Assembly: GCA_965216755.1 (NCBI GenBank) | Contig: CBDCGL010000011.1 | Coordinates: 4,320,001 to 4,384,000 of the forward strand | From: Alphaproteobacteria bacterium | GTDB taxonomy: Bacteria; Pseudomonadota; Alphaproteobacteria; UBA7887 | Direction of reading: 5' to 3' | Length of the DNA: 64,000 nucleotides | In this document: positions 1-64,000 of the stretch, piece after piece | Layout of the letters: every line of letters starts with the position of its first letter | Position numbering within the stretch: position 1 is the first letter of the stretch | Notes under the pieces: model-generated | Database searches by the model: none | What the model was told of the DNA's origin: nothing | Seen by the model: the letters and a program-made list of their open reading frames with translations, nothing else | Made by a program: the position numbers and the translations under genes

Positions 1-135
1 AAGATCTCCCGAAAGGCGCGTGCTGTCGCTCCAAATGTCCACAGGACGGCTATCCGCGGCCACCGGCAGCGGCAAGAAACTGCAAGACACTGCGATCGCG
101 ATACCGACGAGACCCAAATTCGAAATTGTCTTCAT
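1..135 (-). CDS. Partial CDS (N-terminus), secreted protein, possibly an alpha/beta hydrolase
   Basis: Manual translation MKTISNLGLVGIAIAVSCSFLPLPVAADSRPVDIWSDSTRLSGDL, open to the window edge; signal peptide, then a 'VDIWSDxTRLxGDL' start seen in some hydrolases. Confidence 0.5.
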   Translation of the reverse strand, partial: MKTISNLGLVGIAIAVSCSFLPLPVAADSRPVDIWSDSTRLSGDL

Positions 136-428
136 CAAAATCCCTTTCTCAGACGGGCCAGTCGAGCCCACCGACCAAACAATCATCGATTTTAATTGTC
201 CGCGATCCGCCGCGGAATCACCAAGTGGGAAAACCAAAAGGCGTCTTGTCGCGTTCGAAATTCTCGTCCATGGCGATGCTGGCGTCCACGAATGGCATTG
301 ACGGCAGGTCGGTCCTGGCTGACCATTCGACACGTACCATTGAATTTGGTTGATTGGGCAGGTCACGAATTGGCGCGTAGGTGGGGCGAGCCGTGTGGCC
401 GGGCAATCAAAATACAGGGAGTCGTATC

Positions 429-1151
429 ATGGCCAGAGTAGCACTCGTTACTGGCGGAACACGGGGCATCGGCAAAGCGATATCGGTCGCTCTGCGCGAC
501 GCGGGGTGCAGCGTCGCAGCCAATTATGGTGGCAACGACCAAGCCGCGCAGGCCTTCAACGAGGAAACTGGCATTGCCGCGTTCAAGTGGGATGTGGGCA
601 GCTTCGATGGGTGCGAAAAGGGCGTTGCCGCGGTCACGGAGGCATTGGGCCCCGTCGATATATTGGTCAACAATGCCGGCATCACGCGCGATACCACCAT
701 GCACAAGATGGCCCACGATGCATGGCAGACCGTGATCGACGTCGATCTTGGCTCGTGTTTCAACATGGCCCGCTGCGTCATTGAATCGATGCGCGCGCGC
801 AATTTTGGACGCATCGTCAACATAAGCTCGATCAACGGGCAGGCGGGGCAGTTCGGGCAGGCCAACTATGCCGCCGCCAAGTCTGGCATGTTTGGGTTTA
901 CCAAGTCTCTGGCACAAGAAGGGGCGTCCAAAGGCATCACCGTGAATGCCATTGCGCCAGGCTACATCGAGACGGATATGGTGGCCGCGGTCCCCGCCAG
1001 CGTGCTTGAAAAGATCGTCGGGCGCATTCCGGTCGGTCGTCTGGGACAGGCCGAGGAAATCGCGCGTGCGGTCTTGTTCCTGGCCGACGATGATGCGGGT
1101 TTCATCACTGGTTCAACGCTGTCGATCAATGGCGGCCAATACATGGATTGA
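429..1151 (+). CDS. phbB: Acetoacetyl-CoA reductase (SDR family)
   Basis: VALVTGGTRGIG, NNAGITRD, NISSINGQAGQFGQANYAAAK, C-terminal ITGSTLSINGGQYM; start moved to ATG 429. Confidence 0.9.
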   Translation: MARVALVTGGTRGIGKAISVALRDAGCSVAANYGGNDQAAQAFNEETGIAAFKWDVGSFDGCEKGVAAVTEALGPVDILVNNAGITRDTTMHKMAHDAWQTVIDVDLGSCFNMARCVIESMRARNFGRIVNISSINGQAGQFGQANYAAAKSGMFGFTKSLAQEGASKGITVNAIAPGYIETDMVAAVPASVLEKIVGRIPVGRLGQAEEIARAVLFLADDDAGFITGSTLSINGGQYMD

Positions 1152-1157
1152 TGGACG

Positions 1158-1550
1158 ATGTCGGCAGCCGATGACCAGGCCCGCTTGCGGCTCTTGGATG
1201 CCATTCAAGCGGCATTCAACCGCCATGATGTGGATGCCATTCTGGACCATTTCACGGAGGATGGCGTGTGGGTGATGGCCCGCGGGCCAGACGCGCCGAG
1301 CGGGCGCCGCTGTGCCGGAAAAGAGGAAATCGGTGCGGTCTTGCAGGCTCGTTTCGCGCGCATTCCCGACATGCGTTGGGAAGACATGCAGCATTGGGTC
1401 AGTGGCGACCGCGCCGCTTCGGAGTGGGTCGTGTGCGGGACCCCGGATGACGGTGGCCCAAAGCTGAATCTGCTCGGTTGCGATCTTTGGACGTTTCGCG
1501 GCGATAAGGTGGTCAAGAAGGACACCTATTGGAAGACGATCGAGATTTGA
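1158..1550 (+). CDS. NTF2-like/SnoaL-like protein
   Basis: AFNRHDVDAILDHFTED...GCDLWTFRGDKVVKKDTYWK pattern. Confidence 0.8.
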   Translation: MSAADDQARLRLLDAIQAAFNRHDVDAILDHFTEDGVWVMARGPDAPSGRRCAGKEEIGAVLQARFARIPDMRWEDMQHWVSGDRAASEWVVCGTPDDGGPKLNLLGCDLWTFRGDKVVKKDTYWKTIEI

Positions 1551-1619
1551 GTTGTTGTCCGAAGAACGCTCGGTGCCGTTAGGCGGTCCAGCTGAGCGGC
1601 TGTCATCGCGCGATCGGTC

Positions 1620-1838
1620 ATGTTGTCTCTAAACTGGACCTTGGGCTTGTTGGCCCTCGGCGCAGCCGTGTTTGTCTATGCCACGGTGCGCGCGCGTCGG
1701 CCGCGCGAAATTGGCACGGTCCGCTTGATCCCCTATGGGGCGATCCAATTTCTGGCTTTATTGGTCGTCATATTGATGCTTGCCCATCTCTACACCTTGG
1801 TCACCGGCGTCCCGCTGGAAGGGCGTTTTTCGCGATAG
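1620..1838 (+). CDS. Small two-TM membrane protein
   Basis: 72 aa with two hydrophobic segments, same strand as upstream genes. Confidence 0.6.
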   Translation: MLSLNWTLGLLALGAAVFVYATVRARRPREIGTVRLIPYGAIQFLALLVVILMLAHLYTLVTGVPLEGRFSR

Positions 1839-1854
1839 CCACTTGTCGTCCAAT

Positions 1855-2283
1855 TCAGTCGTCGGTGCTTGGACGCCCCCGCCGGCGCTTGGTCAGGGCG
1901 TGGAGGCGTTTGCTGTATAGACGCCGTTCGCGGGCCGCCCTGGGGGGCGCCGTGGGGCGTCGCGGGCGTGGTGGTTGCGCCGCCCGGCGGACTAGATCGC
2001 TGAGCCGCTCGAGCGCGTCGTCGCGGTTTCGCGCCAGACTGCGGTGACGCCGGGCGTCGATCACGATCACGCCGTGTTTGGTTGCGAGTTGTCCCGCCAA
2101 CGCCAGCAGGCGCCGGCGCACCGGTGCCGACAAGGAGGGCGAGTGTGCCGCGTCAAAGCGCAGTTGCGCGGCCGTGGCCAGCTTGTTCACGTTTTGACCG
2201 CCGGGACCGCCGCTCAGCACCGCCTTGAAAACCAGTTCACGTCTGTCGAGCGCAATATCTTTGGTAATGGGAAGGGTCGTCAT
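1855..2283 (-). CDS. arfB: Alternative ribosome rescue peptidyl-tRNA hydrolase
   Basis: SGGPGGQNVNK (GGQ motif) and basic C-terminal tail. Confidence 0.9.
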   Translation of the reverse strand: MTTLPITKDIALDRRELVFKAVLSGGPGGQNVNKLATAAQLRFDAAHSPSLSAPVRRRLLALAGQLATKHGVIVIDARRHRSLARNRDDALERLSDLVRRAAQPPRPRRPTAPPRAARERRLYSKRLHALTKRRRGRPSTDD

Positions 2284-2403
2284 TTGCCGCATCCGCGTAA
2301 CGTGCATGCTGCATCGCAGGTTACGCGACGTGACGCAAGCGACGAAAGTCGCGATCCATGGTTCCCGCAGCGCCGGATAAGCTGACCCGGTCGGCGGAGC
2401 CGA

Positions 2404-2778
2404 TCAGAATGAACTGGATCGCGTGGTCGCTTTGGCGGGGATTAGTCCGCCGATTGCCGGTACGCCTGCGGTCGCCACCGATGAATTGATGCCGCCGCCG
2501 GCTGCGCTTACAGCTGAGGTAGTGCCGCTGAGTGCACTGCGGGTCAGTTCCGCGGGATCGACGCCCATCAGCGTGTTTGGATCGACCAGAAGCCCATCCA
2601 GGTCCTCTGGGCCGAGGGCGCGAAATGCGTCGGGATCGGTTCCCAGATCCAATGGCGCACCAAGCTCGCCGATCGCCTCGGGCGTCGTCGCATCTTCAGC
2701 AAATGCCACGACACCTGTCCCGCACAAGATAGCGGCGGCACCGAGAAACGCGCGTAACAGTGAGCCGTGACCACGCAT
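2404..2778 (-). CDS. Secreted hypothetical protein
   Basis: Signal peptide ending AFA, then acidic and Ser/Ala/Gly-rich segments. Confidence 0.55.
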   Translation of the reverse strand: MRGHGSLLRAFLGAAAILCGTGVVAFAEDATTPEAIGELGAPLDLGTDPDAFRALGPEDLDGLLVDPNTLMGVDPAELTRSALSGTTSAVSAAGGGINSSVATAGVPAIGGLIPAKATTRSSSF

Positions 2779-2976
2779 TTTTGCAATCCTTTCAAGGCGC
2801 TAGAAGGAAATCGGCAATTTCTCTATATATTACCACGAAATAGCCGAGAAATCCACGCGCCGATCGGGCCATGGTGCAAATTGCACCAAGTCCCGGGTCA
2901 AGTTTCGAACAAAACATGAACTCGAGTCACGTCGATATGATGCCCCGCTGATGCGGGGCCAGGCGCCCACCCCGTT

Positions 2977-3399
2977 CTAGTCGTATAGTTTGTGTCGAAA
3001 CCGTCGGTCCCAGCACTGGATGACGTTGCGTCCGTAGGTGGCTGTCGCCATGACCGCGCAGGCCGTGACCGTGCGTCCATCCGCGCCGACAAGCCATAGA
3101 TAATCGCCGCCTGTCACGATCGGCTTGTACCATCCCCTTTTGCCATGGCGATGATGGTGCCGACCACTGATCTCATTTGATGATGGTTTGGTGCCACGCT
3201 GGATGGCGACCCCCGACGTCCAACCGGCGATGCCCGGTCGCACGGTTTCTGTATCGGAACCGCGCACAATGGTCACCGTCTCGGCGCTGAGCGCGGCCGA
3301 CGGCGTCGCCGCCACCAGTGTTACGAGCGTCGCCGCGGCGAGCGCGCTTTTCCAAGGGTTGATGCGGCGCATTTGCGATAATGGCAAGGTCGTCGACAT
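2977..3399 (-). CDS. Secreted hypothetical protein
   Basis: Signal-like N-terminus, His-rich patch HHHRHG, two C-terminal Cys. Confidence 0.55.
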   Translation of the reverse strand: MSTTLPLSQMRRINPWKSALAAATLVTLVAATPSAALSAETVTIVRGSDTETVRPGIAGWTSGVAIQRGTKPSSNEISGRHHHRHGKRGWYKPIVTGGDYLWLVGADGRTVTACAVMATATYGRNVIQCWDRRFRHKLYD

Positions 3400-3805
3400 T
3401 TATGTTTCTTTCTCGGTTTCTTTGCCCGTGCCATGCCGTCTACTGGACAGGACATGGGTTTGTTTTGAATCACCACGCGAATATATCCAATTTTACGAAA
3501 TTTTGAAATAGATCGGCTTTCGCAGAACCGTAGTTTGTGGTTCACGACTGGTGCAGGTGTAGAGCCCTTTCGGATGCCACGCAGCCGTTGCCGTCGAGCA
3601 ATCGCGTTTATCCGTGTTTCAAGGCCCGCTGTCGTGAATACTGCGACATCACCGGGCCAACAAGTATCTGCCCAAACATTAATTGTTCATCGAAAGAGCT
3701 GAACATCATTATTTGAGTACGAAAACAACAGTGCGCTATTGTATTGCGAGTCCGAATATTCAATAATCAAATTGACGTTGGGAAAAACAAACAGACATCG
3801 GGGTC

Positions 3806-4924
3806 ATGGTCCAACTTAAGGAAGAGTCGCTGCCGAGAACGATGCACATGTCCCAAGATGACATCGGTCATAGAAAACGACTTCTGAGCTTGACCGGTGC
3901 GGACGAGGACATGATTGCGGCGTGTCAGCCATCAATTCTCAGCGCGATGGAAGCTATCGTAGATCAGTTCTACGTGAGTCAAATTAGTCACCCAGAGATC
4001 GCGCTACTATTTGGCGACGCGGACCATTCGGACGCCGCGTTGCAGGCTGTGCGCACGTATCTGCGTGATCTGTTTTCCGGCAGCTATGGGCCGGAATATG
4101 TCGAAAAGCGCTTATCTTTGGGCGCTGTTCAGAAGACATACAACATAACGCCCGCTATGTGTTTTGGTGCAATGCAGGCATTGCAATCATTGCTGCACGA
4201 TACTTTGCGCGGCGCGGCGGACCAAAACGCCAAGTCGACACAAGTCGACGATACAGCGCGTGCCGTGTCGCGCCTTATGATGTTCGATCTAAGCATCATC
4301 ACTGACGCGTATATCGTGAATGTCTTGTCTGACCTTGACAGAGAACGCCAAGACGTTGAGCACTACGCAGAGAGCCTGGAGGAAACAATCGCCGAACAAG
4401 CGCTGCAACTGGCGGAATTGGCGCGCAAGGACATTCTGACCAATCTCTACAATCAGCGCGCATTTTATGAGCACTTGCGCCGAGAGGCGAGCAATGCGGA
4501 GCGCCATGGGCAGCCGTTGTGTCTCCTTAACTTGGATGTGAATCGTTTTAAGGCCTTCAACGATCGTGAAGGGCATATCGCGGGCGACACGTTGCTTGCC
4601 TCAATTGGACGCGCGCTTCAGGACGGCGTGCGCGAGGGTGACATTGCCTGCCGCTATGGCGGCGACCAGTTCTGCATCATCTTGCCAAAGGCGGCAATCA
4701 GTGATGCCCAGGTGTTGTGTGATCGTTTGGTCCAGGCGCTTGAGCGCGGCGACACGCGCAACGTCGCATTCAGTATCGGAATCGCCCAAATGGGCCCCGA
4801 TCAGTTTTTCGACGTCGACCACTTTGTGAAGCAGGTCGATGGACTGGTTCACGCCGCCAAAATCGAATCGGGAAAGCGACCGGGCACCCACGTCAAGTCG
4901 CAGCGCGCGTTTGGCCCGCACTAG
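3806..4924 (+). CDS. Globin-coupled GGDEF-domain protein (degenerate)
   Basis: Sensor-globin-like N-terminus (IVDQFY...YLRDLFSGSYGPEYVEKRL), coiled coil, DILTNLYNQR, FKAFNDREGHIAGD, REGD I-site, RYGGDQF. Confidence 0.85.
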   Translation: MVQLKEESLPRTMHMSQDDIGHRKRLLSLTGADEDMIAACQPSILSAMEAIVDQFYVSQISHPEIALLFGDADHSDAALQAVRTYLRDLFSGSYGPEYVEKRLSLGAVQKTYNITPAMCFGAMQALQSLLHDTLRGAADQNAKSTQVDDTARAVSRLMMFDLSIITDAYIVNVLSDLDRERQDVEHYAESLEETIAEQALQLAELARKDILTNLYNQRAFYEHLRREASNAERHGQPLCLLNLDVNRFKAFNDREGHIAGDTLLASIGRALQDGVREGDIACRYGGDQFCIILPKAAISDAQVLCDRLVQALERGDTRNVAFSIGIAQMGPDQFFDVDHFVKQVDGLVHAAKIESGKRPGTHVKSQRAFGPH

Positions 4925-5028
4925 ATCAACCCCCGTTCAAATGCGCATTTGGACTGGGATCAGTTGATCGGGAAGACGAAGATCAACCCCCGTTCAAATG
5001 TGCATTTGGACGGGGTCAGTTGGCCTAG
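4921..5028. repeat. 108-bp CTAG-bounded miniature element with two palindromic direct repeats
   Basis: AGATCAACCCCCGTTCAAATG(C/T)GCATTTGGAC..GG..CAGTTG at 4923 and 4980; ends CTAGATCAAC / GTTGGCCTAG. Confidence 0.75.
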
Positions 5029-5111
5029 CACGCCGAACGCCCGACCAATGGCCGGGCGCGCCCGTTCTCGCAATAATTCGGTCGTGATATCGGCGCGATC
5101 ACCAAGGCGGA

Positions 5112-5993
5112 TCAGTAATCGTGTGAGGCGTCCTCGGTCATGCGAATGATCCGCTGGACCTGTTCCTCAACATCACCCGAAGATTTCTCCTTATCCGACT
5201 CGGCCTCGTCGCTGGTCGCATCGGCTGATTCGCCGCTATCGTCGCTGGTGTCGCCGTTCGATGCCGCACTGTCGGCGTAGGGCCAGCCAGACTTCTGTTG
5301 TTCGGTGGTCTCGGGCCCGTTGGTGTCGGCGCTGTCTTCGTCGTCAGCGTCTTCGTCCGACGCGGTGTCGCCGCCGGCTGCTGCAACGTCCGTGTCCGCG
5401 GTATCTTCGCTCACCGAGGTCTCGTCGGCCGGCTGCTCGGTGGCCTCGTACGGGCTGGTCGCACCCTCGGCCTCTGTCTCCCACGGTGTTTCGGGCAACG
5501 GCGGTGGCGGGGGTGGGGGGGTGTCGTCCGCTGGCACCAGACTCTCAGTCTCGTCCACTGGCGCCAAGCTTTCTGTCTCGTCCACGAGCGCTAAACTTTC
5601 TGTCTGGTCCGCGGGCGCTAGACTCTCTGTCTCGTCAGGTGGCGGCAACGCGCCGCCTGGCTCCTCGGGCGCCGGCAAGTCTTGCTGTCCAACCAATCCG
5701 CTGGCCCGGTGCTCAAGCATTTGCATAGTTTCGCTAAGAGTATCCCGCGTACCAGATTCAATAGCTAATAATAAAGAATGAAGCATACTCTTCAATTCTT
5801 CATTTTCATGTGCAATACGATTGACTTGATCTTGATGTTCGCCTTCTCGAGACTGCTGAACTCTTAACCCCTCATCAATCGTATCCATAAGACCGATGAG
5901 CCGCTCGCTATATCTTCTTTGCTGCTCATCAAACAAACCAAAATTCTGTTCGGCGGCTTCCACGCGTTGCCGCAATTCTTCGATACTGCTCAT
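5112..5993 (-). CDS. Hypothetical protein: N-terminal coiled coil plus acidic, Pro-rich disordered tail
   Basis: 293-aa ORF with heptad-like N-terminus and D/E/S/T/P-rich tail. Confidence 0.7.
   Translation of the reverse strand: MSSIEELRQRVEAAEQNFGLFDEQQRRYSERLIGLMDTIDEGLRVQQSREGEHQDQVNRIAHENEELKSMLHSLLLAIESGTRDTLSETMQMLEHRASGLVGQQDLPAPEEPGGALPPPDETESLAPADQTESLALVDETESLAPVDETESLVPADDTPPPPPPPLPETPWETEAEGATSPYEATEQPADETSVSEDTADTDVAAAGGDTASDEDADDEDSADTNGPETTEQQKSGWPYADSAASNGDTSDDSGESADATSDEAESDKEKSSGDVEEQVQRIIRMTEDASHDY
5526..5633 (-). repeat. 4 x 27-bp in-frame tandem repeat (ETESLAPVD-like)
   Basis: ETESLAPAD-QTESLALVD-ETESLAPVD-ETESLVPAD. Confidence 0.85.
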
Positions 5994-6400
5994 GACCCGA
6001 CCCTGTCTAAGACCATCCGTCCTTTAATTAACAACCCACTTGTCCTTTGGGTATCCTCAATTTGGGCGACGAATTGACATGAGCGATCGTTCGCCTTTCC
6101 AGGGGGTTAACGCGTCGCGCAACAGGTCGCGCGGCAAGTCGATGAATGAAGTTGAGACCTACAGCTAACAAATAACTCGAATCGGTGACCCGACAAGTGA
6201 GCAAAAGCTCGGAGAAAAAAGGGCAATAAAAAGGCTGGGCATCGGTTGTTTGATGCCCTTCGACGACGCCAATATTCTTAGAGAACTGGTCGATATTTGC
6301 GCACGAATTGGGGTGCCATGAACCGCCTTTTTCGCCGTTTTGGAGCGAGCCGGCCATGGCCCGACCAGCGCATCACGTTAGATGCTGCCGGGAATGGTCA

Positions 6401-6438
6401 ACCCGGTCCGCAAACGTTTGACGGGGTGCGGACCGGGT
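6401..6438 (-). terminator. Hairpin downstream of the adhesin gene
   Basis: 12-bp inverted repeat ACCCGGTCCGCA / TGCGGACCGGGT; weak U-tract. Confidence 0.45.
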
Positions 6439-6462
6439 CATAATCGACTGAACGGCTTACCC

Positions 6463-9400
6463 TTAGTAAGTGGGGAAATCGCGGCTCAGATCTTCTTCGA
6501 CGGCAATCAGAGCGTCGCCATTTTCATAAACCCGATACACCGAGCCTTCGCCAAACGGATTGCTCATCGTACCGACGTGGGACCACTCCCCAGGGTTGTC
6601 TTCCCACAAAGAGATCGAGTCATTCTCATTGCCGGCAACAAAGATATCGATATCCCGAAGCACGCCGTCGTCGTCTGCCATCGGTGCCAGATTGTTACTG
6701 GCACCCAGAGTGTTGACGGACGCAGCGTCGAAGGATACGCGATCATGGCTGTCGCCGTCGGTCATATCGATCAGTTCGATGCTGTGCAGCTTGGCGACTT
6801 GGTTGTCCTCAGCCTCGGGGCCCATATAGAGCTTACCGATACCATTGGCGCCAAAATCATTGCCGACATGCAACCGGTCAAAGCCGCTGCCACCGTCAGC
6901 CACCGCAAAGTCCCGAATTTCCTTGAAGTCGGCCGAAGGCGTCAAGTCTTGGAGGACCAGGATATCATCGCCTTGGCCGCCATAGAGCTTGTCGCCGGCG
7001 TCATTATCAAGGCCGCTGTAAAGGGTGTCGTTGCCCTTACCGCCATACAAAAGGTCGTTGCCCGCGCCACCATTAATGATGTCATCACCATCACCGCCAT
7101 GGGCCGTGTCGTCACCTTCGCCAGCTTGGATGTTGTCGTCATCGTCGCCGCCAAAGATGATGTCGCCTTGGTCACCGCCCAGCAATTCGTCAGCCAATGC
7201 ACTGCCCCAGATTGTATTGGGCGTGCCATTGTCGGCGGCAACCGAGATGCCGCTGCCAGCGTCCTCAATGACGCTCTTTATTTCGATGGATGCCGCGACC
7301 GGTCCGGCGACACCATCCGACACGGTATAGGAGAGGTTGCCGCTGTCGGCGACGCCATTGTTGTCTGGCAAATAGCGCAGTGAGGCGAACTCAGCGGCGT
7401 CCAGAGCCTCTCCACCGACCAAGGCCACAAAAACGCCATCCGATGCGCCGGTTGGATGGTAAAAGACATCGCCTGCACCCGGTACGTCGCCGATCGAGTA
7501 GGTCAAGGTGTCGCCTTCCAGGTCGGCGGCCGGATTGACCATGAGGGCGTAACCCGCGGCGGCGAGTACGCCAGGCAGCGCGGCCGGGTCGGCCGGATCG
7601 GTTGGGCGAATGGCCGTATTGTCTGGTACCCAAACCGTGCGTGATTCCGGCACCGGCGGCGTGTTCAAGCTGCTCGTGCCCAAGTCCGTGATGTTCAGTG
7701 TGAGCTCGGCGCTTGCCGTGCTGCCGTCGCCGTCGACGATTGTGTAGGCAAACGCTTCAGACTGGTTGCCATCGACCGGCGGCGCTGCGTAAGTGTAGCC
7801 GCCCGTTTCAAAGTTGAAACTCAAGACGCCGTCCAACGGAGTCACGATGGTGACTGTATCGCCGCTGGTCGTCGTTCCGTCCGGATTGGTAATCGTTCCG
7901 GTGACCGGATCGTATTGGAAAGTGAGCGTTTCACCGCTCGACGGGTCGGTGAAACTGAGCGAGGCCACATGGGCGTCGCCACCGGCGGGTCCATCGGCGC
8001 CAAATACGTCATTGGCGAGGACGTTGCCGTCAACCACCGAGCCTTCATTGGTCGGAATTGTTGCCAAAAGCCCTTCGGTGAGGGCGCCGTCTTCGACCAC
8101 GACGATGTCATCGGGATAGGCGACATCGTTGAGTGGCGAATCGCCAGGCACGACTTCCGGCCCGATCCGGACCGCAATTGAGCGTACGCCGTTGGTCACC
8201 ACGAAGGTCTTCCAATCCGCCGGCGTCGTGTTATTCGACGGAAACGGTTCGCCGTCAGAGACGAAATAGACAATGTTCGAAACTTCATCGCTTGACGGTG
8301 TTGCCGAAACGATGCCTTCGACAACGCCGCGGGTAACGACCAAGGCATCATCATATTCCGTGCTTAAGCCGAGGCCGTTCATACCCAGCGCCAGGCTGTC
8401 GATGAAATCGCCCGCGTCGGCGATGTTCATGGTGACGGTGTTGAAGGCGCCAGCCGTATCACCCATGAAATCAAGGTCACCACCAGATGCGAAGACCACG
8501 AACGTCACGGTCACTTCGGCCGTAATATCGCCATAACCGTCGATCAAATCGGCCAAGGCTTCCTTCATCGCCGACAGGCGGCTTTTGCCGGTGCCGGGAA
8601 TGATATCGCCCATGCTGCCGGACACATCGACAACCATGGTCAAGTTGACGAGTTTCGCGATGCCTTCATTGGCGGCATTGCTGTCGTCTTCCGCGATTGG
8701 CTGATCGTCGGTGATGTTGATCCGCAGCGTGCTGCTGGCCGTGCTGCCGTCGTCGTCGGTCACCACATAGGTGAACTGGTCTGCGACCGGACCGCCGCTG
8801 TGATCGCCATTGTCGGTCAGGTCATAGCGATATTGGCCGTCGCCGTTGATCGTCAGCGTGCCGTGCGTGCCAATGATGATGGTGTTACCGGTGTCGCTAA
8901 CAGGCACGCCGTTAACTTCGGTGACTTTGGCTGGATCGGTGCTGGTGAAATTTAGCGTGCCGCTGGTGCTTTCCGTGATCGCGGCCGGGTCGCTGCCGAT
9001 GTCGTCTCCGAGCACCACGTCATCGCTATCAAGCGCCGATTCCTCAACAATGCCGTGGGTGATTTCGGCGACCGGTTGATTGGTGTCGTGGAAATGAATC
9101 CAGATCACCGACTTGGCCGTATCACCGTCCGCGTCAACGATGTGGTAGAAAAAATCTTCCATCCCGTGCGGCGGAACCGATTCGACGGTCAGCGTGTAGG
9201 TATAGCTTCCATCGGGTTTGATGGTGACAAATCCGTACTTGCCGTCGACCCGAAGGCCGTCTTCGGGCACCGGCCGTCCAGACAACATCGTTACCACAAT
9301 GTGGTTGTCACCACCGGGATCGTCATTGTCAAAGACGTTGCCCGAGACGCTGTTGCCAAGACCTTCGTCCAGACCAATCACTTCCGCTTTGGCGCGCGGC

Positions 9401-11445
9401 GCATCGTCCTCAACAGCAACGGTGAACGTGCTGCTGTGGGAATCGCCGTCTGAATCCGTGATGGTGTAGGTGAAATTCAGGTCCAACACGTCATCATCGC
9501 CGGTGCGGACGACATCCGGGTGGTCCAGCGGTCCAAGCAGTTCAAATACATAGCTGGCGCCAGTGGGCGTCGGCGTAATTGTTATGACAAAGATTGTATT
9601 GCCACCGGCCGATCCGGTGATGATCGTGTTGCCGCTGCCGTCGGTGCCTTGGCTATAAGTGAGCGGAACGCCATTCGAGGTGAGCGTGGCGGGATCCGAC
9701 GGAATTGCTTGCACATTCGGATCGCCGTCGGTCACCGAGGTGAATTCGACAACGAGGGCGCCATCGGCGGCCGGGCCATCCATGCCGTAGGAGAAAAGCA
9801 ATGTGCCTGTCGCGCTATCCGGCACGAACTCTTGATCATTGCCCTTGCCGACAGAGTCCTCGGTTACGACCACCTTGCTGCCGTCGCCACCAGGCTGACC
9901 ACCTTCGTCGATCGTCGGCACACCATCGCGCACACAAACATGGAACGACGCCGAGGTCGAATCCATGTCGAAATCGGTGATCGTGACGCCGAACTCGAGA
10001 CCGACCACATCATCGTCGCCGCTTTCGCCGGCGCCCATGTGATCGATGCCGCGGATCAGATCGAAATCAAAATCGCCAGTCGTCGTGTCGATCTCCAAAC
10101 GCCAGACCGTGTTGCCGCTATCCGGGCCAAGGGACGGTTCAAAGCGTCCGGTGACGCCGACAACGATCAGCGTATCGCCGTCGAGAAAATAGTAATGGCT
10201 GATCGGTTCGCCATCGGATGTACCGGCAATCGTGCTGCCGTCGCCGCTGTCGTCGGTGTAGCGAATGCCGTCAATCGAGAACCAGTCGAGCTGGCCATCG
10301 GGCACGATGCGCATGCCGCCAGAACCCGGCACGATCGCCAAGTTATCGACAGACTCGGCGGTTCGATTCGGGCCATCGGAGCCGTGGTAGACGACGATGC
10401 GACCCGTGGCGCTGGCGCTATCGATCGTGCCACCGACATCGTCCGTGGCAATTGGCGGTGCCTCGTTCAGGCACACCATCGAGTTGTCGCCAACGAACAA
10501 GGCCGGGCCATCGTCGGAAACCGAAATGGTCACTGTGGCGGATCCGGTCGCGCCCGTCGAATCGGTGATATCCAAGACAAACACCAGATCTTGTAGATCG
10601 TCCGGATCGCTCGGGTCGCCGTGATCGAGGCCGTCGAGTAAATCAAACGTGACGTCGCCCGTCGGTGAAATCGACAATTCGAACACGGGCCGGCCACCGG
10701 CGCTGCCTTCGATCACCAACGTGCCGCTGTCGTCCCGTGTCGTGATGTCGATTGGATCGCCGCCCGAGGTGACGATGGTCGGGAATCCGGCAAAGCCGAT
10801 GCTGGTAATGGGGTTGCCTGTTGAGCTGATCAGCGCCCCCGACGTGCTCCCCAGCACGCTCGGTGTTGGGAAAGGATCGGTAAAGGGGTCGAAGCCGGCT
10901 CCAAGGTCGATCGATTCATCCGTGCCCAGGCCGAGCGTTGCGCGCGGGCCGTCCAGCGCCTCAACACCAATGCCGCCGTCCAGACCAAGATTTTCTTGGG
11001 CAACGCGGCCCTCGGGCTCCTGGAAGCCATCCTGGGGAATTTCACCGATGACACCGCGCGCGCGCAGATGGTCGGGGAACAGGTCGCCAATCGTCACTGT
11101 GCCGTCATTGCCGAGGCCGTCGTCTTCGTCGACATCGCCTGGCGGTTGTTCACCCGCCGCGGTCGCGATCAGATCGTCGAGCGTCGCAATTTGGGAATCC
11201 GCAAAGACCAGCCCGACATCGTCGGCATTTTCGAGCTGCGCATAGAAACCAGAGATCGTGACATCGAAATTGTCAACAGTGACGACGGTGTCGAAGTCGC
11301 CCTGATTCGTGATGGTGATACCGTCGGTGCCGATATCATCAAAGACTGCGCGTTCGCCCGGTCTTAACTGGATCCGGTCGACTGGTGGAACATCAAATGC
11401 CCGAACTTCGACGCCGGCAGCGTCAACGATACGAATCGTTGCCAT
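6463..11445 (-). CDS. Large type I-secreted RTX adhesin (T1SS-143/Ig-like repeats, vWA domain, RTX nonapeptides)
   Basis: Repeated 'L..PLDH...ITDxDGD' and 'F.Y...D.DG..A' modules; vWA VVDVSGSM...FVSDGEP; GGDGDDIINGGAGNDLLYGGKGND repeats; no Sec signal; TAAG near the N-terminus. Confidence 0.85.
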   Translation of the reverse strand: MATIRIVDAAGVEVRAFDVPPVDRIQLRPGERAVFDDIGTDGITITNQGDFDTVVTVDNFDVTISGFYAQLENADDVGLVFADSQIATLDDLIATAAGEQPPGDVDEDDGLGNDGTVTIGDLFPDHLRARGVIGEIPQDGFQEPEGRVAQENLGLDGGIGVEALDGPRATLGLGTDESIDLGAGFDPFTDPFPTPSVLGSTSGALISSTGNPITSIGFAGFPTIVTSGGDPIDITTRDDSGTLVIEGSAGGRPVFELSISPTGDVTFDLLDGLDHGDPSDPDDLQDLVFVLDITDSTGATGSATVTISVSDDGPALFVGDNSMVCLNEAPPIATDDVGGTIDSASATGRIVVYHGSDGPNRTAESVDNLAIVPGSGGMRIVPDGQLDWFSIDGIRYTDDSGDGSTIAGTSDGEPISHYYFLDGDTLIVVGVTGRFEPSLGPDSGNTVWRLEIDTTTGDFDFDLIRGIDHMGAGESGDDDVVGLEFGVTITDFDMDSTSASFHVCVRDGVPTIDEGGQPGGDGSKVVVTEDSVGKGNDQEFVPDSATGTLLFSYGMDGPAADGALVVEFTSVTDGDPNVQAIPSDPATLTSNGVPLTYSQGTDGSGNTIITGSAGGNTIFVITITPTPTGASYVFELLGPLDHPDVVRTGDDDVLDLNFTYTITDSDGDSHSSTFTVAVEDDAPRAKAEVIGLDEGLGNSVSGNVFDNDDPGGDNHIVVTMLSGRPVPEDGLRVDGKYGFVTIKPDGSYTYTLTVESVPPHGMEDFFYHIVDADGDTAKSVIWIHFHDTNQPVAEITHGIVEESALDSDDVVLGDDIGSDPAAITESTSGTLNFTSTDPAKVTEVNGVPVSDTGNTIIIGTHGTLTINGDGQYRYDLTDNGDHSGGPVADQFTYVVTDDDGSTASSTLRINITDDQPIAEDDSNAANEGIAKLVNLTMVVDVSGSMGDIIPGTGKSRLSAMKEALADLIDGYGDITAEVTVTFVVFASGGDLDFMGDTAGAFNTVTMNIADAGDFIDSLALGMNGLGLSTEYDDALVVTRGVVEGIVSATPSSDEVSNIVYFVSDGEPFPSNNTTPADWKTFVVTNGVRSIAVRIGPEVVPGDSPLNDVAYPDDIVVVEDGALTEGLLATIPTNEGSVVDGNVLANDVFGADGPAGGDAHVASLSFTDPSSGETLTFQYDPVTGTITNPDGTTTSGDTVTIVTPLDGVLSFNFETGGYTYAAPPVDGNQSEAFAYTIVDGDGSTASAELTLNITDLGTSSLNTPPVPESRTVWVPDNTAIRPTDPADPAALPGVLAAAGYALMVNPAADLEGDTLTYSIGDVPGAGDVFYHPTGASDGVFVALVGGEALDAAEFASLRYLPDNNGVADSGNLSYTVSDGVAGPVAASIEIKSVIEDAGSGISVAADNGTPNTIWGSALADELLGGDQGDIIFGGDDDDNIQAGEGDDTAHGGDGDDIINGGAGNDLLYGGKGNDTLYSGLDNDAGDKLYGGQGDDILVLQDLTPSADFKEIRDFAVADGGSGFDRLHVGNDFGANGIGKLYMGPEAEDNQVAKLHSIELIDMTDGDSHDRVSFDAASVNTLGASNNLAPMADDDGVLRDIDIFVAGNENDSISLWEDNPGEWSHVGTMSNPFGEGSVYRVYENGDALIAVEEDLSRDFPTY

Positions 11446-12333
11446 CTTGTTTCCCGTTTTCTTGCGGCTACGCGGATCATTGCCGTCTTAGCCTTATGGA
11501 TGCCGTCTTTTCGTTATTTGACCCGGTTATATCACTTTCGAATCCTCTGTCATGGTCTGTTCGAACCATATCGAATTTCAAGGCATTGACTGTGTGATTT
11601 TGCTCACCCTAAACGTTTCTACTGCATGACGTTTTTAGCGTTGCATCCGGATGCTTGACAGTTTTCGCAAACTAACCGTACACACGATTGCGAGACTTCA
11701 AGCAAACGCCGCCGCGAGAGCGGTGCGTGGTAGCCCTCAAAACACCACTCAAATATGAGGACAATTATGGCACATAGTTGTTGCTTGGTGGCACCAGAGT
11801 GTATGAGAATAAGCCGCATTTGCAATTCCCGGGGGCTTTTGTAGCCGCATTCTCGTGTCGGTGGAATTGTTTCAGCCGCGCCAGGACGCAAGAAGCTGAA
11901 TGGAACTTGGACTCAACCGACGACAAGGCTTTTCGCGCGCGCCGTGCCGGGCTTTTCGTTTCTGGATATCGTCAACAAAGTTTCGGTATTTGTCATTTAA
12001 TTTCAATAAATTAACGTCAAATCCGCAGAGGCCGAGCGGCACTTTCGTCGACGCTGTTGCTTCGTTTTTGTGGAATCCTAGTGCGTTTGAGCCATGACGT
12101 CTCGCAACCGGTTTGTGTATCTTCCGTGGCAAGAAAGTCACACGGTCGAAACACCGCGCGTGTATATTGCCAGCGCTTGCTGGATTTCAGCGTCCCAACG
12201 CGCGCACGACCGCGCTGTCAAAAAATTGCGCCGTGCGCATGTGGCCGGAGTTGGAAATGGTTGGGGATTTCTAGGGCGCGATTTTGATGGAACCACCGAG
12301 AATGTCGTTGCACAAGAGAGGATTTGAGCAAGC

Positions 12334-13791
12334 ATGACCCGCAAAGTTGAAGCCTGGGCTGACATATTGTTGTACAAGCCCGGCTTGGCCGACAAACGGG
12401 CCGTTGCCGAAATTGAAAAATCGCGTGACGTGCAATGGCTCAAAGAGCGCGGCGCGTCGGTGACGGTGTGCACAAATGCGGCTGCTATGCGTCAGCGACT
12501 GTCCACCCACGCGCCGACCTTGGTGCTGTTGGATTTCGCGGCCGGCGAAGAGTCCATCGATTCAGTTGAAATCGAGAGTCTGCACCACATTCGTCCGAGC
12601 TTGCGCTTTGTTGCGCTCGTCAACGGGGATCTCGTTGGGTCGCCAATATTTGCCGACTTGGTGCGCAAGCGCCTTCTCTACGACTATCAAACATTGCCCT
12701 TAGATCGCGACCGCCTGCTGTTCGTCGTCGGTCACGTGCGCGGTTTGGTGGAAGTTGAGCGCCAGCATCGAGCGGCGCGGCCAATTGGCACCGAGAACGC
12801 GGAATCCGAGCCCTTCATGGTCGGATCGCATCCGGCAATGTTGCGTGTCTTCTCAACGATTCGGAAAGTGGCGCGAACCGACACGCCTGTTTTGGTCACT
12901 GGTGAGAGTGGCACCGGCAAAGAACTGGTTGCCAACGCAGTGCATGAACGTTCGCCGTTTCGCGAGGGCCCATTTGTTGCCATCAATTGCGCGGCCATCC
13001 CGTCGACGCTGATTGCGTCGGAGCTGTTTGGTCACGAAAAGGGTGCCTTCACAGACGCGCGCGAGCGCAAGTTGGGCAAGATTGAATCGGCTTCGAACGG
13101 CACTTTGTTCCTGGACGAAATCGGCGATTTGCCGCTTGAGCTTCAAGGGCATCTGCTTCGTTTCTTGCAAGAGAAAACCATCGAACGGGTTGGTGGCACG
13201 CGCACGATTCAAGTGACGACTCGGGTCATCGCGGCGACCAACGTAGACTTGTGGGAAGCGGTCGAAGCCGGAAAATTCCGTAAGGATTTGTTTTATAGGC
13301 TGAATGTCTTGCCGATTCACTTGCCGCCGTTGCGAGAGCGCGGCAATGATATCGAGCTTGTCGCGCGTTATTTTCTACAGCGGTTTAGTTCCGAGCTTGA
13401 GCGGCCCGACCTGGAGTTTAAGTCGAGCGCGATCGCGGCAATCCGAAATTATGGCTGGCCGGGCAATGTGCGTGAGCTGATCAGCGTCATCCGCCGGGCG
13501 GTGGTCATGGCGGAATCACGTTGCATCGACGCATCGGATCTGGATCTTCCCGTTTCGGTCGATGACGGTGGTCGGTTGCCGACCATCGAAGAGGCACGGT
13601 ATCAGGCGGAACAAGAGGCGATCCAAAGGGCGCTGCACAAACATAACGACAATATCAATCGTGCAGCAAAGGAGCTTTGTGTCTCGCGCGTGACGCTGTA
13701 TCGACTGATCGAGAAACATGCCATCGTCTACACGCCGCGCGGTCGCAAGCGCGTCGCGGATTGGACGCCGGACATTGAATATATTAACTAA
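12334..13791 (+). CDS. Sigma54-dependent enhancer-binding protein, VpsR-like
   Basis: GESGTGKE, ELFGHEKGAFTDA, LFLDEIG, FRKDLFYRL, WPGNVREL, Fis-type HTH; atypical receiver-like N-terminus (LYDYQTLP). Confidence 0.9.
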   Translation: MTRKVEAWADILLYKPGLADKRAVAEIEKSRDVQWLKERGASVTVCTNAAAMRQRLSTHAPTLVLLDFAAGEESIDSVEIESLHHIRPSLRFVALVNGDLVGSPIFADLVRKRLLYDYQTLPLDRDRLLFVVGHVRGLVEVERQHRAARPIGTENAESEPFMVGSHPAMLRVFSTIRKVARTDTPVLVTGESGTGKELVANAVHERSPFREGPFVAINCAAIPSTLIASELFGHEKGAFTDARERKLGKIESASNGTLFLDEIGDLPLELQGHLLRFLQEKTIERVGGTRTIQVTTRVIAATNVDLWEAVEAGKFRKDLFYRLNVLPIHLPPLRERGNDIELVARYFLQRFSSELERPDLEFKSSAIAAIRNYGWPGNVRELISVIRRAVVMAESRCIDASDLDLPVSVDDGGRLPTIEEARYQAEQEAIQRALHKHNDNINRAAKELCVSRVTLYRLIEKHAIVYTPRGRKRVADWTPDIEYIN

Positions 13792-13873
13792 ATTTGCAGA
13801 CAGGGCGGGGTATAACACATAAACTGCGGCACATCGCGGCGTAAGGGACGCGCCGCCAAAAATAGGTGGGAAG

Positions 13874-15142
13874 ATGGGACGAAGGACTGCGGGAACGGTA
13901 GCCGTCTTTGCGGGTATCGTTGGGGTGACGTTACCACTGGGTGCTTTTGAATCCGCCTGGGGGGCAGAGGCGCCGGATACCGCGCTCCAAGCCGAGATTG
14001 AGATTCTTCGGGGCGAGATTCAGCGCCAGCAGAATTCCTTGGATGCCCAACAAGAACAACTTCGGCGTCTCGAGCAGCGTTTGTTTGAGCGGATCGGGGG
14101 TGCCGGCGGTCAGATCGTCGACCCTGGCTTGTTGGAAGATGTTCGTGGTGCCGGCACTGGCGCCGGAGGTGGGCAAGCCAATGGCGGCGTGTCGGATCCG
14201 GTCGGTGAGGCGGCACCCGAGACACGGCCTGAAGTGAGCGTATTGTCCGATGTCGGCGGTGTTTTGACCCCGCGCGGTCGGTTGGTGGTCGATCCTTCTT
14301 TTGAGTTCAGTCACACGGCGGTCAACAAGTTCTTCTTCAGCGGTGTCCAGATCGTCGATGCGGTGTTGATTGGCGCGATTGAGGCGACCGATGCCCGTCG
14401 CGATAGTTTCACGCCGTCGATCGGAGCACGCTACGGCGTCACCAATCGTATTGAGGTGGATGCGCGCGTTCCTTATTCGATTCGCGATGACGTGGAGAGT
14501 GATCCGTTGGATGCGTCATCGCCGCTGTCGCGCGAGCTAAGTGCGAACGATCTGGGCGATGTCGAATTCGGCGCGCACTATCAGATCAATGACGGAACCG
14601 CCGGGTGGCCCTATTTCATCGGCAATTTGCGTTTCAAGACAACAACGGGAACCGGACCGTTCGACGTCGCGTTCGACTCTCAAGGTCGTCAGCGGGAACT
14701 TCCGACTGGATCTGGCTTTTACACGCTCGAACCCAGTGTCACGGTGCTCTATCCGACCGATCCGGTGGTCCTGTTCGGGAATATCGGTTATGCAGTCAAC
14801 TTGCCGGACGACGTCGACAAGACAATTGGGTCACAGTTTTTCGGCAAGGTCGACCCGGGCGACAATTTGCGCACCAGCTTTGGCATCGGTTTCGGCATCA
14901 ACCAACAGGTATCGATGAGTCTGGGGTATGAACACAGTTATGTGTTCGAGACCGACTCGGAGATTGATGGCGTTACGGTGAAGTCTGATCCAGCGCAAGT
15001 GGGATCTTTCCTGTTTGGTTTGTCGTTGGCGGTGACCGACAGGATCTCGACCAACTTGAACGTGGCTGTTGGGGCGACGGAAGACGCACCAGATGTCCGC
15101 ATTGGTATCAGTACGCCGATATCGATCGATCTTTTCAACTAA
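13874..15142 (+). CDS. FapF-like outer-membrane amyloid secretion channel
   Basis: Signal peptide, N-terminal coiled coil, GVLTPRGRLVVDPSFEF, LPTGSGFY, PTDPVVLFG, beta-barrel C-terminus; adjacent to a C39 peptidase operon. Confidence 0.8.
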   Translation: MGRRTAGTVAVFAGIVGVTLPLGAFESAWGAEAPDTALQAEIEILRGEIQRQQNSLDAQQEQLRRLEQRLFERIGGAGGQIVDPGLLEDVRGAGTGAGGGQANGGVSDPVGEAAPETRPEVSVLSDVGGVLTPRGRLVVDPSFEFSHTAVNKFFFSGVQIVDAVLIGAIEATDARRDSFTPSIGARYGVTNRIEVDARVPYSIRDDVESDPLDASSPLSRELSANDLGDVEFGAHYQINDGTAGWPYFIGNLRFKTTTGTGPFDVAFDSQGRQRELPTGSGFYTLEPSVTVLYPTDPVVLFGNIGYAVNLPDDVDKTIGSQFFGKVDPGDNLRTSFGIGFGINQQVSMSLGYEHSYVFETDSEIDGVTVKSDPAQVGSFLFGLSLAVTDRISTNLNVAVGATEDAPDVRIGISTPISIDLFN

Positions 15143-15348
15143 ACACCAGGGTCGATGGTAGGCCGCTTTTGGCCGGCGTGAAAAGCTGAGTAGTTTCAGG
15201 TAATCGGGTAGAACGAGCACTTGTCCGGGACAGCGGTCAGGTGCTCGGTCTTTTCAGCCTCAGTAAGAACGCCCGCGGACGGATGGCGGTGGTCTGTTCG
15301 ACAGGTAGAGAAATTCCGCACGGTTCCGTGACACGACGCCAGATGACT

Positions 15349-15705
15349 TAGAGCACTTTCCGACCATATTGAGTCAATTCTGTTTCCGGTCCGGCGCGGC
15401 GGTCCACGCGAAGGGCGGCGCAGCGCGATGCTCGTGTCCCGAAACCGAAGTTCGTCACGTCTGACCCCAGGCACCTTACGAACTGCGGTTTCGTCAGGAC
15501 ACGAGTCGAATATTTGGATCTCGCGCGGTTCACGGATCGGACGTTCGCTCTGGGGCTCGATGCGAGATCAAGCGAACGTCCGATCCACCGCACGAGCGCA
15601 TCGGGCAAGTCCGCCGACCAATGTGGTCGTCCACATGGATTCCCATCGGGGGACGCCCGCCGGTCGGAAACAGAATTGATTCGATATGGTCGGAAAGTGA
15701 TCTAG
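15349..15705. mobile_element. MITE-like element with ~48-bp terminal inverted repeats and nested hairpins
   Basis: TAGAGCACTTTCCGACCATATTGAGTCAATTCTGTTTCCG at 15349 matches the reverse complement of 15658-15705; inner hairpins at 15431-15505 and 15534-15586. Confidence 0.7.
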
Positions 15706-15812
15706 CGGCCGCGTTTGCAACGTGCACGAACCGATCTTTTGAAAGTACGTTGGATCGAATCCAACCGCGCCGGTTGGCCCTTTGACTTCGGGACAGTTGT
15801 GCGTGGGGGCGC

Positions 15813-15848
15813 AAAAAAAGGGCCGGTGGATCCAGGGTACCACCGGCC
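15813..15848 (-). terminator. Intrinsic terminator of the minus-strand fap-like operon
   Basis: GGCCGGTGG/CCACCGGCC stem followed by T7 on the minus strand. Confidence 0.7.
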
Positions 15849-15989
15849 AAAAACTTGGTTCTTAAGACATCGACGCCGTATGGCTCCACCAAATGGGCGG
15901 CCGATGTTGAGGTCGACGGCTACGTTAGGTCCCCCCGGTCCTAGGCGTTAACGAACGCGTGATCCGCCGACCACTCTCGTGTCGCGGCC

Positions 15990-16628
15990 TTAGAATTGCC
16001 CGACATTGATTTGATTTGTGATCTTCCGGGCCTTGATGGCCGGCAAAGCGTTCATGATGTAGCTGGTTAGGCTACGAACATGAATATTCACTTCGGTTGA
16101 AGATTCAAAAATCTGCCGATCGGCCGTGTTGTTGATCATGGCCAATACTTGGCCATTATTGTTCACCTGATGAACAATCTGTGTTGAAGACGGATCGCCG
16201 AGTGCCACACTGTAGCCACCGCCGTTCGACTGCTGTACAGCCGCCGCAGCGGTTGTTGCCGTTTGCTCGCCGCCGGTATCCACGTCGGCCAATCCGGCAT
16301 TCGACGGATTGACTTGCGTGGTCGCCGGCAGCCATTGCCCGGCGTCATTCATCGTCAGTTGGGTCACCAGTTCCATGGCGCCGTTAACCGTCGATCGAAC
16401 CGTCAACCCGAAGTCGAACACGACGCCACCGATCACCATGCCGCCACGCATTTGGTCAAGGTCATCGTTGTCGACCGGTGCAAACGCCGAGAAGACATCG
16501 GCAGAATGCGCGCGCGCATCCACCTTGTCGCTGCCCAAGGACACGATTGCCCCAAACGCCGCTGCCCCGATAATCAAGCCACCCAGCGCCAATGTCGTTT
16601 TGTTGTTGTTCTTTAGTATCGACTGCAT
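15990..16628 (-). CDS. FapE-like secreted accessory protein
   Basis: Signal peptide, PVDNDDLDQMRGG motif, 'FGLTVRSTVNG', Asn/Gln-rich; downstream of the C39 peptidase. Confidence 0.7.
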   Translation of the reverse strand: MQSILKNNNKTTLALGGLIIGAAAFGAIVSLGSDKVDARAHSADVFSAFAPVDNDDLDQMRGGMVIGGVVFDFGLTVRSTVNGAMELVTQLTMNDAGQWLPATTQVNPSNAGLADVDTGGEQTATTAAAAVQQSNGGGYSVALGDPSSTQIVHQVNNNGQVLAMINNTADRQIFESSTEVNIHVRSLTSYIMNALPAIKARKITNQINVGQF

Positions 16629-16643
16629 TACGTCCCAATCCCT

Positions 16644-17345
16644 CTAGAATTCAGCAAGACCCGGCAAGTTCATCGTGAACGATGCCAAGCCTTGTCGAAC
16701 CATCGCCGTCTGCACAGGGGCTCGCACCCTGACATTCCAATCGTCATCCTGGTTGAATGTCGCGTTCGCGACTTCGACATTGTCCCGGATCACGAAAACG
16801 ATCCCATTCCAGATCTGTTCAAATTCATCCCGCCGTACGACCATGACGCCACGGGCCGGATCCCCAAGTACGACCTCATCGCCGCGAATACCTTTGACGA
16901 CGACAAAATGCTTGTAGCCGTTGGTATCGATCAATGTGATCGCCGGCACCCCCACTTCCGCGAGTTGGTCTAGCGAAATCTTGAAACCGTCGCCGGTCCA
17001 GCCAACCGATTCCAAGAACCGCTTCATATCCAGCAACGAAAACCCGTAGCGGTGAATGGATTCCTTGTCGCCGACTATGTACATGGCCTCGAAAAGTTCG
17101 GCTTCGGTGATCTCTTGTTTGTAGTGATACGTCAGCAAACTCGCCAATGCGGCCGAGCCACACGAGAAGTCATACTGCTGCGCAAGGATGGTCTTAAAAC
17201 GCCCTTCTTTAAGACTGATAATGGGGACGCTGTAGCGCATGCCATGAAACCCTGGCGTCGAAATAAAAACTTCGCCCGCCATGGTCGGGGTGAACGCCGC
17301 AACGCTGGTCAAAATAACACTGACCAAAAAAGAACGTATGCGCAT
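16644..17345 (-). CDS. FapD-like stand-alone C39 peptidase
   Basis: QQYDFSCGSAALA (catalytic Cys), GFSLLDMK, YKHFVV, LGDPARG; signal peptide; no ABC domains. Confidence 0.9.
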   Translation of the reverse strand: MRIRSFLVSVILTSVAAFTPTMAGEVFISTPGFHGMRYSVPIISLKEGRFKTILAQQYDFSCGSAALASLLTYHYKQEITEAELFEAMYIVGDKESIHRYGFSLLDMKRFLESVGWTGDGFKISLDQLAEVGVPAITLIDTNGYKHFVVVKGIRGDEVVLGDPARGVMVVRRDEFEQIWNGIVFVIRDNVEVANATFNQDDDWNVRVRAPVQTAMVRQGLASFTMNLPGLAEF

Positions 17346-17406
17346 TTGCTCTCCCTTTGATTCCCGTGAAGCCGCTTTGGTTTGAACAGGTCTGAACTTG
17401 CCTGCG

Positions 17407-17805
17407 TTACTTCACGTCCAATCCATCGAGATAAACGTTCACGATGGTCGAATAGTTGAAGTTGTTCATATCGCCCGTGTTGTTGACGACCGTCGTGATG
17501 CCGTGGGTATCAGTGACCACGTTGTTACGGATTTGCCCGGAGGTCTTCGTGGAGCCGTTATCCAGGCTAATTGTGTTGTCTTTGATCGTCGCGTCCGAAT
17601 CCACCTGCGACGTTGTGAGGACGCTGTTAGCCACGCCGATAGCGACACTGCTGAGGGCAGCGCTATCCACGGGCTGCAAACTATTCAGTCCTTCCGATTG
17701 GGCGGTCGCCGTTGTGCTCATCGCTGCGACGACACCAACGGCGATCACGCCTGCCAAAACTCGGCTCTTGCCGGCCGCCTTACGTTTCTTATGGAGCATT
17801 TTCAT
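17407..17805 (-). CDS. Minor Fap-like secreted subunit (FapB-like)
   Basis: Signal peptide; C-terminal repeat GITTVVNNTGDMNNFNYSTIVNV. Confidence 0.65.
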   Translation of the reverse strand: MKMLHKKRKAAGKSRVLAGVIAVGVVAAMSTTATAQSEGLNSLQPVDSAALSSVAIGVANSVLTTSQVDSDATIKDNTISLDNGSTKTSGQIRNNVVTDTHGITTVVNNTGDMNNFNYSTIVNVYLDGLDVK

Positions 17806-17840
17806 TTTTTGCGTTCCCTGGGATGTTTTCTGCTCAGATC

Positions 17841-17875
17841 GTTCCGGCGGCAGGGAGAATTTCCTGCCCCGGAAC
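17841..17875 (-). promoter_or_regulatory. Intercistronic stem-loop after the major subunit gene
   Basis: GTTCCGG-C-GGCAGGGA GAAT TTCCTGCC-CCGGAAC. Confidence 0.55.
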
Positions 17876-17886
17876 AGTGATGCCTC

Positions 17887-19080
17887 TTAGTTCCTGATCG
17901 ATCCGCCACCATTGACGCTGCCAACAATGGCGTTGACGCTCATCGCGACGTTTTGGTTTTGGGCGAAACCGGTGTTTTGCATAATCGGATTTACGCCGGA
18001 CAGTCCGGTGATCCCCTCCAACAGACTTCCTGTCTTGAACTTGAATGCCAGGCTGGTTGTTTGACGGCCACCGCCAATAGCTGCCGCGGTCGTGTTCTCG
18101 GCATCCGCCGCGATTCCATTTGCAGCGGTCGCGGCATTCGACACTGGTCCGGATTCGGCCTTGGCTGTGGCGTCTCCAGACTTTGCGTTGCTACCGGCGC
18201 CGGCCGTTGCGGACGTTTCGCCGACCGCGCCGCCGCCGCCTGTGGCGCCGCCGCCTTCGCCGGATGTCCCGGCCGCGTCGCCATCCTTGTCGCCCAAGCT
18301 GGTCGCGTTTGTTGCCTTGCCGCCGCCGATGGCGATGCCATCCGCGAAGTTTGCGGCGCGTCCGCCAGCGGCCCGGCTGTTGCCGCCTTGATTGCGCGCA
18401 TCGCCGCCCTCATTGCCGCCAGCCAATGCGGCTGCCCTCGCTGCCGAATCCGAGCCCGAGAAATTCGCATTTCCGCTGGTTGAATCACCGTCCGCGCTGG
18501 CCGCAGCGACGCCGATTCCGATCGCTGCCACTTCGCCCGCCGCAATCGCGGCGCCCGCTCCACCAGTGGCGGCACCATTGGCTTCAAGATTGAACATCTG
18601 AACTTTCGCGATCGCCGAACGGAGCTGCGAATGGCTCAACTGGGCCACATTGTTGTAGATGCTGCGGTCGTAGGCGACGGCGTTGCCCGAATTCCACATT
18701 ACGTGCCACAGTGCGCTGTTGTTGCTGTCGACGGTGGTCGTGTTGCTATAGGTCAGCTTCTCGGCATCGACATCCAAAGCGTCGATGTCCACTTTGCCGT
18801 TTTTGTTGTCGATGACGTCGTTGTCAGCTGTCGCGCCACCGCTGGCGTTGCCCGCGCCCAAATTGTTGTCAGCGGCCGCCAGATCGACATCCAACACGTC
18901 ATTGTCTGCAATACTGCTGTTGTTCGCGTTCCCCGCTGCCACGCCCGCGATGCCCACATTCGCTTGGCTTTCTGCCACACCAAGGCCGCCACCTGCGCCA
19001 CCCCCGGCGTACGCCGTGCCGGCCAAGGCCATGCCAACGGCGACTACCGATGCTGTAGCCAAATGGGAGTTCATCTTCAT
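17887..19080 (-). CDS. Major Gly/Ala/Asn-rich secreted subunit (FapC-like putative amyloid)
   Basis: GGAGGAG RBS, signal peptide ending AYA, low-complexity core, C-terminal GLSGVNPIMQNTGFAQNQNVAMSVNA repeat. Confidence 0.7.
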   Translation of the reverse strand: MKMNSHLATASVVAVGMALAGTAYAGGGAGGGLGVAESQANVGIAGVAAGNANNSSIADNDVLDVDLAAADNNLGAGNASGGATADNDVIDNKNGKVDIDALDVDAEKLTYSNTTTVDSNNSALWHVMWNSGNAVAYDRSIYNNVAQLSHSQLRSAIAKVQMFNLEANGAATGGAGAAIAAGEVAAIGIGVAAASADGDSTSGNANFSGSDSAARAAALAGGNEGGDARNQGGNSRAAGGRAANFADGIAIGGGKATNATSLGDKDGDAAGTSGEGGGATGGGGAVGETSATAGAGSNAKSGDATAKAESGPVSNAATAANGIAADAENTTAAAIGGGRQTTSLAFKFKTGSLLEGITGLSGVNPIMQNTGFAQNQNVAMSVNAIVGSVNGGGSIRN

Positions 19081-19248
19081 CGACATCTCCTCCAGCGTCC
19101 CCTTAACGATCCATTCCCGACAATCCGGCGTGCGACGCAATGTCCAACCCGCGGTTGAATTGCCGTCGCATCCCTTCGTTGGCCCACGTCGCAATTCACG
19201 TCGTGTGGCTCACCGGGTTGCCGGCGAGCCGCCGTCCGAGGGCTATAT

Positions 19249-19265
19249 AAGCAACTCTCATGCCA
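19249..19265 (-). promoter_or_regulatory. Sigma54 (-24/-12) promoter
   Basis: Minus strand TGGCATGAGAGTTGCTT = GG-N10-GC, about 170 bp upstream of the major subunit start. Confidence 0.8.
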
Positions 19266-19532
19266 TCGCCTTGTTTGTCATAAGCAATTGAAAAATAATA
19301 TGAAAATGTCGTGGTTGGGGGGTGCGCAGCGCGGGGGCTTATCAGGTGTCCCAATCTTGTTACAGTCGATCGGGGGCCATTTTCGATGGCTGCTATTGGT
19401 GGCTTAAGCAGGTGTGACGCCGCGGACCGAAATGGTCTGTCAAATATTTGAAATTGTTCGTAAAATTGATGTCGATTTGTGCGAAGTTGCGCGCACCTTG
19501 GCGTGGGTGCAGTTCCGCCGTGACGTGTCAAA

Positions 19533-19550
19533 TGTTTCGTTTCTGAAACA
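19533..19550. promoter_or_regulatory. Palindrome, candidate enhancer site
   Basis: TGTTTCGTTTCTGAAACA about 270 bp upstream of the sigma54 promoter. Confidence 0.45.
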
Positions 19551-19920
19551 TAGGCCGGACTGCAAGGCGCCCGAACGGGTAGGCTTTGCCCGATCCGGCG
19601 CATGTGCGGCGACCGTAAAGCGGTGCCGGTATGGTCCAATTGGGTGGTTGGAGATGAGGATGTATCAGGCACGAAACCCTTGGCCCATATGCACCACTTG
19701 GGTCACAAATGACGCGCGCGCATCCTCAGCCGGCGGGCGATCTCATTGCCGCCGCCCGTGACATGGCCTCATGGACGGGCGCCCCACGGCCGATTCCGGC
19801 GTGGCTGTCCTTGGCCGTGTTGACGAAGGCGCGCCGAACGTCACCAGGTCGTGGTGAAAATACACACCCAGAATGTTTCAACATGGCCCCAGATTGGCCG
19901 AAAGGTGCGCACCACCGCTG

Positions 19921-20016
19921 TTCGTTCAAACGGGGTCGTTTGAACGACGTTGAATCGATCGATGTCAGTTAGATAGAGCGTATCATGCGAACGTATGTCA
20001 ACCTGATCGGCTCCAG
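19921..20016 (-). repeat. Dispersed ~95-bp repeat, copy A
   Basis: Reverse complement aligns with 47274-47369; contains a CGTTCAAACG/CGTTTGAACG hairpin. Confidence 0.75.
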
Positions 20017-20023
20017 ATCCGCA

Positions 20024-20359
20024 CTACATGTTAAATACGATCTTGACGCCGTGTTCGGTGTGGCTGATCGACGGCGGCTGTCGTCCATTCGGCGTTCGCG
20101 GATGGCGAAACTCATCCCACAAAATTACCGCTGTGTCGGTCTCCATCCGACCGCTGTCCGCGGGCCCAGAGGCGTGACCGGTCCCGACCGTGGCGCGCAG
20201 CCGAGCTTCGTCGAGAGGCATTTGGCAGCCATCGCCAAATAGGTTTGGCCTGGACACGCAGCCATCGATTGCGCGCGCCGGGGCAACGACAAGTAGCGTC
20301 GCGGCACAGCCTATGACCAGTGTGCCGACGCAGCATCTGAATTGTGAATGAACTTTCAA
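20024..20359 (-). CDS. Small secreted protein with VILWDE motif, probably part of the fap-like locus
   Basis: Signal peptide ending ARA, LDEARLRATVGTG, VILWDE; same strand as the fap-like operon. Confidence 0.55.
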   Translation of the reverse strand: MKVHSQFRCCVGTLVIGCAATLLVVAPARAIDGCVSRPNLFGDGCQMPLDEARLRATVGTGHASGPADSGRMETDTAVILWDEFRHPRTPNGRQPPSISHTEHGVKIVFNM

Positions 20360-20538
20360 ACTTCCTGCCTCAACATTGAGCAGGCCCCGCCCAGGGCAGC
20401 ACTTAAAATTCCACGCTAATTACGCCTACTCAATTCATGGGCTTGCCGCAAGTGAAAAATTTCAGATCGACTGTGATGAGTCATGGAAAGGTACAAAGAA
20501 ACGTCCCAAATCTATTTGCAAAGGACCTTTTGACAGCT

Positions 20539-20554
20539 GTTTCAATTATGAAAC
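20539..20554. promoter_or_regulatory. Palindrome GTTTCA-ATTA-TGAAAC, candidate activator site
   Basis: Perfect 6-bp arms in an AT-rich intergenic region upstream of 20359. Confidence 0.45.
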
Positions 20555-21188
20555 TCTAGCGCCCGTCATTAATGCAGGTCTTGGGCAGCCAAAATGATCG
20601 ATCCGCCCGAATAAGTGCCGGCCGACGCAGACCTTTAAATCCAATAGGTAGATAATAATAAGTATATAAATTACACGTAAGGCTTCTAAATTCAACGAAT
20701 CGCGTGCATCAACTTTTTACCGCGCAGCTTTGGATGTAACGGTCCTAACTGTGAGAGGCGAAGGTAGCTTCATATTTGACGTATTATTTAGATGTATCAC
20801 GAAAAAATATGGAGACACAGAAAAACCGAGGCCCCGGTTTGCAATGCGGCGCATGGGGTGCGGGGTTGGCGTCATAGCCGCCGAACCGGTTTCTATCGGT
20901 GACTTGATGGTCGCGCCATGATCTGCCAACTTCGGGCGCGGCAAACGACCCGTAACGCATTGAATTTGTGAAGCATCTGAGATAGGATAATGTTCCGGAT
21001 GCGGATCAAAAAGGGCGCTGACACGCCATGCGGGTGTGCCCGCGCGTCGCGACAGTGGCCAAAAAAATGTACCCTGGGCGGATGCCACCACGGTTGCCGC
21101 AGATATTCGTCGGTTGCGGCGTTGATGTCGTTTCGGCCAGAGGCATAGTCACAAGGTCCGAATGCCATTCGGTCGGAGGATTGGTTTG

Positions 21189-21839
21189 ATGTGTCAAGTG
21201 AGATTTCATCAAGCGATCGCGATGATTGCAGCCGTAATTGCGCTGTCGTCGCCATTGCTGGCGCCGCCCGCGCATGGCGCCTGGTATCAAGAGACTTTCG
21301 ACGGCGCGCCGAACGATGTCATGATGGGCATTCTGCATTTCGGCGCAGGTGAAGTTTGGCAGGGTGATTTGCGTGGTGGCACCTACTATCTCGGGAATCA
21401 ATCCGATGAACAGGCCGTCAACCTGTATTTCATCGGTGCGCTGCCAAATGAACCGGCCGGTTTATTGGGCGAGGCTGTGGTTTCCGTCGACGTCGGGGGT
21501 ACGTATCAAGGGCAGCGGGCCGGGTCGGGGCTGATTTATCGCTTCAGCGACGATCCGCTCAACTACTACGCGTTTTTGCTCATGCAAGGCAACAGTTACG
21601 GCCTTTTCCAAAGGGACGCGAGCGGCTTTACTTTGATAGCCAGCGCGCAAGATTCCGCAATCGCTGTTGACCGGATGAATCGCCTGACGGCGGCGACATA
21701 TTCAGATGGGATTTGGTTTTATATCAACGGCAAACATGTGCAGACGGTTCCGGCGCCCGGATTTGGCGGCAGTTCGGTCGGCATCATCGCCAAGGGCCTT
21801 GGCGAGCATTTCTTCGATAATTTTACGGTCGAACGTTAG
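21189..21839 (+). CDS. Secreted beta-sandwich (ConA/DUF1080-like) protein
   Basis: GGAGGA RBS, signal peptide, GLIYR...YYAFL...NRL...FYING...G.VG...FDNF pattern. Confidence 0.6.
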   Translation: MCQVRFHQAIAMIAAVIALSSPLLAPPAHGAWYQETFDGAPNDVMMGILHFGAGEVWQGDLRGGTYYLGNQSDEQAVNLYFIGALPNEPAGLLGEAVVSVDVGGTYQGQRAGSGLIYRFSDDPLNYYAFLLMQGNSYGLFQRDASGFTLIASAQDSAIAVDRMNRLTAATYSDGIWFYINGKHVQTVPAPGFGGSSVGIIAKGLGEHFFDNFTVER

Positions 21840-24800
21840 TCGTCACCACCAGGCAGCCTTGGCCGCGCGCCTTAAGCGTGGCGCACAACTGGGCAGCCTC
21901 ATCAAAGTCGGTGAATAGACCCGTGCGCAATCGATAGATCGTGGTGCCATCGTCGCGCGCGACGTCTTCGAAGATGGGCGCGCGACCGATCAGCACATCG
22001 CCATGGGCGGAGAGGATCGAATCCCACGATTCCGCCGCTGATTCCGCGCTACTAAGTGCTGCCAACTGGATCAAATACGCCGTTTCGGCGGACGCCACGT
22101 TCGAGCGCGGCTCGGTATTATTGATTTGCACTGCGCCATTCTCGCGATTTGGCCGCACATCGCGCGGTGCGGTCGGTGATGCAGGTACGTCCCGATCGAC
22201 AAAACGCTGACCTGTGGCGGCCGCTTGCGTGGTTTGATGGGCCGCCGCGCGTGCCGCATGAGCCGTTCCATTTACTACGCCGGAGGTGTGGTTGCGCGCC
22301 CCATTGCGCATCGGGCCTGCCTGTTCGTTGCCAAGGCGCGGCTGTTGGCTTGCTTGCCTCGTGTCGTCGGTCGCGCCCACATTGCGTGCCAGAAAACGGG
22401 ATGACCGTGGCGGCTGCGGTTCTTCGAGTGACGGTACCGGCGCGGTCCCTTGGTGGGTTGTGCCGCGCAGGGGTACGGGTGTGTCAATGGCACGCGCGTC
22501 GCGGTCTGCATTGGCACGTGGCGGCAGTGGTTCTTGTGGAAGAATGGGCTCGGGGTCGGCGATGGCCACCACGGTTCGCGACGGCCAAGTCATGTATCTC
22601 GGCTCCGTCGTCGCGGTTTGTTCACCCGGTTCGGCGGAGAGCAACGCCGTCGACTGTTCCATGCCTTCCAAGTCCGTGACAGTCGTCTGGCCGACCTGAA
22701 TCGAACGGGTCGCCGCACGAGCCAGTCTCGTTGCGCCATTGGTGTGCCGCGCAGGAATGGCCGGCGGCATCAGCTCGCCGGCTGCGGCCAATGCAACCGG
22801 CGGCATCACATCAATGGTCGTGCCCGTGCCCACGGTCGTCGCGCTATCGGCCCATTCCGGTTGGTATAGAGGTGGCCAAGACAACGCGTATCGCGCGGCC
22901 GACAGTTCAGCTGGCTCCAGCGGTTCGGCAAGGTGACGATCGACCCCCGCAATCGCTGGTGGTGATGTGGCCGCGGCCATCGCCACATTGACCTGACGTG
23001 GCGCCGGCTGCGGGCGCATTGTGGCCAAGGCGGCCTGATCGTCTGAGCGATTTCGATGCTGTGGGCGCCGCCCGACCGGCGGTTCTGAAAGCACGAACCC
23101 GACCATGGCCGGCACGGCGCTGTTAAGTTGACTGGGTTCCAATCGCTCGGGCGGCGTTGGCAACGCGACAAGGGTCGGTTGGATCGGATGGAAAAGCGAC
23201 GCGGGTTGGTCCGGCACCGCAACCCGACCCAACGGCTCTTGTGGCGCGGGACCTTGCAAGAGTGGGTCGGGCGACGTGTATCGTGGTTCGGTTGGACTGG
23301 GGGTCGGCGCTCGGTGCTGTTGGGGTGCCCGCAGCAGCGCACCAATGTCGAGCATCGCGGCGACCGAACGCTTGGGGCTTGGCGGCGTTGACGGCTCTTG
23401 AAGGCCAATGGGCGTGATCGCCAAGCCAACGCGCAAAGGCGGTGGCGTTGCGTCACCAAATGCGACGGCGACAACATTGCCCAGGCGCTGATGTGGGGCC
23501 GGTTCATCCATACTCTCGCGCGTGGCGTGGATAACCGGGGTCGGAACCGTGCTTTCGCTCGTGGTTACACCCACGCCGTTTGTGGCGGCGGCGTAGTCGA
23601 GCGTTTCATCGGGTGCCAAGGCGGCAAGTGAGCTCTGCGCGCTGCCGGTACTTGCTGCGTCATCCGGCGGCGATGGTTCATGCTCGATGTTGCTGTCACC
23701 GCCCAGATTCGCTGCAACACGAATGGTGCCTTGGATGCGTGCCAAACGTGTGCGCAAGTCCACCGCGTCTGAGCCCCTGCCAAGGGCAACATAGGCCTGT
23801 GACAGGCTGTTCAGAGTTCCGACCAGACGCGGATCATCCGGTCCGAAAAGCCGCTCGCGAATAACCAAGTCGCGAATCAATAGGGGCACCGCCTCGGCTG
23901 CCCGATCCTGCGCCAAATAGCACGCCCCCAGGTTGCTCAAAGCGCGGCTGAGGGCCGGATGATTCCACGGCAACTGGCTTTCAAAAATCGCCAGAGCCCG
24001 TTCCAGCAACGGTTCCGCTTCGGCCGCCTGGTCATGGGCATTATGGACGGCGCCCAGGTTGGCCAGACTGTGGGCCACGTCGACATGGCCGGGACCTAGA
24101 ATGCGTTCACGCGTGGCGAGCGCCGCCCCCAAAAGAGGTTCTGCGGCGTCGGCGTCCCGTGTTTCCAGATACACCGCGCCCAGATTGTTGCGACTTTGTG
24201 CGACATCCAGATGTTGATCTCCGAGCGTTTCAAGCCGAATTTCCAAAGCTTGCGCGAACAGCTGCGCAGCTTTGCGCAATTCACCTTGGGCCTGATATGC
24301 CACGGCAATATTGTTGAGGCTTGTGGCCAGCGACGGATCTTTGTCATCGAGCAGCCGACGTTTTATTTCCAGGGATTGCTGGAAAAAGTCGATGGCTGTT
24401 TGATGGTTTGCTTGCGCATCGTGCAGGCTGCCCAGATTGTTCAGGATTCGCGCGATCGCGAGTTCGTTGTCGCCATTGGATTCGCGCAAAACGGCCAGCG
24501 CGCGTTCGTAGAGAGATTCGGATTCGGCAAAGCGTCCTTGCGCCTTGTAGATGTCTGCCAAGCTATTCAAGACGCCGGCCGCGGCCGGATCGGGTAGCTC
24601 TGTGCCGCGTTGGTACATGGCCAACGCGCGGTCATAGAGCGGTTCGGCCTCTGCATATCGCTTTTGGCGCCGGTAAAGATCCGCCAGCGCAAACAAGCTG
24701 TTCGCAATGGCGCGATCGTCGGGGTCCAAAATCCGGACATTGATGCCCAGTGCCTCGGTCAAGAGCGGATCGGCGTTCTTATAGTCGCCAAGCGCCTTGT

Positions 24801-25206
24801 GAAGGGTCGCGAGATTGCTCAGCAGTGCGGCATATGTGGCGTTTTCTGTGCCATATCGCGCCCGCCCGATTTCCAGAGCCTTCTTCCAAAACGGCAGCGC
24901 AAACCGATACCTACCTTGTTGATAATAACGCTGGCCGCGCTGATATGCGTGAACCAGCTCATCTTGGACTGGGCCCGACTCCGTTTGTCCTGCCTCTGCT
25001 TGTGTCGTGCCGTCGGCGCGGTTCACCGGATCCTGGGCGTAGCTCTGATGGCGCGCAGCGGCGGCTGCAATTGCCGTCATCACCAATGGCAACAACAGTT
25101 TGACGCGCAACCCTCGGCGCGGCCGATTTGGCCGGCGCAATTCAGGAATCGGCGAAGCCGAATTGGTGCTCTGGCGCCCCATGTCGCAGGTCACTCTTAT
25201 CGGCAC
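21823..25206 (-). CDS. TPR-repeat (kinesin-light-chain type) protein with long Pro/Ala linker and C-terminal SPOR domain
   Basis: 42-aa repeats 'A.SLNNLA..Y..QG.Y.EAEPL..RAL'; C-terminal YLIQLAAL...YRLRTG.F....A.QLC..LK..G..C. Confidence 0.85.
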   Translation of the reverse strand: MPIRVTCDMGRQSTNSASPIPELRRPNRPRRGLRVKLLLPLVMTAIAAAAARHQSYAQDPVNRADGTTQAEAGQTESGPVQDELVHAYQRGQRYYQQGRYRFALPFWKKALEIGRARYGTENATYAALLSNLATLHKALGDYKNADPLLTEALGINVRILDPDDRAIANSLFALADLYRRQKRYAEAEPLYDRALAMYQRGTELPDPAAAGVLNSLADIYKAQGRFAESESLYERALAVLRESNGDNELAIARILNNLGSLHDAQANHQTAIDFFQQSLEIKRRLLDDKDPSLATSLNNIAVAYQAQGELRKAAQLFAQALEIRLETLGDQHLDVAQSRNNLGAVYLETRDADAAEPLLGAALATRERILGPGHVDVAHSLANLGAVHNAHDQAAEAEPLLERALAIFESQLPWNHPALSRALSNLGACYLAQDRAAEAVPLLIRDLVIRERLFGPDDPRLVGTLNSLSQAYVALGRGSDAVDLRTRLARIQGTIRVAANLGGDSNIEHEPSPPDDAASTGSAQSSLAALAPDETLDYAAATNGVGVTTSESTVPTPVIHATRESMDEPAPHQRLGNVVAVAFGDATPPPLRVGLAITPIGLQEPSTPPSPKRSVAAMLDIGALLRAPQQHRAPTPSPTEPRYTSPDPLLQGPAPQEPLGRVAVPDQPASLFHPIQPTLVALPTPPERLEPSQLNSAVPAMVGFVLSEPPVGRRPQHRNRSDDQAALATMRPQPAPRQVNVAMAAATSPPAIAGVDRHLAEPLEPAELSAARYALSWPPLYQPEWADSATTVGTGTTIDVMPPVALAAAGELMPPAIPARHTNGATRLARAATRSIQVGQTTVTDLEGMEQSTALLSAEPGEQTATTEPRYMTWPSRTVVAIADPEPILPQEPLPPRANADRDARAIDTPVPLRGTTHQGTAPVPSLEEPQPPRSSRFLARNVGATDDTRQASQQPRLGNEQAGPMRNGARNHTSGVVNGTAHAARAAAHQTTQAAATGQRFVDRDVPASPTAPRDVRPNRENGAVQINNTEPRSNVASAETAYLIQLAALSSAESAAESWDSILSAHGDVLIGRAPIFEDVARDDGTTIYRLRTGLFTDFDEAAQLCATLKARGQGCLVVTTNVRP

Positions 25207-25422
25207 AATCGCAGCAATGGCCGCGAACGCGATGGCATTATGCCATCGAGCTGTCCCACGCGTCGTCTTAATGTGCCTATTAACGTGATCATCGACCGCA
25301 ACCGGCGCTACGCTCTCCTCACGGGATCAGAGTGTGACGCTGTATGTCAAACAGAAAATCGGCGCTTTATCCGACAACGCGCTTTATATCCCTAACCTGC
25401 GTCATGAGTGCGCAAATGCGCC

Positions 25423-26655
25423 TCAAGGCTCAAGCTCCGCAATAAATGCTTCGGTATTCGCGGCGCCGAATGCGGTAATCGCTGCCGTCGCGTTTGGATC
25501 GTTCGCGTAGGCGACAATGATCGCGTCATACGGATCGCGCCCAAGGTCGCGCGCAGCGTTGTAGCGGCCGCGCGCCCGTGCGTCCTCATTGATGACGAAC
25601 CTTATATGGGCGCGGGCGATATCCGACACGGCGTCGGTAACAACACTTGGCGTTGCCGAGGCCCGCGCCGCGGCATTCTCTATGCCCATTTCTGTTGCAG
25701 GCACGTCCGAAATAGTAACCGATGTCACCGGTGCGGCTTCGACAGCGGGTTGTGATACGATATTCGCAGAGGGGACAGGCGGCAACGCGGTGGCCGCGGC
25801 GGTTTCGGCGACTGGCCGCGCGTCTGATGCCGCCAGCGGTTGCGTTTTGCTTGCGGTCGCTTGGGTGGCGTAAGAACCGCCACGATCTGGTTGGTCGTCG
25901 TCAGACTCAGAATCGACGGCGACCCATTGCGGCCGCACGGGCCGGGCGAGCACCAGGGCCTTGGCCGCTTCCAATCGATTGGCGGTTGCGCTTAGTTCGC
26001 GCTCCAGCTTTGCCGCGCGCTGTTCGGCGCTCGATAGTTGGGAACTTGCTTGTTTTTGCTCAGCTTCCGCGTCGGCCGCCACGTTCTTGAGCACACCGAC
26101 CTCATCCTGGAGGCTCGCCAATTGCTCATGCAGATGATTGGCCTGATCCGATTGGGTCTTGGCCTGCGCTTCACTTTGGGCCAATCGTGAGGTCAGGTCC
26201 GCGTGGCGTTGTTGGGTAAGCCGGGCGTAGTCGGTCATCACGGTCTGAAGATAGGCGAGACGGCGCTGTGATGCGTCGAGCTGCACGTCTGCCGTCACAC
26301 GTGCCGTCCGTTCGGCAGAGACACGCGTTTGCCGCTTTTCGTGCGCCAAGGCAGCTGACTTGCGTGCCGCGCGCGCGGCGCGCCGTTCGGTCTCGATGGT
26401 GCGCCGCTGCGTTTCCAAGGCGGCAGCAAATGTGCGTGCGGCTTCGGCGTCGGCAAGTTGGGCTTGCCGCGCATTAAGGACGCTGAACGCAACCGCAAGC
26501 CCAAAAAAGGCGAGGGCGGCCCAGGCACGAACCGTGAGTTTACGATGCAAAGGCGCGGCGCGACGGACCGTGCTGCCGGTCACGGCAAGAAAGAATGCGA
26601 AAACCCCATAGGCTGGGGCCAGGGCCGAAAAGCCCAGATCCACCTTGCCCTCCAT
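25423..26655 (-). CDS. Membrane-anchored coiled-coil hypothetical protein
   Basis: Two N-terminal hydrophobic segments, long heptad region, Ala/Pro/Thr linker, small C-terminal domain. Confidence 0.65.
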   Translation of the reverse strand: MEGKVDLGFSALAPAYGVFAFFLAVTGSTVRRAAPLHRKLTVRAWAALAFFGLAVAFSVLNARQAQLADAEAARTFAAALETQRRTIETERRAARAARKSAALAHEKRQTRVSAERTARVTADVQLDASQRRLAYLQTVMTDYARLTQQRHADLTSRLAQSEAQAKTQSDQANHLHEQLASLQDEVGVLKNVAADAEAEQKQASSQLSSAEQRAAKLERELSATANRLEAAKALVLARPVRPQWVAVDSESDDDQPDRGGSYATQATASKTQPLAASDARPVAETAAATALPPVPSANIVSQPAVEAAPVTSVTISDVPATEMGIENAAARASATPSVVTDAVSDIARAHIRFVINEDARARGRYNAARDLGRDPYDAIIVAYANDPNATAAITAFGAANTEAFIAELEP

Positions 26656-26730
26656 TTACGATGATCCGGGTGGCGCTGTGGCGTGAATTAGCCGTGCCAC
26701 AGGCAGAAACCTGAAAAATGAGTGACGCTG

Positions 26731-26746
26731 GTTAACAATTCGTTAG
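26731..26746. promoter_or_regulatory. CtrA-like box
   Basis: Minus strand CTAA-N7-TTAAC (1 mismatch) upstream of cpaF. Confidence 0.4.
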
Positions 26747-26923
26747 GGCGATTGAGATCCGGGGTGCCGCCGCAGCGATCACAAAACCAGCGAGCCTGCG
26801 GTCCAGCGCCTAGTCCGTGTGGATCATGCCGTTCCATACAAAATAGATAAAATTTTACTCAATTCGATGGAACGACCTCAGCAGTTGTCAGATAAGGCGG
26901 CGCGAGGTCAGGGAGAGCAAGAT

Positions 26924-28462
26924 ATGTTTACGCGACGGGTTCATCCCGTTGGGGGCGCCAAGACCCCCGCGGGATCGGATATGGTCAGCCGGCTGGCTGA
27001 CCGCATGCGTCATCAAGAAGAGAACCGTGGGGCGGATTCAGCCGCCCAACAGCGGTCAACCGATACCCGTCACATGCCGCTCGACGGCGGCGCGACGCCG
27101 ACACGTCTCCCCGCGGCGCCGGATCGCTCGACCAGCGCGCCGGCCCCGGAGCGTGCCGAGGACAATGTTGCGCGATTTCGTGCCCCCGGCACGCGCATGT
27201 CCACTGTCTTGCGGGATCTGAGAGATCGAGTCATTCCGGTTCTCTTAGAGCGGGTCCAGGCCGACAAAGTGGTTGGTCTTGACCGCCGCCAGATCGGTGA
27301 GCGCATCGATCCGGTCGTCGCGGAAATCGTCGCCGAAATCGGCGCATTGCTAAATGCCACAGAACACCAACAGCTGGTTCGCACGCTGGTCGATGAATTG
27401 GTCGGTTTGGGACCGTTGGAGCCGCTGCTCGCGGACCCAGATATCACCGACATCATGGTTAATGGGCCCGGCAAGGTTTACATCGAGCGTGACGGCAAAA
27501 TCAGTCTGACCGATGTCACATTGCGTAACGACGCGCACGTTATGCATATTGCAACGCGTATTGCGACGGCGATTGGGCGGCGTGTCGATGCCACCCAACC
27601 CATGGTTGACGCCCGACTTGCCGACGGCAGCCGTGTCAACATCATCGTACCACCCCTTGCCATCGATGGTCCGTGCCTGTCGATCCGTCGCTTTGGGCGC
27701 ACGGTCATCACGCTCGATGACATGGCCGCGCGAGGTAATATGAGCCAGCAAATGGCCACCTTCTTGAAAGTGGCTGCGCGGTCGCGACTAAACGTTCTGA
27801 TCTCCGGCGGTACGGGGTCGGGCAAGACCACTTTGCTCAACGCACTATCGCAATTGATCGATGAACGCGAACGGATCGTCACGATCGAAGATGCCGCTGA
27901 GCTTCAACTTCAGCAAAGTCATACTGTAAGGCTGGAGACGCGACCCGCCAATATCGAGGGCGGCGGCGAATTGACCATGCAAGATCTGCTGCGCAATGCC
28001 CTGCGCATGCGCCCCGACCGGATCATCTTGGGCGAGGTGCGCGGCGCCGAGGCTGTCGATCTGCTGCAGGCCATGAACACCGGTCATGACGGCTCCTTGT
28101 CGACCATCCACGCCAACCGGCCGCGCGAGGCCATCACGCGGCTGGAAAACATGGTGGCGATGAGCGGTATCACATTGCCGTCACATGCGGTCCGCGGACA
28201 GATTTCCGAGGCGGTCGACTTGATCGTTCAGGTCCAACGCATGCGCGATGGGGTGCGGCGTGTCACCAACATCATGGAAGTTGTCGGCATGGAGGGGCCG
28301 GTGGTCACCGGCCACGAAATCTTCACCTACGAATTTGATCGCGAGGACGACCAACGCCGATTTGTCGGACGGTTCGTCTATTCCGGGGTGCGACCGCAAT
28401 TTGTCGAGAAGGCGCGCTATTTCGGCATTGAGAACCTCTTGCTGAAAGCGCTGAGCAACTGA
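26924..28462 (+). CDS. cpaF: Tad pilus assembly ATPase CpaF/TadA
   Basis: [68 protein letters not shown]. Confidence 0.92.
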
Positions 28463-28725
28463 CTTTGGGGCGTGTGCGGCCGTCTTTGGCGAGAACCGGT
28501 CGCATGCGAATTGGGGGACTCCGTTGAGGCGGTGGACGATCGAACGTTCCGTCGGGTTTGATCTTCCACCGCCCACGGATCTCTAGTTCTATTTTCTATC
28601 CCGATATTCCGGTGACAGTTTACTAAATATACGATATGCGGTGTGATTGGTATTTCGAGCACCATATTTCGTATATTTAGTAAACTGTCACCTTAATACG
28701 GAAGGTGTTATCGGCGGGTGCTGTG

Positions 28726-28766
28726 AAAGAAAAGCCCCGTTCCCTGATTGCTAGGGGGAACGGGGC
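28726..28766 (-). terminator. Intrinsic terminator of the second cpaF
   Basis: GCCCCGTTCCC/GGGAACGGGGC stem followed by TTTTCTTT on the minus strand. Confidence 0.75.
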
Positions 28767-28897
28767 GAGGTCCCGACGAACGGTATGGGAAGGGACGTGG
28801 TGCTGAGGGGTTGCCGAACGTCGGGGATAAGGGTTGTTTTTGGTTATCGGCTGCGCGGTAATCCTTGCGATTGTGTGCTGCGGTTTGGGTGTGGCGG

Positions 28898-30733
28898 CTA
28901 GACGCCCATGGCGTCCTGCAGGGCCCGATCGAGGCCGAAATAGCGGGCCTTTTCGAGGAACTTGGGTTGCAGGCCGGAGGCGACGAAGTTGCCGGTGATA
29001 CGGCCCGATTCATCGTCACCGTCATATTCGAACTTGAACAGCTCCTGGGCGGTGATGATGTCGCCTTCCATGCCGACGATCTCCAGGATCGAGGTTACGC
29101 GGCGGACACCGTCGCGCATGCGCTGGACCTGCACGATCAAGTCGATGGCCTCGGTGATCTGGGTGCGCACGGCGCGCGAGGGCAGATTGAGGCCGGCCAT
29201 GGCGACCATGTTCTCGAGCCGGGTCAAGGCCTCGCGCGGGCGGTTGGCGTGGATGGTCGACAAGGAGCCGTCATGGCCTGTGTTCATGGCCTGCAGCATG
29301 TCGATCGCCTCGCCGCCACGGGTCTCACCCAGGATGATCCGGTCGGGGCGCATACGCAGGGCATTTTTGACCAAGTCCTGCATGGTGATCTCGCCCTGGC
29401 CTTCGAGATTGGCGGGCCGGGTCTCCAAGCGCACGGTATGGTCCTGCTGGAGTTTCAATTCGGCGGCGTCCTCGATGGTGACGATGCGCTCGTCATTGTC
29501 GATCAGCTGCGACATGGCGTTGAGCAGGGTGGTTTTACCGGAGCCGGTACCGCCTGAGATCAGGATGTTGAGGCGCGAGCGGGCGGCGATTTTCAAGACC
29601 ACGGCCATGGCCGGGGAGATATTGCCCTGCGACGCCATCTGATCGAGGGTGATGGTGTGCTGGGAGAACTTACGGATCGAGATCGATGGGCCGTCGATGG
29701 CGAGCGGCGGAATGATGATATTGACGCGGCTGCCGTCGACGAGGCGGGCATCGACCAAAGGCTGTGAGCGGTCGATGCGGCGGCCGATGGCGGTGGCGAT
29801 GCGGGTGGCGATCTGCATCAGCTGTTCGTCATCGCGGAAGCTGACATTGGTGCGCTCGAGCTTGCCGCCACGTTCGACGTAAACCCGGTTGCAGCCATTG
29901 ACCATGATGTCGGTGATGGCCTCGTCGGCGAGCAAGGGCTCGAGCGGGCCCAAGCCGATCATTTCGTCGACCAGCACGTCGACCAGTTGGTCGAGCTCGG
30001 AGCCGTTGAGGACGACGCCCATTTCATCGACGATCTCGGCGACCAGATCTGTGATCTGGCGGATCAGGTCGTCGCGTACCAGTGTCAGGGCTTTCTCGGC
30101 GTCGATGCGCTCCATGAGGGTGAGCTGGACGCGCTCTTGGAGGTCTTGGACGACGGGTGAGATGCGCTTGGCGCGGGGTTTGGCGGCGGTTACGGGGGCG
30201 GCATTGGCGACGGCGGGCAGATTGGTGCTGGTGTCGGCGCCTGTGGCCTCGGCATTGGGGGCCAAGGTGGCGAGCTGGTCGGCGGCGCGGCGGCGCGGAT
30301 GGGGCTTGTGGGCCGTGTCGGCGGCGGGTGCCGGTGCGGCGGCCTGAGGTGCGGGACCTGTGACCGAGCTGTCGGCGACGGCCATGACCTGGGCCATGAG
30401 ATCGCGCTCCTGGGCGAGCATGGCGGCGCGAACTTCAAGATCCTCGGCCTCGGCGAGGGAGACGGTGGCGGGCGCGGGCGCGGCGTCTACGGCCGGGGTG
30501 TGATCGGCGACCGGCGCTTCTGGGGCCGGCATGGAGACCGGGTTGGCGCCAGAGATGTTGGCGTGGGGCGCGGTCTCGACATTGTGTGTGTCGTGAGACT
30601 GGGCTTTGGCGGCCAATTCGGCGCGGGCGACCTGAACGGCATGGGCGCGTTCGGCGAGGCGATTGAGGCGATCATTGACGGCGGCGTCACGGCCCGGATT
30701 GTCATCGAAATTCTTTTTGCGCAGAGCGAACAT
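28898..30733 (-). CDS. cpaF: Second CpaF/TadA ATPase with a long Ala/Pro-rich N-terminal extension
   Basis: Same CpaF motifs intact; start set at MFALRKK. Confidence 0.92.
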   Translation of the reverse strand: MFALRKKNFDDNPGRDAAVNDRLNRLAERAHAVQVARAELAAKAQSHDTHNVETAPHANISGANPVSMPAPEAPVADHTPAVDAAPAPATVSLAEAEDLEVRAAMLAQERDLMAQVMAVADSSVTGPAPQAAAPAPAADTAHKPHPRRRAADQLATLAPNAEATGADTSTNLPAVANAAPVTAAKPRAKRISPVVQDLQERVQLTLMERIDAEKALTLVRDDLIRQITDLVAEIVDEMGVVLNGSELDQLVDVLVDEMIGLGPLEPLLADEAITDIMVNGCNRVYVERGGKLERTNVSFRDDEQLMQIATRIATAIGRRIDRSQPLVDARLVDGSRVNIIIPPLAIDGPSISIRKFSQHTITLDQMASQGNISPAMAVVLKIAARSRLNILISGGTGSGKTTLLNAMSQLIDNDERIVTIEDAAELKLQQDHTVRLETRPANLEGQGEITMQDLVKNALRMRPDRIILGETRGGEAIDMLQAMNTGHDGSLSTIHANRPREALTRLENMVAMAGLNLPSRAVRTQITEAIDLIVQVQRMRDGVRRVTSILEIVGMEGDIITAQELFKFEYDGDDESGRITGNFVASGLQPKFLEKARYFGLDRALQDAMGV

Positions 30734-31166
30734 TTTGCGAAGTCCCTTCCGAAAAACCCAACAGCAATCGAGAAGTAATTTGGCGGAAGGTGCGTAATTA
30801 TTCAATAAAGTTTTATGTAATGGTGGTCACACAATTGAGGGAAAGTGGAGTGTTATTTTATTAAAGTTGTATATAAATATGTAATAGTGATCACATATTG
30901 CGATCCCAACTTATTGACTACATTGATTGGCGGTATTTTTATTTACCAACCACACCCACTCCCTTCCCCCAATACACGCTCACCCAGCCAGACCACACTC
31001 TCTCGACGCAGGCGCGCCAACCGACCCGAATGGCCCGGCACGCGACGCTCAAAGAACTGTGGCCGGGCGTTGGCCCGGCCACGGATAGGTGACGGTATCT
31101 AGGGAAGGGGACTATTGGGCGCGAGTTGCGCGCGCCCAGTCCGGGGACGTTCGGCCGATTGGGGTG

Positions 31167-32672
31167 CTAAGCCGCCATGTTGCTGGACCCGAGCAAGTCC
31201 TCGTCGCCGCCCATCTTCTCGGCCAGCCGTTTCTTTGCGGCATCCTTGGTGTACAGGTTGGATAGCGCGTCATCGATCAACTCGTTCGTGAAATGGGGTT
31301 CGACGCCGTTGAACTTGCAGGCCGAAACCACCTGATCGATGATGAATTTGGGTTGATAGCAGGCCAGGTCGAAATTGCGATCGTTCAGCGCCGCAATGAC
31401 GTGGTTGAAGACATCCTGGGTCAATTGCAAGCCCCGATCGGCGGCGACTTTGTCGAAAATCCTGTAATAAGCGTCGTTCGACGGGCCGGTGGTCTCCAAT
31501 TTGTAGGGAATACGCCGCAGGAAGGCCGGGTCCATCAGATCGTCCGGCGACATGTTGGTCGAAAAGATGATCAGTTCGTCAAAAGGCGTCGAAAAGCTCT
31601 TGCCGGTATGCAGCTTCAGATAGTCGATGCGGTTCTGCAACGGTACGATCCAGCGATTGAGTAGATCTTCCGGGTTGACCAGCTGGCGCCCGAAATCGTC
31701 GATGATGAAGGTGCCGTTGAGCGCCTTCATATGCAAAGGCGCCTCGTAGAACATGGCTTGTTCGTTGAACTTCAGGTCGAGCATTTCGAGCGTCAATTCG
31801 CCGCCGGTAATGATGATCGGCCGCCTAATCGCCACATACCGCTGATCAAACATGGATTTGCGGACGGTCTTCGATGAGGACAGGACCGCTTCGCCTTCTG
31901 CGCGCGAGGCAGGGATATGCACTGCCGGGTCAAAGATCTTGATGATCTGTCCGTCGACATCGATGCAATAGGGCACATAGATGACGTCTTTGAAGATGTT
32001 GCCAACCTTCTCAGCTACCGATGTTTTGCCGTTGCCGGGTGGACCGTACAACAAGATGGCGCGGCCTGAATTCACGCCCGGGCCCAGCTTGCGGATGAAC
32101 TCCTCGCTGACCACCAAATCGGTCGAAAAGGCGCTCACGATTTCTTCCGGGCTGATCCGCTCGTTGGAAATGCTCTGCATTTGCACCCGGTCGGTATATT
32201 CGGCGAGCGAAATTGGTGCCGGTCCGACATATTGGCTTTGGTTCAGACATTCCACGGCGAAACTGCGCCCAGTTTCGGTCATCACATAGCGGAGTTCCGC
32301 GGTGGCGGCGCCGTTGGCCCCCAATATCTCGAAGAACCGGCGACTGATCCCCTCTTTCAGCAGCGGTAATACAATACCCGGCGGCAATCTCAGCGCCTTG
32401 GAGGCTTCCGACGGCAATTCCAGGCTGCCCACATACATGGTCTTGACCAGCAGTTTAAGGAGCGCGGCCTGGCTGATTCCGGTTTCCTGCAGGGTCTTTG
32501 GCGCGGACGGTGCGGAATGTAGCACCGCCGACAACTTTTCCTCGGTGATCAGATTGAGCGCCAGCAAACAATCAGATAACCGGCCGCCATTCTCATTTTG
32601 GTAGGCGATGGCATGTTCGACATCGTTGGGGGTCACCAAGCCTTGCGCGACCAAGATATCGCCGAGCTGCAT
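31167..32672 (-). CDS. AAA ATPase with N-terminal MshEN-like domain
   Basis: LGDILVAQGLVT....EHAIAYQ...RLSDCLL; Walker A YGPPGNGKT; IIDDFGRQ; DPAFLRRI. Confidence 0.8.
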   Translation of the reverse strand: MQLGDILVAQGLVTPNDVEHAIAYQNENGGRLSDCLLALNLITEEKLSAVLHSAPSAPKTLQETGISQAALLKLLVKTMYVGSLELPSEASKALRLPPGIVLPLLKEGISRRFFEILGANGAATAELRYVMTETGRSFAVECLNQSQYVGPAPISLAEYTDRVQMQSISNERISPEEIVSAFSTDLVVSEEFIRKLGPGVNSGRAILLYGPPGNGKTSVAEKVGNIFKDVIYVPYCIDVDGQIIKIFDPAVHIPASRAEGEAVLSSSKTVRKSMFDQRYVAIRRPIIITGGELTLEMLDLKFNEQAMFYEAPLHMKALNGTFIIDDFGRQLVNPEDLLNRWIVPLQNRIDYLKLHTGKSFSTPFDELIIFSTNMSPDDLMDPAFLRRIPYKLETTGPSNDAYYRIFDKVAADRGLQLTQDVFNHVIAALNDRNFDLACYQPKFIIDQVVSACKFNGVEPHFTNELIDDALSNLYTKDAAKKRLAEKMGGDEDLLGSSNMAA

Positions 32673-32815
32673 GTTAGGGTCCTTTCACCACCGGAGATGG
32701 CAGCCGAGGGCACGGGCGCAACGAACGCCCGGCTGCTCGGACAGTGTCACGAGTGAAATTGCGGCCGATTTCGGTGAGTCAAGGTCTTGGACAGAAATTC
32801 CGGCGTCACGGCTGC

Positions 32816-33866
32816 CTATGAAGCGCGGAACGTGCCGTGGAAGCTGATCGGCACGTGATGGGTCAACGCAGCGTCGACAACCGGCCCGGCAGTCAGGTCA
32901 TCGGCCCGCAAAATGGCCAAAAAATGCCGTTCCGGTGGTGCCGTCCAGCCCCGCGGTCAGCAGCCAGCCAGCGGCCTCATCCGGACCCGAACGCGGTACA
33001 AAGTTCGGTTCGCCGATATGCCGATCCAGGCCAAAATCGCAGCTCACCACACCGCCGTTTTCGAGGTCAATGCGTGCCACACGGTGCAGCAAACGATCAT
33101 CTGCTGTGCTCGCGACGAAATATCCGTAGCTGTTGTCGTGCAGGCTGCGCCGCGGGTCGACAATGGGAAATTCATAGCTCTGTTCTGCCGAGATCGTCTC
33201 TTCCGTCACCGTTCTACGGGCCACGTTCACGCGGTATCGACGCACAGTACCTTGAAGTGCGCTTGCCCCATGGCGTCCTGTCATGATCGCCGCGAACATG
33301 GGATCCTTACCGACAAAGTGGTCGGGCTCGCCGTAGGCGACAAAGGTCGCGAAGATCTCGGCATCGCTGTCATATGCATTCAGACCATGCCACATGACCG
33401 GCATCACGCCAGCTTGGGATACCGTCGGAATCGCCGGCACATTGTCCATCCAGCTGAGGGCAAGCGTTGTCCAAGTTGGGTAGAGAAACGCACCCGCACG
33501 GGATTCCTCGACAAACTTCTCGGTCCGCACAAAACGGTTGCGATTTCGGACCCGGCCATCCGCGAAATCGAAAGCCTGGATCATGCCATCGCCGTCCAGC
33601 AAATGACGTTTGCGATAGCCGTCACGGTCAAACAATCCGGGACCATTCCGGTACAACGTGCCATTCAGGGTTGGTGGCGGTTTTCCCGATTTGGCGGCGT
33701 GATAGTCATACGCGGTGGTCAGCGATTCGCCCAAGGTGGAAAGCCAAGCGCGCGATCAACTCTTGTTCTGTAACGTCGCGTGATTTGGCTTAACACAAGC
33801 CGGCGCTAATGCGGTCAGGGCGGCCGACGCGCTGCCGTTCATCAAAAACCGTCTCCGTATCAGCAT
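32816..33866 (-). pseudogene. Carotenoid oxygenase (RPE65 family) pseudogene
   Basis: LNGTLYRNGPG, DGDGMI, YEFP, GEPNFVP and, in another frame, PISFHG; in-frame TGA at 33756-33758, missing central region, frameshift near the A-run at 32919-32924. Confidence 0.8.
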
Positions 33867-33893
33867 TTTTCTCACCGAACAAATCTTGAACAA

Positions 33894-33912
33894 ATGTTAA
33901 CGATGTCAACAT
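33894..33912. promoter_or_regulatory. TetR-type operator palindrome
   Basis: ATGTTAAC-GAT-GTCAACAT between the divergent oxygenase and TetR remnants. Confidence 0.55.
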
Positions 33913-34039
33913 GGTTGCGAAATCGACCTGTCGTAGTGACCGAAGCTGGTCTAGAAGAAGGCGCGGAGAAGGAGCGTGCGTGACGAAATCAACGAAAAAC
34001 CGCACGGTGGAGCCATCAGAGTAGTCCATTGCGAAAAGA

Positions 34040-34378
34040 TTGGGCGCCTACCACCACGGCGATTTGCGCGCGGCCTTGCTGCAGGCGTCGATTGAAATTT
34101 TTGAAAACGATGGTATCGCGGCGCTGTCTTTGCGCGCCGCGGTGCGCGACTCGAGTAGGGCGGCCGCCATAGCGGCCTGGGCCTATGTACATGGACTGGC
34201 CACACTGATTGGCGACAGACAGATTGTTCCCGGTAAGAATGGGGCGCCAGAGCTTGAAGACTTGATGCGTGGCGCCGGATCAACATTCTTGAAGGGGTTT
34301 ATAGGTCATGCTGCGGGCATCGCCGATCATGCGCCGGAGGGCGAGACGCGTTCGGAGCAACGGCCCGAAAAAGGGTAG
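34040..34378 (+). pseudogene. Internally deleted TetR/AcrR (WHG-type) regulator
   Basis: YHHGDLRAALL...LSLR joined directly to AWAYVHGLATL; the recognition helix and middle region are absent. Confidence 0.7.
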
Positions 34379-34386
34379 CGTTAGAC

Positions 34387-35112
34387 ATGCGATGTGATCT
34401 GAGTGGACGACCGGCCAGGGCGTTGGCAATTGCGCTGTCGCTATTTTGGTTCATGGCGGGCGCGCAAGCCGATGTATTTGATGCGCATCGTCAGCTTATG
34501 GTCGATGCCATACGCGATGGTGATCATGGTCGTGTGGCGGCGCTGTTGAAAACACCGTACATAGATATCCACGAGCCCGTCGGCGCGCAGGCACTGAGTT
34601 TTCTGTATCTGGCGGTTTGGCGGTTGCAGCCAGAAATCGTCGAAACGCTGTTGGCAGCCGGCGCGAGTCTCAAGACCGTCACCAAGGGCGGCACCACGGT
34701 GTGGTGGCAGGCCATAAATGGAGGCACCTATTCAAGTACCCTGCCGGCAGACCAGGCAGCGGGCATTCGCCAGCGTCAATACGAGGTGTTCGCGCGATTA
34801 TATCGATCTGAAGGTTTTCCGATCGTGGTGCGCAACAAGAACGGCTACCTAAATCCTAACGGAAACATCTTCCATGTGATTGCCAGCCGCTGCGCGCGGG
34901 GTGCGGAAAACCAAGTGGCCGATGGCTTGTTTGCGATGCGCATTTCAAGACTTTTGACCGAGCCCGAGGTGATGCCTGTATCGCGCTTGATGCTGCGCGA
35001 ACCCACGCCACAGGGACTGGCGCCAGCCGACGTGGCCCGTGCCGTCGGTCGCCGCCATGAAGCCGCGCGTTGCGATGAGCTGGCCGCCTACTACGACGAA
35101 ATGGCGAAGTAG
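34387..35112 (+). CDS. Secreted ankyrin-repeat-like protein
   Basis: Signal peptide; LYLAV...PEIVETLLAAGAS. Confidence 0.6.
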   Translation: MRCDLSGRPARALAIALSLFWFMAGAQADVFDAHRQLMVDAIRDGDHGRVAALLKTPYIDIHEPVGAQALSFLYLAVWRLQPEIVETLLAAGASLKTVTKGGTTVWWQAINGGTYSSTLPADQAAGIRQRQYEVFARLYRSEGFPIVVRNKNGYLNPNGNIFHVIASRCARGAENQVADGLFAMRISRLLTEPEVMPVSRLMLREPTPQGLAPADVARAVGRRHEAARCDELAAYYDEMAK

Positions 35113-35138
35113 GGGCGCACGTCCAGTTTCCGTTGTCG

Positions 35139-35166
35139 AAAAAAAAGCGGGGCCCGAAAGCCCCGC
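35139..35166 (-). terminator. Intrinsic terminator
   Basis: GCGGGGC/GCCCCGC stem with an A8 run (T8 on the minus strand) between convergent genes. Confidence 0.8.
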
Positions 35167-35193
35167 CAAATTTTGTGGGTCTGGTCAGGCCGC

Positions 35194-36702
35194 CTAGGCG
35201 GTCGACTTGGCCACGAAGCCACATGAGGTTTCGTTAACCAATCCCGGCAGGCCACCAGCCACTTGGTATTGCGTCTTGATCTGCGCGAATTTGTCCTCGG
35301 TGAACGGACTATAGTCCGCCTGCAAATCAAGGTTGTAGAGCCGTGCGGAGTTGAATCCGAAGATCTGACTCTTGACGAAGCTGTCCGCACCGCCCATGGG
35401 TGCAAATCCGTGCTTCTCTTGCATATCTTCGGGAATTTCAAGCCGGCGCATGGCTTCAATCTGCCATTGCGGCGACCCGTACCACAGCGAATCCGTACCC
35501 CAAACCACGTGGTCGGCGCCCATGCCCTTAATGTAGGTGCCGAGCAACGCGGCCGCGAAACGCGGATTGGCCGTCGCGGAATTGGCGAACGAGGTGCCGA
35601 GTTCGGCATACACGTTTGAGACACCATATTCTTGCGGAATTTGCGCCAAGTGGCTCGCCCACTCGATTTCTCCGCTTTCTTCGAACTTCGCCAAGGCGGC
35701 ATCTGGCAGTTCCAAGAACGCGCGCAGGCAACCATGGTAGATGACAAAGTTCATGTCGGGCCAATCTTGTGCCGCCTTGCCAATATCCCAATGGGTATTG
35801 TATTGCCACACGCCCTTCCAGCTTTCCTCGTAGTCCGCCGGCAACAGGCCCTTGTGAATGGCGATCGTGTTTATACCCGCCGCGAGTGCTTTCTCATAGA
35901 ACGGGTACATCAGCTCTTCGTCGTCGAGCCGCCACGGGAATTTGGTCGCCGACGACAAAGGATCGCCAATGGTATAGGACTTCCACGCATCAGGTGACAC
36001 CTCCGCCAGCGCCCGGTCGACTTCGTCCATCCACCCGTCTTGGCCCGGCGTGATCACGAAGTGGCCCAGCAGGCGTCGGCTGCCGGCAACATCGTTGATC
36101 ATGTTGACGGCTTCTTTGATTTGGTCATTTGGCAGCAACCACCATTCAGGATCGTCGAACGGTGCGCCGCTCAATAACGCTACTTTCGTGTCGCTGTTCA
36201 TATAGATTTGGCGTACATAGTTTTCAAACTTATAGTACGCTAAAGTAAGTTGGCTCTTGTCCAGCGACGGGTTCCAGTGGTCCGAAGCAAAGATGCCAAG
36301 CCCCAACAGCCCTTCTTGGTTGAAGTCGTCGTGCACAAAGTGCGTTTGATCATCAAGGATGAATTGGTGCGACAAGGCGTCGGCGCGGGCTGCGGCCAGT
36401 TCCGGCTGCGCGGCTTCGGCTTCTGAAACCTGGAAAACATCGCCATAGACCTGGTTCATGGCCAAGAAAGCGGCGGCCATGCCAGAGCTTGTGCGCAAAA
36501 ATTGGCGCCGGTCCATGCCAAGCTTTTTGCCATAGAGATCCGCCAATTCGGCGATTCGGCCCTCGACTTGTTTTTGTTGCGCGGTTTGCGGCAGCGGATT
36601 GAATTCGCCGTTCGACATGATTTGTGTCGGTACCGGCGAATCAAAAGCAGCTTGCGCGGGATTAACCCGGTCAAACTCACGGTCGCTGAAATACGTTCCC
36701 AT
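35194..36702 (-). CDS. Amidohydrolase family protein
   Basis: DDQTHF, IAIHKG, FVIYH, VVWGTDSLW; internal DRRQFL motif. Confidence 0.85.
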   Translation of the reverse strand: MGTYFSDREFDRVNPAQAAFDSPVPTQIMSNGEFNPLPQTAQQKQVEGRIAELADLYGKKLGMDRRQFLRTSSGMAAAFLAMNQVYGDVFQVSEAEAAQPELAAARADALSHQFILDDQTHFVHDDFNQEGLLGLGIFASDHWNPSLDKSQLTLAYYKFENYVRQIYMNSDTKVALLSGAPFDDPEWWLLPNDQIKEAVNMINDVAGSRRLLGHFVITPGQDGWMDEVDRALAEVSPDAWKSYTIGDPLSSATKFPWRLDDEELMYPFYEKALAAGINTIAIHKGLLPADYEESWKGVWQYNTHWDIGKAAQDWPDMNFVIYHGCLRAFLELPDAALAKFEESGEIEWASHLAQIPQEYGVSNVYAELGTSFANSATANPRFAAALLGTYIKGMGADHVVWGTDSLWYGSPQWQIEAMRRLEIPEDMQEKHGFAPMGGADSFVKSQIFGFNSARLYNLDLQADYSPFTEDKFAQIKTQYQVAGGLPGLVNETSCGFVAKSTA

Positions 36703-36968
36703 TGAGGTTTACCTCCCCTTCGACGTGCTGAGTATCGATCTCGCAGTTCACGATCAAATCTTGCGTCAAGTAAAAACGGTTCTCAGTTGCAGTTGTTTCC
36801 GCAACATATCCGCGTTACCGCGAAACCCATCGCGTGCTCAACGCTCATTTTATAGTCTGTCGAAATGTCGCGGCGAAAACAACCGCTATGCACGATGTGC
36901 TGACAAACGAACGACCGCCGCGCATGGCGCGCGACGGTCGCCTATCGCAATCGAAATTGAGTTCTTGC

Positions 36969-37157
36969 TTAGCCGCCGGCGTCACCGGTTGATTGCTTGG
37001 TGGTTTTGGTCTTGGTGTCAGCCGTTTGTAGCGCATCCGACGAAACTTCATGCGATTTGCCGCTACAAAGACCGCCGGCCATCGCCGGAGCCGAGAGCGC
37101 AACGACCCCAAGCGCTAACAGGACCGCGGCCATAACTCGCCTGCCACATCCGAACAT
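36969..37157 (-). CDS. Small secreted protein
   Basis: Signal peptide ending AMA, GGLCSG, short polar tail. Confidence 0.5.
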   Translation of the reverse strand: MFGCGRRVMAAVLLALGVVALSAPAMAGGLCSGKSHEVSSDALQTADTKTKTTKQSTGDAGG

Positions 37158-37393
37158 CGGACATATCCCTTCGGTGATTTGCGATCGTTCAAGCACGACA
37201 GACCGGGCTTGGCTTGTCAAGGAAGGGCGGTTCACGACTTTGGGACTCGGGGTATCGCGCGTGGTCGCCATCATGGTGCATCCGGCTCATGCGGTATCTG
37301 GGGTAATTGCATAAAATCCCACGCATTCTCGGGATTTCGCCGGACGCGACGTGCGAACTGGCTAAATACAGAGCTATTTCAGGATGTTAGTGG

Positions 37394-37756
37394 ATGTCCG
37401 ATCTGATTCCGATTTCCTATACAGTTATGCATCTGCCGCCGGCGGCGGGCAGCACGGCGACCGCAGATAAGGATGACGATCGGACGGAAACGCGCCATGC
37501 CACAGGGCTCTTGCGTCGTGCCAACGCGGCTTACCGCAATGGCCGAAGAGCCGGCGACCTTAGCGGTCATGAGTGCGCGCCCGTTGGTGTCGTTTCGCCA
37601 CGATTTCTCGCGCAGGTGATCGCTCAGAACTTGACCTGCGATAAAGGGACTTTGGTTGCTGCCGATCCAGACGATTACGCCACCCACTATCAAGAGGCGA
37701 TCGACCGTGCCGATGCCGATCAAGGGCTGAGCTTTGTTCTAGATGTCAATGTCTAG
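37394..37756 (+). CDS. Hypothetical protein
   Basis: 120-aa ORF filling the gap between neighbours; no recognised motif. Confidence 0.45.
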   Translation: MSDLIPISYTVMHLPPAAGSTATADKDDDRTETRHATGLLRRANAAYRNGRRAGDLSGHECAPVGVVSPRFLAQVIAQNLTCDKGTLVAADPDDYATHYQEAIDRADADQGLSFVLDVNV

Positions 37757-37834
37757 ATAGTTAGGCCGAGATCAAAAGCGGTATGTCGACGCCGAATTTC
37801 GGCCACTCTGGCGATGGCTGGTGAATTGTTGCGT

Positions 37835-38584
37835 CTACAAAGATGTGCTGAGATTTTCCAAGGCGCCGGGTTGGCGGATCGTAATTACGCCCCTTTCCAT
37901 GGTGAGCAGCCCTTCCGATTGCCAGACCCCCATAACTTTGTTGATGCTCTCGCGGGTTGTCCCCATGAGGTTGCCAAGGTCTTGTTGTGAGAGCTTCAGC
38001 GAAATTCGGGTCCCGTCGGGAACCTGGTGTCCGAAATGCTCTGCGAGCCGCAACAGATGTTTCGCAAGGCGGGCTGGGAGATTCAGAAACACCACATCTT
38101 CGTAAAGGTCGCTGACCCACCGGATACGCCCGCACAAAACTGCCAAAAGGCGTACACAAAGCTCAGGCCGCTGCTTCAGAAAGGGCATGAAATCAGCAGC
38201 ATCGATGACCAGCAGTTCGCTGGGCTCCATAACCACGGCGTCCGCCGTCCGTTCCTTGCCGTCGATCAGCGCAATTTCGCCGAACAGTTCGCCCGGGCCC
38301 AGAATGTTCAGAACGACTTCCTTGCCTTCTTCCGAAAGCGTGCTGATCTTGATGCGCCCGCGCAGAATCGCCAGCAGGGCGTTACCGGCGTCACCCTTTT
38401 GGAATAGAATCTCGCGCGGCGTGCAGCGCCGCAAATGCGCAAAAGCCAACAACGACTGCCATTCGCTGTCATCCAAATGATGCAGCAAGAAGTGCTTGGA
38501 TAGGATCTCCCGCCATTCGCTTCGGCTGACTGGTGCCACCACAGCCACTCCCGGGTACCGCCATTGTTCTGACTGTTGCGGCAA
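37835..38584 (-). CDS. Crp/Fnr family transcriptional regulator
   Basis: FGEIALIDGKERTADA cNMP-binding motif; LSQQDLGNLMGTTRESINK HTH. Confidence 0.92.
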   Translation of the reverse strand: MPQQSEQWRYPGVAVVAPVSRSEWREILSKHFLLHHLDDSEWQSLLAFAHLRRCTPREILFQKGDAGNALLAILRGRIKISTLSEEGKEVVLNILGPGELFGEIALIDGKERTADAVVMEPSELLVIDAADFMPFLKQRPELCVRLLAVLCGRIRWVSDLYEDVVFLNLPARLAKHLLRLAEHFGHQVPDGTRISLKLSQQDLGNLMGTTRESINKVMGVWQSEGLLTMERGVITIRQPGALENLSTSL

Positions 38585-38747
38585 TCATACCGTCATGTGG
38601 CCGATGGCGCACGGCTAAGTGGCTTGGTGGCGGATATGCGATGTCCAAGTAGAAGCGCCGCACGGTCAGAACCAGCGGCACGGCGGCCCTCTACCCGCAT
38701 CAGAACGGCATTAGCCTACGGTCGTATTTTGTCTCGGAAATCGCGCC

Positions 38748-39056
38748 CTATAGAGTCGACGTCCCGCGGTGCCACATACGCGCCGCGGTGCGCACGCCGG
38801 GGCGCTGATCGGTATGCGCGATCATCCGGTGCTGAGACCATTTGCCCTTGCGTGCGTGTGTCTCAATGGCCGCAAATTGTGCCGCCGCAATAACCATATC
38901 CGCGGGCGAGCGCACATCGCCGGTACGTGCGTCCGCTTCCAAGGCCGGGCCGCACGCCTGCGCCACAGTCGCCGTGACAACGAGCGCGCCCGCCAGCATT
39001 GCGCCAGCGAGGCGCCGCATTACGACGGGTTTGGAAACAGGAAACATGTCCATCAC
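38748..39056 (-). CDS. Secreted hypothetical protein
   Basis: GGAG RBS, signal peptide ending AQA-C. Confidence 0.45.
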   Translation of the reverse strand: MMDMFPVSKPVVMRRLAGAMLAGALVVTATVAQACGPALEADARTGDVRSPADMVIAAAQFAAIETHARKGKWSQHRMIAHTDQRPGVRTAARMWHRGTSTL

Positions 39057-39217
39057 TCCTTGGCGTCGAATTCTTTGTGCGCGTATCCTATAAATGCTTA
39101 CGTAAAAACGCTGTTAACTGGTTCACAGGCGAAGGTTCATAGCGTGATCACGTTTGCGCGACTGGGATCCGAATAGACTTGTCGGATACGGTTTCGACGC
39201 GGAATGGGACTTGGGGC

Positions 39218-40465
39218 GTGGCTGAATCCAACTTCGACGACGCGGCCTTTGTGCGAGACTTCGACACGCGGACGTTGACCCAGGAGTTCTTGGACAATCC
39301 CTATCCCTATTACCGTGCCCTTCGCGATCACGACCCGGTGCATCTTTGCCCCGATGGTTCGTACTTCCTGACGCGCTACCAGGACGTATCCGCGGTCTAC
39401 CGCGATCCCCGCATGAGCTCCGATAAAAAGTTGGAATTTAAGGAAAAATTCGGTGATGGCCCACTGTATGACCATCACACGACCAGCCTGGTTTTCAATG
39501 ATCCGCCGCTCCACACGCGGGTGCGCAAGTTGCTGGCAGCCGCGTTCACGCCACGCGCGTTGCAGGCCATGACGCCGCGTATCGTGGCCTTGGTCGACGG
39601 CTTTTTGGACGTGGCCGAAGACGCCGGCCGCATGGACCTGATTGGCGATTTTGCTTTTGCGCTGCCGGTTGAGGTGATTTGCGAAATGCTCGGCGTGCCG
39701 CGGCATGAAAGGGCACCCTTGCGCGATTGGTCCCTGGCGATTTTGGGTGCTCTGGAACCGACCATCAGCATGGAGGCGCTCGTGCGGGGCAATCGCGCGG
39801 TCGAGGATTTCCTTGAGTTTTTGCGCCGACTTGTGGCGGCGCGCAAACGGAACCTGCGCGATGACGACATTCTCAGTACTCTTATTGTCGGCAAAGTTGA
39901 TGGTGTTGGGTTAAGTGACGACGAGCTGCTCCAGAACTGCATTTTCATTCTCAATGCCGGCCATGAGACGACCACCAACCTGATCGGCAACGGCATCAAT
40001 GCCTTGCTCGAAAATCCCGATGAACTGCGACGGTTGCGGGACAATCCGGAGTTGATCGACACGGCGATCGAAGAGTTCCTGCGCTATGAAAGTTCAAACC
40101 AACTGGGTAATCGCCTGGTGGCGTCGGCGGCGGAAATTGGTGGCGTCGAAATGCCGGCCGGGACGCGCATCACCATGTGTATCGGAGCCGCCAATCGAGA
40201 TCCGGACGAATTCAACGATCCAGAGCGGCTGGATATCGGGCGCGCGCCGAACCGGCATTTGGCGTTTGGCGCCGGCCCACACATTTGCCTTGGCAATAGT
40301 CTGGCACGGATTGAAAGCAGGGTCGCGATTGGGGCGCTATTGGCAAGATTTCCAAAGATGCGCCCCGATGGCGCGCTTGTGCGTGGTGGCCGTGCCCGGT
40401 TTCGCGGCTTTCGATCCAACCGGTCACGTTTTGACGTCGCTCGGGGCGAAGTGATTTCTCTCTAG
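39218..40465 (+). CDS. Cytochrome P450
   Basis: DPPLHTRVR, AGHETT, EEFLRY, FGAGPHICLG; the extreme C-terminus is probably frameshifted. Confidence 0.93.
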   Translation: MAESNFDDAAFVRDFDTRTLTQEFLDNPYPYYRALRDHDPVHLCPDGSYFLTRYQDVSAVYRDPRMSSDKKLEFKEKFGDGPLYDHHTTSLVFNDPPLHTRVRKLLAAAFTPRALQAMTPRIVALVDGFLDVAEDAGRMDLIGDFAFALPVEVICEMLGVPRHERAPLRDWSLAILGALEPTISMEALVRGNRAVEDFLEFLRRLVAARKRNLRDDDILSTLIVGKVDGVGLSDDELLQNCIFILNAGHETTTNLIGNGINALLENPDELRRLRDNPELIDTAIEEFLRYESSNQLGNRLVASAAEIGGVEMPAGTRITMCIGAANRDPDEFNDPERLDIGRAPNRHLAFGAGPHICLGNSLARIESRVAIGALLARFPKMRPDGALVRGGRARFRGFRSNRSRFDVARGEVISL

Positions 40466-40533
40466 TGTCCCGATTCCGAACTCGTTGTATCTATCCGCAG
40501 CATCTTTCCGAACTTCGGAATCGGAAGGGCACT
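40462..40533. repeat. CTAG-anchored palindromic repeat
   Basis: CTAGTGTCCCGATTCCGAA...CGAACTTCGGAATCGGAAGGGCACT; related to 15431-15505. Confidence 0.7.
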
Positions 40534-40662
40534 GTCTAACTTTATGAAACGAGTGTGGTTTTCGGATCTGAAATTTCTAATCCAGTTTGCCACAATAATC
40601 ATCGGAAGTTCAGATCCACCACACGAGTGGCGCAACACACAATGTCAGAGGAGATTGGCAAA

Positions 40663-41550
40663 ATGGGCAATGGAAACGTTCGGGTTGGCTATATCGGTCT
40701 CGGTTTTATGGGTGGGCCGATGGCGGCGCGCCTGGCCAAGGCGGGATTGCCCCTGACCGTGTGGAATCGCAGCGCTGACAAAATGGCGCCAGTGACCGCA
40801 CTTGGCGCCACGGCCGGTGAAACACCAGCGCAGGTTGCGGCGGCCGGCGACGTCATTTTTCTGTGCCTGACTGACACCGCGGCCGTGGAAACCGTCGTGT
40901 TCGGCGAAAACGGAATCGCCGCGGTCGCGGATGCCAGCAAAATTGTAGTCGATATGTCGAGCATTCGACCCGAAGCGACCCGCGACATGGCCAACCGTTT
41001 GCGCGACCAAACCGGGGCCCGTTGGATGGACGCGCCGGTTTCGGGTGGCATTCCCGGCGCCGAACAGGGCACCTTGGCTGTGATGGCCGGTGGCGACGAA
41101 GCCGATTTCGCGGCCGTCAAACCGGTTGTGGCGCATCTTGCCGGCCGATTTACACTTATGGGACCGGTTGGTGCCGGCCAGGCGACCAAACTGGTCAATC
41201 AGGTGATCGTCGGTTGCACCGTGGCGGTTTTGGCGGAAGCCGTGGCGTTGGCGCGAGACTGTGGTATTGACGCCACGCGCATTCCCCAGGCGCTTGCCGG
41301 CGGGCGTGCCGATTCGCTCCCTTTGCAGCAATTCCTGCCCAAGATGGCCACCGGCGACTTCACACCGGAAAGCTACTTGAACACGATGCTCAAGGACTTG
41401 GATACCGTGCAAGATGTTGCACGCCAAGGGCCGACCGCCATGCCGATGACGGCGATCGCAGCCGAACTGCACCGTTTGCTGGTCAAACGCGGCAAAGGAC
41501 GCGCCGATGGCACGGCGTTGATGATGTTGTATCGGGATGAGCCAGTCTGA
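40663..41550 (+). CDS. NAD(P)-dependent oxidoreductase, 3-hydroxyisobutyrate dehydrogenase family
   Basis: GYIGLGFMG, DAPVSGG, GAGQATKLVNQ, MLKDL. Confidence 0.9.
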   Translation: MGNGNVRVGYIGLGFMGGPMAARLAKAGLPLTVWNRSADKMAPVTALGATAGETPAQVAAAGDVIFLCLTDTAAVETVVFGENGIAAVADASKIVVDMSSIRPEATRDMANRLRDQTGARWMDAPVSGGIPGAEQGTLAVMAGGDEADFAAVKPVVAHLAGRFTLMGPVGAGQATKLVNQVIVGCTVAVLAEAVALARDCGIDATRIPQALAGGRADSLPLQQFLPKMATGDFTPESYLNTMLKDLDTVQDVARQGPTAMPMTAIAAELHRLLVKRGKGRADGTALMMLYRDEPV

Positions 41551-41577
41551 CCGACGGGCCGCTCGATTCGCGCGTTT

Positions 41578-42099
41578 CTAATCGCCCGGCGACGGCTTCG
41601 ACGCAGCGACTCGTGTAAAGCCGGTATCGCGTTCAATACCGGCCACATCGTCGGGCCGCGGAAAGGGTTCGGGTGGCGCTGTGCCGGGCTGGCGTTCGCG
41701 GCCGATCGCAGCAAAGAAATCCTCCAGGCCCGGCGGCGCGATCACCCACAGCATGACCAGGTCGTCGCTTGAATCGTTGATGATTTCATGGCGCACGTCT
41801 GCGCCCAAAAAGCATACCGTGCCCGGCACGCAACTATGGCGCGCACCATCGACAACCACAGTGCCGCGGCCCCGAAAACATATTTGAAGCTCGACTTGTC
41901 GGTCGTGGGCGTGGGCGCGTATGCGGCCGCCGGGCGCCACGGTTTGAAACCCCATGGAAAGGGCGTTGCAGCCGGTGGCCGCCGGTATCGCTTTCGGATG
42001 GGCAAATCCGTTGGCAGGCACGGGCTGCCAATAGGACATGCCGTCATCCGGTTGTAAAACAAGGGCTTTGCCCCGCGCCAGGTCCGCTTCGACGCTCAT
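41578..42099 (-). CDS. Cupin domain protein
   Basis: PGG.IRAHAH...E...G.G...H.I.N. Confidence 0.85.
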   Translation of the reverse strand: MSVEADLARGKALVLQPDDGMSYWQPVPANGFAHPKAIPAATGCNALSMGFQTVAPGGRIRAHAHDRQVELQICFRGRGTVVVDGARHSCVPGTVCFLGADVRHEIINDSSDDLVMLWVIAPPGLEDFFAAIGRERQPGTAPPEPFPRPDDVAGIERDTGFTRVAASKPSPGD

Positions 42100-42203
42100 G
42101 ATGCGTCCCTATACATTGTGAATGACAAGATCTGTCCGTCAGAATAGGACGATGCGCGCGGCGATGCGACCGATTCGATGTCATCGGTCAGCCCCAGGGG
42201 GAC

Positions 42204-42833
42204 TCAATCGGATAGCATCAGGCCGATGATCAGGATGGCGATCAAAACACCGGCGATGGCCAGGCCGAGGCGGCGTCGGCGCGCGCTGGACCACGGTTTG
42301 TATCCGAACACGCCCTGCGTTCGGTCGCCAACTAGCCGGTAGGCCGGTAACGACTGATCGTCAGTATTCGACCCGCTGATCTTGCCAAATGTGAACGGGA
42401 GCCCCGCGTCAAGGCGATCGACGATTGACGCGGCGACAATCACATCACCGCTATCGGCGGACTTTGCCAATGCCCTGGCTTCGGCGATCGCCGCGGTTTG
42501 GCGATCTGGGCTGTCGTTCCGCGGAACCACCGCAATGCGGGGCGGCGGCGTGGCTTCAATGTGCCGCGGTCGATCGGCATAGGCACGCGCCAATGCCGCG
42601 CCTGCCACGATGGCCCGTAACGGTTCGTCAAACACTGCGACGAGCGGCCCATCTGGTTGGTCAATGATCTGGCCGCGTTGCTGGGCAACTGTGGCTGCGA
42701 AAGCGCGGCGCAGGCGGGCATAGTCCGCACCTGGGCGCGCATCTTGCTCGGGTGATTCGAGGGATTGAACGGTCGCAGCCCACAAAAGGGCAGACATCGT
42801 ATCGGCGCTCCCAGCAAGAGACCCAGCCGCCAT
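42204..42833 (-). CDS. Degenerate class III nucleotidyl-cyclase-like protein with C-terminal TM helix
   Basis: Cyclase-like layout (GQII..DG.LVAVF, RIAV, ARAL..A..G.VIV) lacking the usual catalytic residues. Confidence 0.5.
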   Translation of the reverse strand: MAAGSLAGSADTMSALLWAATVQSLESPEQDARPGADYARLRRAFAATVAQQRGQIIDQPDGPLVAVFDEPLRAIVAGAALARAYADRPRHIEATPPPRIAVVPRNDSPDRQTAAIAEARALAKSADSGDVIVAASIVDRLDAGLPFTFGKISGSNTDDQSLPAYRLVGDRTQGVFGYKPWSSARRRRLGLAIAGVLIAILIIGLMLSD

Positions 42834-42960
42834 GGCGATTGATGTTGGTATCAGCTCGCCGCGCGAAAATCTCCCAAAATCCGCCTGTCCTCAACCAGTC
42901 ATTAACGATTGCCCACGTAATTTGCCAATCTGAGAAAAAGAACTGTTTGGGGGGCAATAT

Positions 42961-43689
42961 ATGTCCGTTTCCAGGCGGACCATGTTGGTCGGTGGATTGG
43001 GTATTGCCGCGGGTGCGGTCACTGGCGCGACGCCAATAGTTGCAGCGCCAAACAGTTTTGCGTTTCGTGCGACGGATCTGCTCTTCTTCTATGGTACAAT
43101 TGGCTTGATGCGACCGCGCAACGAAGGTCCGCCCGGTCCAGGTTGGGTGCGCAAATGGGCGGCACCGGCCGAGGTTGTGTTGCGTGGACGCGTCAAACCA
43201 GAGTTCGGCGCCACCATCGACATTATTCTGCATCGCCTTTCGGTTTTGACCGGGCAAGAGTTTAGGCGCGTGCGTGGTTTCGATCCGACGGCCAAACGAC
43301 AGCAGATCGTGGTTGATTTCTTGCCGCGCGACGAAATGGCCCGGCGCTATCCGGGACGTTGGCGGGTTTATGGATTTACGCGCACTTGGGGGCATCGTGG
43401 CAAAATTCATGCGGGCCGTATCGAAGTCGACGAGACCGCGCTCGATTGTTTGCATCACGAATTTATGCACGCCATTGGCTTCGATAATCACTGGCCGGGC
43501 GCGGTCGGCAATGTACAAGCCCATTCGGCATTGGCGCGGCGTGACACGGCCCACCGCGTAAATGGCTTTTCGCCCTGGGATGAACACGCGATCCGCGTGC
43601 ACTACGACAATCGGATATGGCCCGGGACGCGCCGAGACGACGCATTGTCGGTGGCTCACAATGTCATCGGCGAGTTTTCGGCCGCCTGA
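42961..43689 (+). CDS. Tat-exported zincin-like protein (DUF2927-like)
   Basis: SRRTMLVGG signal; CLHHEFMHAIGF HExxH motif. Confidence 0.7.
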   Translation: MSVSRRTMLVGGLGIAAGAVTGATPIVAAPNSFAFRATDLLFFYGTIGLMRPRNEGPPGPGWVRKWAAPAEVVLRGRVKPEFGATIDIILHRLSVLTGQEFRRVRGFDPTAKRQQIVVDFLPRDEMARRYPGRWRVYGFTRTWGHRGKIHAGRIEVDETALDCLHHEFMHAIGFDNHWPGAVGNVQAHSALARRDTAHRVNGFSPWDEHAIRVHYDNRIWPGTRRDDALSVAHNVIGEFSAA

Positions 43690-43764
43690 CTGACCCTCGA
43701 TTGGGCCGCCACTCCTTCGTTTTTCTTGACAGCACGACGCGGCTTGGCGCCCGCGACGATGGCC

Positions 43765-44088
43765 TTAAAGGCTGTCCCCAAATACCGCATCGGGCAGCGG
43801 GCCGGCCCAATCATGACCCGATGCGATCACGCATGCGGTGCGATTGGTGCGGGTCTTTAGCACCATCCAGCGGCCCTCACCATTGACATAGAGTTCGGTC
43901 ACGGTTCGTCCTTGGGCGCCGAGGCCGGCGCCCAGGCGTTCGACGCCATAGCGGTCTTTCAACACTTTGACCGCGTCGTCGTAGGGCAAACAGTCCAAAT
44001 CGGCGTGGCTGGGCCGTACCTGTAGCCCTAAGGCAACGACTGCGGCCACGGTCAGGGTCCATATTGTTCGTTTGGCGACGCGTTCCAT
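43765..44088 (-). CDS. Small secreted protein
   Basis: Signal peptide; C....L..RYG....G.G...ELY...G.W......ACVIASG..W. Confidence 0.7.
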
Positions 44089-44247
44089 CGTGCGTCCGCT
44101 CCCTGTCTTTTGCCAGGGAGTCTGTTTTCTGACGCCATTGTGGTCATGATCCAAATGGACCATGCGCCGCCTGTTCCGCGCCATCCTGAATTTCTCTGCA
44201 ACTGGCGCTATATTTGCGGCGTGAAAACGCACCGCCCGGGGGGCGCT

Positions 44248-46572
44248 ATGGACCAGGCGATAGAGGCTGAAACAACTGGCGAAACGACCATCGACCCGGT
44301 TTGCGGGATGACAGTCACACCGGCGACGGCCCGCTTCACGCATGGTCACGAAGACCAGACGTACTATTTCTGCTGTGCACGCTGCCAGGAGCGCTTCGCC
44401 GGCGATCCGGCCCAATTTATGGCCGGCGGCGCGCCACCGGAACCTTTGCCGGGTGCTGAGTCGATCACCCATACCTGCCCCATGCACCCCGAAGTCGTGC
44501 GGCTCGGGCCCGGCGATTGCCCGCTGTGCGGCATGGCCTTGGAGCCGGCGGCGATATCCTTGGATGAGGGTGAGCCACCTGAATTGATCGACTTTCGCCG
44601 CCGATTTTGGATCGGTGCGGCATGCGCGCTGCCACTGATCGTGCTCGCTATGGTGCCGCACCTGACCGGCTTCGACTTTGGCTTGTCAGGCCAGTCTTCG
44701 GCTTGGCTGCAGTTCATATTGGCGACGCCGGTTGTGTTGTGGGCCGGTTGGCCCTTTTTTCAGCGTGGCTGGGCTTCGGTAAGAACGCGCCATCTCAACA
44801 TGTTCACGTTGATCGCTTTGGGTTCTGGTGTTGCCTATGTCTATAGCGTCCTTGCGACCTTGGCACCGGCCTGGTTCCCGGATGGGTTTCGACGCCCTGA
44901 TGGGGCCGTTGATGTCTATTTCGAGGCTGCCGCCGTCATCGTGCTTTTGGTATTGCTGGGTCAGATCTTGGAGCTCCGGGCCCGTGACCGCACCCGTGGT
45001 GCGGTGCGCGCGTTGCTCGATCTCAGCCCCAAGACCGCGCGGCGGGTCTCCGGCGACGGCGACGAGCAGGATGTTGCCCTTGATGACGTGGTGCCCGGTG
45101 ACGTTCTGCGCGTGCGGCCGGGCGAAAAAGTGCCGGTTGACGGGACGATAATCGAAGGCAAAAGCGCGGTTGACGAGTCGATGGTGACGGGCGAGCCGGT
45201 CGCCGTCGTGAAGTCCGTCGGCGATACTGTGATTGGTGCCACGGTCAACGGCACCGGAGGCTTCGTCATGCGCGCCGATCGGGTCGGTGCCGAGACCATG
45301 CTGGCAAATATCGTGCGCTTGGTCGCGGATGCACAGCGTAGTCGCGCCCCGATCCAGAGCGTCGCCGACTCGGTTGCCGGCGTTTTTGTTCCACTGGTTC
45401 TGGTCATCGCAATTGCCGCGTTCACGGTCTGGTCGATTTTTGGCCCTGAGCCGCGCCTGGGCTATGGCCTGGTCGCGGCTGTGTCGGTGTTGATCATCGC
45501 CTGTCCGTGTGCGCTGGGCTTGGCGACACCGATGTCGATCATGGTGGGTACTGGCCGGGGCGCCCAAGCCGGCGTGCTGATTCGCAACGCCGCGGCATTG
45601 GAGCGGCTCGAAAAAGTCGACACGTTGGTTGTCGATAAGACCGGGACCCTGACCGAGGGGCGGCCGTCCGTGACCGACATCATCTGTGCCGAGGGCACCG
45701 ACCCACAAGATGTGCTGATTTGGGCCGCTGCCATTGAGAGGTCCAGCGAACACCCGCTGGCTGCGGCCATCGTCGAAGCTGCGGCTGAAGCTGCAACCCG
45801 GGTCCCTTCGGTCAAATCGTTCGCGGCCATGGCGGGCTTGGGCGCCCGCGGTATCGTTGGCGGGAAAATCGTCGTCGTCGGCAATGACGGCATGATGCGC
45901 GCTGCGGGCGCTGATTTGAGCGCGTGGCAAGATCGCTCTCAATCGTTGCGCGCGACCGGTGCCACGGTGGTATACGTCGCGGTCGACGGTGCGGTTATGG
46001 GCATGCTCGTAATTTCGGATCGCATCAAGGACGGTGCTGCTGAGACTTTGGCGACCTTGCGCGCCAGCGGACTGTCCATCGTCATGCTCACCGGGGATCA
46101 TCGGGCCAGCGCCAAGGCGGTCGCCGCGCAGCTCGGCATCGAGGTCGTCCATGCCGAGATATTGCCCGAGGATAAGGGGGCGACCATCAAGGCGTTAAGA
46201 GGTGATGGTCGACGGGTCGCCATGGCGGGAGACGGTATAAACGACGCCCCGGGCTTGGCTGCCGCGGACGTTGGCATCGCCGTGGGCACCGGCACCGACA
46301 TTGCCATCGAGAGTGCGGATATGACGCTGATACATGGTGACTTGCGTGGCATTTTAAGGGCCCGATGGTTGAGCTTGGGCGTCATGCGCAACATTCGGCA
46401 GAATTTGTTTTTGGCGTTTGTCTACAATGGCCTGGCTGTGCCGGTGGCGGCCGGTGTGTTGTTTCCCTGGTTCGGTGTGACGCTGAGCCCGATGATCGCG
46501 GCCGCGGCCATGAGCCTGAGTTCGGTATCGGTTATCAGCAACGCGCTGAGACTGAGGTCGCTGTCGCTCTAA
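44248..46572 (+). CDS. copA: Cu(I)/heavy-metal-translocating P1B-type ATPase with YHS domain
   Basis: DPVCGM...YYFCC, TCPMHPE...[35 protein letters not shown] and MSLSS. Confidence 0.92.
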
Positions 46573-46791
46573 CCGCGCATGCTCGTGGGAATCATGGCCC
46601 ATTCTTCAGCCGATCGCGCCTCGCGACGCGATCACTAACGTTCTCGAATAGCTGGTAAAACCGCTTCAACCTTGCGATTCCGCCCAATCTACGGTAGTAG
46701 GAGGTGCTCGAAAAAGGCCGACGTCCTGCGCCGGACGATCGATCTAAGGTCAGAATTGACCAGAGTTCTAGGGCCGAAAGGCTGGGGAGTT

Positions 46792-47277
46792 ATGTGCGGT
46801 ATCACCGGCAAGTGGCTGCGTCAGCTTTTTGCGCTGACGCTGATGGGTAGTTTTTTCGCGAATTTCTGTGGCGTGGCACATGCAAGTTTGGTGTCCGGCG
46901 GGGCTGAACCGCAGGTCGACCAAATGTCCGCCGGCTCGCTCGATCTGGACGGGTTGAAACAGGGCCTGCGCGAGACTGATGCGATCGGCTTGATCGCCAA
47001 ACTTTCGTTGCGCAGTGCTTTGTCTGATTTGGTGTCAGACTTCGAGCGTTATCACGATGGCACAAGTGAGCAGTCATTGGGCGCCCTTGAGGGTGCCTTT
47101 GATCGGCTTTATTTGCGGGCGCTCTTTGCCCTGGAAGCCGGTGATCCACCATTATTTGAATCTTTGGCGCGGTCGCGCACGGCACTATGGGATACCGTCA
47201 CTGACCCGGATTTGTTCCGCGCGGCGGTGGAACAAAGGCACCCGATTGCGCGCGGGCGCGGTGTTTCGAGCCGCTAG
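46792..47277 (+). CDS. Secreted hypothetical protein
   Basis: GGAG RBS, signal peptide, helical domain. Confidence 0.6.
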   Translation: MCGITGKWLRQLFALTLMGSFFANFCGVAHASLVSGGAEPQVDQMSAGSLDLDGLKQGLRETDAIGLIAKLSLRSALSDLVSDFERYHDGTSEQSLGALEGAFDRLYLRALFALEAGDPPLFESLARSRTALWDTVTDPDLFRAAVEQRHPIARGRGVSSR

Positions 47278-47369
47278 AGTATTTCACGCTCACATGCGTT
47301 GGCATGTCATGCTCTATCTATCTGATATCGATCAATTCAACTTCGTTCAAACGGTTTCGTTTGAACGAA
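47274..47369 (+). repeat. Dispersed ~95-bp repeat, copy B
   Basis: Begins at the CTAG containing the upstream stop codon; aligns with the reverse complement of 19921-20016. Confidence 0.75.
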
Positions 47370-47460
47370 GGTCGATCTGGCACGTCGATTAAGAAGTCTG
47401 ACGAGACACCATCCGCACGATGGCGTGGCCTTAGTCGCGTCATACAAACGCCGAAACGCC

Positions 47461-49224
47461 TCAGTCTAAGCCGGCCGCCCGCAGCAACCCGGCAATCCGG
47501 TCGCGCACGGCCGCATCGCTGAATGGCGCCGTGGCCATAAGATTCGCGACGGTCTGTTTCGGATAGCGGGCCCGATATCGGTCCATGGCACGCCGTGCGT
47601 CTTCGTCCCGACCCAATGCGCCGAGGGCGGCCGCATACCAGCGCAGATAGAGCTCCGGCGAGCTATCCATACGTTCCATGGCATCGACGGCAGCCTGATA
47701 GCGCTCAGCGATCACATGTGCGACCACAACAACGCCCCGCGCCCAAGGTGATAAGTTTGGGTTGCGGCGGGACGCTTCTTCCATCAGGTCGATGGCCGTA
47801 TCCGACGCGCCGTTGAAGCAATGTGCATAGGCCAGGAAGCCGTAAGCGTCGACATCATTCGGATTTAGACGGAGCCCGCGTTCAAAGGCACGTATGGCGT
47901 CCTGAAGGTGACCGGACCATTGATGGACCAGTCCGAGCGTCAGGTGATTGGTGTGGGACGCGGGGTTTATCTCCACGCCCCGTTGGGCGAGCGTTCGCGC
48001 CTGCGCCAACGTCGCTCTGGGATCGGAGGTCCACTGATTGTCGTATTCAATCAGATAGGTCCAAGCGAGGCTGGCATAGGCGCGCGCATAGCTCGGGTCC
48101 AACTCGATCGCCTGCTGGTAAAGTTCGCGCGCCTTTTGGTTGTCTTCGGGTGTGAACCGAAACCAGAATTCACGCCCCTGCAGCACCAAATCGTAGGCCT
48201 GCAGATTCTCGGGCCGATCTTCGCCACGGACCCGACGACGTTCGCTGGTTTCTAGCTGCTGCGGCAATGACGCCACGATTCGCGCGGTGACCTCATCTTG
48301 CACCGCAAACACATCTTTAAGATCGCGGTCGAACCGTTCCGCCCACAAATGATGACCGTTCGTGCCGTCGACCAATTGCGCCGTGATGCGCACCCGTTCG
48401 CCTGAACGGCGCACGCTGCCCTCCAGCACATAGCGGACTCCGAGCTCACGCGCGACCGTTTGGACCTTGACCGGGCGATTCTTATAGGTGAACACCGAAT
48501 TTCGCGCGGCGACCGCCAATTCCTGGAAGCGGGCGAGTTCGGTGATGATGTCCTCGGTGATTCCGTCGGCGAAGTAGTCCTGGTCGTCACCGCCGCCCAT
48601 ATTGTCGAACGGCAGAACGGCGATGCTCACGCGCGCCGGCGGGCGTGTGGAGACAGCGGTATCGGCCGCGCTCGATGATGGGTCCGAGGCCTCGGTGTGC
48701 ATATGGAATACGTGCACCGGGGCATCGATATTTTTGACTTCGTGGGTGCCGCGATCGTCGAAATCGTAGGATACGCGCTTGCGAACTTGTTCGAAAACGC
48801 TCGCCGAGACTGCCACGCCGCCGGGCGCGGCAAGAGCCTGCAAGCGCGCCGCGACGTTGATACCGTCGCCGAAGATCGTGCCATCTGGCTGAACCACCAC
48901 GTCGCCCAAATGGACACCAATGCGAAACCGCATGCGTCGTTCTTCGGGTAGTTCAGCGTTACGCGCCGCCAGGTCCTCTTGAAGGTCGGCCGCGCACCGG
49001 ACCGCGTCGACGACGCTGGGAAACTCGGCCAAGATTGCGTCGCCGGTCGCGTCGACCAGCCGCCCACCATGTGCGTCCGAGCGGCCACGAAACACGTCGC
49101 GGCAGGCGCGCAGCGCGGCGATGGTGGCCACCTCGTCGTCTCGCATGAGTCGCGAATATCCAACCACGTCGGCGCTCATGAGCGCCGCCAATTTGCGATG
49201 TGGTGCCGTGTCGTTCACAAGCAT
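47461..49224 (-). CDS. Adenylate/guanylate cyclase-TolB-like-TPR protein
   Basis: ADVVGYSRLM, TGDAILAEF, FRIGVHLGDV, GDGINVAARLQ, IAVLPFDNM, YVLEGSVR, TPRs. Confidence 0.9.
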   Translation of the reverse strand: MLVNDTAPHRKLAALMSADVVGYSRLMRDDEVATIAALRACRDVFRGRSDAHGGRLVDATGDAILAEFPSVVDAVRCAADLQEDLAARNAELPEERRMRFRIGVHLGDVVVQPDGTIFGDGINVAARLQALAAPGGVAVSASVFEQVRKRVSYDFDDRGTHEVKNIDAPVHVFHMHTEASDPSSSAADTAVSTRPPARVSIAVLPFDNMGGGDDQDYFADGITEDIITELARFQELAVAARNSVFTYKNRPVKVQTVARELGVRYVLEGSVRRSGERVRITAQLVDGTNGHHLWAERFDRDLKDVFAVQDEVTARIVASLPQQLETSERRRVRGEDRPENLQAYDLVLQGREFWFRFTPEDNQKARELYQQAIELDPSYARAYASLAWTYLIEYDNQWTSDPRATLAQARTLAQRGVEINPASHTNHLTLGLVHQWSGHLQDAIRAFERGLRLNPNDVDAYGFLAYAHCFNGASDTAIDLMEEASRRNPNLSPWARGVVVVAHVIAERYQAAVDAMERMDSSPELYLRWYAAALGALGRDEDARRAMDRYRARYPKQTVANLMATAPFSDAAVRDRIAGLLRAAGLD

Positions 49225-49381
49225 CCCCTCAAGGCACCGGCGCGGGTCCGTGGTGCTGCTTGCCAAGGTCGTTCGATGCCGCACTGGTCGCGATATGGGC
49301 GCCCGGTTCGGTCGTTACAACGCGTGTCAAGTCATGGTGAAACGGCAGTCCTGGTTTTTTCGATGGTCCCACAGTGTCAAA

Positions 49382-50341
49382 CTACCGCTTTTCGGTGTCG
49401 CGATCCGCGCTCAACGCGGCGGCAACGGCGGTGCGACCGGGGATTGGGGCGACCGCGCCATAGCCGCAGGTCGACAACGCGGCCGCAACATTCGCGGTCG
49501 TCGCGGCCTCAAAGACCGGCGTTTTAGCGATCAATGCCGCCAGAAACGCACCAGCGAATGTGTCGCCCGCGCCCGTGGCGTCAACCGCGTTCGCTTTGTA
49601 TGGCGCAATGCGGCGCCGCGCCCGGCCCGTCGCGACCAAGGCGCCGTTCGCACCCATTTTCAGCGCGACCACGTCGCAACCTAGTCCCAAATAAAAATCG
49701 ACGATCGCATCCGGTTCTCTGAGCCCGGTTAGCAGCACGGCATCGTCCAAACTCGGCAGGGCAATGTCAGCTTGCGCGATGGCTCCATGAATGACCGCGC
49801 GTGCGCGGGCCAATGGCCACAACTGCGCTCTGAAGTTTGTGTCGTAGGACACGCGCACGCCATTGGCCTTGGCGATGTCGATGGCGCGAAAAGCGGCGTC
49901 ACAGGCGCCGTCGCTAATTGCCTGGCTGATTCCGGACATGTGGACGATCTGCGCCTGGGCGATCAATGTCTCGGGAATTTGCGCCGTGCCAAAGCGGCTG
50001 GCTGCGGAGCCGGCGCGGTAATAGGTAAATGCGTGGCCATCATCATGGTGGGTCACGAAATAAACGCCGGTTGGGGCGTCGGGGTCACGAAGGACGTGGC
50101 TGTGATCCACTCCTTCGCGCCGCCATAGTTCCACCAAGGCATCGCCGAAGACGTCGCGGCCAACCGCGGTGACATAGGCGACACGCGCGCCCTGGCGTGC
50201 GGCCGCGATGGCACAATTCGACGTGTCGCCGCCGTAACCCCAGGTGAATGCGCCGAGAACGCGGTCAGGCCCGGCCTGATTAAACTCGACCATGGGCTCG
50301 CCGAAGCAAACGATCTGAGCGACAGGCGGTGTGGTTGCCAC
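49382..50341 (-). CDS. kdgK: 2-keto-3-deoxygluconate kinase (PfkB family)
   Basis: FGEPMVEF, GGDTSN, YYRAGSAAS, DTNFR, DATGAGDTF; directly downstream of eda. Confidence 0.8.
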   Translation of the reverse strand: MATTPPVAQIVCFGEPMVEFNQAGPDRVLGAFTWGYGGDTSNCAIAAARQGARVAYVTAVGRDVFGDALVELWRREGVDHSHVLRDPDAPTGVYFVTHHDDGHAFTYYRAGSAASRFGTAQIPETLIAQAQIVHMSGISQAISDGACDAAFRAIDIAKANGVRVSYDTNFRAQLWPLARARAVIHGAIAQADIALPSLDDAVLLTGLREPDAIVDFYLGLGCDVVALKMGANGALVATGRARRRIAPYKANAVDATGAGDTFAGAFLAALIAKTPVFEAATTANVAAALSTCGYGAVAPIPGRTAVAAALSADRDTEKR

Positions 50342-50345
50342 GGCC

Positions 50346-50981
50346 CTAGGCTTGTGCCGCCGCGGCACGATAGCCGCGGGCATTGGCGACGAATGCATCG
50401 CGCGCCCCGTCGCGGATCAATTCTTCATTGATCAAGTTGCCGCCAACGCCGACGAGGGCCGCGCCGGCCTGCAGATAGGCGTCAATGTCATCGCGGCCAA
50501 TACCACCTGTCGGCACCAACGGCACCGACGGAAACACCGCTTTGAGCGCGTGGATATGCGCCGGGCCGCCGGCGCTGGACGCGGGAAAAATCTTCACCGC
50601 ATCGGCGCCCGCGGTGGCGGCATTGTGAACTTCGGTCGGTGTATAGGCTCCCAACAAGCACGGGATCCGCGCCTCATGACAGAGTCCGACAAGGCTCGGC
50701 GCGGTGACCGGAGATACAATAAACCGCGCATTGGCCTGCAGACAGCGTTCAGCGTCGGCCTCGGACATCACCGAGCCAGCCCCGATAATGATACCCTGGT
50801 CATCGCGATATGAGTCGATGAGCGCGATGGCATCAGGGATCGTCAGCGTGATTTCGGCAGTATTGAATCCGGCCAGGTGTAGCCAGTCGACGGCGGTGCG
50901 CGCGCTTGCCGCTGTGGTTGTGCGAATGACCGGGATCACGCGCTGGCTGCCGAAAATGTGTAATTGCCTGTGGCCGATCAT
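50346..50981 (-). CDS. eda: KDPG/KHG aldolase
   Basis: VIPVIR, EITLT, GAGSV, FIVSP, TPTEV, VKIFPA, PTGGI. Confidence 0.88.
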   Translation of the reverse strand: MIGHRQLHIFGSQRVIPVIRTTTAASARTAVDWLHLAGFNTAEITLTIPDAIALIDSYRDDQGIIIGAGSVMSEADAERCLQANARFIVSPVTAPSLVGLCHEARIPCLLGAYTPTEVHNAATAGADAVKIFPASSAGGPAHIHALKAVFPSVPLVPTGGIGRDDIDAYLQAGAALVGVGGNLINEELIRDGARDAFVANARGYRAAAAQA

Positions 50982-51059
50982 GACAATCGCAAAGATAACC
51001 GAAAATGCCCCCATTGGTTAGGCGTTGGTTGGTGCTGCGGCGGCCCTTGGACGGGTTGT

Positions 51060-51092
51060 TTAAGGGTTTTTTCACGCTAACCGACTATTAAC
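51060..51092. promoter_or_regulatory. Two tandem CtrA-like boxes
   Basis: TTAA-GGGTTTT-TTCAC and CTAA-CCGACTA-TTAAC in the eda/alg8 divergent region. Confidence 0.5.
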
Positions 51093-51163
51093 AAGATGTT
51101 TCGACCGGCGCGTCACGAGTGCGGTGACGGGGCCGGTTGTTCCTTGTTTGAGCCTGCCCAAAG

Positions 51164-53845
51164 ATGGTGCCTGCAGCCCACGCAACGACGTTGACCGCCA
51201 ATGCGCCGCAGCCAACGACCGCGCCGGCCATGGCGTGCTGGCTCGGCACGATGGCTTATGTCGCCGTCCTTGTCGCGCTGCTGATGGTGCTGCCAGCCTC
51301 GGTGCTCAATGCGGAAAGTGCGCAATTCCTGCTCATTATCGGTTGGATTGGCACCTGGCGTTATAGCTGGGCAACAATTCACGCGGGACGGGCGTTGATC
51401 TATGCGTTCATCCGGTTTCCGCGTTTGCGTGCCGCGGCCGATCGGTTGGGCCCGCGTGGTTTGCCGTCCCATCTTTTCGTGCTGATCACCTCTTATCGTA
51501 TTGATGCCGAGACCAACGCTGCCGTCTACGCGAGTTTGATCGACGATGTTTCTGAATGCGCTATTCGCACGATAATCGTTGCTGCTGTAAGCGATGAAGC
51601 CGACGAACGTCAGTTGCAAGCTCTGTTTTGCCGTCTTGCACCACCGCCGGGGGTTGAACTGGTCATAATGCGCCAAGATGGGACCGGTAAACGGACCGCG
51701 ATGAGCGAGGGTTTGCGTGCCATTTCGCGGCGCATCCCGCCCGCTGACAGTCTGGTCTTGTTCATGGACGGGGACGTGCGCTTGCCGCGGGGCACGCTGA
51801 GACGGACAATGCCGTTCTTCGCTTTGATGCCCCGCCTCGGTGGTGTGACGACAGACAATCGCGGCATCACGACGGGAAGCAATTGGGTCAAGGAATGGTA
51901 TGACATGCGCTTCGCGCAGCGCCATGTTCTGATGTGCTCGTTGAGCTTGTCGTGGAGGGTGCTGGTCTTGACCGGGCGTTTCAGCATGTTTCGCGCCGAC
52001 ATCGCCACCGACGCCGGATTCATCAAGGCGGTCGAGGAAGACCACATCGCCCATTGGCGCTTTGGCCATCTAAAGTTTCTGACCGGCGACGACAAATCGA
52101 CCTGGTATTGGGTGCTGAAGAACCGGTGGGACATGTTGTATCTGCCGGACGTTCAAGTTCACAGCTTCGAAGTTCTGCCATCGCCATCGCTGATCAAAAG
52201 TTCAATTCAGCTGATGGTGCGATGGTTCGGCAACATGATGCGCAATAACGGCCGGGCAATCGCCTTGGGGCCACGCGTCACGGGCGGATTCATTTGGTGG
52301 TCGTTGGTTGATCAACGCTTGTCGATGTGGACAAGCTTAACCGGGCCGGTGGCAACGGCATTTGCGGCAATGGTTGTCAGCCCGGTGTTGATTATCGTGT
52401 ATCTGACCTGGGTGATGATCACACGCTTTTTGCAAGCCGCGATCGCCGGCGGTGTGCGGCGACGTTTCAGTCCATATATGCCGTTTCTTCTGTACTACAC
52501 GCAAGTCGTTGGATCGTTTGTAAAGATCTATGTGAGCTTTCGGCTCAACCGGCAGCGTTGGACACGTCAAGGTATTGGGGGCAACAAACGTTTGACCCTG
52601 AAGCAACGCCTTCAGAATGGGGTCTCGCTTTATATTCATAGCTTATCGTTTGTGACCTTTTTGTTCCTGATGGCACTGGCATCAGGCGCGCTTTTTTTAC
52701 CAAGCGTCGGCGCGATCGATAGTGTTTTCGCCGGCCAAGATGGAACCGTGGCTGCGACCGATGATGCGCGATGGTTGCAGGCGGCCATCGATGCGGCGCC
52801 GCGCGGGGCCGTTGTGCGCATACCTGCCGGTGATTATCATTTGGGCGGACCTATCGTGATCGCGCGTGATGACATAACGCTTCAGGGAGCGGGCAGCAAA
52901 CAAACCCGACTTGTTGCGAGTTTTGCCGGCACCGACGATGCCTTAATTACGATCGCCGGGGAGCTACCGCGCGACGCGGCTGCGGGGCAATGTGCCGAGC
53001 TGTCTGTCGCGATCACAGCCGATCAGACGATGGTTCGGCTGAACCGAGGTTTTGGTTTGCAGCGTGGCGATTTCGTCTCGCTGCGTGCTGCCAACGATCC
53101 GTCATTTCTGCGCGAGTTGGGAGCCGAAGTTTGGCAGCGGCGATATCCACACCTTCGGCAAACACTCGCCCAAGTCAGTCACGCGGAGGGTGCGTCCGCG
53201 CGGCTCGTGGATCCGGTCGGGTTGGCACTGCCCGCGGGTGGTGAAGTATGCCGGCTAGATGTGGCGGAGAATGTGAGCTTACGCGGCTTCACATTGCGCT
53301 ATGACCTTGGTGTCGCCAGCGACGCGGCAGATTACAGCAACAGTCGCCCCGACCATCGGCTCGACGGTGTCGCGGTGCGCGGCGCCGCGGATGTGCGCCT
53401 GTCCGACATTGTCGTTGTGAATGCCGGCCGACATCCGATCCACTTGGACACTGTCGTCCGCTTGGTGGCCCAAGACCTCGCGGCGCACGGTGCGTACAAC
53501 AAAGGTAAAGGCGGTAACGGCTACGTCCGCTTGGCTCGGACCGTACGCTCGCAGTTCGATGGGCTGACCTTGCGCGGCTTGCGCCACCTCACCATTCAAT
53601 GGTCGAGCCACGGCAATCGCATCGTTGATTTGGATAGCGACAGCGATGTCAATTTCCATGGCGGTTACACACATGAGAATGTGGTTCACGCAACCCGTTT
53701 GTCACCGCGGGCCAATCATCCATGGGGCGCGGTGACGCGGACGCCGGCGGATGCCGTGTGGGCGCCGCCCGATGGACCGGGCAACAAAGTATTCGTCAAT
53801 GGCCGCGCAGTCACCGCGCCACCGCGCAAGCGCGAGGGCAATTGA
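51164..53845 (+). CDS. alg8: Alg8-type mannuronan synthase (GT2) fused to a C-terminal pectate-lyase-like beta-helix domain
   Basis: IGTWRYSW, QDGTGKR, FMDGD, RFAQRHVLMCS, VLVLTGRFS, FLTGDDKSTW, LMVRWFGNM, LVDQRLSMWT; then DDARWLQAAID...VRIPAGDY...ITLQGAG. Confidence 0.88.
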   Translation: MVPAAHATTLTANAPQPTTAPAMACWLGTMAYVAVLVALLMVLPASVLNAESAQFLLIIGWIGTWRYSWATIHAGRALIYAFIRFPRLRAAADRLGPRGLPSHLFVLITSYRIDAETNAAVYASLIDDVSECAIRTIIVAAVSDEADERQLQALFCRLAPPPGVELVIMRQDGTGKRTAMSEGLRAISRRIPPADSLVLFMDGDVRLPRGTLRRTMPFFALMPRLGGVTTDNRGITTGSNWVKEWYDMRFAQRHVLMCSLSLSWRVLVLTGRFSMFRADIATDAGFIKAVEEDHIAHWRFGHLKFLTGDDKSTWYWVLKNRWDMLYLPDVQVHSFEVLPSPSLIKSSIQLMVRWFGNMMRNNGRAIALGPRVTGGFIWWSLVDQRLSMWTSLTGPVATAFAAMVVSPVLIIVYLTWVMITRFLQAAIAGGVRRRFSPYMPFLLYYTQVVGSFVKIYVSFRLNRQRWTRQGIGGNKRLTLKQRLQNGVSLYIHSLSFVTFLFLMALASGALFLPSVGAIDSVFAGQDGTVAATDDARWLQAAIDAAPRGAVVRIPAGDYHLGGPIVIARDDITLQGAGSKQTRLVASFAGTDDALITIAGELPRDAAAGQCAELSVAITADQTMVRLNRGFGLQRGDFVSLRAANDPSFLRELGAEVWQRRYPHLRQTLAQVSHAEGASARLVDPVGLALPAGGEVCRLDVAENVSLRGFTLRYDLGVASDAADYSNSRPDHRLDGVAVRGAADVRLSDIVVVNAGRHPIHLDTVVRLVAQDLAAHGAYNKGKGGNGYVRLARTVRSQFDGLTLRGLRHLTIQWSSHGNRIVDLDSDSDVNFHGGYTHENVVHATRLSPRANHPWGAVTRTPADAVWAPPDGPGNKVFVNGRAVTAPPRKREGN

Positions 53846-53852
53846 TCGCGTT

Positions 53853-55478
53853 ATGCTTGACGAACAAGACAAACTCACCCCGGTCGCGGTTTCTGGCCCG
53901 GTCACCCGCGAAAGTCGCAGCGGTCGACGCCATATCCGTGCGCGTATGCCCGTCGATTTGGAACTCGACGGGGCCCGCTATCGCGCCAACGACATCTCCA
54001 TCGGTGGCTTTGGTATCGAAGGCATGACCACGGTTCGCCAAGTCGGCGAGTCCCTCACTGTGTCAGTGTTACTGCCGTTCCGTGACTACGACTTCAAAAT
54101 GACGCTGACCTGCGAGGTTGCCCATATAGATCGGCAGAAGGTTTATATCGGTTTTCGATTTGTCGACATTACGGAGACGCAAGTCGCGCTGTTGGGCTAT
54201 TTAATCCAGAGCTACCTGTCGGGCGAGCTGGTCACGGTCGAGAACTTGTTGAGCGTGCCGCAAATTTCCGGTGGCGCGCGTGCGGTTGGCAAGGTGGCGG
54301 GTGTCGACAAGCCGACCGCCCGGCAATTGGTGGGCCAAGGTGTTCGCTACGTGGTGCTTGGCGTTGCCGGATTGGTCGTGATGGGGGTGCTGGGACTATC
54401 TTTCTACGATCGATTTTTCACTGTTGATGCTGAGCTGGCTGCGTTGACCGCGCCGCGTATTGCGTTGCGGGCGCCGGCCGACGGTCGATTGGTTGTGGAT
54501 CCGTCACTGGTCGGACGAAATGTCGAAATCGGCACGCGATTGTTCGCCATTCGCGACCCAGATGTGGCGAGTCTGATTGCAGAAGCCGAGGCAGTGATCA
54601 CCAAGCAGCAAGCCAAACTGGTGGGCTTGCAGGTCCAACTACGCGAACGCCGAAACTTCTTTAAAGCGTACAGCAAACTGGCGGCGGCCCAATTGGCTGA
54701 GGCCGAGGCGACATTGCACCAGGCGCGGATTGGTTTTGAAACGGCTGAAAGGGAGTATTTTCGCACGCAAGAACTGCGCGAGGCCGGGCATGCGACAGTG
54801 CGGTCACTCGACGATTCCCTTAATCGGTACGCGCAAGCCAAGGCCGCCATGGAGCAGGCCGCCGCCGCGGTTGATCGCGCGCGCACAAACGAGGGCCTGG
54901 CGGACCAAGGCCAATACTATACAAACAAGCGTGGCGACGGCGGTGAGATTGGTGAGATCCGGCGGGAGATCCAAGCCGTCGAAGCTGAAATTGTGGCACA
55001 ACGCGAGCGTGTTGCGGCGCTGCAGGCGCGCGAGTCCGATCAAGTGGTGGTGAGCCCCTGTAACTGTTTGGTACAGCATGTGCGCAGCGTCGATGGCGAT
55101 TGGGTCGCACAAGGCGAAGATGTCACGATCTTGGCGGAGGCAGGCGATTCGCAAGTCCTCGTCAGCGCGCTGGTCGATATTGTTGTCGTCGATCGGCTGC
55201 GACTTTATCAACGCGCCCACATCGCCTTTGCGGATCGTGACCAGCCCATGCGTGGACGGATTGTTGCGATTAATCGCACAGCCTTGCCGGAAGACCGCTT
55301 GGGATTGCCTCCGGGTGCCGATGGGCGTGCGGGCGTCGCCACGATCTTGGTGATGCCGGACCAAGCAATTGACGGCTTGCCCATTGGTTTGCCCGCGCAG
55401 GTGACGTTTCCATTGTCTTGGCGGCAGGCAACGTTTCGCTGGTTAGGCGGCCTACCCGCAACCACTGACGACGGCTAG
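53853..55478 (+). CDS. alg44: Alg44-like co-polymerase (PilZ plus membrane-fusion domain)
   Basis: RRHIR and DISIGG PilZ motifs, YLSGELV, one TM helix, long helical hairpin, SPCNC. Confidence 0.85.
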   Translation: MLDEQDKLTPVAVSGPVTRESRSGRRHIRARMPVDLELDGARYRANDISIGGFGIEGMTTVRQVGESLTVSVLLPFRDYDFKMTLTCEVAHIDRQKVYIGFRFVDITETQVALLGYLIQSYLSGELVTVENLLSVPQISGGARAVGKVAGVDKPTARQLVGQGVRYVVLGVAGLVVMGVLGLSFYDRFFTVDAELAALTAPRIALRAPADGRLVVDPSLVGRNVEIGTRLFAIRDPDVASLIAEAEAVITKQQAKLVGLQVQLRERRNFFKAYSKLAAAQLAEAEATLHQARIGFETAEREYFRTQELREAGHATVRSLDDSLNRYAQAKAAMEQAAAAVDRARTNEGLADQGQYYTNKRGDGGEIGEIRREIQAVEAEIVAQRERVAALQARESDQVVVSPCNCLVQHVRSVDGDWVAQGEDVTILAEAGDSQVLVSALVDIVVVDRLRLYQRAHIAFADRDQPMRGRIVAINRTALPEDRLGLPPGADGRAGVATILVMPDQAIDGLPIGLPAQVTFPLSWRQATFRWLGGLPATTDDG

Positions 55479-55836
55479 CCGCCCAAACTCGATTTCCCCG
55501 GATCGCGGATGTACTCTGGCGCGGGTCAATGGATCATGCAATGTGGTCACAGCGCAGTCGGAGACATGCCGCGAAATGATTTGTCGAAGATGGTGGCCTG
55601 ACGGCGTAGCGGGGAGATGTTCCCGCATGTGGTTGGGGATATGGCTGTCGGTTTTGATATGCATCTTCTTGAGTGGTTGTGGTGTCTGTGTCGGCCGTGG
55701 CGGTAGTGCAAGCGCACCGTTCATTGCCTGCGGCCTGGGCATACGTGTCCAGGCGCCGGGTTCGGTCGGCGCTGAACTGGCTTGTCCCGCGCCGGTTCAC
55801 AACCCGTCTAGACGCCACTATCGCTAGGAGATTTGA

Positions 55837-56457
55837 ATGTCTCGTGAACGCGTATTGCTTGTTTACTCGGATTATAAGAGCCCCTATGCCTACCTTGCTA
55901 AGGACCTTGTCTACGACCTTCAAGACGAGCTTGGTTTTTCTGTAACCTGGCGCCCCTATACGTTGGATATAGCCGATTATCTCGGTGACGCGCGAGTTGA
56001 CGAGATGGGGGCCGTCATTGAAGAAAACCGCACAGATCATCAATGGCGCCGCGTGCGCTATTCATACATGGACGTGCGCCGTTACGCCAATCAAAGGGGG
56101 CTGATCGTCCGTGGGCCGAAAAAGATCTTTGACTCTTCATTGGCCGCGATCGGCATGCTGTATGCCCAGAACCAGGGTGTTTTTAGGCGCTATCACGATG
56201 CGGTGTTTGAACGGTTTTGGCGCCGCGAGTTGGACATCGAAAACCCTGAAGCGATTGCTGGGGTTTTGGCCGAATGCAGCGCGGACTCCAGGGATTTCTC
56301 GGCGTTTCTTTCTGGTTCCGGACGGGCCGCACATGATCATTATCGTGCCGAGGCCGAAGCGATAGGCGTGTTTGGGGTTCCAACGTTCGTCGTTGACGGC
56401 GAGTTGTTTTGGGGGCGTGAGCATCTACCCTTGATCCGCGAGAGGCTACAAGGCTAG
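55837..56457 (+). CDS. DsbA-family 2-hydroxychromene-2-carboxylate isomerase-like protein
   Basis: DYKSPYAYL, GVFGVPTFVVDGELFWG. Confidence 0.85.
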   Translation: MSRERVLLVYSDYKSPYAYLAKDLVYDLQDELGFSVTWRPYTLDIADYLGDARVDEMGAVIEENRTDHQWRRVRYSYMDVRRYANQRGLIVRGPKKIFDSSLAAIGMLYAQNQGVFRRYHDAVFERFWRRELDIENPEAIAGVLAECSADSRDFSAFLSGSGRAAHDHYRAEAEAIGVFGVPTFVVDGELFWGREHLPLIRERLQG

Positions 56458-56469
56458 GCGGTATCAGAT

Positions 56470-56955
56470 TTAGCGGTAACGATACTCTAAGAACATCAGG
56501 TTCGCTGGTGCCTTGGGTCCGTAGTTGCGATAGGCCGGAATCGAACTGAAGCCCAATTCATGATACAGCGCGATCGCGTCCGACATCACCGTGCTGACTG
56601 TATCCATGCGCATCGCTCGGTATTTTCGCCGGTGCCCTTCGGCAAGGATTTCCGTGATCAGGGCGCGACCCAGGGCCCGACCGCGCCAGGCCGGTTCCAC
56701 ATACAGCCGTTTCATCTCGCAATATCCCGGAGAGAGCGGACGCAGGCCGACCGTGCCGACCGGGCGGTCCGCGATGCGGGCGAGCAGGATGCAGCCATCC
56801 GGTTGCGCGTAGGGCCCAGGGAGTTTGGCAAGTTCGCCGGTGAAGTCTTGGAAGCCAAGATCGAGCCCAATGTTTCCGGCGTAGGCACGGAATAGGCGCC
56901 GCGCCGCGATCAAATCGGTATTGCAGATGGCCGGTGCGATGGTTGCCTTTTGCAT
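56470..56955 (-). CDS. GNAT family N-acetyltransferase
   Basis: FQDF..EL..LPGPY, CEMKRLYV, RGRALG, AIALY..LGF. Confidence 0.88.
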   Translation of the reverse strand: MQKATIAPAICNTDLIAARRLFRAYAGNIGLDLGFQDFTGELAKLPGPYAQPDGCILLARIADRPVGTVGLRPLSPGYCEMKRLYVEPAWRGRALGRALITEILAEGHRRKYRAMRMDTVSTVMSDAIALYHELGFSSIPAYRNYGPKAPANLMFLEYRYR

Positions 56956-57135
56956 AATGACCATGGTGAAGGTGACATTGCCGCCAAATAGTCGGCGTCA
57001 ACGAAAAACGGAACACGCCGCGTGCTCCATCTGTGGTGCGCGCGGCGTGTTGTGCCTGACAATCCGCTTAAGAAACCCGGGGTTGCGCCGAATATCCGGC
57101 GCGCTGCGTCAACTGTTTTGTGGAACGCGGCGGAC

Positions 57136-57576
57136 TCAGACGCTTTCTTTCAACTTCGCACTCGCTTTGAAGCGTATGCCCTTGGAGGCCTTGATCCGGA
57201 TGGGCTCACCCGTCCGCGGATTGCGACCCTTGCGTGCCGGTCGCCGTGTGACTTCAAAAGTGCCAAAGCCGACCAATTGAACTTTCTTATTCTTTTTGAG
57301 TGATGCCGTAATCGACGCGAACACGGCATCCATGGTTTCTTTCGCCGCCTTCGCTGTCGAGCCCGTGCCCTGTTGAACTAAAGCGACCAAGTGATTCTTA
57401 TCTGACGTGCCTTCCGGTGTCGGCGATGCCTTAACGGCAGTTGATGTCGCTGCTTTTTGCACCGTTCGTCTTGCTGGCGCTTTCTTCGCCGCGCTCTTTC
57501 GAGCCGGCGCTTTGCGCGATGTGGTTGTGCGTGCAGTGGAGCGCCGAGTGGTTTTGGCCGAAGGTTTCCGAGCCAT
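57136..57576 (-). CDS. HU family DNA-binding protein with Lys/Arg/Ala-rich N-terminal tail
   Basis: VQLVGFGTF, RKGRNPRTGE, FKAS..LK. Confidence 0.9.
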   Translation of the reverse strand: MARKPSAKTTRRSTARTTTSRKAPARKSAAKKAPARRTVQKAATSTAVKASPTPEGTSDKNHLVALVQQGTGSTAKAAKETMDAVFASITASLKKNKKVQLVGFGTFEVTRRPARKGRNPRTGEPIRIKASKGIRFKASAKLKESV

Positions 57577-57981
57577 TATTTGTTACCTCTTCCCAAGTTC
57601 TATATGTGCCGTACCGATTGTCGGGTGTTCAATTGCACCCTTGGAACTCGTGAGACGTTGCCTGCAATGATCGTCCCCCCGCGCACGTACATTATCGACA
57701 ACGCATGGCCGGTCAAGCCTGCCACGGTCCACTTATTACCATTTCATGTAGGAGATGCAAGCAAAGCACATGGAAACTGGGCCGGATTGTTGTTCTTTTC
57801 GATTTCGTAACGAATTCACAGGATGTTTTTGCCCTGGCGCCGACTGATTGTACGGCTCACGAAACAGCGAAAGCCTCAATTGCCGTGGCACCAAGCCGTG
57901 GCGCGTTGCGTTCAATCTTCACAAAGGACGTCAGAGGCGCAAGCCAGGCTTGCGCAGTTGGACCACAATGCGTGGGTATTG

Positions 57982-58542
57982 CTAGAACCTGTAACCATAA
58001 CGGACGCCGAGCGTATCGAGGCCCTCGTTGGGGCTTGCAAGGTAGGCGTTGGAAATGTGGTCGAACATAATCGAGAACCTGTGTTGATCGCCGGCCTGAA
58101 AACCAATCTCTATAGGAATGCGAAAGAGCAGGTGAGATCCCAGCTCCTTTTTGTCGGGATCGCGGGTTTCCGTTTCGCCATCGTGTACCGTGATACCAGC
58201 CCCAAACGCGAGAAAGAGCTGCGCAGGAAGGTCGACCTCGATAACAAATCCGCCATAGAGTTTGCTGGTATCGTCGCCATTGTTGATCGACACACCAAGA
58301 TTTGGCCGCAAGACGGCATAAGGCAGAAGCGCGCGGTTCCACCCAAAAACCACTTCGCCGTTGAAATCGAATCCACTCTCGCGCCGAAAACCGCTCCAAA
58401 GTCCGTCGACATCATGCGCCAAAACGCCGAACTTGGCTTCGTAAAACCAGTGGCCAGCGCCGCGCTCGGACTCAAAGGGTGCTGCGACGCACGGGAACGA
58501 AGTGAAACATATCGCGGCGGCGATCATCACCGATCGTAACAT
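57982..58542 (-). CDS. Lipid A 3-O-deacylase (PagL/acyloxyacyl hydrolase family)
   Basis: Signal peptide, LGS..LFR..E.G, HISNA.L..PNEGLD, C-terminal YGYRF. Confidence 0.82.
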   Translation of the reverse strand: MLRSVMIAAAICFTSFPCVAAPFESERGAGHWFYEAKFGVLAHDVDGLWSGFRRESGFDFNGEVVFGWNRALLPYAVLRPNLGVSINNGDDTSKLYGGFVIEVDLPAQLFLAFGAGITVHDGETETRDPDKKELGSHLLFRIPIEIGFQAGDQHRFSIMFDHISNAYLASPNEGLDTLGVRYGYRF

Positions 58543-58956
58543 TGCCGTGTCCTCAAATTGTCTATCTTGCAAAATCCTACCATACCGAACGATGGCCCCG
58601 ATGTCGGTCAAAAGCAAATGTTGATGTATGGTGACAGCTGGCCGACGCGAGTGGCGCGGGGGCGGCGTGGTCGCACCAGCGACAAGTCGATCTCGGCATC
58701 AGATATGTTTTGCGAATGATTAGTCATACACATAGGTATTTAAAACGGTTTGTCGCGTTTGACTGACAACGCCAGTAGAGCCCCGTGTGCTGCGAGTGCC
58801 GCCTTGGTACGCAGGTTCTTGGCTATGTACGCCGGTCGATGGGGTCGTCACGGCGACCGGTCTGTGGATGGTGGGGCGCCCATATCCGCGACCTGCCTCG
58901 GACCGCGCGCCCAAAATAGACACATTGGCAAGCTGTTGAATTTGGTGATGGTTGGG

Positions 58957-59075
58957 CAAAAGAGTGGGGAGGCCGACCTGAGCTCCGGCCTCCCCTGGCC
59001 TTCAAAAAGAAGGTCGCGAACACTGTGCAACCCCGGTCAACATCGGGGGCCTGTGGGGCGCACAACTCGCAGCGA
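58957..59075 (-). ncRNA. Candidate three-hairpin small RNA ending in an intrinsic terminator
   Basis: Successive stems, the last GGGGAGGCCG/CGGCCTCCCC followed by ACTCTTTT, in a long intergenic gap. Confidence 0.4.
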
Positions 59076-59335
59076 CATTCTTCATAAAGTGAACCCAATA
59101 AGGAAGCATAAAATTTGCCTAAAACTTCAATTAAATACGTGTGTTGCCGCGCGACGTGACGATGACGTCCGATATATGGGCCGAATCGCCCCAAAAATTC
59201 AGTGCAACCCGTGACGAAGGTCGTGGGTCGCGCCGATTTCTTGAACCGGGTTCGGGTTGCTGCTGACCCGTCTTCGTTTGTTGGCAGTGTGGGCCTAGCG
59301 ACCTGGCCGAGGCGACGGCGGTTGGTCCCAAGCAG

Positions 59336-60562
59336 TCACGACGAATGGCAGCCAGGCACACGCCGATCCGGCGGTGTCGGGGGCGAGCTGCGGTCGACCG
59401 TCGTCCAATGCTCCACGTAACCAAGTTGAATCAATGTGGTGCGGGCGCGGACCCACCCTTCGAGGCGTGTCGTGGCCAGTTGCGCCAGTTCCGCACGGGA
59501 GCTGGGGCGCATTTGGCCGGGCGACTGCTGCGCTTGGTTCTTGATCAGTGATTGGACTGCTTCAACGGCGCTTTGAGCCGCATCGGCCAGTGCCGCTTCT
59601 CGGGCGAGATAGTGCTGCTCAAATTCCTGCCGTGCCCAAGGTGCGCACCGCGTGACGTCGCCAACGGGCGGGTGCCGCCAGCAACTGTGCAACCCACACG
59701 AGGCCAACTGGCACCGCACCTGATACCACGACAAGGCCTGGCGCAATATTTGGTTAATCAGGTCGACATGCATCTCGGCCATTTCGGCATGATCGGCACA
59801 CGATTCTCGGAAATCGGCAAGTGTGCGCAGAAGCGACAAGACCAGCGTCAAGCGACCCGCAATATCTGCGTGGCGGTCCTGATCATCGACCGTTCGTGAC
59901 GATCGGCGCAGTCTCTGCCATTCACATTGAAATAGGTGCTGCACAAATGATTGCGGGAGTGCTGCGATAGAGCCAAGCAACGAACCACGAAACTGGATTG
60001 TGCGTTCAATGGCGTGCGGGTTGCTGATGAGATCGATCGGTCCGAATAAGTCAAAGATCGAACGGTGCCAGGCCAGCACAACAGGAAACGTGCTTGTTGT
60101 CCCCTCGTTGGCCAAAACCGTATCGCATGTCGGCGGTTCATCAAGCGGTGCTTGTGGCACTATGCCAACCACATGGTTGTCGTCGCGGTGCGCAATGTGT
60201 GCTTGGATGACTGCCGCGCCGGTTCGTTGCCGGCAATGCACCAAGCCGGCGATATAGTCGGGCGCCAAGTGCTTGTCGAGTCCGCCCAGAATGACAAAGT
60301 CGCCGCGCGCTCGCGCCATCATTTCATTGATCCGGGCGATTCGCGCAAAATCGTCGTCACCCACTGGCCCATCCAACAGCCGCCATTGCGGCGAGCCACC
60401 GGATGTCTCGCGGATAGCCGTCCATAGCGCCGTGTCTATCGCGGACCCGCTGGACACGATGACCTCGGTGGGCGGCAAGGTTTGCGCTAACAGGGCGTGT
60501 ACGGCATCCGACGCCACCGAGCCGTCGCCACGATCGCAAGGCAAAAGATACGAGATTTTCAT
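59336..60562 (-). CDS. Divergent GT2-like glycosyltransferase
   Basis: ISYLLP...ALLAQT...EVIV...N....ARGDFVIL; canonical DxD replaced by GLD. Confidence 0.55.
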   Translation of the reverse strand: MKISYLLPCDRGDGSVASDAVHALLAQTLPPTEVIVSSGSAIDTALWTAIRETSGGSPQWRLLDGPVGDDDFARIARINEMMARARGDFVILGGLDKHLAPDYIAGLVHCRQRTGAAVIQAHIAHRDDNHVVGIVPQAPLDEPPTCDTVLANEGTTSTFPVVLAWHRSIFDLFGPIDLISNPHAIERTIQFRGSLLGSIAALPQSFVQHLFQCEWQRLRRSSRTVDDQDRHADIAGRLTLVLSLLRTLADFRESCADHAEMAEMHVDLINQILRQALSWYQVRCQLASCGLHSCWRHPPVGDVTRCAPWARQEFEQHYLAREAALADAAQSAVEAVQSLIKNQAQQSPGQMRPSSRAELAQLATTRLEGWVRARTTLIQLGYVEHWTTVDRSSPPTPPDRRVPGCHSS

Positions 60563-60599
60563 TGCGGTCGTGCCAGATCCGTCAGCGAGAACGGTCGGA

Positions 60600-61406
60600 T
60601 CACGGTGTGACGCCAATCGGGACGTCGTGGCGTCGCAGCGCCCAGCGCCAAACGCCGCTACCGGATTCGGCAACCATGGCGGGACTTTGCAGGCCATGGA
60701 GTGCGCGTGCATTATGAATCAGCAAGGCATCGCCTGGGGCCATGACGGCCATGCCGGCACGTCCGGCGGCGACGATGTGGTGGTCGAGAAAATGGCCAAA
60801 CTCGGATATCAGCCGACGTACCAACGGGTCGCCGCCATCGACGATGTATGATGGGTCCCATGTGATCGTCCACCCGCCCGGGCCACCGCGAAAGACAGGT
60901 GTCAAATGACCCCCGCCATCCAAGCGTGCGAACCGAAGGGGTAAATTCGTCAGCTGCGCCCAAAGTCGCGGGACCGACATTTCGGCAGTCGCGGCAATGC
61001 ATCCCGCGTCGGCGAACACAATCCCGTGTCGCAAGATGGTGCCGACCGGCATCCCGATCAGGACCAGGTCGGGCGTTGCCGAATCATCGGCGCCGGCGGC
61101 GTGCAACGGCTCGTCGACCAAGGTTCGTCCCAGCGCGGGCGTGGTCACGAACGTCGATGCGATGTCTGTAGGTTCGGGGGGTGGCAAAACCGGCCAACGC
61201 CTCGGACGCCCGGCGGCGACGGTCTCCGAAAGCCTGATATCGCCCATGGCGGCGGCGATCGCGCGCCAGCATTCCTGATCGGCAAGCCCGAAGCCAAGCC
61301 CCACGACATGGGTCACCAAGGCGTCATCCACGGCTGTGGCCAAGCGCGCGGCAACTGATGGCGGTTTGGCGTCAGATAGATCCAGCCTTCGATACAACGC
61401 GTTCAT
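60600..61406 (-). CDS. Degenerate TauD/TfdA-like dioxygenase
   Basis: PGDALLIHNARALHG C-terminal motif; PLHAAG instead of HxD. Confidence 0.55.
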   Translation of the reverse strand: MNALYRRLDLSDAKPPSVAARLATAVDDALVTHVVGLGFGLADQECWRAIAAAMGDIRLSETVAAGRPRRWPVLPPPEPTDIASTFVTTPALGRTLVDEPLHAAGADDSATPDLVLIGMPVGTILRHGIVFADAGCIAATAEMSVPRLWAQLTNLPLRFARLDGGGHLTPVFRGGPGGWTITWDPSYIVDGGDPLVRRLISEFGHFLDHHIVAAGRAGMAVMAPGDALLIHNARALHGLQSPAMVAESGSGVWRWALRRHDVPIGVTP

Positions 61407-61742
61407 ACCCAACGCTTGCCCCAGTCTTGGCTGTCGCGCGCACGCATCATGCCCATCCCTGCCGGGGCATAAATTTGTCGTGACGGCCCTGTGGGCTTCG
61501 CGGTGTGTTGGGAGAATCAGCACGCATGAGTGATCGTTTTGCACAGGCGACGGAACGCCGCACAATACGGACGCAAACCTTAAGAAAGTGTGCCGCTTCA
61601 GCCTGTGTGGCCGAAAAAGAGACGCCCTCCCGACGGCCGGGGAGGCACGGCCGCCTGGAGGACGAGGGATGGTTGCGCGGCGCCCCGGGACGCGGGTGGG
61701 GACGCTGTTTCGGGCCTGTGTGACCCGAGGGACGGTCGGCCT

Positions 61743-62468
61743 CTAGGGGCCTGTTGCGCCCCGGTTAACGTCGCGCAACCAAGGCAAGGTTTCGAGTTCG
61801 TCGGGAAGCGGTTCGATCATCACCGTGTCGCGCCGCTGCGTTCGTGGCTCCGGCTTGGCCGCGGCGTGGGCGCGGGGACCATTGCACGAAGACAATTCGT
61901 GGTAGCGATCTTGGCAATCGATGAATCCTTCGGCGCGGGTTTGGCGCAAATGGTCCGTCAAGCTTGCCGTCAGTTCACCGGTGAGGGGCAAGCCATGGTC
62001 GCGTTGGTAACGACGCACGGCGGCCTGGGTTCGTGGTCCGGTGATGCCGTCGATGGGGCCAGTGTAATATCCCAGGTGATTGAGCATCATCTGTGTATCG
62101 GCGGTCAGGCGCGGGGCGTAGTACCTGCGGCGTGGGCTGGCGGTCGGTTCATGAAAAGGTGCCGCCGCATAGATTTTCGGCATAGCGAATTTTAGATGGT
62201 TGAGCAGCATATCGGTGGCGTGGCCATCGATCGGCAAATCGGCGTCGCGTTGGTAAAGGCGAATCGCGTTGATCGTATGCCGGCCGACAATGCCGTCGGC
62301 GGGCCCAGCGTAGTAGCCGTGGGCGGTCAGCTCTTCTTGTATGGCGCGAATATAAGCGTCGCGCATAACGGACGGCATTTCGTCGACCAAGACGGTGGCA
62401 GTGACGCTGGTCGCCGTCAACTGAAGCGCCAGGACGGTGCAGAGCATGGCGGTCAATATTCTATGCAT
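61743..62468 (-). CDS. Secreted protein with two peptidoglycan-binding (PG_binding_1) domains
   Basis: Two Q..L...GYY.GP.DGI.G..T..A.R.YQRD..LP..G repeats. Confidence 0.85.
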   Translation of the reverse strand: MHRILTAMLCTVLALQLTATSVTATVLVDEMPSVMRDAYIRAIQEELTAHGYYAGPADGIVGRHTINAIRLYQRDADLPIDGHATDMLLNHLKFAMPKIYAAAPFHEPTASPRRRYYAPRLTADTQMMLNHLGYYTGPIDGITGPRTQAAVRRYQRDHGLPLTGELTASLTDHLRQTRAEGFIDCQDRYHELSSCNGPRAHAAAKPEPRTQRRDTVMIEPLPDELETLPWLRDVNRGATGP

Positions 62469-63082
62469 AAGGATCTCGCCCCATTGCGGCCACGCCGCAA
62501 GTTTCTTAGGTGACAACGTTGATACAATGGCCGAATGACACTGAATGGGACCTGAGCATGGCGTTCATCCAGCGTTCAGGTTCAAGCACCCCACACAAGT
62601 GCTGTTTTCCCGCCACGTCTGGCTGGTGATTTTGGCCACCGTGGCGGTGAAGTTCAGGGTCGTCACAGACACTGATCATGATTACATGGTGGCAGTCGCG
62701 GTTTTAGTACGCGTTTGCATGCGCTAATCGGCACGTCGCTAAATATTGCGCGGAAGATGGTCGTGTGACATTTGATTCGGCGCGCGGCAATGCTGATCGG
62801 CGGGCGCCAGAACAAAATCACATTATGGTTCCTAATCTCGTCGCAAAGTCTTGACCAATCGGGCCAATAGGGTTCATGTTACGTTTTTGGGGGTCGACCC
62901 ACATATGTCTTGTTTATGGCCAGAGTTCCGATTGGAAATGCGGCGTCGTAGACTTTGGCTAAGGGCAAGGACATAGTGGATTACGGAATTGCTCGAACAA
63001 GATGGATTTCGACCATATTCAGGCAGCCGACAGAACGCCGGGGCAACGTGATGCGGCTGTCGGGGATGGGGCGAATAAGCAC

Positions 63083-63748
63083 ATGCGCATAGTTGCATTT
63101 GCATCCCAGAAAGGGGGTTCGGGCAAGACGACTCTCGCTGGGCATATTGCGGTTCAAGCGGAACGGGCCGGTGATGGCCCAGTTGCGCTTATCGACACCG
63201 ATCCGCAGGGCAGTCTATCTGACTGGTGGAACGAACGATCCCAAGAGACGCCGGTGTTCGTGCAGACTTCGGTCGAGCGCTTGTCAGAAGACATCGAACG
63301 TGTTCGTGCTTTGGGCGTCAACTTGCTGATTATCGATACCCCACCGGCGATCACGCACACGATTGGCATGGTGGTTGAGGTTGCGGATCTGGTGGTTATT
63401 CCGACGCGGCCAAGTCCTCACGATCTGCGGGCCGCCGGGGCAACTGTGGCATTGGTTGAGGACGCCAATAAACCTTTGGTGTTTGTGATCAATGGCGCCG
63501 CGCAAAGGGCGCGTATTACGGCGGAAGCTGCGATCGCGTTGTCACAGCACGGTGCGTTGGCACCGGCGATCGTGCATCAGAGGGTGGACTTCGCGGCATC
63601 GATGATCGACGGTCGTACGGTCATGGAACTTGACGGGCGCAGCCGGTCGCCGTCCGAAGTGGTCGAACTTTGGCGCTATTTGCGGGATTGCCTGGATGGC
63701 AAGTTGCAACGACCCATGCGTTCTTTGGAAAGTGCTGTTACGGCGTGA
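63083..63748 (+). CDS. ParA family ATPase
   Basis: QKGGSGKTT, IDTDPQGS, IIDTPP, IPTRPSPHDL. Confidence 0.9.
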   Translation: MRIVAFASQKGGSGKTTLAGHIAVQAERAGDGPVALIDTDPQGSLSDWWNERSQETPVFVQTSVERLSEDIERVRALGVNLLIIDTPPAITHTIGMVVEVADLVVIPTRPSPHDLRAAGATVALVEDANKPLVFVINGAAQRARITAEAAIALSQHGALAPAIVHQRVDFAASMIDGRTVMELDGRSRSPSEVVELWRYLRDCLDGKLQRPMRSLESAVTA

Positions 63749-63830
63749 TCGGTAGGCACGGGAAAGGGGGCGCCCGCCAGCGCGGCTGGTATATATGCCC
63801 GTCCGAACCACACGCAATTCAGGGAATGTT

Positions 63831-64000
63831 GTGAGCGAAAAGAAGAAGCCTGCGTCCTTAACAAGTGGTCTATTGGCCCGCAAAGGGGGCGCAAGTCCCG
63901 CAGGTCGGCGTGATCGGGCGTCTGCCAAGTCTGTCGGTACACCAAATATCCGTAGCGATGAGGTGCCAACCGCAAACCGTTCCGCCGGAAGCCTATCGCT
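63831..64000 (+). CDS. Partial CDS, probable ParA partner protein
   Basis: Manual translation MSEKKKPASLTSGLLARKGGASPA..., open to the window end. Confidence 0.6.
   Translation, partial: MSEKKKPASLTSGLLARKGGASPAGRRDRASAKSVGTPNIRSDEVPTANRSAGSLS

Follow-up and report, generated by a model that had tools for sequence, protein, structure and literature searches.

Organization of the locus

The window analysed here, a stretch of 64,000 nucleotides from an Alphaproteobacteria bacterium (assembly GCA_965216755.1, contig CBDCGL010000011.1), carries a locus of seven genes together with a −24/−12 promoter and a terminator, each at the position given in a first-pass annotation of the sequence (Table 1). 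The order of the genes (A, major subunit, minor subunit, D and E, with F apart) mirrors fapA-F. A large RTX/cadherin-type adhesin is encoded in the neighbourhood of the locus.

Table 1. Genes and regulatory features of the locus, numbered from the first nucleotide of the window.
Feature	Position	Strand	Remarks
Activator, 485 aa	12334-13791	+	ORF; sigma54-dependent, bacterial enhancer-binding protein (EBP)
FapF-like outer-membrane channel, 422 aa	13874-15142	+	ORF
Intrinsic terminator, 3′ of subunit operon	15813-15848	-	stem, loop, T7
FapE-like protein, 212 aa	15990-16628	-	ORF; between C39 and channel genes
FapD-like C39 cysteine peptidase, periplasmic, stand-alone, 233 aa	16644-17345	-	ORF
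Minor subunit, 132 aa	17407-17805	-	ORF; signal peptide and one C-terminal module
Major subunit, 397 aa	17887-19080	-	ORF from ATG after GGAGGAG
−24/−12 (sigma54-type) promoter	19250-19265	-	TGGCAT-N5-TTGCT
FapA-like secreted protein, 111 aa	20024-20359	-	ORF; motif AVILWDE

The 485-aa activator matches the Pfam families Sigma54_activat (E 2.2e-70), AAA_lid_14 and HTH_8, and its N-terminal domain is VpsR-like, scoring 22.5 bits, just below the cut-off of 23.7. Its best NCBIfam match is to PEP-CTERM PrsR (398.6 bits, under the cut-off of 502.6). The protein contains the Walker A sequence GESGTGK and the motif LFLDE, and its sigma54-contact loop is GAFTDA, a form present in 9 of 62 related activators; 44 of the 62 have GAFTGA. 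The promoter, TGGCATGAGAGTTGCT, lies 169 nt upstream of the start of the 397-aa protein in a gene-free stretch. No other site in the window comes as close as one mismatch to TGGCAC-N5-TTGCW, and the pattern with an exact TGGCAC is absent. A single such site does not exceed chance expectation, since 2.9 were expected and 94 of 100 shuffles contained one or more; its weight derives from its position and the activator gene nearby. Of 71 related loci, 19 have a strict −24/−12 match on the same strand as the C39 gene and 0.3-6 kb upstream of it. The terminator, a 9-bp G+C stem (GGCCGGTGG/CCACCGGCC) with a 10-nt loop followed by T7, has a fold of −20.1 kcal/mol (z −2.04; 6 of 200 shuffles fold as well), and was missed by the automatic scan because the loop limit of the scan is 8 nt. 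The activator gene and −24/−12 match of the previously proposed sigma54 circuit are present, and regulation through them is predicted.

The secretion core

The 422-aa protein comprises a signal peptide, a coiled-coil region (residues ∼37-73; weak matches of residues 36-73 to Pfam coiled-coil families), a Gly-rich linker and a barrel (131-415), with the sequence LPTGSG at residue 276. It aligns with the NCBIfam FapF model almost from end to end (E 1.4e-46, residues 30-415 on model positions 14-417 of 420), scoring 159 bits against an equivalog cut-off of 700, and with the solved FapF structure 5o67 (E 1.8e-31, residues 131-415 on 30-331 of 334). Against NCBIfam FilC it scores 79.4 bits (cut-off 630). 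Its nearest relatives are from Rhodospirillales MAGs (48-50% identity), and many relatives of the barrel bear a precomputed PF13557 label.

The 233-aa protein is a Peptidase_C39 member (Pfam, E 1.3e-22) with a signal peptide and with Cys62, His146 and Asp162 in the usual motifs; it has no fused ABC transporter. It matches NCBIfam FapD (E 1.3e-43, 148.9 bits; equivalog cut-off 330) and FilB (120.5 bits; cut-off 475), and a C39 peptidase is present in 72 of 80 related loci. In a quick tree of these peptidases the window falls in a set of 14 rows (support 92), together with 12 alphaproteobacterial rows and one unclassified row. This position and the Rhodospirillales channel relatives are consistent with the alphaproteobacterial host suggested by the first-pass annotation, which is likely. 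In the same tree four canonical FapD rows are separated by a long branch (SH-aLRT 96) from the 72 window-type rows (support 89).

The 212-aa protein is a remote FapE-like protein, as judged by profile comparison, a local match and gene position. The profile of its family aligns with four canonical FapE proteins (hhalign probability 79%, E 1.5e-5), BLASTP links it to the FapE of Aidingimonas over an N-terminal motif (E 6e-4), and its gene, like fapE, is located between the C39 and channel genes; the NCBIfam FapE model does not match it. A double-glycine-type site, LDQMRGG, occupies residues 57-63, and 34 relatives show little or no variation at R61, G62 and G63. Within the window the RGG site occurs in this protein only, the 132-aa protein having a degenerate version. 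The motif L..[LMIVA]RG[GRKQ] is present in 31 of 48 FapE-like relatives, 4/4 canonical FapE and 5/5 canonical FapA, compared with a background of 78 in 3871 ORFs. Passages in Rouse 2017 (PMC5557850) describe FapE as the sole Fap protein lacking its first ∼70 residues and name it as the likeliest FapD substrate; the classical role of C39 peptidases is given there as cutting the double-glycine leaders of bacteriocins. The AF2 model of the 212-aa protein (pLDDT 70.5) displays a beta domain (64-185) and a C-terminal helix, and thus a folded beta domain as opposed to a fibre unit.

The small secreted gene ahead of the operon had been taken as an extra; it is rather the counterpart of fapA. Iterated searching with the 111-aa protein brings in the FapA of each of the five canonical fap operons present in the loci, and hhalign matches its family to canonical FapA at 87% (10-row set) or 79.5% (strict 4-row set), compared with <1% for each of the FapB, FapC and FapE controls. 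On these profile matches the 111-aa protein is a remote FapA-like protein. The proposal of a Fap-type secretion core is therefore borne out: the locus combines proteins like FapF, FapD, FapE and FapA with an activator gene and −24/−12 promoter.

The subunits and their shared C-terminal module

The 397-aa protein (21% Ala, 17% Gly and 10% Asn) consists of a signal peptide, an Ala/Gly/Asn-rich body and one C-terminal module. A single HMM matches residues 325-387 of this protein (5e-11) and residues 64-127 of the 132-aa protein (9e-17), showing that the one C-terminal unit per subunit noted earlier is real. The module, ∼60 aa long and rich in Asn, Gly and Thr, was found in 64 loci and is at the extreme C-terminus of all cargo. 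Among 1.84 billion representatives the 397-aa protein has three close relatives (52-55% identity over the full length) and one weak one; in related loci the position of its gene is occupied by large Gly/Ala/Asn/Ser/Thr-rich proteins with a similar C-terminus. The 106 database relatives of the 132-aa protein are unnamed or ‘hypothetical', bar one stray name, and searches of Pfam, NCBIfam and PDB with 35 members of its family returned no match.

The cargo gives negative results in the tests for FapB/C membership. With E values up to 1 allowed, the NCBIfam FapB, FapC and FapE models, which do detect the divergent Aidingimonas proteins, match neither the 397-aa nor the 132-aa protein. The minimal repeat pattern published for Fap recovers 27/27 expected repeats in canonical FapB/C but none in four window proteins, and a six-frame search of the window with a Fap-repeat HMM gave no hit at the same limit. 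In profile comparison, the module aligns weakly with the profile of 27 Fap repeats (hhalign 58%, E 1e-4, 33 of 39 columns), while 20 column-shuffled profiles reach 5.5% at most, pointing to a possible relationship between the two. In a language-model atlas the named cluster that lies closest to the 397-aa protein is PF27129 FapBC, at a score of 0.76 that the tool grades as a lead only.

Modelled as a monomer, the minor subunit gives a poor result (pLDDT 63.7, pTM 0.25). Four copies of residues 37-132 are predicted to stack in register with a score of 0.42 (runs 0.42, 0.28 and 0.67), compared with 0.00 for the best of 3 controls, although, by the tool's own warning, its models often place chains next to one another irrespective of binding. 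Contact agreement between runs is ≥93%, partner pLDDT is ≥57, and the top contacts pair residue i with i (109:109, 107:107 and 74:74) across residues 55-128. In calibration the mark was reached by 20/30 same-chain pairs and 1/23 single-chain proteins, a scale that is only rough for the minor subunit, which was modelled from a custom alignment and as four copies. From this one multimer model and the weak profile match to the Fap repeat we infer that the subunits may form a fibre or amyloid. A literature search found no experiment on any member of the window-type family.

Distribution and relation to known systems

The split gene order and the activator gene, both noted in the first-pass annotation, are not peculiar to this genome but the rule in a family with members in at least 80 species, among them many alpha- and gammaproteobacteria. 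In 80 related loci the layout is convergent in 54 and co-directional (D-E-F) in 12; the small subunit gene is directly upstream of the C39 gene in 67 of 70, and the activator gene directly upstream of the channel gene in 42 of 73. In five Halomonadaceae loci (L033, L035, L051, L052 and L080) canonical fap genes adjoin the window-type system. The canonical set is a full fapA-F in three of these, is cut within fapF in L052, and in L080 is limited to fapA, fapB and a portion of fapC. The presence of both types side by side shows that they are old paralogues, and the window locus belongs to an undescribed sister family of Fap, the members of which bear no annotation beyond hypothetical protein. 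The earlier proposal of a distinct functional-amyloid or fibre system thus stands as regards distinctness from canonical Fap, whereas its amyloid or fibre nature is a prediction.

The window locus resembles Pseudomonas fapABCDEF in its Sec-exported components, FapF-type gated barrel, periplasmic C39 peptidase, FapE-like and FapA-like accessory proteins, and large and small Asn/Gly-rich subunit genes ahead of the peptidase gene. In contrast to Pseudomonas Fap, the channel and peptidase are far below the equivalog cut-offs, each subunit has one C-terminal module rather than three repeats and fails the published pattern, the large subunit gene precedes the small, and the channel gene, accompanied by an activator gene, lies on the opposite strand; the Pseudomonas operon is described in a passage of Rouse 2018 (PMC6173800) as encoding no regulator. 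Like the window locus, the canonical Halomonadaceae operons have a sigma54-type activator gene alongside and a −24/−12 match, in their case a strict one just upstream of fapA. Unlike the window, however, they encode FapB and FapC with three pattern-matching repeats each, their proteins match NCBIfam FapB, FapC and FapE, and their FapD is a long branch away from the window peptidase.

Compared by model names, the Fil putative pilus system also has a stand-alone C39 peptidase (FilB) and a FapF-related protein (FilC), but the window proteins match these more weakly than FapD and FapF, far under the cut-offs (475 and 630), and the NCBIfam Fil subunit models do not match the window cargo. Curli (Csg), like the window system, provide a dedicated outer-membrane route for unfolded Asn/Gln/Gly-rich major and minor subunits, but use CsgG in place of a FapF-type barrel and have no C39 peptidase; to our knowledge no sequence relation between the two is to be expected, and none was found. 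Homologues of fapD and fapF <5 kb apart in five additional phyla are reported in Rouse 2018 (PMC6173800). The window pair is of the same general kind, although the passage on those pairs describes no cargo, FapE- or FapA-like partners, activator or gene order; some window-type loci may be listed in Fig. S1 or the supplementary data of that paper.

Interpretation and proposed mechanism

The best explanation of the data is that the locus encodes a complete system for secretion and assembly, related to Fap as an old paralogue but not Fap itself; to this reading we assign a probability of roughly 60%. An unlikely but serious alternative is that Fap-like machinery exports non-amyloid cargo, namely surface, adhesin or matrix proteins that are soluble or loosely associated, the module serving as a targeting signal that the FapF-like channel or FapE-like protein would recognise and not as a fibre core. 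The extreme C-terminal position of the module, as is often the case for export signals, is consistent with this, as are the failure of both subunits in every direct FapB/C test, the lineage-specific bodies of the major subunit, the poor monomer model of the minor subunit and the nearby adhesin. However, the in-register stacking extends far beyond the length of a short signal, the match of the module to the Fap repeat beats 20/20 shuffled controls, and in Fap, according to a passage of Rouse 2017 (PMC5557850), the repeat-bearing proteins are those exported and polymerised.

It is improbable that the locus is a very divergent true Fap operon in which the 397-aa and 132-aa proteins are FapC and FapB that have drifted past recognition in an alphaproteobacterium. 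Six of six Fap roles are filled in a Fap-like order, the atlas lead is to FapBC, and passages in Dueholm 2013 (PMC3792158) describe genera in which fapF is split from the operon, or FapB/FapC have one, two or many repeats. Against this, five loci hold both types, which a long, supported branch separates in the C39 tree, the published repeat pattern is absent from the window proteins, and the scores of 159 bits (channel) and 149 bits (peptidase) in the window compare with 364 and 284 for the Aidingimonas canonical proteins (NCBI cut-offs 700 and 330). That the genes are neighbours with no common task, the barrel a PF13557/COG4313-kind uptake channel for hydrophobic compounds and the peptidase a processor of bacteriocin-like peptides, is scarcely credible despite the PF13557 labels and the classical C39 role (a passage of Rouse 2017, PMC5557850), as gene set and order are kept in dozens of species, the barrel matches FapF with its N-terminal region included, the peptidase and the cargo carry Sec signal peptides, and the peptidase lacks a fused ABC transporter.

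In the paralogous secretion-and-assembly system that we favour, the activator and sigma54 would fire the −24/−12 promoter, yielding a single transcript for the major and minor subunits, C39 peptidase and FapE-like protein that would end at the terminator. Every product has a Sec-type signal peptide, and all are thus expected to reach the periplasm, where the 111-aa FapA-like protein may act as a helper. The peptidase would cut the FapE-like protein after the conserved sequence (D/E)Lxx(L/M)RGG, at residue 63, and this cut may license export of the unfolded subunits through the FapF-like barrel, presumably gated and trimeric, its homology to FapF being evident and its function predicted. Outside the cell both subunits would polymerise via their single C-terminal module, each contributing one in-register rung, and the variable Ala/Gly/Asn-rich body of the major subunit would coat the fibre.

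Relationship of the channel and peptidase to Fap

The 422-aa channel protein matched the NCBIfam FapF model over nearly its full length (E 1.4e-46, model positions 14-417 of 420), scoring 159 bits against an equivalog cut-off of 700 bits, and aligned with the solved structure of FapF (PDB 5o67) across the barrel (E 1.8e-31). The view that the barrel is FapF-like is thus upheld, and from these profile matches the protein can be classed as a FapF homologue, not an equivalog. The 233-aa peptidase is a stand-alone C39 enzyme with a signal peptide and Cys62, His146 and Asp162, and scored 148.9 bits against the FapD model (E 1.3e-43, cut-off 330). Both proteins lie far below the equivalog cut-offs, one of the features that distinguish the locus from canonical Fap, the fapABCDEF system of Pseudomonas. 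Models for Fil, a putative pilus system, also matched, more weakly, and were rejected on their scores, which were 120.5 bits against a cut-off of 475 for the peptidase (FilB) and 79.4 bits against 630 for the channel (FilC). While the FapF and FapD models matched, the FapE model did not recognize the 212-aa protein, nor did the FapB and FapC models match the window subunits at E-values up to 1. The first-pass designation of the locus as Fap-like is borne out by the NCBIfam models for the channel and peptidase, but not by those for FapB, FapC or FapE. Judged by sequence, the homology of the machinery to Fap is well supported. Homologous fapD-fapF pairs are described in five further phyla (Rouse 2018, PMC6173800).

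Gene organization and regulation

All seven genes of the first-pass annotation were recovered in the ORF list, unchanged in position and strand, and Sec-type signal peptides open all six presumed exported proteins. A terminator downstream of the minus-strand operon was likewise confirmed; the automatic scan did not call it because its loop limit was too small for this stem-loop. The proposed sigma54 promoter stands as a well-placed -24/-12 match, but the exact form TGGCAC-N5-TTGC, from which it departs by a T as sixth base, occurs nowhere in the window. No other sequence in the window comes within one mismatch of the consensus, but chance alone would give 2.9 matches of this kind, and the weight of the promoter match therefore derives from its position and not from its rarity.

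Features of the locus, in order of position in the window
Feature	Position	Strand	Basis and remarks
485-aa protein, sigma54-type activator	12334-13791	+	ORF list and domain matches
422-aa protein, FapF-like channel	13874-15142	+	ORF list and FapF matches
Terminator, 9-bp G+C stem followed by T7	15813-15848	-	Folding -20.1 kcal/mol, z -2.0
212-aa protein, FapE-like	15990-16628	-	ORF list; last in minus-strand transcription order
233-aa protein, C39 peptidase	16644-17345	-	ORF list, domain matches
132-aa protein, minor subunit	17407-17805	-	ORF list
397-aa protein, major subunit	17887-19080	-	ORF list; start is the ATG after GGAGGAG
Proposed -24/-12 promoter TGGCATGAGAGTTGCT (TGGCAT-N5-TTGCT)	19250-19265	-	169 nt before the 397-aa start
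111-aa protein, FapA-like	20024-20359	-	ORF list, profile comparison; first in minus-strand transcription order

Immediately upstream of the -24 element, positions 19266-19300 (minus strand) are AT-rich and contain, by eye, the IHF-like TTTCAATTGCTTA. A perfect 11-nt inverted repeat (TCGTTCAAACG / CGTTTGAACGA) at 19922-19947, about 80 nt past the stop of the 111-aa gene and without a T-run, might be the stem of a terminator or a site for protein binding. The gene directly upstream of the activator (6463-11445, minus strand) encodes a 1660-aa protein with DUF5801, Big_9, cadherin-like and RTX repeats, which looks like a large secreted adhesin from its domains. On the other side of the locus lie genes for a 1127-aa TPR protein with a C-terminal SPOR domain (21823-25206, minus strand) and two T2SSE-family secretion ATPases (26819-28462, plus strand; 28898-30805, minus strand).

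The 485-aa activator contains Sigma54_activat (Pfam, E 2.2e-70) and HTH_8 domains, preceded by a VpsR-like N-domain that scored slightly under its Pfam cut-off. A sigma54 regulon is recognized by an AAA+ sigma54-interaction domain, a GAFTGA loop and a GG-N10-GC promoter; in the 485-aa protein the sigma54-contact loop reads GAFTDA in place of GAFTGA. Membership of a PEP-CTERM/exosortase regulon was discounted, as the activator scored 398.6 bits against a PrsR cut-off of 502.6 and no PEP-CTERM family in Pfam or NCBIfam matched the cargo (the 397-aa and 132-aa subunits). Among related loci an activator gene stands immediately ahead of the channel gene in 42 of 73 with enough upstream sequence; in 19 of 71, the 0.3-6 kb preceding the C39 gene contain a strict -24/-12 match on the same strand, compared with about 8 expected on our own estimate from overall hit density. 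The Pseudomonas fap operon, as described by Rouse 2018 (PMC6173800), encodes no regulator. The presumed dedicated sigma54 activator would offer a handle on regulation that has no counterpart in the Pseudomonas operon. The window also encodes a protoglobin-GGDEF diguanylate cyclase (3806-4924, plus strand), which, together with the VpsR-like N-domain, hints at possible control of the locus by c-di-GMP.

Distribution and relation to canonical Fap

A survey of one genome per species with a profile of channel relatives returned 406 stretches, 364 of which encode a relative; the best 80 were retained. By record title, these best 80 of 364 comprise 39 alphaproteobacterial and 36 gammaproteobacterial loci (mostly Halomonadaceae), one from Burkholderiaceae, two of delta-type and two unclassified. 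In published surveys Fap was assigned to the Beta-, Gamma- and Deltaproteobacteria (Dueholm 2013, PMC3792158). When the window proteins were compared with all ORFs of the 80 loci, the C39 protein was found in 72, the 212-aa protein in 60 and the activator in 53, the 132-aa protein in four (before iteration), the 111-aa protein in two and the 397-aa protein in none. Iterating the 132-aa search, which merged its relatives with the 212-aa family, uncovered a small-subunit family whose genes immediately precede the C39 gene in 67 of 70 loci. The synteny survey proposed at first pass showed that the split order seen in the window recurs: the channel gene faces the E and D genes convergently in 54 of the best 80 loci, while 12 have a co-directional D-E-F order and four are divergent, nine (several on short contigs) have no C39 gene found and one has no strong channel match.

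In five Halomonadaceae loci canonical fap genes adjoin the window-type system. Three of these (L033, L035 and L051) carry the full fapA-F set, one (L052) is cut within fapF and one (L080) extends only over fapA, fapB and part of fapC; in L033 the proteins of the operon (912-7653) were matched by the NCBIfam FapB, FapC, FapD, FapE and FapF models. Where the locus extends far enough, they come with a sigma54-type activator gene of their own, and fapA is closely preceded by a strict -24/-12 match; Fap operons with a dedicated activator may not have been reported before. A quick maximum-likelihood tree was built from 77 C39 proteins, with partial hits (180 aa or shorter, or E 1e-10 or worse) excluded. 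In this tree the four canonical FapD rows are separated by a long branch (SH-aLRT 96) from 72 window-type rows (support 89), and the window peptidase groups with 12 alphaproteobacterial rows and one unclassified row in a set of 14 (support 92). The presence of canonical fap alongside the window-type system, together with this split, argues that the window type is an old paralogue of Fap and not a drifted copy. A third, far more distant FapF-like/C39 pair was seen in a Defluviicoccus MAG (locus L021, 14473-16449), with a branch length of 6.1 in the C39 tree.

Cargo subunits and their C-terminal module

The 397-aa protein consists of 21% Ala, 17% Gly and 10% Asn, and neither it nor the 132-aa subunit matched any entry in Pfam, NCBIfam or the PDB. 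The silence of Pfam is uninformative on Fap membership because the set used lacks the FapBC family and also misses canonical FapB, FapC and FapE; NCBIfam is the informative library here. Fap subunits usually have three repeats of the pattern X15-G-X4-N-X3-G-X6-N-X7 (Dueholm 2013, PMC3792158). The minimal form of this pattern occurs 27 times in the nine canonical FapB/C proteins of the Halomonadaceae operons, three in each, but not once in the 397-, 132-, 212- or 111-aa proteins, and a Fap-repeat HMM found no match in the six-frame translation of the window. Outside FapB/C the best match of this HMM was canonical FapE (E about 0.01; L033 3735-4571, L035 3924-4760), in agreement with the remark that, like the repeats, the C-terminus of FapE is rich in N and Q (Rouse 2017, PMC5557850).

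Both subunits end instead in one homologous module of about 60 aa (residues 325-387 of the 397-aa protein and 64-127 of the 132-aa protein), as anticipated by the report of one clear C-terminal repeat in each. A module HMM detected the unit in 64 of the related loci, and in other loci it lies at the C-terminus of large proteins (284-901 aa), most of which have a high content of Gly, Ala, Asn, Ser and Thr. Alignment of the module profile with a profile of the 27 Fap repeats gave a probability of 58% (E 1e-4, 33/39 columns) with the conserved Gly residues in register, compared with at most 5.5% in 20 column-shuffled controls. A full-length hhalign match of the small-subunit family to FapB (47%) lay off the repeat and was discarded as evidence. 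A Fap-like nature of the cargo is weakly supported.

Among 1.84 billion representatives the 397-aa protein has only three close relatives along its full length (52-55% identity), and a fourth that is weak; phmmer with this protein found no matches in the related loci, probably owing to composition filters. The 106 database relatives of the small subunit are unnamed or 'hypothetical' except for one stray name, the 30 nearest clusters of both subunits in a language-model atlas are all unnamed, and the best PDB profile match of the small-subunit family (E 9.4) is meaningless. By eye, the 397-aa protein has a short tandem duplication, GNA.....ADNDV(L/I)D, at residues 50-67 and 77-94, which is kept in the three close relatives; BLAST self-comparison returned the identity match alone.

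An AF2 monomer of the 132-aa protein was too poor for fold searching (pLDDT 63.7, pTM 0.25). A four-copy model of residues 37-132 gave a median score of 0.42 (runs 0.42, 0.28 and 0.67) against 0.00 for the best of three controls, with at least 93% of contacts shared between runs and a partner pLDDT of at least 57. In the calibration of the method, 20 of 30 proteins solved as one-chain pairs attained the mark, as did one of 23 solved as single chains; these counts are only rough for the minor subunit because a custom alignment and four copies were used. Over residues 55-128, the contacts of highest confidence join residue i to residue i of the next copy, which in the model is the geometry of a parallel in-register stack. 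From this predicted stacking we infer that the subunits may form fibres or amyloid. Compared with the first-pass proposal of a distinct functional-amyloid or fibre system, distinctness from canonical Fap is supported by the absence of the repeat pattern and by the tree split, while the amyloid or fibre character stays at the level of prediction.

Accessory proteins and a candidate cleavage site

The 212-aa gene is placed like fapE, between the D and F genes, and its product matched canonical FapE by BLASTP (E 6e-4). The 212-aa family aligned with four canonical FapE proteins (hhalign probability 79%, E 1.5e-5) through a common N-terminal stretch, F...(I/V)..EL..LRGGF.I.G..F.FG. Its predicted structure (pLDDT 70.5, pTM 0.53) has a beta domain and, after it, a long helix at the C-terminus. 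A PDB fold search with this model returned nothing at E up to 0.001, the top matches being LolA-like with a TM of about 0.2. The 14 database relatives of the FapE-like protein are unnamed or 'hypothetical'.

The further small secreted gene noted ahead of the operon is present, encodes 111 aa with a signal peptide, and resembles fapA. A single-sequence hmmbuild from this protein found no matches; rebuilt from phmmer seeds, the iterated search pulled in the canonical FapA of all five fap operons around (A/G)V(I/V)LWDE, although three subunit-family proteins were drawn in as well. The 111-aa family aligned with the five canonical FapA proteins at 79.5-87% (hhalign) over 36-40 columns around (A/G)VILWDE, whereas controls with FapB, FapC and FapE were all below 1%.

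The pattern L..[LMIVA]RG[GRKQ] was present in 31 of 48 FapE-like relatives, 14 of 35 small subunits, and all canonical FapE (4/4) and FapA (5/5) proteins, compared with none of nine canonical FapB/C proteins and 78 of 3871 background ORFs. Among the window's proteins it occurs only in the 212-aa protein (LDQMRGG, residues 57-63). The pattern resembles the double-glycine leader cut by C39 peptidases. A GG/GA site is quoted, and FapE is described as the sole Fap protein lacking its first ~70 residues and as the likeliest FapD substrate (Rouse 2017, PMC5557850).

Discussion

The locus is a member of a widespread, undescribed sister family of Fap; literature searches on FapF/FapD in Alphaproteobacteria, Fap-like amyloid, FapC in Halomonas and FilB/FilC C39 found no description of the family. 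A more specific reading, to which we assign a probability of roughly one in three, is that Fap-type functional amyloids comprise a second, widespread family to which the locus belongs, in which each subunit would contribute one in-register C-terminal cross-beta rung in place of a three-repeat unit, and in which a conserved (D/E)Lxx(L/M)RGG site, common to canonical FapE and FapA, would be the place, long sought, where the FapD-type periplasmic C39 peptidase cuts. If this is true, the question of the FapD substrate becomes directly testable.

Two systems, Fap and curli, serve as the models for purposeful amyloid fibre building in Gram-negative bacteria. A sister family with the same channel, peptidase and accessory set but a different, single-module cargo provides a natural comparison, which bears on what the machinery recognizes, on the minimal fibre-forming unit and on what FapD cuts. 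Among Alpha- and Gammaproteobacteria of marine, saline and soil habitats the family is common, and matrix fibres in these bacteria may be overlooked because its cargo proteins are all filed as hypothetical.

Follow-up and report, generated by a model that had tools for sequence, protein, structure and literature searches.

The locus comprises two forward-strand genes within the 64,000-nt stretch of DNA that was analysed (the window). Gene 1 (51164..53845), a single uninterrupted ORF of 893 aa with a TGA stop at 53843-53845, was assigned from the ORF, Pfam matches and a full-length model (pLDDT 86.8) as an Alg8-family synthase fused to a beta-helix domain of predicted periplasmic location. Its synthase module (residues 1-512; 51164..52699) consists of membrane helices and a cytoplasmic GT-A domain and was identified by motifs, identity to Alg8, and fold: Glyco_tranf_2_3 is matched at residues 104-356 (Pfam, E 2.3e-29), the DGD (202-204), TGDDK (307-311), RWFGN (353-357), and QRW (464-466) motifs are intact, and identity to Pseudomonas and Azotobacter Alg8, genuine members from canonical algD-8-44-K-E-G-X-L loci, is 43-44% across about 460 residues. 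The N-terminal half folds like hyaluronan, cellulose, and chitin synthases, with target-normalised TM-scores of 0.57-0.65 against hyaluronan synthases. The last membrane helix (residues 479-507; 52598..52684), at about which canonical Alg8 ends, is predicted from the model to run from cytoplasm to periplasm. Because it is preceded by a basic loop (residues 415-486; 13 K+R, 0 D+E) that agrees with the positive-inside rule, we infer that the beta-helix domain is periplasmic and tethered at the channel exit, joined by a linker (residues 508-533; 52685..52762) with a low-confidence stretch at 523-530 (pLDDT below 50).

Gene 2 (53853..55478) starts with an ATG at 53853, 7 nt after the gene 1 stop, and encodes a 541-aa Alg44-like co-polymerase/adaptor, as assigned by Pfam, NCBIfam, and a match to the Alg44 PilZ domain. 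The PilZ domain (residues 22-118; 53916..54206) retains intact RxxxR (RSGRR, 22-26) and DxSxxG (DISIGG, 47-52) motifs and matches solved Alg44 PilZ domains with E 1.7e-5. A single membrane helix (residues 159-177; 54327..54383) was located by hydropathy scan, and HlyD_3 is matched at residues 398-481 (Pfam). The protein is about 150 residues longer than Azotobacter Alg44 (387 aa), mostly through one insertion; the membrane-fusion domain carries an extra helical hairpin, which the partners at other fused loci also have and canonical Alg44 lacks.

Upstream lies a 149-bp divergent intergenic region (51015..51163) that, from the gene positions, presumably holds the promoter of the two-gene unit; a consensus promoter scan found nothing within it. 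Beyond it, on the reverse strand (49382..51014; Pfam, NCBIfam), are a PfkB gene whose top NCBIfam match is the KDG/KDGal kinase model (206.7 bits, below its cut-off) and a KDPG/KHG aldolase (Eda) gene (eda subfamily, 156.5 bits vs a cut-off of 156.05). These neighbours represent the final steps of uronate breakdown, and their relation to the unit is uncertain. As the earlier note had stated, algD, K, E, G, X, and L are absent from the window, and algI, J, and F do not lie beside the unit either; an AlgD-type dehydrogenase is nevertheless encoded on the same contig, about 100 kb upstream. A Ugd-type dehydrogenase is also encoded in the genome, and neither enzyme adjoins the unit. Searching the genome with Azotobacter queries turned up nothing homologous to K, E, G, X, L, or I.

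Of the 120 top-ranking database relatives listed, 46 share the full length of the gene 1 product, and the same fusion was found at 27 other loci from unrelated assemblies; going by record titles, at least five phyla carry it. The architecture is widespread across bacterial phyla, and a literature search found no paper describing a synthase-beta-helix fusion; of the earlier note's proviso that it might be already common and characterised, the first half applies. At 25 of the 27 loci an Alg44-like gene adjoins the fused gene, and the remaining two run off the end of their contigs. Public contigs that were assembled independently from two runs of the same sample cover 51000-55600 without a single difference, and one from a second sample reaches across the domain junction (52192-52862), likewise with no difference; all of these runs belong to a single study and could be the data from which the assembly was built. 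The fusion is held to be real mainly because it recurs in homologues. The two-gene unit was absent from all 18 same-family genomes searched and may therefore be a recent acquisition.

The beta-helix domain (residues 534-878; 52763..53797; about 345 residues) is right-handed and parallel, as established by a domain model (pLDDT 92.1, pTM 0.91), fold searches, and conservation. Pect-lyase_RHGA_epim (PF12708) is matched at residues 531-595 (E 1.6e-5, 25.2 bits), just below the 27-bit Pfam cut-off, and sequence-level similarity to known beta-helix enzymes is confined to the N-terminal cap. The top structural match is the K1 capsule lyase 7w1c (Z 29.0, rmsd 3.4, 319 residues aligned); others include the KP34p57 depolymerase (Z 26.6), LKA1 gp49 (Z 25.7), the K5 lyase (Z 20.6), the alginate epimerase/lyase 8ja4 (Z 25.7), and the AlgE4 A-module (Z 24.7, 19% identity), with GH28 hydrolases only about 5-6 Z units under the top lyase. 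Fold by itself does not determine the activity. A motif scan found no DPHD in the domain. The earlier note was thus correct on the in-frame fusion, the beta-helix, the missing DPHD, and the PilZ-containing gene 7 bp downstream.

The domain belongs to an unnamed family of 349 clusters (E<=1e-30). Among 33 sampled members without a synthase, 30 carry RTX repeats and 14 carry CBM2, which is the same modular logic as that of secreted alginate epimerases. In Caenispirillum and one further genome (G032), RTX-type members are encoded close to unfused alg8-like genes. On Thermus plasmids a stand-alone member lies among phosphate-metabolism genes without uronate genes, so the family may be functionally broader. 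Comparison of 88 fused members with 84 RTX-type or other multidomain members showed that at least 95% of each group retains N779, K780, G781, G786, Y787, R807, H808, D828, N830, H832, G833, and N839. N644 and R665 also belong to the conserved core, the signature reads NKG..G.GY / RH / D.N.HGG, and D828 is the sole acidic residue invariant throughout the family. Conservation of R756, H757, R789, R792, Q812, and D734 is restricted to the fused forms. Since the core residues are shared by fused and RTX-type members, they would serve the chemistry of the domain itself and not synthase contacts.

This signature and the nearest folds point to a polyuronate lyase or epimerase, in agreement with the earlier suggestion of chain modification or cleavage. 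A metal-independent beta-elimination lyase is the most likely activity and a C5-epimerase the second, with K780, Y787, R807, H808, D828, and H832 as candidate catalytic residues. The K1 lyase cleaves beside glucuronic acid by means of a Tyr/His/Arg set, free of metal (PMC8822698).

In the tree, the gene 1 synthase, called Alg8 in the earlier note, belongs to the Alg8 family but falls in a clade sister to the AlgD-linked canonical Alg8. Unfused members of the sister clade adjoin Ugd-type (UDP-glucose) dehydrogenases at 35 loci and AlgD-type enzymes at 0, and for that reason the names 'alginate unit' and 'oligomannuronate' used in the earlier note are not established: the polymer may be either mannuronan or glucuronan, made from GDP-mannuronate or UDP-glucuronate. 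At 20 positions that separate AlgD- from Ugd-linked synthases, gene 1 agrees with each group at 8 and with neither at 4. At a related Sulfurimonas locus the gene immediately downstream encodes a PL7 lyase, and Halomonas-type loci contain PL14 and PL5-like lyases along with Ugd-type dehydrogenases.

With moderate confidence, we read the locus as a compact c-di-GMP-gated, synthase-dependent exopolysaccharide unit whose fused domain acts on an acidic chain and whose product leaves by TolC-type export. In the cytoplasm, gene 1 would polymerise a nucleotide-activated uronic acid, threading the chain through the inner membrane, and the beta-helix domain would meet the emerging acidic chain at the periplasmic channel exit, where as a beta-elimination lyase it could set chain length or clear stalled polymer. 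Binding of c-di-GMP by the gene 2 PilZ domain would switch the synthase on. By analogy, the gene 2 hairpin may dock to an outer-membrane channel of the TolC family, encoded at another place in the genome, which would stand in for AlgK/AlgE.

This export route did not figure in the earlier note. A third conserved, TolC-like gene is present at 13 of the 27 other fused loci and, together with the hairpin adaptor, makes a TolC-type duct probable. Nine copies of the third gene were tested, of which four matched the outer-membrane efflux protein (OEP) family, one of them above the cut-off (33.6 bits vs 22), and five did not, so that the TolC-like assignment is weak. The gene is missing from two near-clade loci (L085 and L100) and no homologue was found in this genome, which has three OEP genes elsewhere. 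There is a precedent in the bicistronic bgsBA unit, which requires TolC to make mixed-linkage glucan (PMC13438883).

A less probable reading is that the domain is a polymer-level C5-epimerase, an analogue of AlgG/AlgE A-modules that converts part of the nascent residues (mannuronate to guluronate, or glucuronate to iduronate). Epimerases and lyases have their first catalytic step in common, 8ja4 and the AlgE4 A-module rank among the top fold matches, RTX-bearing family members resemble the AlgE A+R design, and a profile search reaches AlgE4, AlgE6, and mannuronan epimerases at E ~1e-3. Those sequence matches are, however, limited to the N-terminal cap (profile positions 5-76), profile-profile alignment (hhalign) to AlgG gives a probability of 0.4%, the DPHD / YG(F/I)DPH(D/E) signature is not present, and the best fold matches are lyases with longer alignments (319 residues vs 244-245). 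Rather unlikely is a non-catalytic chain guide or scaffold in the periplasm, there to keep hold of the polymer or to dock the adaptor ring. The domain is tethered where the chain would exit, the residues conserved only in fused forms could contact the synthase complex, and reduction to a remnant in Halomonas-type relatives implies that some lineages can do without the full domain. Yet K780, Y787, R807, H808, D828, N830, H832, and N839 reach the 95% level in synthase-free secreted members too, and polar, ionisable conservation of this kind is typical of an active site. Improbable again is polymer trimming by a glycoside hydrolase, the role of BcsZ, PslG, or PelA in other synthase systems. The fold lists do include beta-helix hydrolases of families GH28, GH87, GH110, and GH82 (Z ~20-23), and phmmer matched a single solved structure, a GH87 alpha-1,3-glucanase (E 0.0016, confined to the N-terminal cap). 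But an invariant acidic pair is absent, the conserved set is Lys/Tyr/His/Arg/Asn, and related loci have genes for uronate lyases and uronate-forming dehydrogenases as neighbours. An assembly or frame artefact, or a decaying functionless gene, is very improbable despite the lack of a listed RNA run and of the unit in same-family genomes, given the recurrence, the bridged junction, and an open 893-codon frame with all motifs and family-invariant residues intact.

The preferred reading, a gated synthase with a lyase-like fused domain, can be set beside several known systems. As in Alg8-Alg44 of Pseudomonas and Azotobacter, a processive GT2 synthase gene adjoins a gene for a PilZ/one-helix/membrane-fusion partner, whereas here the synthase has an extra periplasmic part of about 380 residues and lies outside the AlgD-linked clade, the partner has the extra hairpin, and flanking alg genes are lacking. 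The nearest unfused synthases (45-49% identity), in Halomonas/Caenispirillum-type clusters for which searches found no characterisation, are of the same clade, have an Alg44-like partner, and retain a remnant of the beta-helix N-terminal cap, but their clusters add a neighbouring Ugd-type dehydrogenase gene, lyases of the PL14 and PL5-like types, and a giant protein with Sel1 repeats. Caenispirillum encodes the full domain apart from the synthase, in a secreted CBM2-RTX protein.

AlgG and the AlgE1-7 A-modules are right-handed beta-helices of similar size (Z 24.7-25.7) that act on polyuronate after polymerisation, as the domain here would, and the secreted RTX-bearing AlgE enzymes are paralleled by the domain's RTX-repeat relatives; in contrast, profile similarity to AlgG is undetectable and the domain has its own signature in place of DPHD and is covalently fused to a synthase. 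Phage tailspike lyases (7w1c, LKA1 gp49, K5 lyase) are its best structural matches, with a conserved residue set similar to the Tyr/His/Arg set of the K1 lyase (PMC8822698), but they share only 12-16% sequence identity with it and are trimeric virion proteins, not a membrane-tethered domain of a biosynthetic enzyme. BgsBA-TolC of rhizobia also pairs a GT2 synthase with a membrane-fusion protein in two genes, with c-di-GMP control and a TolC encoded elsewhere, both of which are proposed for the unit here (PMC13438883). It differs in synthase family, in having no fused periplasmic enzyme domain, and in making a neutral polymer. The c-di-GMP site of BgsBA is on the synthase itself.

The two-gene unit belongs to the Alg8/Alg44 lineage of synthase-dependent exopolysaccharide systems; new in it are a fused, predicted periplasmic enzyme domain from an unclassified family and a probable TolC-type exit. 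Gene 1 (51164-53845, + strand) is an uninterrupted open reading frame of 893 codons closed by a TGA stop, and gene 2 (53853-55478, + strand) is a 541-codon frame whose ATG start at 53853 lies 7 nt past that stop; a GAGG about 14 nt upstream of the gene 2 start makes it likely that both are translated together. A family-2 glycosyltransferase occupies residues 104-356 of gene 1 (Pfam PF13641, E 2.3e-29), and the synthase motifs are intact (DGD at 202-204, TGDDK at 307-311, RWFGN, and QRW at 464-466). Residues 531-595 resemble the beginning of pectate-lyase-like beta-helices (Pfam PF12708, Pect-lyase_RHGA_epim, 25.2 bits, under the 27-bit cut-off, with only profile positions 14-80 of 213 aligned), and from its sequence this match is read as cap-level similarity only. 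Alg8 and Alg44 are a textbook pair, and gene 2 has the features of an Alg44: an N-terminal PilZ domain (22-118), one membrane helix, a periplasmic membrane-fusion domain (HlyD_3, 398-481; both domains from Pfam) and an adjacent synthase gene. Its PilZ domain matches solved Alg44 PilZ domains (E 1.7e-5) and keeps both c-di-GMP motifs, RSGRR at 22-26 (RxxxR) and DISIGG at 47-52 (DxSxxG). A promoter and terminator scan gave no signal above shuffled expectation. The frames, Pfam matches and motifs confirm the observation of the earlier note, which had described an Alg8 synthase running in frame into a beta-helix-like start with a PilZ gene following after 7 nt, and no algD, K, E, G, X or L was found in the 64-kb window, as that note had also stated.

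The full-length model of gene 1 has a mean pLDDT of 86.8 and a pTM of 0.58, the latter making the relative placement of its domains uncertain. From the N to the C terminus it predicts two membrane helices, a GT-A domain on the cytoplasmic side, interface helices, more membrane helices of which the last spans 479-507, a poorly defined linker and a beta-helix at about 534-878. The loop preceding the last helix holds 13 Lys+Arg and 0 acidic residues, which fits the positive-inside rule; since the QRW motif has to face the cytoplasm, the last helix is expected to lead the chain out of it, which would place the beta-helix in the periplasm. The alignment of Azotobacter Alg8 (493 aa) covers residues 32-492 and thus ends near the end of this helix, which makes the fusion a plain addition at the C terminus. 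In fold, the modelled synthase half is similar to hyaluronan synthases (TM-score 0.57-0.65 when normalised to the target), the cellulose synthase BcsA and chitin synthases, and a phmmer search of solved structures returned no match for the synthase part. A membrane-embedded processive GT2 fold is present together with the D.D, (T/S)GDD-type and Q..RW-type motifs expected of the Alg8 family.

The same fusion was found in many other genomes. Among the 120 best relatives listed, 46 (counting the window protein itself) have lengths of 851-911 aa and align to 90% or more of the 893 residues, and the match reaches residue 852 or further in 20 of the 80 loci kept from a scan of species-representative genomes. 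By record titles, fused loci belong to Gammaproteobacteria, Ramlibacter, Desulfobacterota, Campylobacterota (Sulfurimonas, Sulfuricurvum) and an Aquificaceae genome; Halodesulfovibrio spirochaetisodalis and Desulfogranum japonicum are cultured bearers, a Sorangium protein is also of the fused type, and a metagenome scan gave six more full-length cases and one truncated by a contig end. An assembly artefact at the junction, which the earlier note had raised, is likewise contradicted by public contigs: those from two runs of one sample span 51000-55600 with no difference, and one contig from a second sample bridges the domain junction. These contigs come from one study, possibly the source of the assembly itself, and the homologues are therefore the stronger proof of the fusion. 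The fused gene was present in 0 of 18 same-family genomes searched, and the two-gene unit is sporadic and has probably moved horizontally. No description of an Alg8 beta-helix fusion was found in the literature covered; supplementary figure S5 of PMC7112194 may show related loci. In that paper Bundalovic-Torma et al. report "atypical" alginate operons without algKE and algGXLIJF, and in the passages covered a fused synthase goes unmentioned.

A model of the C-terminal domain by itself, built with 27 homologues, predicts a right-handed parallel beta-helix (pLDDT 92.1, pTM 0.91), and this model and the fold searches uphold the earlier assignment of the fused part. Structural alignment was run against a whole library, from which a selection of rows rather than the full ranking is quoted: the Klebsiella K1 capsule lyase 7w1c (Z 29.0, rmsd 3.4 over 319 residues aligned), the KP34p57 capsule depolymerase (Z 26.6), a Geobacillus virus pectin-lyase-like protein (Z 26.0), LKA1 gp49 (Z 25.7), the alginate epimerase/lyase 8ja4 (Z 25.7), the AlgE4 A-module (Z 24.7) and GH28 hydrolases (Z 22-24). 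Foldseek agreed with these matches, and a protein-language-model search returned pectate-lyase-superfamily clusters. The modelled fold on its own thus points to a carbohydrate-active beta-helix and leans toward acidic-polysaccharide enzymes. Sequence-level resemblance to known enzymes is confined to the N-terminal cap, and no family-level match for the domain came out of sequence searches against Pfam, NCBIfam and solved structures. Homology to AlgG was rejected (hhalign against ten AlgG sequences, probability 0.4%); the DPHD / YG(F/I)DPH(D/E) motif is invariant in the 10 AlgG sequences and has no counterpart in the 27 domain sequences, in line with the earlier remark that DPHD is missing.

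A profile search of 1.84 billion representatives recovered 349 proteins at E<=1e-30, 1381 at E<=1e-10 and 5816 at E<=1e-3, the first two figures being counts of clusters, and these form an unnamed family. Three kinds of member can be told apart: fused synthases, stand-alone proteins (330-420 aa) that are called "hypothetical" where named at all, and long proteins with the domain and other modules. Among long non-synthase members sampled, 30 of 33 have RTX calcium-binding repeats and 14 of 33 have CBM2 modules. A 1061-aa protein of Caenispirillum salinarum (L019:6259-9444, - strand) combines three CBM2 modules, the domain and RTX repeats; its gene adjoins an ABC/HlyD type I secretion pair, and an unfused alg8-like cluster runs divergently from it. 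A relative from the same class as the window's organism pairs an unfused synthase with two RTX proteins carrying the domain. Thermus thermophilus plasmids (4 records) encode a stand-alone 380-aa member (L171:6860-8002), whose neighbours are genes for a phytase-like esterase, a CHAD protein, Ppx/GppA and a histidine phosphatase, a setting without an obvious uronate connection. In a tree of the beta-helix domains, the architecture labels were too noisy for a reading, since fragments were mixed with stand-alone forms.

Twelve positions (N779, K780, G781, G786, Y787, R807, H808, D828, N830, H832, G833 and N839) are kept in at least 95% of both 88 fused and 84 RTX-type or other multidomain members, whereas conservation of R756, H757, R789, R792 and Q812 is largely a feature of the fused forms. 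The common core lies on successive rungs at a spacing of 24-28 residues and has one acidic residue only. Since this Lys/Tyr/His/Arg/Asn set is without an acid pair, proton abstraction beside a carboxylate fits better than hydrolysis, which would make the domain a lyase or an epimerase rather than a hydrolase. Within the favoured explanation, a lyase is the first choice for its role, an epimerase the second and a non-catalytic guide the third. Its Lys/Tyr/His/Arg signature makes the domain family an immediate candidate for a new family of lyases or epimerases.

In other fused loci, an Alg44-like gene immediately adjoins the synthase gene in 25 of 27, and the remaining two end at contig edges. 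It lies upstream of the synthase in the distant fused clade and downstream in the near clade (the window and the related loci L085 and L100). Compared with the Alg44 proteins of Azotobacter, Pseudomonas and Marinobacter, gene 2 and its counterparts in other fused loci share an extra stretch of about 130-150 residues, rich in Ala/Glu/Gln/Arg and matched by HlyD, EmrA and DevB-type adaptor models, which reads as the helical hairpin by which such adaptors meet TolC. A third conserved gene, beside the synthase and usually convergent, is found in 13 of the 27 fused loci (L005, L007, L020 and 10 others); it encodes about 410-540 aa with a signal peptide and weak similarity to TolC and the outer-membrane efflux protein (OEP) family (an OEP match in four of nine copies tested, one of them over the cut-off at 33.6 bits vs 22, and none in the other five). 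A homologue of this gene, as known from the far clade, was not found in the window's genome (best tblastn E 0.019; hmmsearch none), which has three OEP genes, all away from the unit. The genome-wide search for algK and algE gave no BLASTP match at E<=1e-4 with Azotobacter queries, as did that for AlgG, AlgX, AlgL and AlgI, and one weak porin-like Alginate_exp match (30.9 bits) lies about 340 kb from the unit. The rhizobial bgsBA genes are a two-gene synthase-adaptor unit that borrows TolC (PMC13438883). On this basis the best model is a synthase-adaptor pair that would dock to a channel of the TolC family, while the beta-helix domain would process the chain on its way through the periplasm. 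Judging from the hairpin of the adaptor and from the TolC-like gene of sister loci, Alg44-type systems may be able to export via an efflux-pump-like duct. On balance, we favour gene 1 as a bifunctional synthase-processing enzyme working with a c-di-GMP-gated adaptor.

The nature of the polymer was approached through phylogeny and linkage. The window protein is 43-44% identical over about 460 residues to the experimentally defined type of Alg8 known from Pseudomonas and Azotobacter, as encoded in the canonical operons of loci L078, L081 and L084. In a tree of 112 synthase domains, whose root is not known, an all-fused clade (23 rows, support 100) is recovered, as is a clade of 30 rows (SH-aLRT 90) joining the window protein, L085 and L086 to Ugd-linked mid-length Halomonas-type genes; the window protein is outside the AlgD-linked canonical clade (59 rows, support 99). 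With this placement in a sister clade of the AlgD-linked genes, the earlier note's terms alginate unit and oligomannuronate are not established, and its interpretation is partly supported, the fusion and the beta-helix standing. The NCBIfam TuaD model splits the dehydrogenases (Ugd type 447-507 bits, Azotobacter AlgD 262 bits), and 158 loci were classed by the dehydrogenase gene present. Short synthases (<590 aa) have an AlgD-type gene in 44 loci, a Ugd-type gene in 1 and none in 35; the corresponding counts are 0, 35 and 17 for mid-length synthases (600-720 aa), and 0, 2 and 24 for fused synthases. An AlgD-type enzyme was found in 0 of 5 genomes with distant-clade fused genes (best matches 34-38% identical in four, none in the fifth). 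Mid-length synthases keep only a remnant of the beta-helix cap, which may reflect loss of the domain from a fused ancestor.

A conserved cluster in Halomonas, Billgrantia, Salinicola and Modicisalibacter (L018 and about 35 similar loci) comprises ugd, an alg8-like gene (640-670 aa), an alg44-like gene, a PL14 gene, a PL5-like gene and a giant Sel1-repeat protein; its dehydrogenase is invariably Ugd-type and never AlgD-type. Across related loci, PL7, PL14 and PL5-like lyase genes occur, and the dehydrogenase linkage and lyase neighbours tilt the evidence to UDP-glucuronate as the donor of the extended forms. Bacterial glucuronan synthesis had no known genes according to a 2023 paper (PMC10180729), which makes a glucuronan lead worth testing. 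We tentatively put forward, as an unlikely proposal, that the fused clade and its Ugd-linked unfused sisters are the missing bacterial glucuronan (beta-1,4-polyglucuronate) machinery. An Alg8-like synthase would then act on UDP-glucuronate under the gate of the PilZ adaptor, an adaptor-TolC duct would replace AlgK/AlgE, the beta-helix domains would be uronate lyases or epimerases of an unclassified family, either on the synthase or secreted alongside as RTX forms, and canonical Alg8 would be a derived form that lost the domain. Two results weigh against a ready choice of UDP-glucuronate, and GDP-mannuronate is likewise a candidate donor: residues discriminating AlgD-linked from Ugd-linked synthases are tied, the window protein sharing eight with each and four with neither, and the window's genome encodes both a Ugd-type and an AlgD-type enzyme, the latter (55% identical to Azotobacter AlgD) in a Wzx/Wzy polysaccharide cluster about 100 kb upstream of the unit. 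The split between AlgD-linked short (44 loci) and Ugd-linked extended (37 loci) synthases makes bacterial glucuronan genetics testable. A link to glucuronan on a Rhizobium chromid was dropped, as the matches are classic AlgD-linked clusters: alg8-like genes occur on the Rhizobium sp. T136 chromid (L170) and in 8 other Rhizobium records, and L170 has a classic AlgD-type set with Alg8, Alg44, AlgG-like, AlgI and AlgX homologues.

Several neighbouring genes were also recorded. The AlgD-type cluster upstream (L165, 4260001-4280000) includes two asparagine synthases, a heparinase II/III-like protein, three GT4 genes, a deacetylase and a Wzy_C protein. Genes for a KDG-kinase-like PfkB protein and an Eda aldolase run divergently from the synthase at 49382-51014 (- strand); they represent the final steps of uronate catabolism and have at most a possible link to the unit. 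Two genes upstream (47461-49284, - strand) is a 607-aa protein in which TPR repeats come after an adenylate/guanylate cyclase domain, and the window also holds a 1660-aa frame (6463-11445, - strand) and a 458-aa frame with a weak GT2 match (59336-60712, - strand; E 0.023).

To our knowledge, synthase-dependent exopolysaccharide systems divide polymerisation and periplasmic modification between proteins. Here one polypeptide holds the synthase and a predicted modification domain, and the two-gene unit would be a minimal portable module for the synthesis and modification of an acidic polymer. It shares with BgsBA-TolC the pairing of a synthase with a membrane-fusion protein; no TolC-like gene adjoins it. 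The Klebsiella K1 lyase uses Tyr, His and Arg, without a metal, on a glucuronate-containing capsule (PMC8822698); it is the best structural match among the rows quoted, and Tyr, His and Arg are also in the conserved set of the domain, a likeness of residue type. With the AlgG and AlgE epimerases the domain has in common a right-handed parallel beta-helix (AlgE4 A-module, Z 24.7; 8ja4, Z 25.7), a likeness of fold only with no homology beyond it, and the modular layout of the secreted AlgE epimerases is mirrored by the RTX proteins that carry the domain.
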